Assembly (NCBI GenBank): GCA_964522045.1
Contig: CAZFSF010000001.1
Span: 1 to 44,867 of the forward strand
Length of the DNA stretch: 44,867 nt
Direction of reading: 5' to 3'
From: an uncultured Desulfobacteraceae bacterium
GTDB taxonomy: Bacteria; Desulfobacterota; DSM-4660; Desulfatiglandales; Desulfatiglandaceae
Under the pieces are notes generated by a model. The model worked only from the letters and a program-made list of their open reading frames with translations, was not told where the DNA came from and made no database searches. How positions within the stretch are numbered: position 1 is the stretch's first letter; each line of letters begins with the position of its first letter. The translations under genes and the position numbers were made by a program. Positions 1-44,867 of this stretch are shown here, one piece after another.

Positions 1-1
1 A

Positions 2-952
2 GTCGAACATGGGGATGTTTGGGCTTTTTCGGAGGACCGGAATAGAGTCGGCTGATTCTCCTTGCAGAATTCTTATAGCGATTTCCGCTGCCTTTTCCCC
101 TTGCTTCTTTGCGCTGGTAATCACACCTCCCAATACACCTTTCCGAACCTTGAAGTCTCCTACGACATATATTGGCCGATCGCAACTCTCAGCCAACAGC
201 GCTGAACTCTCTTCCAAGGAATAAAATCTTCCATCTCTGTCCACAAAGAAAGTAAGGGAAAAGACTACAGTGTTTTCAGGTAGGCCTTGGAGCTTTTGTT
301 GAAGTTCCTTTCCAGTAAATTCAAAGATCTTGATGAAATCAACTTTCTCATCGAATTCAGATAGTATGGGTTTCAGTTTTTCGATATCCGCAAGGCCAGT
401 TGGTGTGTTGTCGCAGATTACGGCTACATGCTTGGTTTTAGGGTGGACGCGCAGGGCAAGTTCAATCGTACCCTTAATATCGTGATCTTCAACGACACCG
501 GTGATTTGTTCTTTACCGGCAATGAGTGAATCCTGGAAATTGTTGATACCGCAGAACACGATCGGAACATTTGGAAAAAGTTGATTTCGATTGAGTAAAA
601 GAAAATTCAGGGCGTTATTGTCTGAACTGATGATCAAGTCAAATTTCTTCTTTTGATACTTCAGCTTATATAGCCCAAAAAGGGATGGGAAGATTTTATC
701 GGGCCGATTTCTCTTGGTGTCCATATACTCGACGTATAGATCAGCATCAAGCTTTGCCTTTTTGAAACATGACAAGATTCCGTTCATTATGCCATCAGTC
801 CAGTCTACCCCTTGATGGTAGGAGTTGAGAATAAGGACTTCTGGCTTTCTGACCTCTTCGGCTGAGGATGAAGCAGCGATCAAGAATAATATGATGAAAG
901 CCATAGAAAAACAGCCCAAAGGTTTCGTAGATCGGCAAAATCTATCTCGCAT
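2..952 (-). CDS. Periplasmic ABC-type substrate-binding-like domain protein (probable sensor N-terminus); 5' part only, ORF leaves the window at the left edge
   Basis: Absent from the ORF track because there is no stop in the window. Hand translation from ATG 952-950 gives MRDRFCRSTKPLGCFSMAFIILFLIAASSSAEEVRKPEVLILNSYHQGVDWTDG...IKGTIELALRVHPKTKHVAVICDNTPTG...GESADSIPVLRKSPNIPMFD, open to nt 2. The start looks like a signal peptide (alternative ATG at 904). Family assignment is from memory of PF04392-type sensor domains. Confidence 0.6.
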   Translation of the reverse strand, partial: MRDRFCRSTKPLGCFSMAFIILFLIAASSSAEEVRKPEVLILNSYHQGVDWTDGIMNGILSCFKKAKLDADLYVEYMDTKRNRPDKIFPSLFGLYKLKYQKKKFDLIISSDNNALNFLLLNRNQLFPNVPIVFCGINNFQDSLIAGKEQITGVVEDHDIKGTIELALRVHPKTKHVAVICDNTPTGLADIEKLKPILSEFDEKVDFIKIFEFTGKELQQKLQGLPENTVVFSLTFFVDRDGRFYSLEESSALLAESCDRPIYVVGDFKVRKGVLGGVITSAKKQGEKAAEIAIRILQGESADSIPVLRKSPNIPMFD

Positions 953-1380
953 GGTTCATCCCCCATAGTTGCTTACGAAGTTTCGAGAAAAAATGTTTGA
1001 CCCGTCTTGACCGCAGCTTTTTCTTTATGAGTACTTCTTTTCCCTGCGGATAATCAGAGGCTTAGATCCATAAACGATCTTTCGGGTTTCGACAACCCTC
1101 AAAACGCATACTTTCGAGCATAAGCCTTCACTGTAACAAAATACGATATTGGTTCGTATACTAATCAAACCCAGCCTCATTTCAGACGTTTTTATCTTGC
1201 CGCAAGTCAAAGATTTCGGCAACCTGAAACTTTGTGACATCCTCAGTTCGGGTAGATTTAGCGAAGTTGGGATAATGATTCCGTATGTCACTTCATTGGC
1301 TCAAGAAATCCAGAGAGGATATTTCGCCACTGATCAGCACGCAAATTGTCGGTCATCCTTTACTCCTCTTGTCCCATCAC

Positions 1381-1406
1381 GGAAAAAGGCGGGGAGGCTC
1401 CCCGCC
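1381..1406 (-). terminator. Rho-independent terminator downstream of the substrate-binding protein gene
   Basis: Stem ggcgggga (1388-1395) pairs with tccccgcc (1399-1406) around a 3-nt loop. On the minus strand it is followed by TTTTT (1383-1387). It lies 56 nt past the stop at 1462. Confidence 0.65.
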
Positions 1407-1461
1407 TTTATTCCCTATGGGCCGGTTAAAACCCATCCGGTTGATTGTCTGATTGGATCTC

Positions 1462-2700
1462 TTACTTCTTGGCAGGTCGCTCTTTGGACCCATACAAAAT
1501 ACTCGGTTGCCGCCACCCGGTAACAGGGAAAAAATCCTTTTTTTCCGCATCACACTGTAAAATCCTGTAATAGTGGGTCCCTTTTCTAATATTCGGGCCG
1601 TATTGTATCTTGCCCAAACCTCCCGAATCAAAATCCTTGATGTTCTCAAGGGCATCAATCAATTTCTCCCTTGTGAGGTCGCGGCCGCAGTCCTCCAGGG
1701 CCTGGGTCAGGAAAAGCAACGGGTTCCACATCAGAGGCATAAGACGCCAACTCAGGGGGCCTTTGGCAGCTTCTGCACCTAATTTCTCGGTAAAGAGTTT
1801 TTCCATCTTAATCCAACCGGGGCCCCTTTCATGACGCATACCCAGGTTAAAAAAATGATAGTTTCCGTTTGCCAGCTTGCCTGCCATAAATGCCCTGGGA
1901 TCCACGGTGACATAATCGCCGAAAAAGACAGGCTTCCAACCGATCTTGTGCGCCTCTTTCAGGAGACTGGCATAGACCGGTGCATATCCGGCATAAAAGC
2001 AGTGGGTTACGCCCTTGGCCTTCATCTTCATGGCCTGGGCGTTGAGGCTCTTGGAGCCCCGCTTATAGCCCGCCGAAGCGACCTTGAGCCCGTATTTTTT
2101 GGCGCCGAGTTTGACACCCTTCAGGGCGGATTTGCCCCATTCATCGTCCTGATAGACCACACCGAGCTTGGGGTTCTTTATCTTCAGGTCATTGACCAAG
2201 TAATCCACCATCATGATCCCGTTGTCCTCGTCGCTGCAGGCATACCAGAACAGGTAGCGATTGGGCGGGTCGAACATGTTTTGTGTGGTGGCGGCAGTTG
2301 GAAACACCGGGATCTTCTCCCTCTTGATGTCTTCGAGTATGGCGGTACAGGGTGTTGACCCATACACTGTAATGATCGCGAACACCTTGTGCTGATTGAC
2401 CAGTTTGGTAAACGCGGTCTTGGTCAGGACCGGGTCGTACTTCATGTCCTCAATCACAAAATCCACTTTGCGCCCGTGGATCCCTCCAAGGTCCTCGTTG
2501 ACCCATTTCTTCCAGACCGACAGTGCCGCACTGCACTGTTTGCCCAGATAGGCCCCGGGACCGGACATGTCCTGAAAGCTGCCGAATAGGATCTTGTTAT
2601 CGGTCACCCCCACCTCGGCCTGGACATTAGCCGTAGCAAGAAAACTGACGCCCAAGATACACAGAATGGCCATCCCAAAACGCAAAACCTTTTTCTTCAT
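1462..2700 (-). CDS. ABC transporter periplasmic substrate-binding protein (LivK/Peripla_BP_6-like)
   Basis: Track ORF 1462..2760. I prefer the internal ATG at 2700, which is preceded by GGAAGGAGG and gives the signal peptide MKKKVLRFGMAILCILGVSFLATANVQA. Size and composition fit a type-I periplasmic binding protein, and the gene is adjacent to the Liv-type permeases. Confidence 0.85.
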   Translation of the reverse strand: MKKKVLRFGMAILCILGVSFLATANVQAEVGVTDNKILFGSFQDMSGPGAYLGKQCSAALSVWKKWVNEDLGGIHGRKVDFVIEDMKYDPVLTKTAFTKLVNQHKVFAIITVYGSTPCTAILEDIKREKIPVFPTAATTQNMFDPPNRYLFWYACSDEDNGIMMVDYLVNDLKIKNPKLGVVYQDDEWGKSALKGVKLGAKKYGLKVASAGYKRGSKSLNAQAMKMKAKGVTHCFYAGYAPVYASLLKEAHKIGWKPVFFGDYVTVDPRAFMAGKLANGNYHFFNLGMRHERGPGWIKMEKLFTEKLGAEAAKGPLSWRLMPLMWNPLLFLTQALEDCGRDLTREKLIDALENIKDFDSGGLGKIQYGPNIRKGTHYYRILQCDAEKKDFFPVTGWRQPSILYGSKERPAKK

Positions 2701-2781
2701 GATATCCTCCTTCCCAATAAGATTAGATTTGATGTGAAAACAAGGCCGTCTGGAAGACACAACATCACACCAGACAATCCT

Positions 2782-3828
2782 TTAGTAAGTAAAAGGCCAG
2801 GGTTTCCAATATCTCTTGATCTTTATCCATATCCCGAATAGACCGTCGGGTTCGAATAAAAGGAACCCGATGATGACGAGGCCGTACACGATCACTGAAA
2901 TCGCCCCTACTCTCGGCGAAAAGGTCGGATAAGCCGAGGCTATCGGTCCGGAAACAGCGCTGATAACCTCAGGCAGCAGGACCATAAATACTGCCCCGAT
3001 AATCGAGCCGAGCACGGTGCCAATGCCCCCGACAATAATCATGGCAATATAAAGGATCGACTGGTTGAAGGTAAAATGGTCAGGACCGATGAGGCCGACA
3101 AGATAGGCGTAGAGCGCACCGGCCATACCGGCAATGAATGAACTGGCGACAAAGGAAAGGACCTTGTATTTGGCCAAGTGGACACCGATAATCTCAGCAG
3201 CGATGTCTCGATCCCTGACTGCCACAAATGCCCTCCCTGTTCGGCTCATTGCCAGATTCTTGGTAAACAGGGCCGTCGCCACGGCGAACACCAGTATGAC
3301 ATAATAAAATGATTCGTATGTGTCCAGCTTGTAGCCGAGGAGGCTTGGGCTCGGAAGCGTAATGCCCCTGTCACTGAGGGTGAGGCTCTCCCAGTGATAA
3401 ATGACATGCTCTGTTATAAACTGGAATGCTAATGTGGTGACCACCAGATAGAGGCCTCTAAGCCTCAGCGTCGGTATACCCACGACCGCACCGGTAGCCG
3501 CGGCCATGAGGCCTGCCAAAGGGAGCGCCGCAGCAAAGGGAAACCCTGCCTTGGAAGAGAGTATGGCGGCTGTGTAGGCACCAATACCCATAAAGGCCGC
3601 ATGACCCATGGAAATGAGACCGGTATAACCCGTCAGGATATTTAGACCTAAGGCACTGATAACGGACACGCCACAGACGCAGGCCACAAAGACAACGTAT
3701 TTCCCCGCAAGAAAGGGAAGGTATAAGAGCGCAAGACCAAGGATTAACAAAGATATCTTGGCTGCCGGGCTCGGAAATATCCTCAAGTCCTGCTGGTAGG
3801 TCCTTATGCAAAATTGGGTAACTGCCAT
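2782..3828 (-). CDS. ABC transporter permease (LivM-like)
   Basis: 348-aa, highly hydrophobic, multi-TM protein in a Liv-type operon. It contains the GLISMGHAAFMGIGAY-type permease core. Confidence 0.85.
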   Translation of the reverse strand: MAVTQFCIRTYQQDLRIFPSPAAKISLLILGLALLYLPFLAGKYVVFVACVCGVSVISALGLNILTGYTGLISMGHAAFMGIGAYTAAILSSKAGFPFAAALPLAGLMAAATGAVVGIPTLRLRGLYLVVTTLAFQFITEHVIYHWESLTLSDRGITLPSPSLLGYKLDTYESFYYVILVFAVATALFTKNLAMSRTGRAFVAVRDRDIAAEIIGVHLAKYKVLSFVASSFIAGMAGALYAYLVGLIGPDHFTFNQSILYIAMIIVGGIGTVLGSIIGAVFMVLLPEVISAVSGPIASAYPTFSPRVGAISVIVYGLVIIGFLLFEPDGLFGIWIKIKRYWKPWPFTY

Positions 3829-3845
3829 AATGTTCTTTCCAACCT

Positions 3846-4736
3846 CTACACCCGTTCTATTTCCTTGGTTCCGAATAGCCCATACGGACGGATCATCATA
3901 ACGATCAATACAATCACATAGGCCGTAATTTCATTGATACCGCTACCCAGATAGTCTTCCAGATAAAAGCCGGCCAGGTTTTCCGTGACACCGATGATCA
4001 GCCCGCCTATTATGGCGCCATGCACGCTGTCAAGCCCACCCAGAATAATAGCGGGAAGCGCCTTAAGGCCAACGTGACCCATGATCGGTTCTAAAAAAGT
4101 GAAACTGGCCAGAAACACCCCGGCAATGGTAGCCACGAGAGATGCGATGGCCCAGGAAGCGGTAAATACTCTTTTCACATTGATTCCCATCAAAAAGGCC
4201 GTCCGGGTGTCTTCCGCAGTAGCCCGCATACTGATACCCGCGCCAGAGTATTTGAAAAAGAAAAAAAAGATAATCAGTAGAATCACCGTGGCAACGACGG
4301 TATAGATTTCCGCCTGGTTGACGGCCGCCCCAAAAAGCATTATCGGATCTTCGGGAAAGGGGCTGGGGAACTGGAGTTCTTCATATCCCCATATCAGCCC
4401 GGTAAGTCCCCTTAAGACGTTGGCCAACCCTAAAGTCACCATGATCACTGCCAGAACCGGTTCGCCCACCATTGGGCGCACGACCATCATCTCAAGGATA
4501 GCGGCGATAAGGCCCATCAAGACAAGGGTCACGAGGAAACCGATGACAAAGGGGAGCTTGAGCATGGTGATCAGTGTAAAGGCGACATAGGCCCCAAACA
4601 TCATTAATTCGGGCTGAGCAAAGTTAAAGATATCGGTGGCCTTGAAGATGAGGACAAACCCTAACGCAATACACGCGTAAACGCTTCCCCAGGCAAGCCC
4701 GGTAACAATAAGCTGAACAAAAATCTGGAAGCCCAT
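3846..4736 (-). CDS. ABC transporter permease (LivH-like)
   Basis: 296-aa multi-TM protein starting MGFQIFVQLIVTGLAWGSVYACIALGFVLIF, a typical LivH N-terminus. It is tightly packed between the ligase and LivM-like genes. Confidence 0.85.
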   Translation of the reverse strand: MGFQIFVQLIVTGLAWGSVYACIALGFVLIFKATDIFNFAQPELMMFGAYVAFTLITMLKLPFVIGFLVTLVLMGLIAAILEMMVVRPMVGEPVLAVIMVTLGLANVLRGLTGLIWGYEELQFPSPFPEDPIMLFGAAVNQAEIYTVVATVILLIIFFFFFKYSGAGISMRATAEDTRTAFLMGINVKRVFTASWAIASLVATIAGVFLASFTFLEPIMGHVGLKALPAIILGGLDSVHGAIIGGLIIGVTENLAGFYLEDYLGSGINEITAYVIVLIVMMIRPYGLFGTKEIERV

Positions 4737-4739
4737 TTT

Positions 4740-6551
4740 TTAGCCCTTTTTACTTCCGTACATTTCTTCTATGATGTCACCAAATTTCTTGTAAACGGTT
4801 TTTCTGCGGAGCTTTAACGTGGCCGTGAGTTCGTCGTCGTCATGGTCCAGTTCCTTGTCGAGAAGTCTGAACTGTTTGATGGTCTCAACCTGTGCGAAGT
4901 CTTTATTGGCCTCGTGAACCTCCTTCTTTATCATCTCGTAAATCTTCTGATTCCGGGCCAGGCTTTTGAATGTGGTGTAGGCGATGCTGCGCTCTTGGGC
5001 CCACTTGGCAACGTTGTCGTACTCGATCTGGATCAGGGCGCTCAGAAATTTGCGTCCGTCCCCGATCACGATCGCCTCATTGATGTAAGGGCTGCATTTC
5101 AGACGGTTTTCAATCTCCGAAGGGGCAATATTTTTGCCTCCCGAGGTGATAATAATCTCCTTTTTTCGATCCGTTATCTTAAGCCGCCCCTCTTCGTCCA
5201 GTTCCCCCACATCACCGGTGTAAAGCCACCCGTCCTGAACGGTTTTTGCCGTAGCCTCGGGGTCCTTCCAGTAGCCCACAAAGATATGGTTGCATTTAAG
5301 GAGGATCTCGCCATCTTCCGCGATTCTCACTTCCACACCGGGAATCGGCTTGCCAACCGTCCCCAGCCTGACATCTTCCGGGACATTACAGGTTCCGATG
5401 CCCGTCTCCTCGGTCATACCCCACCCTTCCAGAACCGGAATTCCCAGGGAGTGAAAGTATTTAAGCACTTCCGGAGAAATGGGCGCGGCCCCGCTTACAG
5501 CAATCCGGGCTCTCAGAAGACCCAGCTCCTTTTTAAGGTGCCTGAAAAGCCCGAGATATCCCAATCCGTACATGATTTTCAGGGAGAACGGTATGGCCTC
5601 TCCGGACAATCTGGCGTCTGCCATACGTTCTCCGATGGGGAAGCATATCTTGTACATATTTTTTTTGAACCATGTGGCATCTTTCATTTTGATGATGATG
5701 CCTGCCATCATCTTTTCCCAAATACGCGGTACAGCCAGATAAAAGGTGGGAAGGATCTCCCCCATATCCATGGTTACGGTTTCGACACTTTCGGCAAAAT
5801 TGACCGTGGCGCCGGAATTGAGGGGGAAAAAAACCGACATCATGCGTTCAGCCACATGACATAAGGGGAGATATGAAACGATCTCATCCGTGTCATACTG
5901 GGGGAGTACCTGGTTCTGGGCCTTGAGGAACTGCATCACATTATCGTGGCTCAGCATGGCGCCTTTGGGAGGTCCCGTGGTACCGGAGGTATAAACCATT
6001 ATGGCCACATCCTCAGGTCTCAACTGCTCTACCATGCGATAGTATTTATCCGGAACATCTTCCTCGACCCTGCTTCCGATATCTCCCACGGATTCAAAAG
6101 AGATGATCATAGGGTCGGCATATCGGCGCAGGCCTTTCATGTCCGTTACAATGATCTTTTTGAGCTTGGGCAGGTCCTCCTTTACCTCTAAGACCTTATC
6201 CACCTGCTCCTGGTTATCGCATATTACGAAAATCGACTCGGAATGACCAATGACGTAACTTGCCTCCTTGGCGGGATTGGTGGGATATACCCCAACCGCC
6301 ACCCCACCCGCACTCTGCACTGCCAGGTCAGAGTAAAGCCATTCAGGCTCATTCTCTCCAAATATGCTCACATGATCGCCACGGCAAAGCCCTAACTCCA
6401 TCAGGCCCAGGCAGAAATGGCGCACATGCCGGCAGTATTCGTTCCATGAGATCTCCTGCCATACACCGAATTCCTTTTCACGCAAGGCGACCCGGTCCCC
6501 GTATTTTTTCACCTTGCCGAGGAATATGCGAGGTATGGTATCTTCTTTCAC
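4740..6551 (-). CDS. AMP-dependent acyl-CoA synthetase/ligase (long-chain FACS-like, 603 aa)
   Basis: AMP-binding motif YTSGTTGPPKGAMLSH, plus GWLYTGDVGELDEEGRLKITDRKKEII. The GTG start at 6551 overlaps the upstream ATPase stop (GTGA). Confidence 0.85.
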   Translation of the reverse strand: MKEDTIPRIFLGKVKKYGDRVALREKEFGVWQEISWNEYCRHVRHFCLGLMELGLCRGDHVSIFGENEPEWLYSDLAVQSAGGVAVGVYPTNPAKEASYVIGHSESIFVICDNQEQVDKVLEVKEDLPKLKKIIVTDMKGLRRYADPMIISFESVGDIGSRVEEDVPDKYYRMVEQLRPEDVAIMVYTSGTTGPPKGAMLSHDNVMQFLKAQNQVLPQYDTDEIVSYLPLCHVAERMMSVFFPLNSGATVNFAESVETVTMDMGEILPTFYLAVPRIWEKMMAGIIIKMKDATWFKKNMYKICFPIGERMADARLSGEAIPFSLKIMYGLGYLGLFRHLKKELGLLRARIAVSGAAPISPEVLKYFHSLGIPVLEGWGMTEETGIGTCNVPEDVRLGTVGKPIPGVEVRIAEDGEILLKCNHIFVGYWKDPEATAKTVQDGWLYTGDVGELDEEGRLKITDRKKEIIITSGGKNIAPSEIENRLKCSPYINEAIVIGDGRKFLSALIQIEYDNVAKWAQERSIAYTTFKSLARNQKIYEMIKKEVHEANKDFAQVETIKQFRLLDKELDHDDDELTATLKLRRKTVYKKFGDIIEEMYGSKKG

Positions 6552-7339
6552 GGGTTTGCCACTCCTCTCATAACGGTTTCGTGATCCACGCCAAGATAGG
6601 CCTTCTGGACCTCAGGGTCCTTCTGGACTTCACCCGGTTTTCCTTCTGCGATTTTCCTGCCAAAGTCAAGCACGCATATGCGCTCCGAGATATCCATCAC
6701 CACACCCATATCATGTTCAATCATCACAATAGTGGTTCCCAACTCCTCATGAACATCGAGAACAAACCGGGCAATGTCTTCGGTCTCTTCCAGGTTCATC
6801 CCGGCCATCGGTTCGTCTAAAAGGAGGATTTTGGGTTCCTGGGCCAGGGCCCGGCCTAATTCCACCCGCTTCTGCACCCCGTACGGCAGACTGGCGACCA
6901 GATGCTTCCGCCACTGTTCCATTTCCAGGAAATCAATAACCTCCTCCACCTTACGGCGGTGTCGGTTCTCCTCCCGGCTCCGGTAACCCATGACCGCATT
7001 TCTAAAAAAACCGTTCCTGTAAAGATTATGACGACCCAGAAGCATGTTGTCTATGACATTCATATGGGAAAACAATTCCACATTCTGGAATGTCCGGGCA
7101 ATACCAAGTCTGGCAACCTGGTCCGGACGTTGCCCTGTAAATTCCTTCCCCCTAAAAAGGATCGTTCCTCTCTCAGGCCTGTAAAAACCGCTAATGCAGT
7201 TCAGAAGGGAGGTCTTCCCTGCTCCGTTCGGACCGATAACGGAATAGAGTTCTCCAGATTCCACAGAAAGGGACACCCTGTGCAGGGCCTCTATGCCCCC
7301 AAATGTGAGGGATATGTCCTTGATTTCTAATAATCCCAT
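6548..7339 (-). CDS. ABC transporter ATP-binding protein (LivG-like)
   Basis: Walker A GPNGAGKTS, signature-like LPYGVQKRVELGRAL, Walker B ILLLDEP. Confidence 0.9.
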   Translation of the reverse strand: MGLLEIKDISLTFGGIEALHRVSLSVESGELYSVIGPNGAGKTSLLNCISGFYRPERGTILFRGKEFTGQRPDQVARLGIARTFQNVELFSHMNVIDNMLLGRHNLYRNGFFRNAVMGYRSREENRHRRKVEEVIDFLEMEQWRKHLVASLPYGVQKRVELGRALAQEPKILLLDEPMAGMNLEETEDIARFVLDVHEELGTTIVMIEHDMGVVMDISERICVLDFGRKIAEGKPGEVQKDPEVQKAYLGVDHETVMRGVANP

Positions 7340-7391
7340 ATTTCGTAGCCGCTAACAGTTTCCCCCGTATTATGTGCGGGGATCTCCGACA

Positions 7392-7423
7392 GGGTTTCCC
7401 GCTGGAAGCGGGACCCAAGGTTG
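7392..7423. repeat. REP-like hairpin element, copy 1 (GGTTTCCCGCT-nnn-AGCGGGA...GGTTG)
   Basis: The 7-bp stem tcccgct/agcggga with a 3-nt loop sits in the 115-nt gap between the two ATPase genes. A near-identical element occurs at 15511-15544. Confidence 0.5.
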
Positions 7424-7454
7424 CCATATTGCCTCACGACCGGGGAGTTATCAC

Positions 7455-8261
7455 TCACGAAAGCCAGCGTTTTCTCCGTTTATAATGTTTCACCTCGGCA
7501 AAGCTCTTACGATCCTCGTCCTCTTTGATGCCGAGATAGAATTCCTTAACATCCTCATTCTGCATTAGCTTCCGGCTCGGACCGTCAAGAACAATCTTTC
7601 CATTCTCCATGATATAGCCGTATTCGGAGACGGCTAAGGCCATGAGGGCGTTCTGTTCCACAAGGAGGATTGAAACTCTTTCTTCACTGTTGATTCTTTT
7701 AATGATCTGGAATATCTCGTCCATCAGCATCGGGGCGAGCCCTAAAGAGGGTTCATCGAGCATCATTAATGAGGGACGGGCCATCAGGGCCCGCCCAATG
7801 ACCAGCATTTGTTGTTCGCCCCCACTACAGAAGCCCGCCTGGAGTTTCAACCTCTCTCGAAGTATCGGGAAATAACTTAAGACTTTCTTATAGTCGCGCT
7901 CGACCTCCTTCTTGCCGTCACGACGGGTATGAGAACCCACCTTGATATTTTCCTCCACATTCAACTCCCCAAAAACCCTCCTTCCTTCAGGAACCTGCGT
8001 TATCCCAAGACGAACGATCTCCTGCGGGTCCATCTTGTGGATAGCATGGCCGTCAAATTCTATGGTCCCCTTCATGATCTCTCCGTCCTCGTAGTCTAAA
8101 AGGCCGGATATGGCCGTCAATGTAGTACTCTTGCCTGCGCCGTTTGCGCCTAAAAAGGCAATAACGCTACCGTCCGGCACATCCAGGGAGATGCCCCTTA
8201 ACACTAAAATAATATCATTATATACTGCTTCGAGGTTGTTCACCTGCAACATGAAACTCAA
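7455..8261 (-). CDS. ABC transporter ATP-binding protein (LivF-like)
   Basis: Walker A GANGAGKST, signature CSGGEQQML, Walker B LMMLDEPSLGL. The track start at 8261 is TTG. ATG at 8252 (MLQVNNLEAVY) is an equally plausible start. Confidence 0.9.
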   Translation of the reverse strand: MSFMLQVNNLEAVYNDIILVLRGISLDVPDGSVIAFLGANGAGKSTTLTAISGLLDYEDGEIMKGTIEFDGHAIHKMDPQEIVRLGITQVPEGRRVFGELNVEENIKVGSHTRRDGKKEVERDYKKVLSYFPILRERLKLQAGFCSGGEQQMLVIGRALMARPSLMMLDEPSLGLAPMLMDEIFQIIKRINSEERVSILLVEQNALMALAVSEYGYIMENGKIVLDGPSRKLMQNEDVKEFYLGIKEDEDRKSFAEVKHYKRRKRWLS

Positions 8262-8306
8262 GAGCTCCTTTCCAGGGTGGTCGCTTCTAATGGCATATAC
8301 GCGACC

Positions 8307-9467
8307 TTATAACAATATTTCAAGATCTTCAACAGGAAAAGAAACGCATGAATGGACATAGCCAAACTGCGTATCCGACTTCCTGACAGGTACGCCTGCC
8401 GGCTGAAAAACTTTTCCGGACAGGATCTTTACCCTACACATACTGCATTCACCAGAGCGACAAAGCGATGGAATCAAGACGCCTTTTTTCTCCAAGGCAA
8501 GCATTAACGGCTCACCGGCTCGGGCTTCAATCGTGGGGCCGCCATCCACCTTTACCGCAAAGGCGTCATCTGCCTTTATCTCTTGTGGCCAGCCCGGATG
8601 ATCGCATATATGGGCAGGTGCGCCATACACCTCTTTCCTTATCTTCCTTTTCGGAATGCCAAGTCTTTCCAGTTCGGGCACACAGAAATCGTACATCCCC
8701 TGGGGCCCGCAAAGGTAAAAGGTCTTTTCAGCAGCCTCTCCTATGATCTCCCTTATCAGGTCCCCGGTAATAAACCCCGTTGGTCCTTCGTATCCCTTCT
8801 TCTGAGGCTCTTCAATGACCGGCAAGTAATTAATATTTTCAAACCGGTCTGAAAGGGAACGCAGTTCATCATGAAAGATGGCGTCATTTAGGTTTTTGTT
8901 CCCATAGAAAAGATATACAGCCCGTTCCAGACCACACTCGACAATCTCACGAATCATACTCCGAAAAGGAGTAATACCACTTCCACCCGCAATACAGACC
9001 ATGGTCCTGTCATGAAAGAGGGGATTATGATAGAAATTCCCAACGGGCCCGGAGCTCTCAAGCTCGTCCCCATTTTTTACTTCATCGAGCAGGTAGTTGG
9101 ATACAAGCCCTTCCTCAACACGCCGTATTGTGATTTCATAGAAGCCGGTCTGATTGGGAGGAGAAGAGATGCTGTAGGGTCTGCTGGTACGTATCCCGCT
9201 GAGTTCCAGAAAAAGGGCGATGTACTGCCCTGCTAAAAAAGGCGGAAGGTAGCCGTTTCGAGAGACTAATCTCAACGTTTTTGTAGAGGAGGTTTCGTCA
9301 ACGATCTCGGAGACACAGAGCTTCATCCGGGTGGGATGCAAAAGGTTGATCTGCTTATCCACTGAATCCCGATAGACCGCATAGTCTGTCCCGTATTTCC
9401 TGCTTGTTTCGATCTCTTCAACGATACTGTTATATCCGTCAAATTCCTCAAAAATCGGCTTTTTCAT
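8307..9467 (-). CDS. FNR-family oxidoreductase: FAD-binding + NAD(P)-binding + C-terminal plant-type [2Fe-2S] ferredoxin domain
   Basis: RPYSISS (RxYS FAD motif), GGSGITPF NAD(P)-binding motif, and the C-terminal CRSGECSMCRV...HSC cluster ligands. RBS AGGGAGG lies upstream of the ATG at 9467. Confidence 0.8.
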   Translation of the reverse strand: MKKPIFEEFDGYNSIVEEIETSRKYGTDYAVYRDSVDKQINLLHPTRMKLCVSEIVDETSSTKTLRLVSRNGYLPPFLAGQYIALFLELSGIRTSRPYSISSPPNQTGFYEITIRRVEEGLVSNYLLDEVKNGDELESSGPVGNFYHNPLFHDRTMVCIAGGSGITPFRSMIREIVECGLERAVYLFYGNKNLNDAIFHDELRSLSDRFENINYLPVIEEPQKKGYEGPTGFITGDLIREIIGEAAEKTFYLCGPQGMYDFCVPELERLGIPKRKIRKEVYGAPAHICDHPGWPQEIKADDAFAVKVDGGPTIEARAGEPLMLALEKKGVLIPSLCRSGECSMCRVKILSGKVFQPAGVPVRKSDTQFGYVHSCVSFPVEDLEILL

Positions 9468-9476
9468 GGTCCCTCC

Positions 9477-10979
9477 CTAATTTGAATTGAGCTTTCTCAA
9501 AACGGACTTGGCTGCCGACATCCCGGCCTGTAGTGTGGGCTGAAACCCACAATCGCCGATCCATCCGCTGGCGAAATAGAGGCCTCCAATGGGAGAATAA
9601 CGTCCCGGCTGAAAAAACATGGCGTCTTTGGTATATTGCTCAAACCCGTAAATCGCACCATTAGGATGCCCTAAATACCGCATGTGGGTCAAGGGCGTTG
9701 CCACCTCAACTTCTTCTATATGTTTCCTGACCTCCGGAAAGATCGCTTCGATCCGGCGTAACATGGATTCCGCGCATTGGTATTTTACCCTGTGATACTG
9801 TGACGGGGGTATGCGCATCCAGGGCTCGCCGTATTTCAGGGTAACAACGTTTGCCTGGCACGTTCCTGGAGGTGAAAAATCCGGGTCAGACACATCGTAG
9901 CAACTCAGAACCATGGTTTCGTCACTGATATCCACACGCCGCATAGGATTGAGTACCCTATCCGTGGCATCGACACCATCGAGCAGAAAGTTTGTTGTTT
10001 CAGTAATCCCCAACTCACCCGGCTCACAATCAAATCCTATAAACATGGTAAAGGCCGAGGGGCTGAGACTCCGACCCCCCATTTCCCTGAGGACCTCGTC
10101 GGGGACCTCTTCAGAGTCAATAAGCTGTGTATATGTGGTTACCTGCGATGCATTAGAGACCACATATTTCGTCTCTATATGATCACCATCTTCCGTTACT
10201 ACACCCTGAACAGCACCGTTTTCCACTATTATCTTTTTCACCCCGCAATTGAAACGGGCAGTCCCCCCATGTGAAAGGAATTTATTTGTTATTGCATTGG
10301 AAAGGGCCTGAGAACCGCCCTTAATGTGAAACGGTTTGAATTCTATATAGACAAAAAAGAGCATGGCAAAATAGGCAAAGGATAAACGGTTAGGCGGTAA
10401 CCCCAGATACCCCCAGTAAACGGACAGGAGGTTCTTCAACAGTGGATCGGAGAAAATATCATCCATCACCTCACTGGCGGGCTTGAAAGCGTACTTATAA
10501 AGAGCCGGATATTTCTCACGGGAAGGAGAAGGGTCTTTGAAAAAAAAAGCGGCTAACATCTCGTTGGCATATTTATAGGCCAGATCAAAGAACCTGTTAA
10601 TGGCCTCTTTCTGGTGAGGGAATTTTTCCTCAAGCACGGAAATAACCTGGTTTCTGTCTGCCTTGAGTGCCAGTCTGAAGCCATCGGGCAGCCATACACT
10701 GAAGAGGTCTGACATTTCCACAAATTCCAGGTCATCAAGTACCCCGAGGCTGCCCAGGGACATCCTGAGGGGTCCTGGTTTTTCAGGCGTTCCCATTCCG
10801 CTGAGCTGGTGAAGCGCAACCTCAAACTCAAACCGACCTCTACAGAAGCTGGTGGCGCAACCTCCCGGAATATTGTGCCGTTCCAACAACAGGACATTGA
10901 GGCCTTTCCGTGCTAAGCCCGCCGATGCGGTAAGACCCCCGTTACCCGCACCGATCACTACTGCGTCATACTTTTCCAT
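9477..10979 (-). CDS. NAD(P)/FAD-dependent oxidoreductase, phytoene desaturase (CrtI)-family-like
   Basis: N-terminal dinucleotide fold YDAVVIGAGNGGLTASAGLARKGLNVLLLERHNIPGGCATSF. The ~500-aa length is typical of CrtI/RetSat-like amine-oxidase-fold proteins. Confidence 0.7.
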   Translation of the reverse strand: MEKYDAVVIGAGNGGLTASAGLARKGLNVLLLERHNIPGGCATSFCRGRFEFEVALHQLSGMGTPEKPGPLRMSLGSLGVLDDLEFVEMSDLFSVWLPDGFRLALKADRNQVISVLEEKFPHQKEAINRFFDLAYKYANEMLAAFFFKDPSPSREKYPALYKYAFKPASEVMDDIFSDPLLKNLLSVYWGYLGLPPNRLSFAYFAMLFFVYIEFKPFHIKGGSQALSNAITNKFLSHGGTARFNCGVKKIIVENGAVQGVVTEDGDHIETKYVVSNASQVTTYTQLIDSEEVPDEVLREMGGRSLSPSAFTMFIGFDCEPGELGITETTNFLLDGVDATDRVLNPMRRVDISDETMVLSCYDVSDPDFSPPGTCQANVVTLKYGEPWMRIPPSQYHRVKYQCAESMLRRIEAIFPEVRKHIEEVEVATPLTHMRYLGHPNGAIYGFEQYTKDAMFFQPGRYSPIGGLYFASGWIGDCGFQPTLQAGMSAAKSVLRKLNSN

Positions 10980-10987
10980 AACATCTC

Positions 10988-12667
10988 CTATCCCTCTTCC
11001 TTTTTGGCCCTCTCGATCTCCATTTCCCGCAGTTCTCTCCGCAGGACCTTACCTACAGTGCTTTTGGGGAGTTCATCCATGAACTCTACCATTTTGGGCA
11101 CCTTATAAGCAGCCAGCTTTTTCTTGCAAAATGCGATCACCTCCTCTTCAGAAAGGGTCTCCCCCACTCTCGGGACAATAAACGCCTTAACCGTCTCGCC
11201 ACGATAGCTATCAGGTATACCCACTGCGCAGGCTTCCTGTATCCTGGGATGCTCGTAAAGCACCTCATCAATATCCCTCGGATAGATATTGTAGCCACCC
11301 GCAATAATCATGTCCTTTTTCCGGTCTACGATAAAAAGATATCCCTCATCATCCATATAACCGATATCCCCGGTGTACAGCCACCCGTCCCGGATGGCAT
11401 TTTCCGTCTCCTCGGGATTCTTGTAATACCCTTCTGTGACCTGGGGACCCTTGATGAGGATCTCACCCGATTCCCCGAGAGGAAGATCCTTTGTGCCGGT
11501 CTCCACGTCCACAATACGGCAGTCCGTATCCGGAACCGGGACACCCACACTTCCCACCTTGGTCTTTCCCCCCCACGGGTTGGCATGGGTGAGAACGGCG
11601 GTCTCCGTGAGGCCGTAACACTCCACGATACCCACCCCTACTGCCTCATCCCACTGGCGGACGGTCTCCACTGCCAGGGGGGCAGCGCCTGAAAGGCATC
11701 CCTTTACAAAAGAAAAATCGGTCTTGGGGAAGTCAGGATGGTTGAGGACACCCACAAAGATGGTCGGTACGCAGGGGAACCAGTCGGGCCTGTACTTTCG
11801 AGTCATTTCGAGGACAATTCCGGGTTCTGGACGCGGGATCAGAATGAATGTCAGGCCTCTGAAGATGGAGGTATTCATACCGGTCGTGAATCCTGCGATG
11901 TGAAAGACCGGAAAAGTGCCCAACATGCTGTCCTTACCATCCTCTGCATCGTGTATCCACGCCTTTAGCTGCTGAACACAGATACTGCAGTTTCTGTGGG
12001 TAAGCATCACCCCTTTGGATACACCTGTTGTGCCCCCGGTATAGAGAAGAGCGGCCAGGTCGTCGAATAGAACCTCTGCCTTCGGGGCGGTGGGGGGATA
12101 CTTGTTGATGAGGTCCATAAAATCATGAACACCCTCGTTGGGGTCGCTCTTTCTATGCATCTTTTTCTTTACAACGGGGAATAGCTGCTTCTTTGGGAAT
12201 GGGAGATAGTCACGGATATGACAGGCAATTATGGTCTCGATCCCGGTCTTTTCTTTTAATTTGAGCATTCTCGGTACTAAGAGATCAAGACTTATGGCCA
12301 TCTTGGAGTCAGAGTCGTTCAACTGGTGCTCTAATTCACTCTCTGTATAGAGGGGATTGTTCATGACCACCACTGCGCCCAGACGGAATACGGCATAGGA
12401 GGCAATCACTACCTGTGGCATATTGGGAAGCAAGAGTGAGACCTTGTCCCCTTTCCTGATGCCAAGATCAGCCAAGGCCCCGGCAAAACGATTTACCAGT
12501 TCATCGAGTTCCCTGTAGGTGATCTTCTTACCCATCATGATTAGGGCAACCGTATCAGGGAACCTCTTTGCTGTCCTTTCCAGCGCTTCCGGCAAGGTGA
12601 CTTCTTCGTAATCAACGCTGGGCGGGACTCCTTCGGCATAGGCTTTGTGCCAGATTCTCTCTTCCAT
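10988..12667 (-). CDS. Acyl-CoA synthetase (FadD-like AMP-binding enzyme)
   Basis: Motifs LLYTGGTTGVSKGVMLTH, YGLTE and GWLYTGDIGYMDDEGYLFIVDRKKDMI. Track ORF runs to 12694. ATG at 12667 (MEERIWHKAY) is preceded by GGGAGGAAG and is preferred. Confidence 0.85.
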   Translation of the reverse strand: MEERIWHKAYAEGVPPSVDYEEVTLPEALERTAKRFPDTVALIMMGKKITYRELDELVNRFAGALADLGIRKGDKVSLLLPNMPQVVIASYAVFRLGAVVVMNNPLYTESELEHQLNDSDSKMAISLDLLVPRMLKLKEKTGIETIIACHIRDYLPFPKKQLFPVVKKKMHRKSDPNEGVHDFMDLINKYPPTAPKAEVLFDDLAALLYTGGTTGVSKGVMLTHRNCSICVQQLKAWIHDAEDGKDSMLGTFPVFHIAGFTTGMNTSIFRGLTFILIPRPEPGIVLEMTRKYRPDWFPCVPTIFVGVLNHPDFPKTDFSFVKGCLSGAAPLAVETVRQWDEAVGVGIVECYGLTETAVLTHANPWGGKTKVGSVGVPVPDTDCRIVDVETGTKDLPLGESGEILIKGPQVTEGYYKNPEETENAIRDGWLYTGDIGYMDDEGYLFIVDRKKDMIIAGGYNIYPRDIDEVLYEHPRIQEACAVGIPDSYRGETVKAFIVPRVGETLSEEEVIAFCKKKLAAYKVPKMVEFMDELPKSTVGKVLRRELREMEIERAKKEEG

Positions 12668-12924
12668 AGGCTTCCTCCCTTCTAAGTACCTCAAGTGAAC
12701 TGAAATTATGGAAATTCCTTAATATCTAAGCCTTTGGCGTTTGAAAAGAAGTTATAAAGACCAAAAGGATCATCTTTGGATTTTGATTCCCGAAAAACGT
12801 TTCGAATTTTCAGGTATCCCTAAATGTTGAACTCCCTTTTCTACACGGTTTTTGGAAATAACTTTAACCGGTCAACCTTTAAGCGCTAACTCCAATTTTA
12901 GGCATTTTAGCTCACTTTAGGCAC

Positions 12925-14079
12925 TTATCTACTCCGTAACTTCTTCATGAGTTCCCCAATGATAATAAGTTTCTGGATCTGGTTGGTGCCTGCACCGAAT
13001 TCGATCCCTTTTACATCACGGTACATCCTCTCAATGGGGAACTCTCTGATAAACCCATATCCCCCAAAGATCTGCACGGCCTTTCCCACGGCCTCCACAC
13101 CTACTTCCGCGCAGAAAAGCTTTGCATAGGATGCCTCAAGCCTGACCCTTTTTCCGGAGTCGGCCATTGATGCGGCCCAGTAGGCCAGAATCCTCCCTGC
13201 CTGAATCCTGGTCGCCATATCCGCTAACATATCCTGAATCATCTGGAAGCTGACGATGGGCGCCCCGAACTGAACCCGCTCCGAGGCGTACTTGAATGCC
13301 AGATCAAAGGCCCCCTGGGCCACTCCGATGGGGGCGATGGAATAAATGATCCTCTCCCGGTCAAGACCGCTCATCAGGACCCTGACCCCTTTGTTCTCTT
13401 CTCCCAAGAGATTTTCTGCCGGGACTTCACAATCTTCAAAGATCAACTCACCCGTAGGAGAACCCCGCACACCCATCTTTTTCAGGGTCTTTCCTGTAGA
13501 AAACCCGGGGAATCCCTTCTCCACAATAAAGGCGGATATCCCGTTCTGACCGGCCTCAGGATCGGTCTTGGCATATACGACTACCACGTCGGCTAAGGGC
13601 CCGTTCGTAATAAACATCTTGGTGCCGTTTAGGATATACCTGTCCCCTTTTCTTTCTGCCCGGGTCCTGAGGGAGAGCGCGTCAGACCCGGCCTCTGGTT
13701 CGGTGATGGCCAGGGCTCCTACCTTCTTTCCCTGGATGAGGTCGGGCAGGTACTTGCGTCTCTGAGCCTCATTACCATTTCTGTAAATATTCTCGGTACA
13801 GAGAATCGCGTGGGCCCCATATGTGTTACCGGTTGAAACGCATCCCCTCATTATTTCTTCCATTACAAGAACGCAGGAAAAAAAATCTGTGCCGCTTCCA
13901 CCATACTCTTCGGGGATCGGCATCCCGAATAGACCCATTTCGGCCATCGCCTTAAAGTTTTCTTCGGGGAACCTCTCCTCTTCATCTATCTCCCCAGCAA
14001 GAGGAATAATATCCTTCTCCACGAACTTAGCAACCGTCTCTTTCAACATCCTCTGTTCTTCTGTAAGCTCGAAGTTCAT
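12925..14079 (-). CDS. Acyl-CoA dehydrogenase (short/branched-chain type, 384 aa)
   Basis: ITEPEAGSDA and QIFGGYGFIREFPIERMYRD ACAD signatures. The N-terminus MNFELTEEQRMLKETV is typical of the family. RBS is TAGGAGGA. Confidence 0.9.
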   Translation of the reverse strand: MNFELTEEQRMLKETVAKFVEKDIIPLAGEIDEEERFPEENFKAMAEMGLFGMPIPEEYGGSGTDFFSCVLVMEEIMRGCVSTGNTYGAHAILCTENIYRNGNEAQRRKYLPDLIQGKKVGALAITEPEAGSDALSLRTRAERKGDRYILNGTKMFITNGPLADVVVVYAKTDPEAGQNGISAFIVEKGFPGFSTGKTLKKMGVRGSPTGELIFEDCEVPAENLLGEENKGVRVLMSGLDRERIIYSIAPIGVAQGAFDLAFKYASERVQFGAPIVSFQMIQDMLADMATRIQAGRILAYWAASMADSGKRVRLEASYAKLFCAEVGVEAVGKAVQIFGGYGFIREFPIERMYRDVKGIEFGAGTNQIQKLIIIGELMKKLRSR

Positions 14080-14104
14080 CAGGGTCCTCCTATGTCATAC
14101 ACCA

Positions 14105-15475
14105 TCAATATTCGTCATCTTCTTCTTCATCCTCGTCCGGCAAGAACCTGCTTATAAAATCCGTATTGAAATCGCCCGCCCGGAACTGAGAATCATCCAT
14201 GACCTTGAGATAAAGCGGAATGGTGGTTTTAACCGGTTCTATCTTGAATTCTTCAAGGGCCCTCCTCATAATGCGAATGGCCCCGTTCCTTGTCAGGTCG
14301 TAGGAAATGAGTTTGGCGATCAGGGAGTCATAGAATATGGGGAGTTCGTAGCCCTGGTAGAGATGTGTGTCTAACCTGACGCCAAAACCTCCGGGGGGAT
14401 GATATTCTTCTATTGTCCCGGGCGATGGAGCGAAATTTCTGTCCGGATCTTCCGCATTAATCCGGCATTCAATGGCCCAGCCTCTCTTGTTGAGATCATC
14501 GAAACAATATTCAAGATTTTCACCCGATGCCAGCCGTATCTGTTCTTTTATCAGATCTATACCGGTTGTCATTTCCGTGACCGGGTGTTCAACCTGTATC
14601 CGGGCGTTGATCTCCATGAAATAGAAATTGTTGCTTCCATCTACCAGAAACTCCACAGTGCCCGCATTGAAGTAGTTCACTGCCCTTGCCGCAGCCACGG
14701 CTGCGTTTCCCATGGTCTCCCTCATTTGGGCCGATAGCGCGGGAGATGGCGATTCTTCGATAAGCTTCTGGAATCGTCTTTGAATAGTGCACTCCCGCTC
14801 ACCTAAATGAACAACCTTGCCGGAACTGTCCGCTAAGATCTGGAATTCTATATGCCTCGGATCCACAATAAATTTTTCGATATATAGTTCATCTCTTCCG
14901 AAGGAGGCGCGAGCCTCCATCTTTGCCACGGGGAATTCTTCGAGGAGAATATCTTGATCCTCGCAAATCCTGATGCCCCGCCCTCCGCCTCCCCCTGAAG
15001 CCTTGACCATAACGGGATAACCGATCTCCCTGGACAGTCCAACGGCTTCCTCAACGTCAGTTACCCCACCGGAACTGCTCGGAATAACACGGACACCCAC
15101 CTCCTTCATTATGTTCTTAGCCGTGATCTTGTCACCTGCCAATTGCAGGTTTTCAGGTGTGGGACCGATAAAGACCAAGCCAGAGTCTTCACACGCCCTG
15201 GCAAATTCCTCGCTTTCCGCCAAGTATCCGTATCCGGGATGAACAGCGTCAGATCCAGTCTCTCTTGCGGCCTTCAAAATATTCCCTATATTCAGGTAAC
15301 TTTTTCCGCTGATTGGCGGGCCTATGCATATGCTTTCATCAGCAAGTGAGAGATGAAGAGATGCCTCATCTGCCTCTGAATAGACCGCGACTGTCTTGAT
15401 CTCTAATTCCCTGCAGGCCCGAATAACCCGGAGTGCAATTTCACCCCTGTTTGCAACGAGTATTTTTGAGAACAT
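14105..15475 (-). CDS. Biotin carboxylase subunit of a biotin-dependent acyl-CoA carboxylase (AccC-like)
   Basis: MFSKILVANRGEIALRVIRACRELEIKTVAVYSEAD plus ATP-grasp core (GYPVMVKASGGGGGRGIR, MEINARIQVEHPVTE). Confidence 0.9.
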   Translation of the reverse strand: MFSKILVANRGEIALRVIRACRELEIKTVAVYSEADEASLHLSLADESICIGPPISGKSYLNIGNILKAARETGSDAVHPGYGYLAESEEFARACEDSGLVFIGPTPENLQLAGDKITAKNIMKEVGVRVIPSSSGGVTDVEEAVGLSREIGYPVMVKASGGGGGRGIRICEDQDILLEEFPVAKMEARASFGRDELYIEKFIVDPRHIEFQILADSSGKVVHLGERECTIQRRFQKLIEESPSPALSAQMRETMGNAAVAAARAVNYFNAGTVEFLVDGSNNFYFMEINARIQVEHPVTEMTTGIDLIKEQIRLASGENLEYCFDDLNKRGWAIECRINAEDPDRNFAPSPGTIEEYHPPGGFGVRLDTHLYQGYELPIFYDSLIAKLISYDLTRNGAIRIMRRALEEFKIEPVKTTIPLYLKVMDDSQFRAGDFNTDFISRFLPDEDEEEDDEY

Positions 15476-15510
15476 GATTTAACCTTATGGTAACCGTTCA
15501 CGGGTTCAAA

Positions 15511-15544
15511 GGTTTCCCGCTTAAAGCGGGATTCAGGGTTGACC
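15511..15544. repeat. REP-like hairpin element, copy 2
   Basis: ggtttcccgcttaaagcgggattcagggttgacc has the same stem as the element at 7392-7423. It lies in the 107-nt gap between the BCCP and biotin carboxylase genes. Confidence 0.5.
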
Positions 15545-15582
15545 AAAAACCTAAGCCGATACAATCCCGAACCACTTAACGC

Positions 15583-15849
15583 TTACCCTTTCTCTAAAAC
15601 AAACATGAGATCATTATCCTTCAGAGGGGTCTCATCCTCGGCAATTATCTCTACGATCTTGCCGTTGGCCGGGGACTTGACCTTCTGGAATACCTTCATT
15701 GTCTCCAAAAGTGCCAGCACCTGTTTCTTTTTGACCGTATCCCCCACTGCCACATATGGCGGCTGGTCCGGAGACGGTCTCATGTAAAACACGCCGGACA
15801 TGGGGGCTCTCACCTCAAGCTTTTTAGTGCTATTGTCGGATGCGTCCAT
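15583..15849 (-). CDS. Biotin carboxyl carrier protein (stand-alone biotinyl domain, 88 aa)
   Basis: Biotinyl-lysine motif LLETMKVFQKV (E-x-MK) within a lipoyl/biotinyl-type domain (APMSGVFY...GDTVKKKQVL...GKIVEI). Confidence 0.8.
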   Translation of the reverse strand: MDASDNSTKKLEVRAPMSGVFYMRPSPDQPPYVAVGDTVKKKQVLALLETMKVFQKVKSPANGKIVEIIAEDETPLKDNDLMFVLEKG

Positions 15850-15911
15850 TTATTTCTTCTTCTCCTCTTCTTATTCTCAATCGTGTGTCATGTGGATCCA
15901 GCAGGAATTAC

Positions 15912-16781
15912 TCACGCAGAGCGCAGGCCAAGAATCTCGCGGGCTTCAGCCGGGCCCGCAATCTCCCGCCCCACTTCACGAACTATATCTGCTAAGGCCT
16001 CCACAAGCTCTCCGTTGTTCTTGGCCTTTTCACTATTAGGCAGATAAAAGGTGTCCTCAAGACCGGTCCTTACATTCCCTCCGAGTTCCACGCATTTGCG
16101 GTGAAGATCCCATATCTCTTTCCGTCCCACGGCGATAACCTGATAATGGGTGCCATCGATCATCTCCTCAACAAGGAGCGGGAGCCACTCGGGTTTAGCG
16201 GGCATGCCGCTTGCGACACCCATCACGCAGGAGATATGGGGGTCTCCTTCAAACATCCCGTTCCGCTTGAAAAGACCGACGCTCCGCACAATCCCGGAGT
16301 CAAAACACTCAAACTCTGGCACGACCCCGTTAGCCGTCATGACGTCAAGAAACTGTTTGACCTTTTCCACCGGATTGTCAAAGAGCGTCGGGGGCCACGC
16401 CCATGACCCATCGCTCCTCATTTTGAGATAGTTTAGCGAACCGGCATTGCATGCAGCCATTTCAGGTTTAAATTTTTCAAGACAGGCCACGGGACCTGAG
16501 ATGTCAGGACCTACCACTCCCGTGCTCATGCATATGATGATTTCCGGCACACGGTCTTTTATGGCCTCAAGGATATCTCCCACCGTATCAAGATCCCATG
16601 TGGGCAAGTGTCCCATCCCTTCTCCCTGGTTCCTGAAATGACAGTGGACAATAGTGGCGCCGGCATTAAATGCCTGTTCCGCATGGTCAGCCATCTCCTC
16701 AGGCGTGACAGGCACATTATGGATCGCCGGATCAGTAAGCAGCCCTGTCAGAGCACAGGTTATAACAGTCTTTGCACGCAT
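15912..16781 (-). CDS. BKACE family enzyme (beta-keto acid cleavage enzyme / 3-keto-5-aminohexanoate cleavage-like, DUF849)
   Basis: N-terminus VITCALTGLLTDPAIHNVPVTPEEMADHAEQAFNAGATIVHCHFRN and the ~290-aa length match my recollection of DUF849/Kce proteins. Confidence 0.75.
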   Translation of the reverse strand: MRAKTVITCALTGLLTDPAIHNVPVTPEEMADHAEQAFNAGATIVHCHFRNQGEGMGHLPTWDLDTVGDILEAIKDRVPEIIICMSTGVVGPDISGPVACLEKFKPEMAACNAGSLNYLKMRSDGSWAWPPTLFDNPVEKVKQFLDVMTANGVVPEFECFDSGIVRSVGLFKRNGMFEGDPHISCVMGVASGMPAKPEWLPLLVEEMIDGTHYQVIAVGRKEIWDLHRKCVELGGNVRTGLEDTFYLPNSEKAKNNGELVEALADIVREVGREIAGPAEAREILGLRSA

Positions 16782-16816
16782 CTTATCCCCCTTTGATAAT
16801 TGAATATTAACAATCC

Positions 16817-18373
16817 CTATATCGGTGACGTACTATGATTTTTTGCCCTTTTGGGGAGCTCCTCTTCCTTGTTCTCTGTTATCTCCAGGGCCTCGATGAT
16901 CTTTTTGCGTGTATCTTTGGGGAGGATGATTTCATCTACAATCTGAGAGGTCCATGTGCGACCCACTTCAAAGGCATCCACCTTTTCCCTGGACCTCCCC
17001 AGGTAGGACTCGTAGGCGTCTTCCTCGATCCCTTTCCCGTAAGCCTGCCGGTAATCTAATTGAGAGGCCTCAACCGCAAACCGGGCTATGGGCCAGGCAT
17101 AGACAAGATCGGCGCCCATGCTTTTGAGACCTCCCATAATCATGCTCCCTGCGTCGGCATAGGCCTCCCGCAGGACCACGCTTATCTTGGGCACCGTGGC
17201 AGTGGCGTAGACGTCGGAGATCTTGCCCACATGTCTGATCAGACCCCTTGCCTCATCTGACTCTCCGGGCACCACTGGGGGGGTATCCACCAGATTCACC
17301 AGGGGGATATTATAGGCATCAAGGGCCTGCAGAAATCGGTAATATTTGTCACAGGAATCCGGGTTCAGGATGCTGCCCGGATAGAGGGGATTATTGGCCA
17401 CCAGTCCCACAACCTGTCCGTTAAACCGGCAAAAACAGGTGATCAGATTCTTGGCATACTCATCCTTGATCTCAAAGTATTCTCCGTCATCCACGATATG
17501 CCCGATGACATCATGCATGTCGTAGGTCTTGTCATACTTGTCGGGAACAAGATCGGCCAAGGCTTCCACTTCCCGGTCAGGATCGTCGGTCCGTGCCCAA
17601 CGGGGAGGGGCTTCCCTGAAACTCTGGGGGAGGTAGCTGAGCAGTCGTCTGCATTGATGGATTGATTCCTCATCCGTATCCCCCACAAGGTCACAGCTTC
17701 CACTGAGCTGCATGTGATAATCCGCGCCCCCAACGTTCTTATCAATGACTTCGGATGTGGCAGCCTGGGTCTGCCTGGGGCCTCCCAGCCACATGTTGCC
17801 GGAGTTTCTGCTGATGATCAGGAAGTCGCAAAGGGCCGGAATATATGCCCCTCCGGCAATACAGGGACCCATGAGCACGGTGATCTGAGGAATAACGCCG
17901 GAATACACGGACTGTATCCTGAACTGCCATTCTATGCCGGCCATGGGGACGTCCCTGTACCCGAGCCTGCCCCCTGAGGAGTCAAGAAGGATTACATAGG
18001 GGATCCTCCACATGGCGGCCATTTCGAGCGGCCTGGAAAATTTTAGCATATGCTGAGCTCCTACAGATCCGCCCAAGACCGTAAAGTCGCTCGCGTGAAC
18101 CATGATCATACGGCCGTTGACCTTGGCCGTGCCGACCACTGCACCGTCGCAGGGGGCCTCCGGTATCTGCCCGTCAATACGCATGCTGGTGGTGCCTACG
18201 GAGGAGCCTAATTCCTTAAAGGTCCCAGAGTCAATCAGGGCCTCAATCCTCTCACGGGCCGAGAGCTTGCCACGCTTATGCTGTCTTTCCATATGCTTGG
18301 CGCCTCCGCCCTGGAGGTTTTTCTCCTGGATCTCATGATATCTCTTAACGGCCTCTTCCATTCTCTTGCCCAT
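16817..18373 (-). CDS. Acyl-CoA carboxylase carboxyltransferase subunit (PccB/MccB-family), paralog 1
   Basis: 518 aa. QHKRGKLSARERIEALIDSGTFKELGS and two crotonase-like carboxyltransferase halves are typical of the 12S/beta-chain family. Confidence 0.9.
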   Translation of the reverse strand: MGKRMEEAVKRYHEIQEKNLQGGGAKHMERQHKRGKLSARERIEALIDSGTFKELGSSVGTTSMRIDGQIPEAPCDGAVVGTAKVNGRMIMVHASDFTVLGGSVGAQHMLKFSRPLEMAAMWRIPYVILLDSSGGRLGYRDVPMAGIEWQFRIQSVYSGVIPQITVLMGPCIAGGAYIPALCDFLIISRNSGNMWLGGPRQTQAATSEVIDKNVGGADYHMQLSGSCDLVGDTDEESIHQCRRLLSYLPQSFREAPPRWARTDDPDREVEALADLVPDKYDKTYDMHDVIGHIVDDGEYFEIKDEYAKNLITCFCRFNGQVVGLVANNPLYPGSILNPDSCDKYYRFLQALDAYNIPLVNLVDTPPVVPGESDEARGLIRHVGKISDVYATATVPKISVVLREAYADAGSMIMGGLKSMGADLVYAWPIARFAVEASQLDYRQAYGKGIEEDAYESYLGRSREKVDAFEVGRTWTSQIVDEIILPKDTRKKIIEALEITENKEEELPKRAKNHSTSPI

Positions 18374-18404
18374 TATTGCATTACCTCCATTCTCGGACAG
18401 TCTC

Positions 18405-19955
18405 CTAAGCAGGTTTGATATAACGCCTCTTCTCCGGCATCTTTTCCCTCTTGTTCAGCGTTGCGTGAAGGGCCTTGACAATCCTGGAACGGGTCTCTCT
18501 CGGGTCGATCACCTCATTGACCGTGTACCAGGTTGTGTAGAGCTTGCCAAAGGTCATGACGCTGAACTCCTTCTTCAGGATATTCAGGAAGAAGTTGTAG
18601 ACATCATCGTAATTGCCATCCTCCTTTGCCTTGGCTAACTGCTTGTGGAACACCGCTGGAACAATCATCTCCGGTCCTGTGGGTGCGAATTCGGTGGTGG
18701 GCCAGGCGTAAATAAAGTCGGGTCCCATCTTGCTGCAGCCCATAACAATATTAGACCCGCCGTATGATCGTCTCAGTACGATGCTCACCTTGGGATTGGT
18801 CAGGTGTGAGTACCCGTGCAGGTTCTTGGCCCCGTGTCTGATGACCCCCATCCGTTCCCATTTGTCCCCAGGGGGAAACGCGGTGGTGTCGGAAATGGTC
18901 ACAAGGGGGATGTTGAACGCGTCTAAAAACATAAGGAACCGGTCGTACTTGTCCGAGGAATCGGGCTCCATGATGCCGCTCATCTCGTCCGGGTTGCTGG
19001 CGGCGATGCCTGCAACCAAACCGTCAAACCGGGCAAAACCTACGATCATGTTGGGAGCGAAGTCCTCCTGTATCTCAAAAAACTCCCCGCTATCCACGAT
19101 CAGGTCGATGACCTCGTGCATGTCATAGGTAAACTTGGGATTTTCGGGCATAATATCCAGCAGGGCCTCCTCCCCCCTTTCCGGATCATCCCCGGTCTCC
19201 AACGCCTCGGGTCTTTCCCAGCAGTTCTGGGGCATGAATTGAAGAATCTCCTTAGCCATGTTGATGGCCTCCTGGTCGCTTTCCGCCACCAGATCGCATT
19301 GGCCGCTCTTTTCCATGTGGAACTCGGCAGAGCCCGCGTCATCCGATTCAATCTCTCCTCCCATCCACAAGAACCCGGTATTCGCGTTCATGATCAGGAA
19401 ATCGGACAGAACGGGAACCTGGGCCAACGGTCCTGTGCAGGGCCCCAGGACGAGGGCTATCCGGGGAATCACCCCGGAATAGAGGCAATAGTCCCTGACC
19501 AGGGAGCCCATACCATGCAACCCGACAAAACCATTCCTGAAATCAAGTCTGGAGCCGGCCGAGTCAAAGATACCGATGATGGGGACCTGCTCCTGTCCCG
19601 CCATCCGGATCAGTTCGGCGATCTTCCACACTCCCTGGTCTCCAATGGCGCCGGACATTACGGTAAAGTCAAGGGAGTATACCATGACCTGTCTTCCCTT
19701 CACTTTAGCCAGGCCCATCACGACACCATCAGCCGGGCTGGGTCTACCCCCTCCATCCGCAGGAAGCTTGAACTCCCTTACAACAGAGCCAAGTTCCTCG
19801 AATGTTCCGGGATCGGCCAACAGATCAATCCTCTCTCTCGCAGTCAGCTTCCCCAATTTGTGCTGAAGCTCAACCCGCTTTTCGCCGCCGGCAGCGACGT
19901 TCTCTTCGCGAACCTTGACAAGCTTCTCAAGATAACCGTCCATCCATTTTCCCAT
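18405..19955 (-). CDS. Acyl-CoA carboxylase carboxyltransferase subunit (PccB/MccB-family), paralog 2
   Basis: 516 aa, colinear with the neighbouring paralog (QHKLGKLTARERIDLLADPGTFEELGS). Confidence 0.9.
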   Translation of the reverse strand: MGKWMDGYLEKLVKVREENVAAGGEKRVELQHKLGKLTARERIDLLADPGTFEELGSVVREFKLPADGGGRPSPADGVVMGLAKVKGRQVMVYSLDFTVMSGAIGDQGVWKIAELIRMAGQEQVPIIGIFDSAGSRLDFRNGFVGLHGMGSLVRDYCLYSGVIPRIALVLGPCTGPLAQVPVLSDFLIMNANTGFLWMGGEIESDDAGSAEFHMEKSGQCDLVAESDQEAINMAKEILQFMPQNCWERPEALETGDDPERGEEALLDIMPENPKFTYDMHEVIDLIVDSGEFFEIQEDFAPNMIVGFARFDGLVAGIAASNPDEMSGIMEPDSSDKYDRFLMFLDAFNIPLVTISDTTAFPPGDKWERMGVIRHGAKNLHGYSHLTNPKVSIVLRRSYGGSNIVMGCSKMGPDFIYAWPTTEFAPTGPEMIVPAVFHKQLAKAKEDGNYDDVYNFFLNILKKEFSVMTFGKLYTTWYTVNEVIDPRETRSRIVKALHATLNKREKMPEKRRYIKPA

Positions 19956-19991
19956 GCTGCAAATCTCCCTGTGACAGACCTCGTTAAGTTG

Positions 19992-20606
19992 TTAAGTAGT
20001 TGAGTCGTTGACAGCTTTCTGTTCAATCCCTTTAAAAACAAATTCATATAGCTTCTCTGTCAGATCATCAGGGGATATCTTTCGGCCGAAGACCACTCTG
20101 GTAAGACACACATTTTCGATCGACCCGAGGATAGCCTGCCTCAAAAGAACAGGCGGAATATCATCCCTGATTTCCTTTGCCTGTATCCCCTCCTCGATAA
20201 TTTTCAGCAGGATCTCGGTGTATTTTCTGACCAGCTTGTATGTCTCACTGGTGTAGTAGTCAGAAAAACTCCGGACATCCAAGAGGAGGATCTTGGCAAA
20301 AACTCTGTCGGTCGCATAAACGTTGATGTGCGACCAGATCAGTTTTCTCAACTTGTTCAAGGCCCCCTCAATGCCCTTCAAATCCCGTTCAAACTGGACA
20401 TCATAATGTTTAAGATACTCACTGAGAAGCTGGTATAAAAGGTCCCTCTTGTCCTTAAAGTACTTATAGATAAGCGCTTCAGTAACCCCGGCGGTTTTAG
20501 CGATCTCCGCCGTGGTTATGGCGCCGAAGTCCTTTTTCTCAAGTAATACCCTCAAGGCATCAGCAATCTTTATACGACCCGGAGGCCAGGATTTTGCTTC
20601 CGCCAT
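19992..20606 (-). CDS. TetR/AcrR family transcriptional regulator
   Basis: N-terminal HTH ITTAEIAKTAGVTEALIYKYFKDKRDLL. At 204 aa it has the typical TetR size. Confidence 0.85.
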   Translation of the reverse strand: MAEAKSWPPGRIKIADALRVLLEKKDFGAITTAEIAKTAGVTEALIYKYFKDKRDLLYQLLSEYLKHYDVQFERDLKGIEGALNKLRKLIWSHINVYATDRVFAKILLLDVRSFSDYYTSETYKLVRKYTEILLKIIEEGIQAKEIRDDIPPVLLRQAILGSIENVCLTRVVFGRKISPDDLTEKLYEFVFKGIEQKAVNDSTT

Positions 20607-20609
20607 AAG

Positions 20610-21377
20610 TCATTTCCCTCGCGATTTCAGAAACAGATTCACCATCTTTTTGTGTTCAGTACTCTGGAGCATCACCGATTGGTGTGCGGCCTCCCACGCA
20701 AGGGCCTCTTTCAAGGACATGTCCAGGCTGCCTTCAAGAGACTCCTTGATCAAGGAGAGGGACGCGGGAGGTTTCGCCACAAGGGTTCCGGTCAGTGAAT
20801 TCACTTCCCGGTCCAGGTCTTCATCCGGCACTGATTTGTATATCAGGCCAATGGTCTCAGCCTTTTTTCCGTCTATGAATTCTCCTAAAAGAGCGATCTC
20901 CCTGGCCTTCACGAGGCCTACGAGTCGGGGAAGGAAGAATGTTGCCCCGCCATCAAGGACGGCACCGATATGTACGAAGTTCAGGCAGAATTTTGCATTC
21001 CGGGCGGCCAGAACAAAGTCTCCTGCCAGTGCAAGGCTGCTCCCTCCGCCAAAGGCTGCTCCTCTGACCTTTGTGACAAGCGGCTGAGGCATCTCTCTCA
21101 TCAGACGTACAAGTTTTCCAAAATTCTTCATGCCAGCCAACCATTCCGGGGCCGAAAGATTGTCGGTGAAGAGGGAAACATCGGCGCCGGATGAGAAATT
21201 GTCTCCTGCTCCCTCAAGGACGACCACACGGATCTCCTCATCCCTGGAGATCTGTTCAAGGGTCTTTGTCAGTTCCTCGACGATCTCTGCATTGAGGGCG
21301 TTCATGATCCGGGGCCGGTTCATCAGCACGGTACAAGCCTTATCCTCTTTTTTAACCAATACCAAGTCCTCAGACAT
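20610..21377 (-). CDS. Enoyl-CoA hydratase/isomerase (crotonase superfamily)
   Basis: VVVLEGAGDNFSSGADV oxyanion-hole region and AFGGGSSLALAGD; 255 aa. Confidence 0.9.
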   Translation of the reverse strand: MSEDLVLVKKEDKACTVLMNRPRIMNALNAEIVEELTKTLEQISRDEEIRVVVLEGAGDNFSSGADVSLFTDNLSAPEWLAGMKNFGKLVRLMREMPQPLVTKVRGAAFGGGSSLALAGDFVLAARNAKFCLNFVHIGAVLDGGATFFLPRLVGLVKAREIALLGEFIDGKKAETIGLIYKSVPDEDLDREVNSLTGTLVAKPPASLSLIKESLEGSLDMSLKEALAWEAAHQSVMLQSTEHKKMVNLFLKSRGK

Positions 21378-21588
21378 CGATTTCCCTCTTTTCTGAAACT
21401 ACCCTTCCCCAACCCGCGGAGTTTAAAACAACTATTCAAAAATGCCTATGATGATAAGGTTAGGAATCCTTACCCAGCATGCGATTTAGTTCCAAATTGT
21501 ACTGTTTTTATGAGTTAGTAAACGTCACTCATTTTGTCAAGCTTTTTTGGTCCAGCCTAAAGAATAATGATTCAGGGTTGCTATCCCG

Positions 21589-21618
21589 TTGACAGTGACG
21601 GGCCCTTTTTCGTATGAT
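21589..21618 (+). promoter_or_regulatory. Sigma70-like promoter for the large acyl-CoA dehydrogenase gene
   Basis: TTGACA (21589-21594), an 18-nt spacer, then TATGAT (21613-21618), ~65 nt upstream of the ATG at 21683. Confidence 0.5.
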
Positions 21619-21632
21619 ACAAAAATCGAAAA

Positions 21633-21644
21633 GTGAAATTTCAC
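21633..21644. promoter_or_regulatory. Perfect 12-bp palindrome GTGAAATTTCAC, candidate TetR operator
   Basis: It sits just downstream of the predicted -10 in the divergent intergenic region next to the TetR-containing operon. A second inverted repeat, atgagt-N11-actcat, lies at ~21519-21541. Confidence 0.35.
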
Positions 21645-21682
21645 ACTTAAGTTAAATCAATTACCAAACGAGGAGGCTGACT

Positions 21683-23554
21683 ATGGCTAACCTGATTTTG
21701 GATGAACGAGACCAGCAATTTGTGCTCTACGAGATGCTTGAGGTGGAAAAACTATTTGAAAGACCGATGTTTGCCGAGTTTTCAAAGGATATGCTCGACA
21801 TGATCCTGACCGAGGCCCGGAAGTTCGCCGTAAATGAGATATTCCCGACACTCGTTGAAGGAGACAGGGAGGGTTGCAGGCTCGAAAACGGGCAGGTGTA
21901 TGTTCCAAAGGCCTTTCGCAGATGCTACAAGCTCTATTGCGAGGGGGGCTGGGGGGCCATGGGTTACTCGCCTGAGGCGGGGGGACAAGGTCTGCCTCAT
22001 GTGGTGTCCACAGCAGCAAAGGACTGGTTTATCCATAATTTCGCCTTTTTTGCATATCCCGGGCTCAGTGAAGGCGCTGCTCGCCTCATTGAGACCTATG
22101 GAACAGACGGGCAGAAGAGGAAATATCTCGAAAAAATGGTGGCCGGTGAGTGGGGGGGCACCATGTGTCTCACCGAGCCAAACGCGGGAACTGATGTGGG
22201 TAATTCAAGTACGAAAGCCGTGCGTCAACCGGATGGCACCTACAGGATACAGGGGACAAAGATATTCATCTCCTCGGGAGACCATGATCTCACCGAAAAT
22301 ATCATACATCCTCTCCTTGCGCGCATAGAAGGAGATCCTCCAGGGACTAAAGGGATATCCATATTCCTTGTGCCCAAGTATTTGGTCAACGATGACGGTA
22401 GCGTAGGGAGCCGCAACGACTATGAGGTGGCCAAGATCGAAGAGAAAATGGGGATACATGGTAGTGCCACCTGTCTATTGAACTTCGGAGATAATGGCGA
22501 CTGCTATGCAGAGCTATTGGGGGAAGAGCGTCAGGGCATGAAGATTATGTTCCAGATGATGAACGAGGCGCGCATCGGTGTGGGGATGCAGGGGGTGTCA
22601 AGCGCGTCCATAGCATATCTTCACGCGCTCCAGTATGCAAAGGAGAGGGTGCAGGGGTCAGCCATCACCGATTTCAAAAACCCGAAAGCCCCGCGGGTAC
22701 CTATTATAAAACATCCCGATGTGAGGCGGATGCTCCTCTGGATGAAGTCCAATGTGGAAAGCATGCGGGCGCTCATCTATTATACTGCCCTTTGCGGGGA
22801 CAGGGCCGCGACTGAAGAGGACGTTACCAAAAAAGAGAAATGGAAAGGACTCCTTGAAGTGCTCACCCCCATATGCAAGGCTTACAACTCAGATATTGGC
22901 TTCAGGGTAACCGAGACCGCGATCCAGGTATATGGAGGATACGGTTACTGCGCAGAGTATCCTGTGGAGCAGTTCATGCGAGATGAGAAGATTGCATCCA
23001 TCTATGAAGGCGCCAACGGCATACAGGCCCTCGATCTCGTGGGTCGCAAGCTTGCCCAGAAAAACGGAGCCTATTTCATGCACCTGATAGGGGAGATGAA
23101 CGCAACCATTGCCAAGTACAGGGACATCCCCGATCTAAATGATCTTGCAACCGATGTCCAGAATGCGGTCAGCGTCTTAGGCGACACCGGGTTCTTTTTT
23201 GCCCAATGCGCCGGTGAAGGAAATTTTCTGCTTCCAGTAAATAATGCATATCCGTTCCTGATGATGATGGGGAAAGTAGTAGCGGGGTGGCTCCTGCTTT
23301 GGGAGGCCGGTATCGCAAGGGAGAAGCTCGACGCCTTAAGTAAGGAAAAGGGCACGGATCCATCCGACCGGGACAAGTGGGAAGCATTTATCAAGGAGAG
23401 TAAAGACGCCTCGTTCTACTCGGGCAAGATCTTTAGTGCAAAATACTTCATCAAAAACGTCCTTCCTGAAGTGGAAGCCGCAGCGAGAGGAATAAAGAGC
23501 AAAGACATGTCGGTCATGGAGATTGCTGAGGAGAGCTTTGCATCACAGGTGTAG
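21683..23554 (+). CDS. Large acyl-CoA dehydrogenase (623 aa, with extended N- and C-terminal domains)
   Basis: CLTEPNAGTDVG and QVYGGYGYCAEYPVEQFMRDEKIASIYEGANGIQALDLV ACAD signatures. RBS GAGGAGG precedes the ATG. Confidence 0.85.
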   Translation: MANLILDERDQQFVLYEMLEVEKLFERPMFAEFSKDMLDMILTEARKFAVNEIFPTLVEGDREGCRLENGQVYVPKAFRRCYKLYCEGGWGAMGYSPEAGGQGLPHVVSTAAKDWFIHNFAFFAYPGLSEGAARLIETYGTDGQKRKYLEKMVAGEWGGTMCLTEPNAGTDVGNSSTKAVRQPDGTYRIQGTKIFISSGDHDLTENIIHPLLARIEGDPPGTKGISIFLVPKYLVNDDGSVGSRNDYEVAKIEEKMGIHGSATCLLNFGDNGDCYAELLGEERQGMKIMFQMMNEARIGVGMQGVSSASIAYLHALQYAKERVQGSAITDFKNPKAPRVPIIKHPDVRRMLLWMKSNVESMRALIYYTALCGDRAATEEDVTKKEKWKGLLEVLTPICKAYNSDIGFRVTETAIQVYGGYGYCAEYPVEQFMRDEKIASIYEGANGIQALDLVGRKLAQKNGAYFMHLIGEMNATIAKYRDIPDLNDLATDVQNAVSVLGDTGFFFAQCAGEGNFLLPVNNAYPFLMMMGKVVAGWLLLWEAGIAREKLDALSKEKGTDPSDRDKWEAFIKESKDASFYSGKIFSAKYFIKNVLPEVEAAARGIKSKDMSVMEIAEESFASQV

Positions 23555-23587
23555 AGGTTTAGGGTTCAGAGGTTTGAAACTCTTCTA

Positions 23588-26077
23588 TCAAGCCTCTGAT
23601 CCCTCCCCGGCCGAGAAGCCCAGACGCCTTCCTAATTCATTGAATAGTCTGGAAATATGAGGATCAAGACCTTGCGTAAAGTCTGGATTCTTATAGAGCT
23701 CGTAAAACATATTCTGGCACTCCCACAGATCCGGCTTCAGGTTCAGATCATCCGCCAGGTTTAAGAATTTAATAACGTTCTTAATCAAAATCCGGTCAGG
23801 AGCCGAGGCCACGCGGTTCATCTCCCGGACAAGATAATCCTGAGACTTCTCTCTGATCCTCTGGTCATTCAAGACCATTTTCAGAGATTTCGCCTGAGCA
23901 GTCAGATCATTGAGCCTCGTCCATTCTGCCGGTAGTTTCTCTTCGTCCGGAGAAAAAAGCCTGTCCAGTTCATCCTCTAACAAGATGGGCAAAACGTCCT
24001 CCGGGATTTCAGGGACCGGTTCCCGTGTCTCCCCACGGAAAGAAAAAACATCCTCAAAAAGGGCATCATGGTTACGGATATAATCTTTATCCAGACGATT
24101 AAGACTCAAGGCCAGGCCTTCCATAAAGATTTTGAGTGTGTCCGGGATGAGATCCTCAGTTCCGTATCTCCTGACCCAGGCCACATAAGTAGAAAAAATA
24201 TCCTCTGCCTTTTTTAGAGACACTGTCAGAGTCTGTCGTATCTCATCGGCTGTTTTTTCAAGATCAAACCCTTCGACTCCTTTTCCCACAAGGCAGGTCA
24301 ATTTTCCGATTTCTCCTCGCAAAGCCAAGTATACCTTCATAAACTTTCGGCCTGTCCCGGTCTCTATCACCTCTGCCTGACCCAATATGGACTGTGCCTT
24401 TCCTCCTGTCAAACGCAGCTCAGATAGAGGACGAACCGTTTCGGAAAAAAGGCCCCCTGTCCGGGAAACACCCTCGGCCAGACCGGCAAGGGCATAGTGG
24501 GCAATTTGACGGGAGGGGTCGATCCGGGTCGGCCTGACCTGGGTATCATATACGTGCTTTCCGTTCCGGTAACCAGGATCATTACTCCTGGCTCTGGAAA
24601 GATATTCAATAAGCCCTGCTTCCAGATTCTTGTCCGCCCATGGCTGCGCCAGTTCTACTGCCCTGGCAGCATACTTGAGCACCTGTACAGGCTCAAGACC
24701 GGAAATATCGTCAAAGAACCAGCCGCAACTGGTAAACATGTAAAGGGCCATCCGCTGAACTTCTAAGAGCAGAAATGCCTCGATCCGTTCTTCAGATCCA
24801 AGGGATCCTGCGCCATGGCGTTGGATGAAACACTCCCGCCCTTGAGCCGTGGAATTGAGAAAGAGAGTAATGTATTCATCCCTGGCCTTCCAGAGGTCCT
24901 TTAAAAGCCGCCCTCCCCTTTCCTCAAAAACGCCTCTCAGCTCGTCGGCCAACCAGTCAAGACCTTCCCTCAAGGGGGCCCGCCATGCCTGATTCCATTC
25001 CGGGGTCTGGCTGACACTACACCCGCAGTCTGCGCGCCACCTCTCCACACCATGAGCGCAACTCCAGGAGCTGTTTTCGACAATCCTTACCTCATCCTGC
25101 GGAGGAAAATTTTCAAGAAATAGCGCGTAGTTTGTAAGTTCGATCTCTCCTCCCTGTTCTAAGTGATGGAAAAGCCAGGACAGGGCAAGATCACCGAATT
25201 TGAAATGATGACCGTAGGACTCCCCGTCAGTGGCTAAACTGACCAACTCCGTTCCATCATTATACGTCCCGAATGCCTCTTCAATGCGAGCAAGGAGATC
25301 TTCGCCCGATGCTAAGAGCTTTTCATAAGCCACGGCCCTTGAAACCGGGCCGTCGTAAAAAAAGACGTCAATAAAAGGCCTGCCCCCCCTGCCTAATAAT
25401 ACCCGGTAAGACCGGGTAGGGTTGATCCGCCCTCCTGTTACATCCTGCCACGATTTGTCCTTGGCAGATCCTATTAAGGGACGAACGGATTGGGCCTGTG
25501 TCGGGGCTAAGATGGTGAACTTTACGCCCTCTTCCGCCATCAGGATCAAAGTCTCCGTATCCACTGCCGTCTCACTCAGCCACATCCCTTCTGCAGGACG
25601 TCCAAAGCGGTGTCTGAAATCGGCAAGGCCCCACCGGATCTGCGTCAGTTTGTCCCTCCTGGTAGCGAGGGGCATGATAATATGGTTGTACACCTGGGCC
25701 AAGGCATTTCCATGCCCCTTAAAACGCTCCCGGCTCAACCGGTCAGCATCTAAGATCTGACCATATATCCATGGATGCGCCTTCTCCAACCACGAGAGAA
25801 GGGTCGGCCCGAAATCAAAGCTCATATATTCATAATTGTTGATCAGTTTCAGGATATGCCTATGCTCACCGTGCAGCCGGGCACGCGTATTGGGTCCGTA
25901 ACATTCGCGGGTGATGCGTTCATTCCAGTCGTGGTAAGGAGATGCCGATGCCTGGTATTCTATCGCATTCAGCCATGGATTCTCACGGGGTGGTTGATAG
26001 AAATGCCCGTGGATGCAGAGATATTTGTCAGTCACTTTTTTGCTAAACCTTCTGTACCGCAATCTTACCCCTGTCAA
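23588..26077 (-). CDS. Glycoside hydrolase family 57-like protein with a long C-terminal extension (829 aa)
   Basis: LCIHGHFYQPPRENPW and ATDGESYGHHF are GH57-type motifs. The start is uncertain. The track start at 26077 is TTG and overlaps iorB by 35 nt; TTG 26062 and GTG 26035 are alternatives. Confidence 0.75.
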   Translation of the reverse strand: MTGVRLRYRRFSKKVTDKYLCIHGHFYQPPRENPWLNAIEYQASASPYHDWNERITRECYGPNTRARLHGEHRHILKLINNYEYMSFDFGPTLLSWLEKAHPWIYGQILDADRLSRERFKGHGNALAQVYNHIIMPLATRRDKLTQIRWGLADFRHRFGRPAEGMWLSETAVDTETLILMAEEGVKFTILAPTQAQSVRPLIGSAKDKSWQDVTGGRINPTRSYRVLLGRGGRPFIDVFFYDGPVSRAVAYEKLLASGEDLLARIEEAFGTYNDGTELVSLATDGESYGHHFKFGDLALSWLFHHLEQGGEIELTNYALFLENFPPQDEVRIVENSSWSCAHGVERWRADCGCSVSQTPEWNQAWRAPLREGLDWLADELRGVFEERGGRLLKDLWKARDEYITLFLNSTAQGRECFIQRHGAGSLGSEERIEAFLLLEVQRMALYMFTSCGWFFDDISGLEPVQVLKYAARAVELAQPWADKNLEAGLIEYLSRARSNDPGYRNGKHVYDTQVRPTRIDPSRQIAHYALAGLAEGVSRTGGLFSETVRPLSELRLTGGKAQSILGQAEVIETGTGRKFMKVYLALRGEIGKLTCLVGKGVEGFDLEKTADEIRQTLTVSLKKAEDIFSTYVAWVRRYGTEDLIPDTLKIFMEGLALSLNRLDKDYIRNHDALFEDVFSFRGETREPVPEIPEDVLPILLEDELDRLFSPDEEKLPAEWTRLNDLTAQAKSLKMVLNDQRIREKSQDYLVREMNRVASAPDRILIKNVIKFLNLADDLNLKPDLWECQNMFYELYKNPDFTQGLDPHISRLFNELGRRLGFSAGEGSEA

Positions 26078-26657
26078 AGGCCTCTAAATTCTGAGCCAAC
26101 CGACCAGAGGAAAGGAGCCCCCCGATGGCCTGCTCAAACCCCTGACGGTCGATCTGCAATATTTCAAAGGTGGAAAGCGCGCCCAACATTACCATGTTGG
26201 AAAATATGGGGTCACCCATCTCTAAGGCGATCTCGGTTGCGTTAAGTTCCCAAACCCCTTTGCTCAGTTCCCCAATCCTGCGAAGGACTTCCTGCACATC
26301 CGGGTAGGGCGTCTGGCCTGATATTATCTCAATGGGATGGATGGGCCGAGTGTTGATAAGAGAAACCACCGATGGGTTGCCGTATTGCCCCAATATTCTG
26401 AGCCCCTCCACAGGTTCCAAGGCCATAAGCAGGTCGCATTGCCCTTCAGGGATCAGGGGCGAGAACTGGTCTTTGGCAGAAATCCGAAGGTGACTCATCA
26501 CTGCTCCCCCTCGCTGGGAGGCCCCATAGGTCTCCCCAATGGTTATGATGTACCCCTTTTGAAGAAGTATCCGCCCCAATACCTGAGAGGCTATAACGTT
26601 CCCCTGTCCGCCGACTCCACCGATAATTACGTTGAAAGGGTCTTTTTGGAAATCCAC
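26043..26657 (-). CDS. iorB: Indolepyruvate/2-oxoacid:ferredoxin oxidoreductase subunit beta (gamma-domain family)
   Basis: NVIIGGVGGQGNVIASQVLG motif; 204 aa. The GTG start immediately follows the iorA stop. Confidence 0.8.
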   Translation of the reverse strand: MDFQKDPFNVIIGGVGGQGNVIASQVLGRILLQKGYIITIGETYGASQRGGAVMSHLRISAKDQFSPLIPEGQCDLLMALEPVEGLRILGQYGNPSVVSLINTRPIHPIEIISGQTPYPDVQEVLRRIGELSKGVWELNATEIALEMGDPIFSNMVMLGALSTFEILQIDRQGFEQAIGGLLSSGRLAQNLEAFDRGKIAVQKV

Positions 26658-28568
26658 TTAAACCACCTCCTTTCGGATTGCCGAAGAGGGGCAAATCTCG
26701 GCGCAGACCCCGCATCCGGTGCAGATGGCCTCATCAATTTGGGCTCTCCCGGCAATCGTGTCCCATATCAGACCGGGGCACTTAAAGACCCGGGTGCAGA
26801 GTCGGTTGCAGCCACATCTTTCCCCGAGACAGAGATCCTGATCCACTTCCATGTTGAACAATTTTTTTTGAGTTCGGCCACGAACCAGGGCGCATTCACG
26901 CCTGAGAATCAAGACCTTAACCCCATCTACGTCCTGAAGCAGTCTAAGGAGAGTCTCAGTAGTAGCCTCCACCTCAAAGGGATCTCCCACCTCTACCTGG
27001 GCCCCCAAGGCCTTGCATATGACCTCGAGATCCAGGATAGGCGCCTCATGCCCGGTGGCGGTTTTGCCCGTCCCCGGGTGGGGCTGAAAGCCGGTCATGG
27101 CTGTGGCGCTGTTGTCTAAAAGTAAGAGCAGTAGATTTGATTTGTTATAGCTGGCATTGGCAAGGGCAGGCATGACCGCATGGTAAAAGGTCGAGTCACC
27201 GGAGACTGCGATTACCGGCTGATCAAGGCCAAAGGCGTTGAGCTGGCCGAATCCCCCGGCAAGACCTGTGCCTGAGCCCATGGCGTGAAGGGTTTTCATC
27301 TGGCTAAATCCTGATGGGCCTATGCCAAGCGAATAGCAGCCGATATCCCCCGCCACGAAACCGTTCCGGCCATCTAAGGCCAGGGCATTCTTGATCGCCC
27401 AGTAGGTCGCCCGGTGAGGACATCCGGCGCAGAAGCCGAGTGGCCGTTCCGGTACAAGCTGGCCTGAAATCTCCCTGGCACGGAGGGCATATTCAGCAGG
27501 TTGCGGCTCATAAAATACCTGCAGGAGATCCTGCAATGTTGAGATAACAATATCCGGGTTAAGCTCACCGATGTCCGGAAGGGTGCCGTTGGCCTTTCCT
27601 AAAAAGCGCTTGAGACCCAGATCAACGCAATGCTGGGCAAAAAGCTCTTTTACATTATCCTCCAAAAAGGGGTTCACCTCCTCTATAAAGAGGACTTGGC
27701 CTGCTTTACTGAGGTGATTAAGCACCATCCGCTCAGGCAACGGCCAGGTTGTACCCAACTTGAGGATACCCACTCTTTCGTTCAGGTCCAGATTTGCCAC
27801 CGCCTCGAGGCTGTACATCCAGCCGCTCCCACAGGTAATGATCAGAAGCTCGGGCTTTTCAGGTCCGCGAAAAAAATTAAAGGGGGAGGTCTCGAACACC
27901 TGGCCAGCACGTCCAAGCTTCTCTCGGAGGAGCTTGTGATTGGCCACCACGGGCAGGGCGATTCGGGGTCTTGATGTATCGAACTGGGGCTTTTTCGTCA
28001 CGCGAGGGAGTTCGTCGAGAAGGACATTCCCCCGGGCATGGGATACGCGGGTGACGGTCCGGACCAGGACAGGGAGACCCAGGTCTTCGGATAGATCGAA
28101 GGCCCATTTGGTCATCGCCTTGGCCTCCTGAAATGTTGCCGGCTCCAGAAGAGGGAGATCTCCTAATTTGGCAAAGGGACGGGAGTCCTCCTCGTTGCTG
28201 GATGAAAGGGCCCCGGGATCATCTGCCACTATTAGGACAAGACCGCCCTCACATCCTGTGAGATTGAGGTTGAGCAGGAAGTCAGAGGCCACGTTGAGGC
28301 CGTTTTGTTTCATGGCACAGACTCCCCTCAGACCTGCAAAAGAAGCGGCCGTTGCCACTTCCAAGGCAACTTTTTCATTGACCGACCACTCCACATGAAG
28401 CCCGAATTCATCCGCCACTCTGGAGAGTGAACCGGTGATTTCAGACGAAGGATTTCCCGGGTAGGCGGCACAGACCTTTACGCCCGCCTCAAGGGCCCCG
28501 CGTGCAATGGCCTCGTTTCCCATTAGAAGGACGGTTTGTCCGGGCGTGTCTTGGGCAATAATACTCAT
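26658..28568 (-). CDS. iorA: Indolepyruvate:ferredoxin oxidoreductase subunit alpha (TPP-binding, with C-terminal 4Fe-4S domains)
   Basis: TPP motif SGDSTFYHAVMPALANA and C-terminal CTGCGVCAEICP ferredoxin motif. The preferred start is ATG 28568 (AAGGAGG 7 nt upstream), which overlaps the upstream stop as TGATG. Confidence 0.85.
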   Translation of the reverse strand: MSIIAQDTPGQTVLLMGNEAIARGALEAGVKVCAAYPGNPSSEITGSLSRVADEFGLHVEWSVNEKVALEVATAASFAGLRGVCAMKQNGLNVASDFLLNLNLTGCEGGLVLIVADDPGALSSSNEEDSRPFAKLGDLPLLEPATFQEAKAMTKWAFDLSEDLGLPVLVRTVTRVSHARGNVLLDELPRVTKKPQFDTSRPRIALPVVANHKLLREKLGRAGQVFETSPFNFFRGPEKPELLIITCGSGWMYSLEAVANLDLNERVGILKLGTTWPLPERMVLNHLSKAGQVLFIEEVNPFLEDNVKELFAQHCVDLGLKRFLGKANGTLPDIGELNPDIVISTLQDLLQVFYEPQPAEYALRAREISGQLVPERPLGFCAGCPHRATYWAIKNALALDGRNGFVAGDIGCYSLGIGPSGFSQMKTLHAMGSGTGLAGGFGQLNAFGLDQPVIAVSGDSTFYHAVMPALANASYNKSNLLLLLLDNSATAMTGFQPHPGTGKTATGHEAPILDLEVICKALGAQVEVGDPFEVEATTETLLRLLQDVDGVKVLILRRECALVRGRTQKKLFNMEVDQDLCLGERCGCNRLCTRVFKCPGLIWDTIAGRAQIDEAICTGCGVCAEICPSSAIRKEVV

Positions 28569-29701
28569 CACGAGGCCTCCTTGGATTCGGGTTGTATCTG
28601 CTGAATTAACTCCGGAGAGAGGGTAAGATATCCGTCCTCAAGCTCCCCCCGATCGTTAATGGTATCGATGGCTCGTCGTTTTTTCAAGAGCGATGCCTCC
28701 TTGAGATGACTCAGTTTGTCCACGGGCAGGGGCCGCGACTCGATCACTCCTTGAACCTCAGCCCGTTTGACAAGTTCCTCGCCCCTCTCTGTGCGGACAA
28801 GCACTGTATTCCACCCTTCCTCTCCTTCTACTGTCCCAACAGAGATATCGGAAAACTCAGATGTCATGTCAGGGCAAACATGGCAGCCGGGACGGATAAA
28901 GCTACGGATCTCGTCTAAAGGTATATCGTGCAATTCGTCCCCAGCAGTTATTTTCATTAGTTTCTCCGGGGGAGGGGTGATGTCGACTTTGCCAATGGGC
29001 CTGCCTCCAAAACGTTCCCGGAGGAAAGCCATAAAGGATTCATGGTCAAGTGCCCAGGTGCAAAACAGCCCGATGACCAGATCCACACGATCAATGGGGG
29101 TACGCATATCTAAGGAAGAAGTTCTCATCTTGGCCAAGGCGAGAACCATGCAGGGGAGACCCACAACACCGATCCGCTCATCCCCGGTCCAGGGTCCCCT
29201 GTTCAAGACCTCCAGGGTGGGACCGGACGTGTAGATAGAGCCGGCGCAGGTCATGATATCCTCTCTACTCCTAACAATGTGTCCCTTAGGAAGCAAGTTC
29301 ACCTCCCTCCCTGTGAGAACAGCGGCATCGATGAATCCCTCTTTGATGGCGAAATCGGTCAGCGCAGAGACCACTCCGCCGTTCTGGACCTTGCCGGCCC
29401 AGATAGAATCACGAGCCCGGGCCATCAAGACGCTGCGGATTTTCCCTATTTCGATCTCCTTATAAGGACTACCGAAAAGTTTTCGGTGAAGCTCATCCAG
29501 ATCCACCTTGCCCCGGGGACAGTAATCAAAGCAGCGGCCCTCACCAAGATCGCATTCGTCAAGTTTGACTGTCCGGCCCTGCCAGGAACGCAGATAAGGG
29601 CAAAGCGACACACAGGCCCCGCATGACACACATAGATCACGATCAAACACTCTCTCTTCTAAAGCCTTAAGCCCTCCATTCATCATCTTTTCTCCTAACA
29701 T
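28568..29701 (-). CDS. Coenzyme F420 hydrogenase/dehydrogenase beta subunit (FrhB/FdhB)-like FeS flavoprotein
   Basis: N-terminal CVSCGACVSLCP ferredoxin motif, followed by an FrhB_FdhB-like region (GVVSALTDFAIKEGFIDAAV...GLPCMVLAL). Its stop overlaps the iorA start. Confidence 0.7.
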   Translation of the reverse strand: MLGEKMMNGGLKALEERVFDRDLCVSCGACVSLCPYLRSWQGRTVKLDECDLGEGRCFDYCPRGKVDLDELHRKLFGSPYKEIEIGKIRSVLMARARDSIWAGKVQNGGVVSALTDFAIKEGFIDAAVLTGREVNLLPKGHIVRSREDIMTCAGSIYTSGPTLEVLNRGPWTGDERIGVVGLPCMVLALAKMRTSSLDMRTPIDRVDLVIGLFCTWALDHESFMAFLRERFGGRPIGKVDITPPPEKLMKITAGDELHDIPLDEIRSFIRPGCHVCPDMTSEFSDISVGTVEGEEGWNTVLVRTERGEELVKRAEVQGVIESRPLPVDKLSHLKEASLLKKRRAIDTINDRGELEDGYLTLSPELIQQIQPESKEAS

Positions 29702-29910
29702 GCGCTAAAGTCCTACGCTTTTACCTCATCTCAATTTTCGCTCTTCAGGCTGAAAGGAGGAGGCGTATTCATTGATCTTGATTGCCCACTGCCTGCAACT
29801 AAAACCACGAGATTCTTAACAGAAACATGCCGTAGAAGTCAACGAATTAAGAATAGTGGGAACAAATTACCCAGAAATTGAGCTGGATCATGAACTCTGA
29901 ACACCTCCAT

Positions 29911-29954
29911 AAAACAAAAGGTCCCCATTGAAACGCTTTCGCAATTTCAATGGG
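29911..29954 (-). terminator. Rho-independent terminator downstream of the PPIase gene
   Basis: The 10-bp stem cccattgaaa (29924-29933) pairs with tttcaatggg (29945-29954). On the minus strand it is followed by a T-rich tract (complement of aaaacaaaag, 29911-29920). Confidence 0.6.
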
Positions 29955-30013
29955 AACCCGATCCAATTATATGATATGGGACCTAATTTCAAAATAGCAC
30001 TGTTGTGTACCTC

Positions 30014-31045
30014 TTACGCAGGATCCGTGCCGCCGGATTTTTCGTCGTGAAAAACGATGGTGGCCGAAGCTTTGAGGGATTCTATATACTCTTTGACTGC
30101 CTTATCTTTCTTTTGTGCAACAAGATAATTCGATATACGCTCGCTCACTTCAGAAAGCGGAACTTTCCTTGCCTCTTTGCGGTCAAGGACCTCAATGACA
30201 TGATAGCCGAAGCTCGTTTCCACAACAGGCCCAATCTCACCAACCTTTTGGCTGAAAGCTGCTTCCTCAAAGGCGGGTACTGTTTGTCCACGGCCAAATA
30301 CACCTAACATCCCACCCTTTGATTTACTCGGACAGTCAGACACCTCAGCCGCAATAGTCTCGAAGTTCTCTCCCTTCTTATCCACTAACTGCTTCCGAAC
30401 TTCTTCAGCCTTTTCCCGCTTCAGGGCCTTGGCTGCTTTATCGTCATCCGGCTTGACCGCTATCAGGATATGTCTAACCTCTACGCTTTCCGGCATCTGA
30501 AACTTTTCCGGATTATCCGCGTAAAATGCCTCTATCTCTTTATCAGAGGGAACAGCGATATCAGCGACCTTCCCTTCTACCAACTTCTTAATCCTAAGAT
30601 TTTTACCTACAGACTCCCGCAAATCCTTTTCTGTGAGACCGATACTCTTGAGATATTCCTCAAGCTTGACTTCAGGAGGCAAGGATCCTTTCAGTTGCGT
30701 CAAGGCCTCATCGATCTCCTCATTCTTTATAACGACATTCTGCTTTTCAACCTCCTCCGTTAACAGGGCCTCCGCAATCATACTGTCCAAGGCCCGCTGG
30801 TCCAACCGGTGTCGGATCTCTGTTAACTTCTCAGGAGGAAGCGTCTTTGCCTTGGGCCCTAACATCTCTGCGATTCTCTTATCAACCTCGGCCCTTGTGA
30901 TATTAACATCATTAACCGTAACAAGTACGCCATCTTTTCCATCCTGTTGGTTTAACGCCCATCCGTTAAGGGCAAATGCCCCCACAATCAGGGTAAGAAC
31001 AGAAATGGATATGCCCTTTGCCAATGTCAGTTTTCTCTTTTTCAT
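30014..31045 (-). CDS. Peptidyl-prolyl cis-trans isomerase, parvulin type (SurA/PrsA-like), secreted
   Basis: Signal/anchor MKKRKLTLAKGISISVLTLIVGAFA and parvulin signature SFGYHVIEV. Confidence 0.8.
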   Translation of the reverse strand: MKKRKLTLAKGISISVLTLIVGAFALNGWALNQQDGKDGVLVTVNDVNITRAEVDKRIAEMLGPKAKTLPPEKLTEIRHRLDQRALDSMIAEALLTEEVEKQNVVIKNEEIDEALTQLKGSLPPEVKLEEYLKSIGLTEKDLRESVGKNLRIKKLVEGKVADIAVPSDKEIEAFYADNPEKFQMPESVEVRHILIAVKPDDDKAAKALKREKAEEVRKQLVDKKGENFETIAAEVSDCPSKSKGGMLGVFGRGQTVPAFEEAAFSQKVGEIGPVVETSFGYHVIEVLDRKEARKVPLSEVSERISNYLVAQKKDKAVKEYIESLKASATIVFHDEKSGGTDPA

Positions 31046-31154
31046 AATCAGTTCCTTTCTAATAATTGATGACCTGTGTTGATAAATCCCTCAGCTCCTC
31101 ACCAGCCTGACCCAATCTTTATTGACCCTATCGCCCCCTTCCCTGCATGTTAGT

Positions 31155-31194
31155 CGTTCAAACGTTCAAGGTTCAACGTTCAGAGTTCAGAGTT
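31155..31194. repeat. Degenerate tandem repeat of GTTCARR units
   Basis: cgttcaaacgttcaaggttcaacgttcagagttcagagtt. Related gggttcaRaggtt strings occur at ~15501 and ~23560. Confidence 0.4.
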
Positions 31195-31316
31195 ACCCTG
31201 CCTAATATTTTTTTCGTGTTATGGTTCTTCATTTTACCCAGTGGAAACAAACTACAGCAAGATTCTTTCCACAACCTTTCCTGAACATTACAGTTCGGTA
31301 AGGATTTACGTGATTC

Positions 31317-31346
31317 GAATTGAGGAATTTAAGAATTGAGGAATTC
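31317..31346. repeat. 13-bp direct repeat GAATTGAGGAATT x2 (4-nt spacer)
   Basis: Copies at 31317-31329 and 31334-31346, in the intergenic region between the PPIase gene and vapB. Confidence 0.5.
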
Positions 31347-31429
31347 TTGTGACCGGAATTGAACGGGCGGATGGAGAGTTAGATAGAAAGGACAGAGGTT
31401 GGAAGTCGGAGATCGGAAGCCTTTTTTTG

Positions 31430-31458
31430 TTGCATCAAGCTGCATTGTGAACTATACT
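31430..31458 (+). promoter_or_regulatory. Sigma70-like promoter for vapBC
   Basis: TTGCAT (31430-31435), a 17-nt spacer, then TATACT (31453-31458), ~55 nt upstream of the ATG at 31513. The TGCAT direct repeat overlapping it is a possible operator. Confidence 0.4.
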
Positions 31459-31512
31459 TAGATAGTGATGAACTATTTGTGGTTCAAATCATTGAATCGA
31501 TTGGGGGCAGAA

Positions 31513-31770
31513 ATGAAATCACTTACGATTCACGGTGTTGAAAAACCTCTCGCTGATCTGATTAAGGCCAAGGCCGAGTCGGAAGGGTTGAGCATCAATA
31601 AGACCATCAAAAAACTGTTAGAGGAATATCTTGGGGTAAAACCGCAACCTGAGAGGAAAAACCTCCTCGATTTCAAAGCCTTTTGCGGCTTGTGGACCAG
31701 GGATGATCTGGACGAATTCGAAAAGAAAACCCCAGATTTGAGGGAAATTGATGATGCGGACTGGCAATGA
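31513..31770 (+). CDS. vapB: Ribbon-helix-helix type antitoxin (VapB-like)
   Basis: Preferred start is ATG 31513 (MKSLTIHGVEKPLADLIKAKAESEGLSINKTIKKLLEEYLG) after GGGGG. The stop overlaps the vapC start (ATGA). It is small and sits upstream of a PIN gene. Confidence 0.7.
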   Translation: MKSLTIHGVEKPLADLIKAKAESEGLSINKTIKKLLEEYLGVKPQPERKNLLDFKAFCGLWTRDDLDEFEKKTPDLREIDDADWQ

Positions 31771-32177
31771 AAGCGATCATTCTGGATACTAATGCCTACA
31801 CGCGGCTTCTGGCAGGTGATGAAAACGTACTTGATATCGTTGCCTCTGCCCAGACGGTGTACATGTCCATTTTTGTCTTAGGGGAACTCCATGCGGGCTT
31901 TAAGGGCGGCACCAAGGAGAATGAGAACCGTGACGTGTTGAAGAGATTTTTAACAAAGCCCTCGGTTAAAATCTTGAATGCCACGGCAGAAACCGCAGAG
32001 GTCTTTGGTTCTGTAAAAAACCACCTTTTGCGGGCCGGGACCCCGCTGCCCATCAATGATGTGTGGATTTCGTCGCACGGTATCGAAACCGGATCGATCA
32101 TAGTCACTTATGACGCTCATTTTGACTTGGTCCCCGGTTTGAGACTGTGGAACCGGGGCATGTCCGTCAAAGATTGA
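31767..32177 (+). CDS. vapC: PIN-domain ribonuclease toxin (VapC)
   Basis: MKAIILDTNAY carries the first PIN acidic residue, with further acidic residues downstream (ELHAG..., INDVWISSH). It is 136 aa and has a 4-nt overlap with the antitoxin gene. Confidence 0.85.
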   Translation: MKAIILDTNAYTRLLAGDENVLDIVASAQTVYMSIFVLGELHAGFKGGTKENENRDVLKRFLTKPSVKILNATAETAEVFGSVKNHLLRAGTPLPINDVWISSHGIETGSIIVTYDAHFDLVPGLRLWNRGMSVKD

Positions 32178-32197
32178 CATTGGGGAATTTTCTTCTT

Positions 32198-35197
32198 CTA
32201 TTTCCCTGCAAAGGGAACTGACAATAATTCGATCAATTCCTCCCTTGAAAAGCTCTTCAGCACCCCGGGGTCCGTCTCTTTGACAATGTTGTCCATCAGG
32301 TTTCGCTTCTTCTGGATGATGGCGGATATTTTTTCCTCTAGGGTACCCTCTGTTACCAGCTTGAAGACATGCACGCCGCGTCTTTGCCCGATTCTGTGGA
32401 CCCTGTCTGTTGCCTGGTCTTCCTTGGCAGCATTCCACCACCTGTCATAATGAATGACGATTGACGCGGCCACCAGATCAATACCCACGCCTCCGGCCCT
32501 GAGGCTTCCTAAATATACCCGGCAGTCAGGGTCATTGTTGAATCTGGATATTATTCCGCCTCTGTCCCGGCTTTTTCCGGTAAGGGTAACAAAGTCCACA
32601 CCCTGTTTCTGCAGAAACATCTCCATGATCCCTATCATCCCCAAGAACTGGCTGTATACAACCACCTTTTGTCCGCTGTCGAGACTCTCTCTTAGGATTT
32701 CCTTAAACAGCTCCCACTTGCCCGACTGGTATTTCTCATAATCATCCATCCTCTCCTTCATCATGGCAGGATGATTGCAGATCTGTTTGAGCAGGTTGAG
32801 CAGGGCAAAGATGTGGATATAGGGGATGGTCTCCTTATCGTTCCGCAGGGACTGCAGCAACCCGCGTCCCCTTGAAGCAATTGCGTCCCTGTAAAGCTTT
32901 ACCTGATCCTCGCTGAGTTCGCAGGTCCTGATATCTTCGATTTTTTCAGGAAGATCCTCAAGGACTGTCTCCTTCCTGCGACGAAGCGTAAAGGGTGATA
33001 TGAGCCTGGTCAATCCCTCCTGTTTATCGCCGGCAGGATCAAACTCCATAGGCTTTACAAATCCGGTCTCAAAATCCTGGTCTGTCCCGAGATAGCCCGG
33101 GATTGTCAGGTCAAAGAGGGCCTTTAACTCCATCAACCTGTTCTCAATCGGTGTTCCGGTCAAGCCCAACTTCATATCCGCCTTAATCTCTTTTGCAGCC
33201 AAATAGGCCAGTGTCTGCGGGTTCTTGATGTACTGGATTTCGTCAAAAACGGCCAAAGCAAAGGGAATATTCTTCAACTTATCAATATCCCTTCTCAGGA
33301 TCCCATAGGAGGTTAGCAATAAACTGCTTTTACCAACGGCGTCTTCAAAATCTCTCTGGCCCCCATGATACACAACTGGTTTCAGGCCCGGGGCGTGCTC
33401 GCCCATCTTATTGTTCCAGTGGCTCAAAACAGTGGTGGGGCAGACCACTAAGAAAGGACCAACTATCCTTTCATGCTCTCGCATGCAAACCATAAAGGAC
33501 ATGACTTCATGGGTCTTGCCCAGACCCATATCATCACACAAAAGCCCTCCGAATCCATTTTCAAAAAGAAAACGAATCCACTCCACTCCTAACTCCTGGT
33601 AAGGCCTGAGGGTTGAGGTTATCCCATTAAGTTTGGGTAGGGATGCGACAGGTTTCAGTTCAAGCATTCTCTTGAACAGGTCAACCTGTTTGCCATTTCC
33701 TGTCACGTCAATGGGACTCCTGACACCGGCCTTTACACGGAAAAGGTCCATTCGGGCAAGCCCGACCCCTTTTGATCTTGCCGATGATTTCTCCTCTTTA
33801 TGCCGGTCCAGAACAGCATCAAGATTAGCCAGTTCAGGAGATTCACAATCAACCCAACCCCCGTCAGTACCGATGTAACGCTGGCCCTCCTTCTTGGCGC
33901 TCAGAATTTCAGCAAGAGAGATGAACCTGTTTCCAAAACCATATTTTACGGAAAGCCAGCACCAGTCTCTGTCCAAAGACTCAGGGCTGATCTCTATCCG
34001 GTCGAATTCTCTTATGATTTTAAGGGATTTCAGGTCCTCATCCACAAGGCGTTCAGTGTGCTCATCAACAAACTCATCAAAAAAGATAGGGACCTGGGAC
34101 TTTTTAAGCACCATCTTCACCGGCGCCCTGAACTTCCTCTCTCCCCTCCCCTCTGGCTCCAATTCCGCAAGGATACCCATCTCCTTGATATATATGAGAT
34201 CGCCATAGCGAAAGCGCTCCATGTCTTCTCTTTCAAAAAATCTTGACTCTCCGTCCTCCTGTATAAGCTGGATCAGAGGCCGGACCTCTATATCCAATTG
34301 GGTATACGAGCTGACCTTGAAAATCGATTTGAGCGGTATGGGGTGTATGGCCAGTTCATGTTGATTGGGAAGGAGGTCATCAAAAGCGGTGAGTAGCCTT
34401 TTTACCTTGATACGCGGAATTATCATGCGAAAGAGAGTTTCCTCTCCCCTCTTTTTGACAGAAACAGTGAACGATCCTGAGGTTTCCTCAATGGCAGGAT
34501 GAAAGGTACAGGCGTCAGGTCCGAACTCCCGATATCCATGATAGGCAACCCGGTACCAGAAACTCTCCTCCATAACCTGCCGTCGTGTCTTAAAGCCCTT
34601 ATCGTGCATCATGCGTTCATTCTCTGTGAGGGTCATGAGCGCAAGTCTCTGAAGAATCGTGCCCCTGCTGGGGATGGAATCCCCTTCAGGGACCTTGCCG
34701 CACCGCTCCAAGAATCTGGACCGGCCAGGCCCGTCTGCCATATAATAGAACATCTCCTCTCCAGAGGAACCGTACACCTTTATCACGCTTTTATCATCAG
34801 AACCCAGCGACTGCATCCGGACCGTCTCCGGCCGTTCCCTGCAGCCATCCGCCATGATCTCTGCACAACGGTACCAAATGCTTGATCTGAAATCATCTTC
34901 AAAGGTCTTTCCTCCGAACCTTTCGGTAACGGCCTTATTAGCCTTAACCAACTTCAGGATATGGGCGCAGGTGCGAGTAGCAGAAATAGAACAGGAGCAA
35001 TATCTCTGCCTTAAACCGGTTGTTCCACCTTCCACAAGAATGGCTATCCCTGGTCTCCTGTCCGAGGGAGCCGGGAATAGCGCCAGACCCTGCCGGTGAA
35101 ACTCGATCAGCCCAAAATCCGCTTCAGAAATGCCCGGATTGGCCCTTTTCCTTTTGCCAGTCTCTTTGGTTTTTGCTCTTCCTTTTCTTTCTTTCAT
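32198..35197 (-). CDS. SNF2-family helicase/translocase with N-terminal SWIM zinc finger (999 aa)
   Basis: SWIM CSCSISATRTCAH (CxCx8CxH). Helicase motifs LCDDMGLGKT, DEIQYIKN, LTGTPIENRLMELKALFD and DRWWNAAKEDQATDRVHRIGQ. Confidence 0.9.
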   Translation of the reverse strand: MKERKGRAKTKETGKRKRANPGISEADFGLIEFHRQGLALFPAPSDRRPGIAILVEGGTTGLRQRYCSCSISATRTCAHILKLVKANKAVTERFGGKTFEDDFRSSIWYRCAEIMADGCRERPETVRMQSLGSDDKSVIKVYGSSGEEMFYYMADGPGRSRFLERCGKVPEGDSIPSRGTILQRLALMTLTENERMMHDKGFKTRRQVMEESFWYRVAYHGYREFGPDACTFHPAIEETSGSFTVSVKKRGEETLFRMIIPRIKVKRLLTAFDDLLPNQHELAIHPIPLKSIFKVSSYTQLDIEVRPLIQLIQEDGESRFFEREDMERFRYGDLIYIKEMGILAELEPEGRGERKFRAPVKMVLKKSQVPIFFDEFVDEHTERLVDEDLKSLKIIREFDRIEISPESLDRDWCWLSVKYGFGNRFISLAEILSAKKEGQRYIGTDGGWVDCESPELANLDAVLDRHKEEKSSARSKGVGLARMDLFRVKAGVRSPIDVTGNGKQVDLFKRMLELKPVASLPKLNGITSTLRPYQELGVEWIRFLFENGFGGLLCDDMGLGKTHEVMSFMVCMREHERIVGPFLVVCPTTVLSHWNNKMGEHAPGLKPVVYHGGQRDFEDAVGKSSLLLTSYGILRRDIDKLKNIPFALAVFDEIQYIKNPQTLAYLAAKEIKADMKLGLTGTPIENRLMELKALFDLTIPGYLGTDQDFETGFVKPMEFDPAGDKQEGLTRLISPFTLRRRKETVLEDLPEKIEDIRTCELSEDQVKLYRDAIASRGRGLLQSLRNDKETIPYIHIFALLNLLKQICNHPAMMKERMDDYEKYQSGKWELFKEILRESLDSGQKVVVYSQFLGMIGIMEMFLQKQGVDFVTLTGKSRDRGGIISRFNNDPDCRVYLGSLRAGGVGIDLVAASIVIHYDRWWNAAKEDQATDRVHRIGQRRGVHVFKLVTEGTLEEKISAIIQKKRNLMDNIVKETDPGVLKSFSREELIELLSVPFAGK

Positions 35198-35536
35198 TCG
35201 ATGCTTTTGTCTTCCGAAAACCTGGAAATCAAAAATGTCTAAGATTGTTTATGAATGTATAGTGAGTTTAAGTTGTTTTAATTAAACACCACAACCACCG
35301 CAGAGATCGCAGTGACCGCAGAGTTTACGTTTTTATTGTTTCCTTTTGCTTCATTAATCGCCCGTCAGGGCTTGGTTCTGCCCAGATCCTGAGTCTTTCT
35401 TCCAGGATCTGGACAAAACCAAAAAAAGAGTCCTTTGCGATCTTCGCGTCTTGAGCGAAGCGGGCGGTGAAAAACATTCTCTCACTTACCCGCAATCCAA
35501 AATCGTGCCTGAATCATGCCAAGTCGTGATTGTCGT

Positions 35537-35758
35537 TCAGGCACTAAATACATCTCCGGCAGAACGTGACCGCAGCGACTTTCCCCTAAATGCAGTAGCA
35601 AATTTCTGCGCCCAGTTGACATACCAGATCACCATCGACTCTGCAACCCCGGAATCAACCACGGCCTCATGGAATTTCTTCCAAAACTTATTGATATTCT
35701 CCGATTTTTGTGTCATTTTAAAAACCTCTAAAACTCCGGCATCAGGCACAATAGGCAT
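35537..35758 (-). pseudogene. Tyrosine recombinase N-terminal (SAM-like domain) remnant, integron-integrase-like; catalytic domain missing
   Basis: The 73-aa ORF KFWKKFHEAVVDSGVAESMVIWYVNWAQKFATAFRGKSLRSRSAGDV resembles the N-terminal SAM-like helix region of IntI/Xer-type integrases (compare IntI1 ...EQAYVHWVRAFIRFHG...). It stops after that region. Only ~340 nt of non-coding, repeat-rich DNA follow before the next gene. Confidence 0.5.
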
Positions 35759-35958
35759 CCCGCTTTACGCCCTTCCCTGCCAAACCACTGTTGCATAGGC
35801 GAGGGATGCCGTTACGGAAACTTGCTAAATCAGGACTCATTGTACTACACAGAATATGCCACTATTTTCAAGTGCAGAATATGATAATATTGGATATCTG
35901 CTAATGCGTATACTATGTTATAGCGATTACAAAAAAATAGAATGAATTAGGTGGAAAA

Positions 35959-36267
35959 ATGAATAATACAAAACATACAATTATAACTGGCGATTCACGA
36001 AAAATGATTGAGGTTGCGGACAGTTCGGTTCATCTCGTGATCACATCACCTCCGTACTGGCAATTGAAAGATTATGGAATGAATGAACAAATCGGATTTA
36101 ACGATAGTTACGAAAATTACGTAAATAATTTAAATCTGGTTTGGAAAGAATGTTATCGCGTTTTAGATGATGGATGCAGACTCTGTGTAAATATCGGGGA
36201 TCAATTTGATCTTTCAGTTTAAAGTATTCCAATAAAAATCGAAATAATGAAGTTTCGTGAAAGTATT
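35959..36267 (+). pseudogene. Stop-interrupted, truncated beta-class (PF01555-like) N4-C/N6-A DNA methyltransferase
   Basis: Motif IV VHLVITSPPYWQLKDY, then RLCVNIGDQF. An in-frame TAA sits at 36220-36222. The same frame continues as SIPIKIEIMKFRESI (homologs as I recall read ...GRYKVIPI..EII.F.E.IG), after which similarity ends. The SAM-binding FxGxG half is absent. Confidence 0.65.
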
Positions 36268-36309
36268 GATTTGTATCCTAATGAAACCGCCAGAAATTCA
36301 GAAAAACAA

Positions 36310-37296
36310 TCATATTATACAAATTGCTGTTTCCAATGATTTGGATGATATTTTATAGATGACTGTATGAGAATTAATTTCGATGTTTTCTTTGTCACCT
36401 ATCTCAGTACACCTTGTGGAAAATTCTCTGATTGCGTTGTTCGATAAGTATTGGTTTCCATTCTCCAGGAGCGCTACCAAATCAATTGTTTCTATTTTTT
36501 TTGAACGATTGTAGTGTAGACGGAAGGAGCTAAGACAATAATAAAGGTATTCTAAAACCTGATCAAATGGATCTTGCTTATTTTTAGCCAACTTTATCTC
36601 AATAAGTGCAAGCCTGTCTTGTGCATCTATGAGAACATCCACTTGGCGCTGGAAGCCCAGAACGAATTGATTGAAATACGATCCTTGTTTATAGAAGGAA
36701 GCAAGGAATTCGTAAAGATAGCCTTGACATCTCTTATTTAATAGAAGTACCTCCACACCTGCTTCGCTGACAGGCCGACGAAGCACAGAAACTGGAAAGA
36801 CAGACTCAATATCAGGAGGAATTTGTGGTCGATTAGAGGAAATGGCATTCCCTAATCGCAGTGTTTTTTCTATGAGATAATTGCCTTCATTTGTAGTAAG
36901 GGGTGTTGCATTTACTTGTTTATTCGCAATGAGGGTGGCGATGATGTGTCTGTTCAAGACAAATGAGATCTTAGAAGCATCTCTTTCGTCTGAATAGAGC
37001 TTAACCATGGGCGTAGCTTTGGCCATTTCAGTTTTGAACCACACTCTATTTTTATAACGTGCATTACCTCGTCTGTCCCTACCATAGATGGGACTTCTGT
37101 CGACACATTGTTGGTCAGAAACAATTTCAAACGGGCCAAACACTACCCATTTGAGTCCGTCAAATAAAAAAGCTATGTCGCCTGCTTTGACATTTGCAAG
37201 CGAATTTGAAACTGAGGCGCCAAAGCAGCAGTGCTCAAGACATTCTTGAGTGAACTTAGTTGTAAAGAATACATGGTAGGTTCTCATATTATTCAT
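36310..37296 (-). CDS. PUA-superfamily (DCD/EVE-like) domain fused to a PD-(D/E)xK nuclease domain; candidate modification-dependent (type IV-like) restriction enzyme
   Basis: The N-terminus YHVFFTTKFTQECLEHCCFGASVSNSLANVKAGDIAFLFDGLKWVVFGPFEIVSD...RYKNRVWF follows the DCD/EVE pattern (T..EC....FG....v..G...FLF....l.G.FE..S....fP.rV.F). The C-terminus QRQVDVLIDAQDRLALIEIKLAKNKQDPFDQVLEYLYY carries a D...ExK nuclease core (NucS/DUF91-like). Confidence 0.6.
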   Translation of the reverse strand: MNNMRTYHVFFTTKFTQECLEHCCFGASVSNSLANVKAGDIAFLFDGLKWVVFGPFEIVSDQQCVDRSPIYGRDRRGNARYKNRVWFKTEMAKATPMVKLYSDERDASKISFVLNRHIIATLIANKQVNATPLTTNEGNYLIEKTLRLGNAISSNRPQIPPDIESVFPVSVLRRPVSEAGVEVLLLNKRCQGYLYEFLASFYKQGSYFNQFVLGFQRQVDVLIDAQDRLALIEIKLAKNKQDPFDQVLEYLYYCLSSFRLHYNRSKKIETIDLVALLENGNQYLSNNAIREFSTRCTEIGDKENIEINSHTVIYKISSKSLETAICII

Positions 37297-37634
37297 TTGA
37301 AAGAATTAGTGAAGTTCAAAAACGACCAGGGTTAATTTCCACTTTTTCAAGTTATCGATGTGATTAATCTATTTGCACTTTGGAAGGGTAGAGAAATATC
37401 TGGCCATTAAACATGCTTATAGAAGCCTAGCAAAAAAACGGTGTGATTTCTAGAGATTTGTAGCGGAATTTTTATTTTTTTGCGAAATGTATAGTCTGCA
37501 ATATCATCAGATATACTATATGATGTGCCAACAATCTAGGCCGGTTTGTATTCTCTAATTGCCTAATCATCTCAGTTAACTGTAGATGGAAGATTTCTAA
37601 CGCTCTATATTGACTTAAGGGAGAAAGAACTCAA

Positions 37635-37781
37635 ATGACTAAAACAGTAGAGATTTATATATACGATTTACAACCAAAAGCGAGGGCCAAATTGCTGGAA
37701 GCATTTGAAACAACGATTGAGGATGAAAACTGGGACACTTTCCCAATTGCAATAATTGAACGGGAATTAGATGATAGGTGA
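37635..37781 (+). CDS. Small acidic hypothetical protein (48 aa)
   Basis: Below the ORF-track size cutoff. ATG 37635 lies after AAGGGAG. Translation: MTKTVEIYIYDLQPKARAKLLEAFETTIEDENWDTFPIAIIERELDDR. Its TGA (37779-37781) overlaps GTG 37778 of the next ORF and ends 8 nt before that ORF's ATG at 37790. Confidence 0.35.
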   Translation: MTKTVEIYIYDLQPKARAKLLEAFETTIEDENWDTFPIAIIERELDDR

Positions 37782-37789
37782 TCTTAATA

Positions 37790-38128
37790 ATGTATTTTCA
37801 GTTTAGAGGAGAAATTTTGGTAGAAATTTTGGGATGCAAGATAGAACCGGCACCAGATGAATGGGATAGAACATATGGGGTTGATTTTTATATAAAAGTG
37901 AATGGTAGTTTTATAGGAATCCAGATTAAACCAATTTCTTCCGGACAATCTATCAATCAATATCAATGGGTAGAAATGCATCGAAAAAATCATGAACGAT
38001 TTAAAAACGATTTTGGAGGTCATGTCTTTTTCGTATATTCTGTCAAAGGTTCAGGGAAAAAGAAAAAGATTTACAATACAGATGTGATTGACAAAATCAT
38101 TGAAGAAATAGACCGATTAACACACTGA
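37790..38128 (+). CDS. Small PD-(D/E)xK-like nuclease-fold protein (MjaI restriction endonuclease-like?), 112 aa
   Basis: ATG 37790 is preceded by AGGTGA (track start GTG 37778 is also possible). The core YGVDFYIKVNGSFIGIQIKPISSG has a D...(Q)xK arrangement that I associate with MjaI-type/mini restriction folds. The family call is tentative. Confidence 0.45.
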   Translation: MYFQFRGEILVEILGCKIEPAPDEWDRTYGVDFYIKVNGSFIGIQIKPISSGQSINQYQWVEMHRKNHERFKNDFGGHVFFVYSVKGSGKKKKIYNTDVIDKIIEEIDRLTH

Positions 38129-38133
38129 AAAAT

Positions 38134-38256
38134 AGCGAACAAGACGTTCAAGATTGACGGGCAGGAACGAGCGGTTTGCTCTAAACACCAGCTTCGTTTT
38201 ACCAATTGCTACGATTTTACCGTGCCCCCTGCCCGCAACTTAACTCTGCGTTATTT
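38134..38256 (+). mobile_element. attC-like integron recombination site (123 nt)
   Basis: R'' AGCGAAC (38134-40), 5-nt spacer, L'' GTTCAAGATTGACGGGCAGG (38146-65), 62-nt central part, L' CCTGCCCGCAACTTAAC (38228-44), 5-nt spacer, R' GTTATTT (38250-56). The L arms give 17 bp with 3 single-base bulges. The AACAAnnCGTTCAAG...CTTAACTCnGCGTTA layout mirrors the aadA1/aadA7 attC as I remember it. Confidence 0.6.
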
Positions 38257-38289
38257 GCCGCATAGACTAAAAGGTGGAAATATAACCGA

Positions 38290-40503
38290 ATGATCGAAAA
38301 AGATTTTGAAATATCGTTTATTGCGGACCTTGCACTGCGCGAGAAACAGATTCAGCAAAACTACCGTCCGATTATTGCTGTTCATAAATGGTTTGCCAGA
38401 CGTCCGGGTACGCTGTTTCGTGGACTGCTTTTGTCTGAATTCTCGGAAAGACCGCTTAGAGAGGTGTACTACAAGACGAACGATCTTTCAGGCCGCCATG
38501 TTGCTGATCCGTTTATGGGTGGGGGAACGCCGATTCTGGAGGCAAACCGTGTCGGATGCAATGTGATTGGATTTGACATCAACCCCATGTCTTATTGGAT
38601 TGTCAAACAGGAAATTGAACATCTTAACCTGGATGATTATTCGGATGCAGCCAAGTTACTGCGCTCAACTCTTGAAAAGGAAATCGGGTATCTTTATCGA
38701 ACACAATGCACTTTTTGTGGATCACATGATACCCACGTAAAATACTTCCTTTGGGTGAAAGTAATGCCATGCAAAAAATGCGGAAAGGAGATTGATCTCT
38801 TTCCCGGTTATCTGCTGTCGGCTGATTCCCGACATCCCAGAAACGTCTTTGTGTGTCCGGCTTGTGGAGAATTAGCCGAGACCGGAGATCGGAAGAAGCC
38901 CGGCAGATGTATTCATTGTTCTTTTGAACTGACCGCAGACGGCCCTGCAAAAAAAGGCCGTTGCAAATGCCCTGAATGCGGCGCTGACAACCATTTCCCA
39001 AATCCACATCTTGGGGCACCGACGCACCGCCTTTTTGCAATGGAATATCATTGCCCTAAATGCAAACCTTCTCATAAGGGCAGATTTTTTAAAAAGCCAG
39101 ACGCTCAGGATATCGTAAAGGTTAAAGAGACCTCAAAACGCTTTTCCAGGATACGTTCAAAGTATATTCCTGAGGCTGAGATCCCAAGCGGTGACGAAAC
39201 GAACCGTCTGCATCGCTGGGGATATACACATTACCGGGAAATGTTTAACGATCGGCAACTTCTCGGGCTGGAACTTTCTGCCCGAATTATTGCTGATACA
39301 TTCAATGATCGGGTGCGTAATGCGTTGGCAACAAACCTTTCCGACTTGCTCCGTTATCAAAATATGTTGTGCCGCTATGACACAAGGGCACTAAAGTCTC
39401 TCGATATTTTCTCGGTTCACGGATTCCCGGTTGGGTTGATTCAATGCGAGTCAAACTTCCTTGGGATCATGGAACCAGGCCGAACTATGTGTATCGGCAG
39501 CGGCGGATGGGCTAACATCATTGAAAAGTTCAAGAAGGCTAAATCCTATTGTGACCACCCTTTTGAAGTTAGGTTTCAAGGGCGCGCAAAGAAAATAATC
39601 CCTATCAAAGGTGAATGGATCGGAGATCACTTAAACGGTGGTGACACCGAACCAGCGAGAGTCGTTAATATCTCATGCCAAGACGCTGCGTCTTCCAATC
39701 TGCCGGATGGTTTTCTGGACGCCGTCTTTACGGATCCTCCCTATTTCGCCAATGTTCAGTATGCTGAACTCATGGATTTTTGTTACGTCTGGCTGAAAAA
39801 ATTGGTTGGCCAGAAGTTCCCTGCATTCAGTGCCGTTTCTACACGCACACCTGATGAATTGACCGGCAATGTAGACATGGGGCGGGGACTCGATCATTTC
39901 ACACGAGGAATTTCTGCTGTATTTCAAAAAATGTCGAAGGCACTAAAACCCGGCGCACCCCTGGCATTCACTTATCATCACAATACAATCGAAGCGTATT
40001 ACCCCGTGGCGGTGGCGCTCCTTGATGCAGGTCTGACCTGTTCTGCATCGCTTCCCTGTCCTGGCGAAATGGGTGCATCCATTCATATCAATGGGACCGG
40101 CTCATCCGTAATCGACACCATCTTTGTTTGCCGGACAACAGGCGTCATGCAGCGAAAATGGATAGCGGATTCGCCACATGAGCTTGCCGGAATTATAGGA
40201 AAAGACTTAAACCATCTCAAGGCCGGAAATGTCAAACCGACTCGTGGCGACATCAGATGTGTTACCTATGGGCATCTAATCCGGTTGGCGACCTGGTCCT
40301 TGCGACTTAACTGGAATAAGAACAAACCAACAACATCACGTATCGAAAAAGTGGCAGACTGGCTCCAACGCTTCGGTGGTTGGGCCGAGGTCGAAAAATG
40401 CATGGAGCACGTTAAAAGAGAAACGACAGAGGATATGCCGTTGTTTTCTGTGCATGAGAGCGATGCAAATTATGGAGATGAATATGCCGACGTTCCCTTT
40501 TGA
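38290..40503 (+). CDS. DUF1156-type DNA methyltransferase with multiple Zn-ribbons (COG1743-like, N6-A/N4-C)
   Basis: N-terminal DUF1156 signature AVHKWFARRPGTLFRGLLL, SAM motif VADPFMGGGTPILEANRVGCNVIGFDINP, and catalytic motif VFTDPPYFANVQY. Inserted Cys pairs: CTFCG...CKKCG, CPACG...CIHC, CKCPECG, CPKC. Confidence 0.85.
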   Translation: MIEKDFEISFIADLALREKQIQQNYRPIIAVHKWFARRPGTLFRGLLLSEFSERPLREVYYKTNDLSGRHVADPFMGGGTPILEANRVGCNVIGFDINPMSYWIVKQEIEHLNLDDYSDAAKLLRSTLEKEIGYLYRTQCTFCGSHDTHVKYFLWVKVMPCKKCGKEIDLFPGYLLSADSRHPRNVFVCPACGELAETGDRKKPGRCIHCSFELTADGPAKKGRCKCPECGADNHFPNPHLGAPTHRLFAMEYHCPKCKPSHKGRFFKKPDAQDIVKVKETSKRFSRIRSKYIPEAEIPSGDETNRLHRWGYTHYREMFNDRQLLGLELSARIIADTFNDRVRNALATNLSDLLRYQNMLCRYDTRALKSLDIFSVHGFPVGLIQCESNFLGIMEPGRTMCIGSGGWANIIEKFKKAKSYCDHPFEVRFQGRAKKIIPIKGEWIGDHLNGGDTEPARVVNISCQDAASSNLPDGFLDAVFTDPPYFANVQYAELMDFCYVWLKKLVGQKFPAFSAVSTRTPDELTGNVDMGRGLDHFTRGISAVFQKMSKALKPGAPLAFTYHHNTIEAYYPVAVALLDAGLTCSASLPCPGEMGASIHINGTGSSVIDTIFVCRTTGVMQRKWIADSPHELAGIIGKDLNHLKAGNVKPTRGDIRCVTYGHLIRLATWSLRLNWNKNKPTTSRIEKVADWLQRFGGWAEVEKCMEHVKRETTEDMPLFSVHESDANYGDEYADVPF

Positions 40504-41518
40504 AGTTACCCTGGAAGAAATTCTCAGAGATCCGGAAAACTATGTTGATTCTGTGTTTTCATGCCTGGAATCGGAATTCCTCGTTATGCCCAAAGGGGCA
40601 GGATTTGTGGAATACCCTGTTTTCGAACGTGGTTATGAAGCATTGAAAGCAGCCACAGATGGATTTTCCATTCTTGATCCTGACAAGGTTTACCCTGTGA
40701 CAGTTTTCAGTCCTATTTCGATTGTGGTTCTGCGAACCATACTTGGTTTTACACCTCCGGAGTGGGGCTATGTAACTATGCAAAGAACCGGCGTGCAGGT
40801 TACACAGGGCTTTGTGCGTTCTCTGGATCGGAAGGTCCGAATGGCGCCTGAAACGGAACTCAAGACAAACGGAGTTACGAAGGAACGACTTGAGGCGATG
40901 GTTCAAACCGCGTGTCAATTGCTATCGGCCAGTGCTCCCGAAGTAGACATTGATCAATTGCACCGGTTGAACAAGGCCGATACAAAACAGGGTGTTTCCA
41001 GCATCAAGAATCTATCTCGAATAGGTGCTCCCTATGCCATGCTGTTGTATGAACGGTTGCTTGGAAGGCCTTTTGCCGGACATCGTGACTCCGTTAGCGA
41101 GATTATTGGCGACAGCTTAGAGTCTGCCATCGAGGATGTTCTCTCCAAAGCGGGCATTAGTTTCCGTAAAACCAAACGAGCGGAACGAATCGAAGGTTTC
41201 GACCAAACGCCGGATTTTATCATACCCAGTGAATTCAATCCGCAAATTGTCATAGAGGCAAAGATTACAGAAGACGATGGCACAGCGCGTGATAAGGTGA
41301 CACGCATTCAACATCTTGGTGAATTGAGCCTTGCCGGAAGATCCGAAGATAACCCAAAATACGAAGTTATTGCTTGTATCGGTGGACGTGGCTTCGGTGT
41401 CCGCAGGGAGGATATGAAAAAGATGATCCTTGCAACGAGGGGCAAGGTGTTTACTGCGAAAACTTTGGATCGTCTTGTTGAATGTACCCGATTAAGAGAA
41501 TTTAAGGCAAATCAATAG
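40484..41518 (+). CDS. PD-(D/E)xK restriction endonuclease-like protein (344 aa), probable partner of the DUF1156 methyltransferase
   Basis: Preferred start is ATG 40484 (GGAGA 6 nt upstream), overlapping the methyltransferase 3' end by 20 nt. The C-terminal core GDSLESAIEDVLSKAGISF...TPDFIIPSEFNPQIVIEAKITEDDGTARDK is a textbook PD...ExK motif. The N-terminal ~230 aa are unassigned. Confidence 0.6.
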   Translation: MPTFPFEVTLEEILRDPENYVDSVFSCLESEFLVMPKGAGFVEYPVFERGYEALKAATDGFSILDPDKVYPVTVFSPISIVVLRTILGFTPPEWGYVTMQRTGVQVTQGFVRSLDRKVRMAPETELKTNGVTKERLEAMVQTACQLLSASAPEVDIDQLHRLNKADTKQGVSSIKNLSRIGAPYAMLLYERLLGRPFAGHRDSVSEIIGDSLESAIEDVLSKAGISFRKTKRAERIEGFDQTPDFIIPSEFNPQIVIEAKITEDDGTARDKVTRIQHLGELSLAGRSEDNPKYEVIACIGGRGFGVRREDMKKMILATRGKVFTAKTLDRLVECTRLREFKANQ

Positions 41519-41522
41519 AAAG

Positions 41523-41593
41523 GCCTAACGGGCGCTCCACCTGACCACTATGCCGCTACGCTCTATAGCGGAAGGTGGGCGTAGTCGTTCGTT
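41523..41593 (+). mobile_element. Second, weaker attC-like site (71 nt)
   Basis: R'' GCCTAAC (41523-29; a perfect RYYYAAC). Stem CTCCACCT (41535-42) pairs with AGGTGGG (41573-79) with one bulged T. An inner hairpin ccgcta/tagcgg follows, then GTTCGTT (41587-93). The 3' flank shares 15/20 nt with the 3' flank of the 38134-38256 site. Confidence 0.4.
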
Positions 41594-41812
41594 GCCTCAT
41601 AGATATCCACATTCTGAGGGGTAAAGAAATCGCTTGAATCGGACTATCCGGGCTCAGAGACCCCGGCGTTACGCCCGATTCATGGCTTCGCCACCGGGAT
41701 TTCAAAGCCAGCCCAACCGGCAGAGCCGTAAGGATTCTGGGCACAGAGGGTAAGGGTTTCCATTTTGGACTAAACATCATTTTGTTTGTTAAATCCGGAA
41801 AAGGAGGGCATT

Positions 41813-42601
41813 ATGAAATTGGAAATTATTTCAAGAAAGCCAGAAGGTGTTTCTCGTGAAGTACCAATCCTTTTTGTTCATGGTGCATGGCATGGAGCAT
41901 GGTGCTGGGAAAAAAACTTTATGCCCTACTTTGCTGAAAATGGCTATACCTCTTATGCGTTGAGTTTACGGGGGCATGGAAATAGTGAAAGACCTGCACA
42001 TTTCCGCTGGATGCGCATCGCTGATTATGTGGAAGATTTGGCACAAGTGGTGGACCAACTACCTGAAGACCCGGTGATAGTTGGGCATTCAATGGGCGGT
42101 CTGGTTGTTCAGAAATATTTGGAGGAACATACTGCGCCCACGGCCGTATTGCTGGCTTCCGTTCCCGTCAAAGGCGTGTTGCGAACGACCCTTCGGATTG
42201 CCCTTCGTCACCCGCTGGTTTTTTTGAAAGCCAACCTCACCTGGAGCCTATATCCGATAATCGGGAAGCCGAGACTTACCCGGGAGGCCTTTTTCTCTAT
42301 GGATACCCTCCCTGATACGCTAAATGGGTATTTTAGTCTTATGCAGGATGAGTCCTATCTCGCTTTTTTAGACATGATGTTTTTCAAACTACCGAATCCT
42401 GAAAAGGTCTCAACGGAATTGCTAATCATTGGCGCAGAGAACGATAACATATTCCATCCTGATGAAATACAAGCGACTGCGGCAGCATATGACAAAAAGC
42501 CTGAGATCTTCAAAGGGATGGCACATGATATGATGTTGGAGGATGGATGGCAAACTGTAGCAGATCGAATACTCGAGTGGCTTCATGAAAAAGACATATG
42601 A
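41813..42601 (+). CDS. Alpha/beta hydrolase
   Basis: ATG 41813 follows AAGGAGGG (track start 41786 is TTG). Nucleophile elbow VGHSMGG and N-terminal ILFVHGAWHGAWCW. Confidence 0.8.
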   Translation: MKLEIISRKPEGVSREVPILFVHGAWHGAWCWEKNFMPYFAENGYTSYALSLRGHGNSERPAHFRWMRIADYVEDLAQVVDQLPEDPVIVGHSMGGLVVQKYLEEHTAPTAVLLASVPVKGVLRTTLRIALRHPLVFLKANLTWSLYPIIGKPRLTREAFFSMDTLPDTLNGYFSLMQDESYLAFLDMMFFKLPNPEKVSTELLIIGAENDNIFHPDEIQATAAAYDKKPEIFKGMAHDMMLEDGWQTVADRILEWLHEKDI

Positions 42602-42757
42602 TTCAAAACAGTACCAATGCTTGAAATCCTATGTCGCCGAATCAGCCAATACACCTGGTCCCAAAAGCTGGCCCCATAAACAACTTTAAGGATTAGACAG
42701 ATATTCTCTTTCTTGACATTATGTGGAAAGTTTTGGCGCAGGTGACCGCCAGTTAGC

Positions 42758-43420
42758 ATGCCGAGGATACTATTTATGACTCCATCATTGACAAAGATGA
42801 GTCTAACGGAAGGCACAGTATACTTAGCTGGCCGCGACAACGATCTCGCACGCCTCCTCGTGGCCGATGGTGTACCGCCCCTTTGGGAAAGAAAGCCCTG
42901 TTTTTCGACATTGATCCACATTATTCTTGAACAGCAGGTGTCTCTTGCATCAGCTAAAGCTATGTACCGTCGACTAATCGATAGCTTGGTACCATTTACA
43001 CCAGATCGTTTTTTGGAATTGGGTTCATCATATCTGAGTTCGCTGGGTGTCACTCGACAGAAAGCAGCGTATTGCATTAATCTTGCCGAGGCAATTCTTG
43101 GGGACCGACTTGATCTAAGAGCCGTATCCAGAATGGATGACTTTGCTGTTGTTGACACACTTACTCGAATCAAAGGCATCGGTCCCTGGACCGCAGGTAT
43201 CTATCTCTTGATGGCCCTGCGCAGGCCAGATGTCTGGCCCTCTGGGGACATTGCGCTGACAAATACAGTACGAAAGGTGAAGGGCCTTCATGAGTATCCA
43301 TCTCCATCTACACTATCCAGAGTTGCTGAGACCTGGCGTCCTTTTCGGTCAGTTGCGGCGAGAATGCTGTGGCATCACTACTTGTCGAACAAGACTCAAG
43401 TTGTATCGGAGGCACGCTGA
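42758..43420 (+). CDS. DNA-3-methyladenine glycosylase II-like (AlkA/HhH-GPD family)
   Basis: ILEQQVSLASAKAMYRRL, HhH LTRIKGIGPWTAGIYLLMAL, and catalytic-Asp region WPSGDIAL. Confidence 0.8.
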   Translation: MPRILFMTPSLTKMSLTEGTVYLAGRDNDLARLLVADGVPPLWERKPCFSTLIHIILEQQVSLASAKAMYRRLIDSLVPFTPDRFLELGSSYLSSLGVTRQKAAYCINLAEAILGDRLDLRAVSRMDDFAVVDTLTRIKGIGPWTAGIYLLMALRRPDVWPSGDIALTNTVRKVKGLHEYPSPSTLSRVAETWRPFRSVAARMLWHHYLSNKTQVVSEAR

Positions 43421-43550
43421 CAACGCTATTCACCAAATGAACTATGTGTGACGCCGCTTGCGACGCAAGGGTTGCGCCACCAGTCCGCTGGTGATGCCAC
43501 GAGGTTGGCGGAATAAGCAGGAATCAAGAAAAAATTGTGAGGAAAGCCCT

Positions 43551-44453
43551 ATGAGCTTAGAAAAAGAGTCTTATGAAAGAATTATTGAGAACCTCCATGA
43601 CGGGTTATATCTTGTAAACCGAGATAGGGTCATAACATACTGGAATAAGGGTGCTGAACGGATTTCCGGATTCACCACTGATGAGGTTGTTGGTCAATCC
43701 TGTTCTGATAATATACTCACCCACGTCGATGGTGAAGGCAATAGTCTTTGCACCGGGATGTGCCCTCTTGCCGCAACCATTGCAGATGAAAAGCCTCGCG
43801 AAGCTGAAGTATACATGCACCACAAGGATGGTCACAGAATACCGGTTTCTATTCGTGTCAGTACATTAACCGACAGAGATGGTAATACAATCGGTGGGAT
43901 AGAATTATTTACAGATATCAGCAATCAGGCAGCCAATGAATTGAGGGTAAAAGAACTTGAAAAGTTGGCTCTTCTTGACAACCTTACTCAATTAGCAAAC
44001 AGAAACTATATTGAGGGAGAAATCAAAAGCAGATTCGAAGAGAAAAAACGTTTCAACGTACCATTTGGTATTTTCTTCATAGATATTGACCATTTCAAGA
44101 AATTTAATGACACTTATGGTCATGATGTGGGGGATGATGTTCTTAAATTTATTGCGAATACTTTTGTTGCCAACGCCAGACCATTTGACCTCTATGGACG
44201 CTGGGGGGGAGAAGAGTTTATTGGCATTATACGTAACATAAAAGGCCAAGACCTTGAGGAACTGGGGAACAGGCTTCGTTTACTGATAGAAAATTCATAC
44301 ATAATTCATGAGAACGAAAAGCTATGTGTCACAATTTCAATTGGAGCCACACTCGTTAACGAAAAAGACACTATTGACAGCCTCATAAAAAGAGCCGATA
44401 CTCTTTTGTATAAAAGCAAAGCAGCAGGAAGAAATTGTTTGACAATAGGTTGA
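43551..44453 (+). CDS. PAS domain-containing diguanylate cyclase (GGDEF)
   Basis: Preferred start is ATG 43551 (GAGGA upstream). PAS-like region LHDGLYLVNRDRVITYWNKGAERISGF. Active site GGEEF with an RPFD (RxxD) I-site 5 residues upstream. Confidence 0.85.
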   Translation: MSLEKESYERIIENLHDGLYLVNRDRVITYWNKGAERISGFTTDEVVGQSCSDNILTHVDGEGNSLCTGMCPLAATIADEKPREAEVYMHHKDGHRIPVSIRVSTLTDRDGNTIGGIELFTDISNQAANELRVKELEKLALLDNLTQLANRNYIEGEIKSRFEEKKRFNVPFGIFFIDIDHFKKFNDTYGHDVGDDVLKFIANTFVANARPFDLYGRWGGEEFIGIIRNIKGQDLEELGNRLRLLIENSYIIHENEKLCVTISIGATLVNEKDTIDSLIKRADTLLYKSKAAGRNCLTIG

Positions 44454-44619
44454 ATAATATCGCCGAACCAATCAATGCCCTTGACCCCAAGGAGCGCTGT
44501 TTTTCAAGCTTCCCAAGTTGGCTTTTTAAGGTGTATTTCCCAATACCCGGTCCCCTTGGGGCAAGTGGTTTCAATCGTTATATGGTTTTGAATTTAATGA
44601 AAAAAAAAGGAGGTAAATC

Positions 44620-44867
44620 ATGGCCAATTTTTTGTTTGTGTTAAGTCAGGATGACAATGAAAAGGCGACCAGGTGTTTTCAATTCGCCAAAATTGCTCAT
44701 TCAAAAGGACACGGTGTCAATGTTTTCATGATAGACGGCGGTGTATTGTGGGCAAATAATGAAAGAGATTTTACACAGAAAACGGGAACAGGTGATTGCC
44801 CAAATGATTATTTGCCCTATTTGGTAGAAAATGAAGTTCCGATTGGCGTCTGAATCCCCTGTGCCAA
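44620..44867 (+). CDS. DsrE/DsrF-like (COG2044-type) protein; in-frame TGA at 44851-44853, frame stays open to the window end (possible selenoprotein, 3' partial)
   Basis: Strong RBS AAGGAGG 6 nt before the ATG. MANFLFVLSQDDNEKATRCFQFAKIAHSKGHGVNVFMIDGGV is typical of the DsrE fold. After ...VPIGV-TGA the same frame reads IPCA... to the end of the window. Confidence 0.6.

Follow-up and report, generated by a model that had tools for sequence, protein, structure and literature searches.

A probable sedentary integron that has lost its integrase, beside a SNF2-helicase gene of an uncultured deltaproteobacterium

The window analyzed here, a stretch of 44,867 nucleotides (44.9 kb) from an uncultured Desulfobacteraceae bacterium, carries a series of restriction-type genes beside a SNF2-helicase gene, which raises the question of whether these genes are the cassettes of an integron and, if so, what became of its integrase. 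An initial annotation had read positions 35537–41604 as a decayed chromosomal integron, and this reading was supported overall, three of the four points on which it was built being borne out. The element extends further: the segment from 35.5 to 44.6 kb is likely to be a chromosomal integron of the sedentary type whose integrase has been lost or, in the terms of IntegronFinder, a CALIN element with an adjacent intI pseudogene. Within a lineage of uncultured Deltaproteobacteria it keeps to one fixed locus, beside the SNF2-helicase gene. GC content is 36–39% in the first 2.5 kb of the array, as against about 48–50% in the flanks. A scan of the window for tRNA genes found none, and the array is therefore not a tRNA-targeted island.

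Integrase stump and attI platform

The left end of the element comprises the following features:

35537–35716, minus strand: integron-integrase stump of 59 amino acids, the homologous part of a 73-aa ORF
35717–35916, no strand assigned: conserved non-coding platform, presumed Pint/Pc and attI arm, 86–94% identical in the related loci L013–L017, which then diverge
35850–35866 and 35875–35891, within the platform: two direct repeats of CAGAATATG..ATT (family D18)
35917–35923, plus strand: GTTATAG, presumed attI crossover box (G/TT) and start of cassette 1; point of divergence of related arrays

The minus-strand ORF of 73 amino acids at 35537–35758 had been described as a remnant of an IntI-like integrase. 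Its identity as an integron integrase was confirmed for 59 of the 73 residues, the conserved ORF beginning at Met15 (35716; MTQKSENINKFW...). The stump is equivalent to the additional SAM-like domain at the N terminus of IntI proteins of roughly 405–455 aa, and everything past residue 56 has been lost; it aligns with residues 5–56 of a 435-aa integron integrase (P0026) with 42% identity (E 7e-15). The stump itself matched no Pfam or NCBIfam family, and an integrase continuation was absent in every frame. Thus, where a complete integron encodes an intact tyrosine recombinase (TIGR02249 / intI_Cterm) with the IntI-specific insertion, only the 59-aa stump is found here. Stump homologues are all 42–100 aa long, and one of them has PF13495. 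A phmmer search of 1.8e9 representatives returned 393 matches to the stump; the long ones that were tested fitted TIGR02249 best in all ten cases and exceeded its curated cut-off in eight, which identifies the long relatives as integron integrases and disposes of the alternative that the ORF derives from a Xer or phage integrase.

The same stump was found at this fixed locus beside the SNF2 gene in many metagenome contigs, with differing cassette content, and their alignment indicated where cassettes would have entered. In five related arrays the agreement with the window ends at the boundary between 35916 and GTTATAG or no more than about 10 nt away from it, ~200 bp from the start of the stump. 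The window, L014/15 and L017 are alike up to ...GTATACTAT and differ thereafter, L016 is alike up to ...GTATACTA, and L013 diverges about 10 nt earlier. L017, too, has GTTAT at the junction, and in L014/15 this position is taken up by an element that bears an IS66-family transposase gene. On these alignments attI is presumed to lie at about 35917, ~125 bp to the right of 35790, where it had originally been placed. An 8-bp inverted repeat and a GTTGCAT do occur at the latter position, but related loci do not share the repeat, and 35790 was rejected as the main junction: L009 and L012 are the sole two relatives to break nearby, against five near 35916/35917. A scan of 35.2–38.4 kb for sigma-70 promoters and terminators revealed no excess of sites over shuffled sequences, a promoter-like site at 35856–35885 (plus strand) being no better than chance.

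Folded attC sites and extent of the array

Three candidate attC sites were located, all scored with a covariance model termed R2:

38134–38256, plus strand: attC1, end of cassette 1; R2 match at 38137–38256, 17.9 bits; 5 nt past the stop codon
41523–41593, plus strand: attC2, end of cassette 2; R2 11.4 bits, marginal; 4 nt past the stop codon
44462–44583, plus strand: attC3, absent from the initial annotation; R2 14.6 bits; 8 nt past the GGDEF stop codon

Sites were defined by the order R''(RYYYAAC)-spacer-L''...L'-spacer-R'(GTTRRRY); once the strand is folded, the extrahelical bases should be found on the R''/L'' arm. A simple R''/L'' regular-expression finder was discarded as too unspecific (about 30 matches in 6 kb), and a first model, R1, made from class 1 attC sites cut to a length of 60 nt, recovered plasmid sites and left those of the window unscored even with filters off. 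R2 was rebuilt to tolerate long loops from full-length class 1 plasmid attC sites only, aligned by R1; the attC calls rest on this surrogate, not on the published attc_4 model of IntegronFinder. The three matches that it ranks highest in the 44.9-kb window share the plus strand and lie between genes, just past stop codons and inside the array. Outside the array nothing scored above 9.9 bits, and the lower matches shown as alignments fit the R boxes only.

The R2 E-values, which are rough, were 0.003 for attC1 and 0.15 for attC2 over 35500–42000, and 0.021 (attC1, rank 1), 0.15 (attC3, rank 2) and 1.0 (attC2, rank 3) over the whole window; IntegronFinder keeps attC matches with E<1. In attC1, R'' (AGCGAAC) is followed by a spacer and L'' (GTT[C]AAG...), and L' (CTTAAC) by a spacer and R' (GTTATTT). 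All of its single-base bulges are confined to the R''/L'' arm, those of the L016 site likewise being on the '' arm, and its DNA fold has an energy of -21.1 kcal/mol (z -2.4). The boxes of attC2 are GCCTAAC (R'') and GTTCGTT (R'), and this site is the best AAC...GTT hairpin of the whole window by energy density. In attC3 they are GCCGAAC and GTTATAT; the match recurs identically in L029, and a DsrE-like gene lies downstream, at 44620. The coordinates and orientation given earlier for the first two sites were thus correct, and over 35500–42000 these are the two top R2 matches, the second marginal. No T-run follows the hairpins, and Rfam gave no family match in the whole window.

Sites of the same kind accompany the stump elsewhere: R2 scored 24.3 bits in L036, 22.9 and 22.6 in L017, 19.5 in L016 and 17.8 in L013, all matches in related arrays being on the cassette strand. 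In L009 and in the ParB-type arrays of L001–L010, R2 found no attC, and the attI arm is absent too. Over 12 sites, 92% pairing was seen in the L-box helix, 13 of whose 15 pairs show double-sided changes, and the covariation score was 0.39, compared with 0.13 in shuffles (none of 500 reached 0.39) and 0.05–0.08 with partners slid. AAC and GTT are invariant; the full R-box consensus is matched only in part, and complementarity is poor in the outer four pairs of the R boxes (helix 1, 68% paired over the 12 sites). A blastn-short search of all loci with attC1 and attC2 found no repeats, so that the sites are not a homogeneous repeat family.

With class 1 sites such as those of aadA1, blaCARB-2 and others, attC1 shares the R''-spacer-L'' / L'-spacer-R' layout and much of the box sequence (attC1, AACAAgaCGTTCAAG...CTTAACtctGCGTTA; aadA1, AACAATTCGTTCAAG...CTTAACTCAAGCGTTA). 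It differs in its unpaired outer R-box bases, one extra bulge and a variable loop of about 55 nt, and the sites described here score 11–24 bits with R2, compared with 34–74 bits for plasmid sites.

The array thus reaches at least 44583, and the right end formerly set at 41604 was too short. By definition (PMC4889954), the attC sites of a CALIN element number two or more, share a strand and each lie less than 4 kb from the next, and a functional integron integrase is missing; by R2, the window has three on the plus strand, spaced 3.3 and 2.9 kb, of which attC2 is borderline. The plus-strand cassettes each end in a folded site 4–8 nt past the last stop codon, and the first ATG follows the cassette start by 33–38 nt in cassettes 1, 2 and 4; the third block is an exception, with ~190 nt to its first gene. 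Compact ORFs in one orientation, attC sites right behind stop codons and ends at the crossover in different arrays are features of integron cassettes, and the array shows them. Exceptions are an inverted nuclease gene, the three genes of the third block and a junction without attC in L036; the large size of the cassettes, 2.3–3.3 kb, also speaks against the integron reading.

Cassette content

The genes of the array are the following:

35959–36222, plus strand: 87-aa N-terminal stump of a MjaI-type N4/N6 DNA methyltransferase, with the SPPY motif only
36310–37296, minus strand: 328-aa protein with an EVE/YTH-type (PUA-like) reader domain and a PD-(D/E)XK nuclease, from AlphaFold2 and Foldseek
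37635–38128, plus strand: 48-aa ORF and 116-aa C-terminal stump of a MjaI-type restriction endonuclease, from Pfam and PADLOC
38290–40503, plus strand: 737-aa DUF1156/HmaB/PglX-like DNA methyltransferase, overlapping the nuclease gene
40484–41518, plus strand: 344-aa predicted PD-(D/E)XK-type nuclease, with weak family matches
41786–44453, plus strand: third block, three genes (Pfam)
41786–42601, plus strand: alpha/beta hydrolase
42758–43420, plus strand: HhH-GPD glycosylase
43458–44453, plus strand: PAS-GGDEF cyclase

Cassette 1 appears to be a dead MjaI-type restriction–modification operon whose core was replaced by the inverted gene for an EVE/YTH-like reader and PD-(D/E)XK nuclease. The methyltransferase stump covers positions 1–57 of 221 in Pfam N6_N4_Mtase and 2–82 of 423 in PADLOC MTase_II PDLC03259 (E 3e-41), and it cannot be active. 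The endonuclease stump covers positions 102–160 of 164 in Pfam RE_MjaI and 104–194 of 197 in PADLOC REase_II PDLC03450, where the L036 orthologue retains 59–195. The idea that both stumps are conserved small functional proteins was rejected, since their truncation points differ (2–82 versus 2–133 of 423, and 104–194 versus 59–195 of 197). The same sandwich of methyltransferase stump, nuclease and endonuclease stump recurs in L036 and L038, the methyltransferase stumps being 75% identical in amino acids, and the block was also found outside any integron in L038–40.

The 328-aa protein had no sequence-level family match and an empty PDB sequence search. Its AlphaFold2 model (pLDDT 87.6) matched in one part PH1033 (1wmm, target-normalised TM-score 0.67) and a YTH domain (6rt4, probability 0.91), and in the other SfsA, McrC, XisH and Shedu nucleases (Foldseek); a D...EIK motif is present (VDVLIDAQDRLALIEIKLAK). 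The fusion of a modified-base reader to a nuclease that characterizes Type IV enzymes is thus seen at the fold level only, and the protein probably works as a modification-dependent restriction enzyme, as judged from the model.

Cassette 2 (38290–41518), with the same gene calls as in L029, looks like an intact two-gene restriction–modification unit and, from its genes, probably still works as such. Its methyltransferase matched NCBIfam DUF1156_antiphage with 94 bits, below the cut-off, as well as Pfam MethyltransfD12 and N6_N4_Mtase and PADLOC PglX/HmaB/DUF1156_MTase. Matches of the 344-aa protein to TPD, EcoRII-C and PDDEXK_11 were weak (E 4e-4 to 0.2), and its PDB sequence search was empty. 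The earlier descriptions of these genes proved correct; the four cargo units into which they had been divided are two attC-bounded cassettes.

The hydrolase, glycosylase and GGDEF protein of the third block are not defence genes. No attC was detected between them (3 kb), and homology to L009 is limited to the hydrolase gene (41773–42624). Because the array continues past 41604 into such genes, the proposal that it acts as a store of anti-phage cassettes fits its first 5.7 kb only.

History of the locus and known systems

In the reading that we favour, IntI would have taken up cassettes singly, each through recombination at G/TT between attI and the attC bottom strand in its folded form, and a platform promoter would have driven their expression. 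Truncation of intI would have come later than cassette capture, and the array may now be eroding, as suggested by related arrays without attC sites or attI. Comparison with L036 is consistent with modular uptake. Precisely at the boundary of attC1 and cassette 2, this locus holds four additional genes that make up two or more attC-bounded cassettes, and 38256 is where its homology with the window stops. Against the integron reading, coding sequence rather than an attC precedes cassette 2 in L036. A Cdd1 cassette is common to L017 and L036, and in both its left end is at R' of the upstream attC.

The description of the array as integrase-dead applies to this copy of intI only, and an IntI might act in trans: it is conceivable, albeit less probable, that the array is not frozen but a working satellite, in which an intact IntI elsewhere, or on a visiting mobile integron, still moves cassettes. 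Arrays vary despite the same stump truncation and downstream sequence (window versus L036 versus L001–L010), canonical L boxes and bulges are kept in attC1 and attC3, and half of the surveyed CALIN elements lie in IntI-encoding genomes (PMC4889954). Against this, R boxes are degenerate, and several differences between arrays are not at G/TT, as in L001–L010, where the attI arm is missing, and at the L036 junction devoid of attC. No intact IntI was seen from this lineage: a scan of a genome collection with the stump pattern gave no match, and a second one, with the SNF2 protein as query, yielded one MAG contig (L035), which carries the stump alone. More doubtful is the idea that the stump has been retained as a stand-alone binder or regulator of the attI platform, with the array still changing via IntI in trans or by homologous exchange of whole arrays; it was prompted by dN/dS values of 0.17–0.39 among stump copies with the same stop codon (window, L002/L010, L035/L036) and by the differing arrays of such copies.

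A reading that we regard as unlikely makes the locus a defence island of the usual sort, placed at a hot spot of recombination next to SNF2, with homologous or illegitimate turnover, hairpins that are terminators or due to chance, and the stump an unrelated relic. The cargo of relatives is typical of such islands (DruA with an IS66-family transposase, HEPN/MNT, AAA_14/DUF4143 and ParB_N-like genes), some arrays have no attC, DNA fold z-scores are modest (-1.5 to -2.7) and the cassette 1 block exists outside integrons in L038–40. However, in each of five different arrays a plasmid-trained attC model picks exactly the hairpins behind stop codons and only on the cassette strand, and neither the ~35 kb of the window that flank the array nor L038 yield a comparable match. 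Bulges are placed as in canonical attC sites, on the R''/L'' arm, the hairpins are not followed by a T-run, and the relatives of the stump are specifically integron integrases. Very improbable is a single integrative island that entered the 5' end of an integrase-like gene and duplicated its target, with direct repeats as att sites: the variable genes of L009 are indeed flanked by two direct copies of a segment made up of the leader and the first ~100 nt of the stump, but with only 84% identity these are no recent target duplication, the window lacks a second copy as well as any long direct repeat across 35.2–42 kb, and the stump locus is fixed while the modular arrays vary with their own attC sites, the sole difference between L036 and the window being an internal block.

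Integrase-dead integrons and defence cassettes have both been published, and the locus is a well-supported but ordinary example which leaves current understanding unchanged. It adds a sedentary integrase-dead integron from an uncultured deltaproteobacterium of the sulfate-reducer type, a group scarce in integron surveys, and its restriction-type cargo agrees with recent thinking, in which integrons serve as reservoirs of phage-defence cassettes. An intI remnant adjoins the array in 15 of 279 CALIN elements (Cury et al. 2016, PMC4889954), with which the locus shares a cluster of attC sites on one strand and a recognisable remnant. The pseudogene screen of IntegronFinder seeks IntI_Cterm or PF00589 and would miss the remnant described here, which consists of the N-terminal extension only. 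Such remnants would escape the usual screens for C-terminal or catalytic profiles, and some 'orphan' CALIN elements may therefore hide integrase stumps.

Phage-defence integron cassettes (BRiCs) have been reported in mobile integrons and the Vibrio cholerae superintegron (bioRxiv 10.1101/2024.07.02.601719). As here, attC-bounded cassettes carry defence genes, including two-gene systems and restriction enzymes, and BRiC homologues also occur outside integrons without attC, like the EVE-nuclease block in L038–40. By contrast, the array described here belongs to an uncultured anaerobe, has a dead integrase and includes one wrecked cassette, and its defence role is predicted from gene content. A parallel in arrangement is offered by the Xanthomonas integrons downstream of ilvD, whose intI is inactivated and whose arrays contain restriction–modification and phage-defence cassettes (bioRxiv 10.1101/2025.06.18.660453). 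Both occupy a fixed chromosomal locus, have suffered a large deletion in intI and carry such cassettes; the Xanthomonas integrons belong to another phylum, and the anchor here is the SNF2 helicase. Whereas in Xanthomonas the same intI lesion is usually accompanied by the same array (bioRxiv 10.1101/2025.06.18.660453), here the same lesion is found with differing arrays.

A truncated integrase gene at a fixed locus

The left part of the region consists of a helicase gene, a spacer and a short ORF, followed by a run of mainly plus-strand genes:

32198–35197, minus strand: SNF2-helicase gene, left of the integrase stump
340 bp between this gene and the short ORF: repeat-like spacer
35537–35758, minus strand: short ORF of 73 aa

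The initial annotation had read this ORF as the remnant of an integron integrase. It showed no Pfam or NCBIfam match of its own and no continuation in any frame. A search of 5.8 billion proteins retrieved 15 relatives, each just 42–100 aa long and 70–100% identical, one of which contains PF13495; because their common start corresponds to Met15 of the ORF, the homologous part comprises 59 aa (35537–35716, the stump). With the longest relative as query, exhaustive phmmer searching gave 393 matches. All 10 long matches tested (300–455 aa) were best fitted by the integron-integrase model TIGR02249, 8 of them scoring above its curated cut-off, which bears out the integrase assignment; Xer or phage integrases did not match better. 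In each of the 10 the TIGR02249 match begins at residue 117–182, indicating that the query covers an extra N-terminal domain preceding the canonical core. The window stump itself aligned with residues 5–56 of one such protein, of 435 aa, at 42% identity (E 7e-15). Since it keeps the N-terminal extension domain only, the usual screen for intI pseudogenes would miss it.

An orthologous SNF2 gene, with a DNA identity of ca. 90%, flanks the stump in many metagenome contigs, and likewise in one MAG (Deltaproteobacteria bacterium); the gene content on the far side of the stump varies among contigs. A dispersed repeat was ruled out. GC content is 36–39% across 35.5–38.5 kb versus about 48–50% on either side, and neither tRNA genes nor Rfam families were detected in the window.

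Genes beside the stump in related contigs
L002–L006: ParB_N-like genes
L009: HEPN/MNT, AAA_14/DUF4143
L014: DruA and IS66-family transposase
L016: SEC-C
L017: DUF6602, Cdd1, nitroreductase and others
L029–L034: same array as the window

The intI truncation is common to the window, L035, L036 and L001–L010. Stump copies of 59 aa with the same stop codon (window, L002, L010, L035 and L036) differ mostly at synonymous sites, with dN/dS of 0.17–0.39 on small counts, and it is possible, from these comparisons, that the stand-alone N-terminal domain is under purifying selection. In five other lineages the stump is cut further, at codons 25–36. A weak attC-model match (10.7 bits, GCCTAACAAAGC...GGGGTTAATT, minus strand) in L002 (1828–1879), L003 (1600–1651), L006 (755–806) and L010 (1450–1501) coincides exactly with the cut-off point of the stump; it could hint at how intI became truncated, or be due to chance.

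Other features of the locus were also recorded. The SNF2 protein (32198–35197, minus strand) strongly matched the PADLOC models DpdE (418 bits) and ZorD (344 bits), and no partner genes of either were found near its gene, which is adjoined by a VapB/PIN-like pair (31465–32177, plus strand). The spacer between stump and SNF2 gene contains a G+C-rich hairpin, CTGCGGTCACTGCGATCTCTGCGGTGGTTGTGG, at 35287–35321, and in L001, L002, L005 and L008 similar, spurious 52-aa ORFs flank the SNF2 gene on both sides; their placement suggests a small repeated element. In L009, whose SNF2 gene has internal deletions, the variable genes are bracketed by two direct-orientation copies of the 5′ end of the stump (4565–4720 and 7956–8141, 84% identical), one of them abutting the same hydrolase gene as lies downstream of attC2 in the window. 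Two platforms may have fused, or the contig may be an assembly chimera (4.3x coverage per contig name).

attC sites and the presumed attI junction

Surrogate attC covariance models were derived from class 1 plasmid integrons. The aadA1 attC sequence was confirmed in 2,515 plasmid records, and 19 different attC sites were extracted from 11 class 1 arrays. Aligning their arms under the canonical structure gave model R1, which recovered plasmid sites, some long ones included; in the window it missed both attC1 and attC2, even with filters off. As R1 penalises long loops, 27 full-length plasmid sites were aligned with it to build a second model, R2, which is free of any sequence from this lineage.

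Candidate attC sites in the window (R2, whole window, filters off; E-values rough)
38137–38256, plus strand: attC1, 17.9 bits, E 0.021, 5 nt past a stop codon
41523–41593, plus strand: attC2, 11.4 bits, E 1.0, 4 nt past a stop codon
44462–44583, plus strand: attC3, 14.6 bits, E 0.15, 8 nt past a stop codon

All three span the full length of R2. The remaining matches in the window reached at most 9.9 bits, and those displayed as alignments cover the R boxes only. When the search was restricted to 35500–42000, attC1 and attC2 ranked first and second (E 0.003 and 0.15, rough values because the calibration was shortened), in agreement with the positions first proposed for them; attC3 shows that the right boundary, initially drawn at 41604, was placed too early. 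Independent support came from scanning all AAC...GTT pairs by energy: 41527–41589 was the best hairpin of the window by energy density and 38138–38252 had the lowest energy among the top hairpins listed. Alone, this ranking is modest evidence, a similar threshold being passed by 8–10 hairpins on each strand.

R2 also identified six sites in related arrays, all on the strand reading away from the stump, and nothing comparable in L009, the ParB-type arrays or the non-integron locus L038.

R2 sites in related arrays
L036 5079–5208: 24.3 bits, after an MjaI-type endonuclease gene
L017 5380–5504: 22.9 bits, overlapping the DUF6602 stop codon
L017 3115–3234: 22.6 bits
L016 619–689: 19.5 bits, 6 nt past the SEC-C gene
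L013 2095–2168: 17.8 bits, ca. 50 nt from the junction
L017 1721–1843: 10.9 bits, a weaker site

Across 12 aligned sites AAC and GTT were invariant. Pairing reached 92% in the L-box helix, where 13 of 15 pairs had changed on both sides, and was weak (68%) in the outer R-box pairs. The covariation score was 0.39, versus 0.13 in shuffles (none of 500 reached the observed value) and 0.05–0.08 with slid partners, in an alignment that was fitted to the model and hence favours its structure.

The window, L014/L015 and L017 share their sequence up to ...GTATACTAT (35916), beyond which all differ, the window continuing with GTTATAG and L017 with ..ATGTTATGCC. In L016 the sequence shared with the window ends at ...GTATACTA, and L013 departs about 10 nt earlier; the whole 35760–35916 arm is lost in L001–L010. 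The inverted repeat and GTTGCAT (35754–35810) initially taken for a possible attI crossover are present, but the repeat is unconserved in relatives and a break falls near it only in L009 and L012; the position at 35790 was wrong, five related arrays diverging at 35916 or within about 10 nt of it instead. Just upstream of that junction lie two direct repeats, 35850–66 and 35875–91, in what we take, as a lead only, to resemble the DR1/DR2 arrangement of attI1.

In L014 (ca. 4700–4710) and L015 (ca. 30–40) the presumed attI junction (ACTATATG|GTAACC...) is the exact insertion point of an element that has a DDE_Tnp_IS66 transposase gene and adjoins a DruA gene. The motif TTGCC-N-CATAGA follows the R′ boxes of attC1 (38254–38266) and attC2 (41591–41603), and recurs as GTTGCATAGG near the stump (35791–35802, within the attI first proposed) and as GGCGTATAGG in L036 (ca. 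2215–2232); it could represent an extended cassette-start or box motif.

Cargo and cassette turnover

The attC sites delimit three blocks:

35918–38256: cassette 1, methyltransferase stump, inverted nuclease gene, endonuclease stump
38251–41593: cassette 2, DUF1156/HmaB/PglX-like methyltransferase, overlapped by a protein whose PD-(D/E)XK-family matches are weak
41594–44583: third block, alpha/beta hydrolase, HhH-GPD glycosylase, PAS-GGDEF cyclase

No attC was detected between the three genes of the third block, and a DsrE-like gene comes after attC3. At the left end of cassette 1 stands an 87-aa methyltransferase stump, which matches a type II profile at positions 2–82 of 423 (E 3e-41), and at the right end a 116-aa endonuclease stump of the RE_MjaI family (positions 104–194 of 197). 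These are eroding remnants, since L036 retains longer versions (2–133 of 423 and 59–195 of 197). The minus-strand gene between them encodes a 328-aa protein with a confident AlphaFold2 model (pLDDT 87.6, pTM 0.84); one part matched PH1033, presumably an EVE-domain protein, and a YTH domain, and the other the PD-(D/E)XK nucleases SfsA, McrC, XisH and Shedu, so that the predicted fold supports its earlier description as a PUA-nuclease.

The same sandwich of methyltransferase N-stump, EVE/YTH and PD-(D/E)XK nuclease gene and MjaI-type endonuclease C-stump occurs in three contexts (window 35959–38128, L036 5230–7567, L038 5279–7300). In L038–L040 it adjoins dnaA/parAB/gidB, outside any integron and without attC, with the nuclease gene oppositely oriented. 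Apparently a modification-dependent nuclease gene took the place of the core of a type II restriction-modification operon, the wreck then travelling as a block.

The array of L036, closely related to that of the window, contains, in order, the stump, a methyltransferase stump, an inverted 329-aa nuclease, an MjaI-type endonuclease, an attC, four extra genes (Ogt-like DNA_binding_1, Cdd1, PRiA4_ORF3 and a 289-aa protein), a 737-aa methyltransferase and a 344-aa nuclease. The part that corresponds to cassette 2 of the window is 94% identical, and the match ends at 38256, the final base of the attC1 R′ box. L017 and L036 both contain the Cdd1 cassette (86.5% identity). On the left, each copy begins at the R′ of the preceding attC, an R′ that has decayed to ATTAGCC in L036. 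Against a tidy cassette picture, however, cassette 2 is preceded in L036 by coding sequence without attC, and the two Cdd1 copies are followed by different sequences.

Proposed history and known integrons

Following established integron biology, an ancestral IntI would have recombined circular cassettes into attI (G|TT, 35917/18) via their folded attC bottom strands, and a platform promoter would have expressed those nearest the platform. Truncation of intI would have come afterwards, leaving attC sites and cassettes to erode without an integrase. As arrays differ among contigs with the same intI lesion, IntI in trans, homologous array replacement or deletions must account for later change; G|TT is clearly not the site of some junctions, e.g. 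those of L001–L010 and L036. Overall, the integron interpretation is supported, the initial annotation having located the stump and two attC sites correctly and misplaced attI and the right end.

IntegronFinder defines CALIN elements, clusters of attC sites lacking an integrase, and keeps attC matches with E<1; intI pseudogenes lie within 10 kb of 15 of 279 CALIN elements (PMC4889954). Xanthomonas integrons occupy a fixed locus, with intI mostly inactivated and restriction-modification and other defence cassettes (10.1101/2025.06.18.660453). Phage-defence cassettes are encoded by mobile integrons and reportedly by the V. cholerae superintegron, and homologues of those systems also occur outside integrons, without attC sites (10.1101/2024.07.02.601719). 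The element in the window fits this family of CALIN, Xanthomonas and defence-cassette integrons, and is a new case of it in a deltaproteobacterial lineage.
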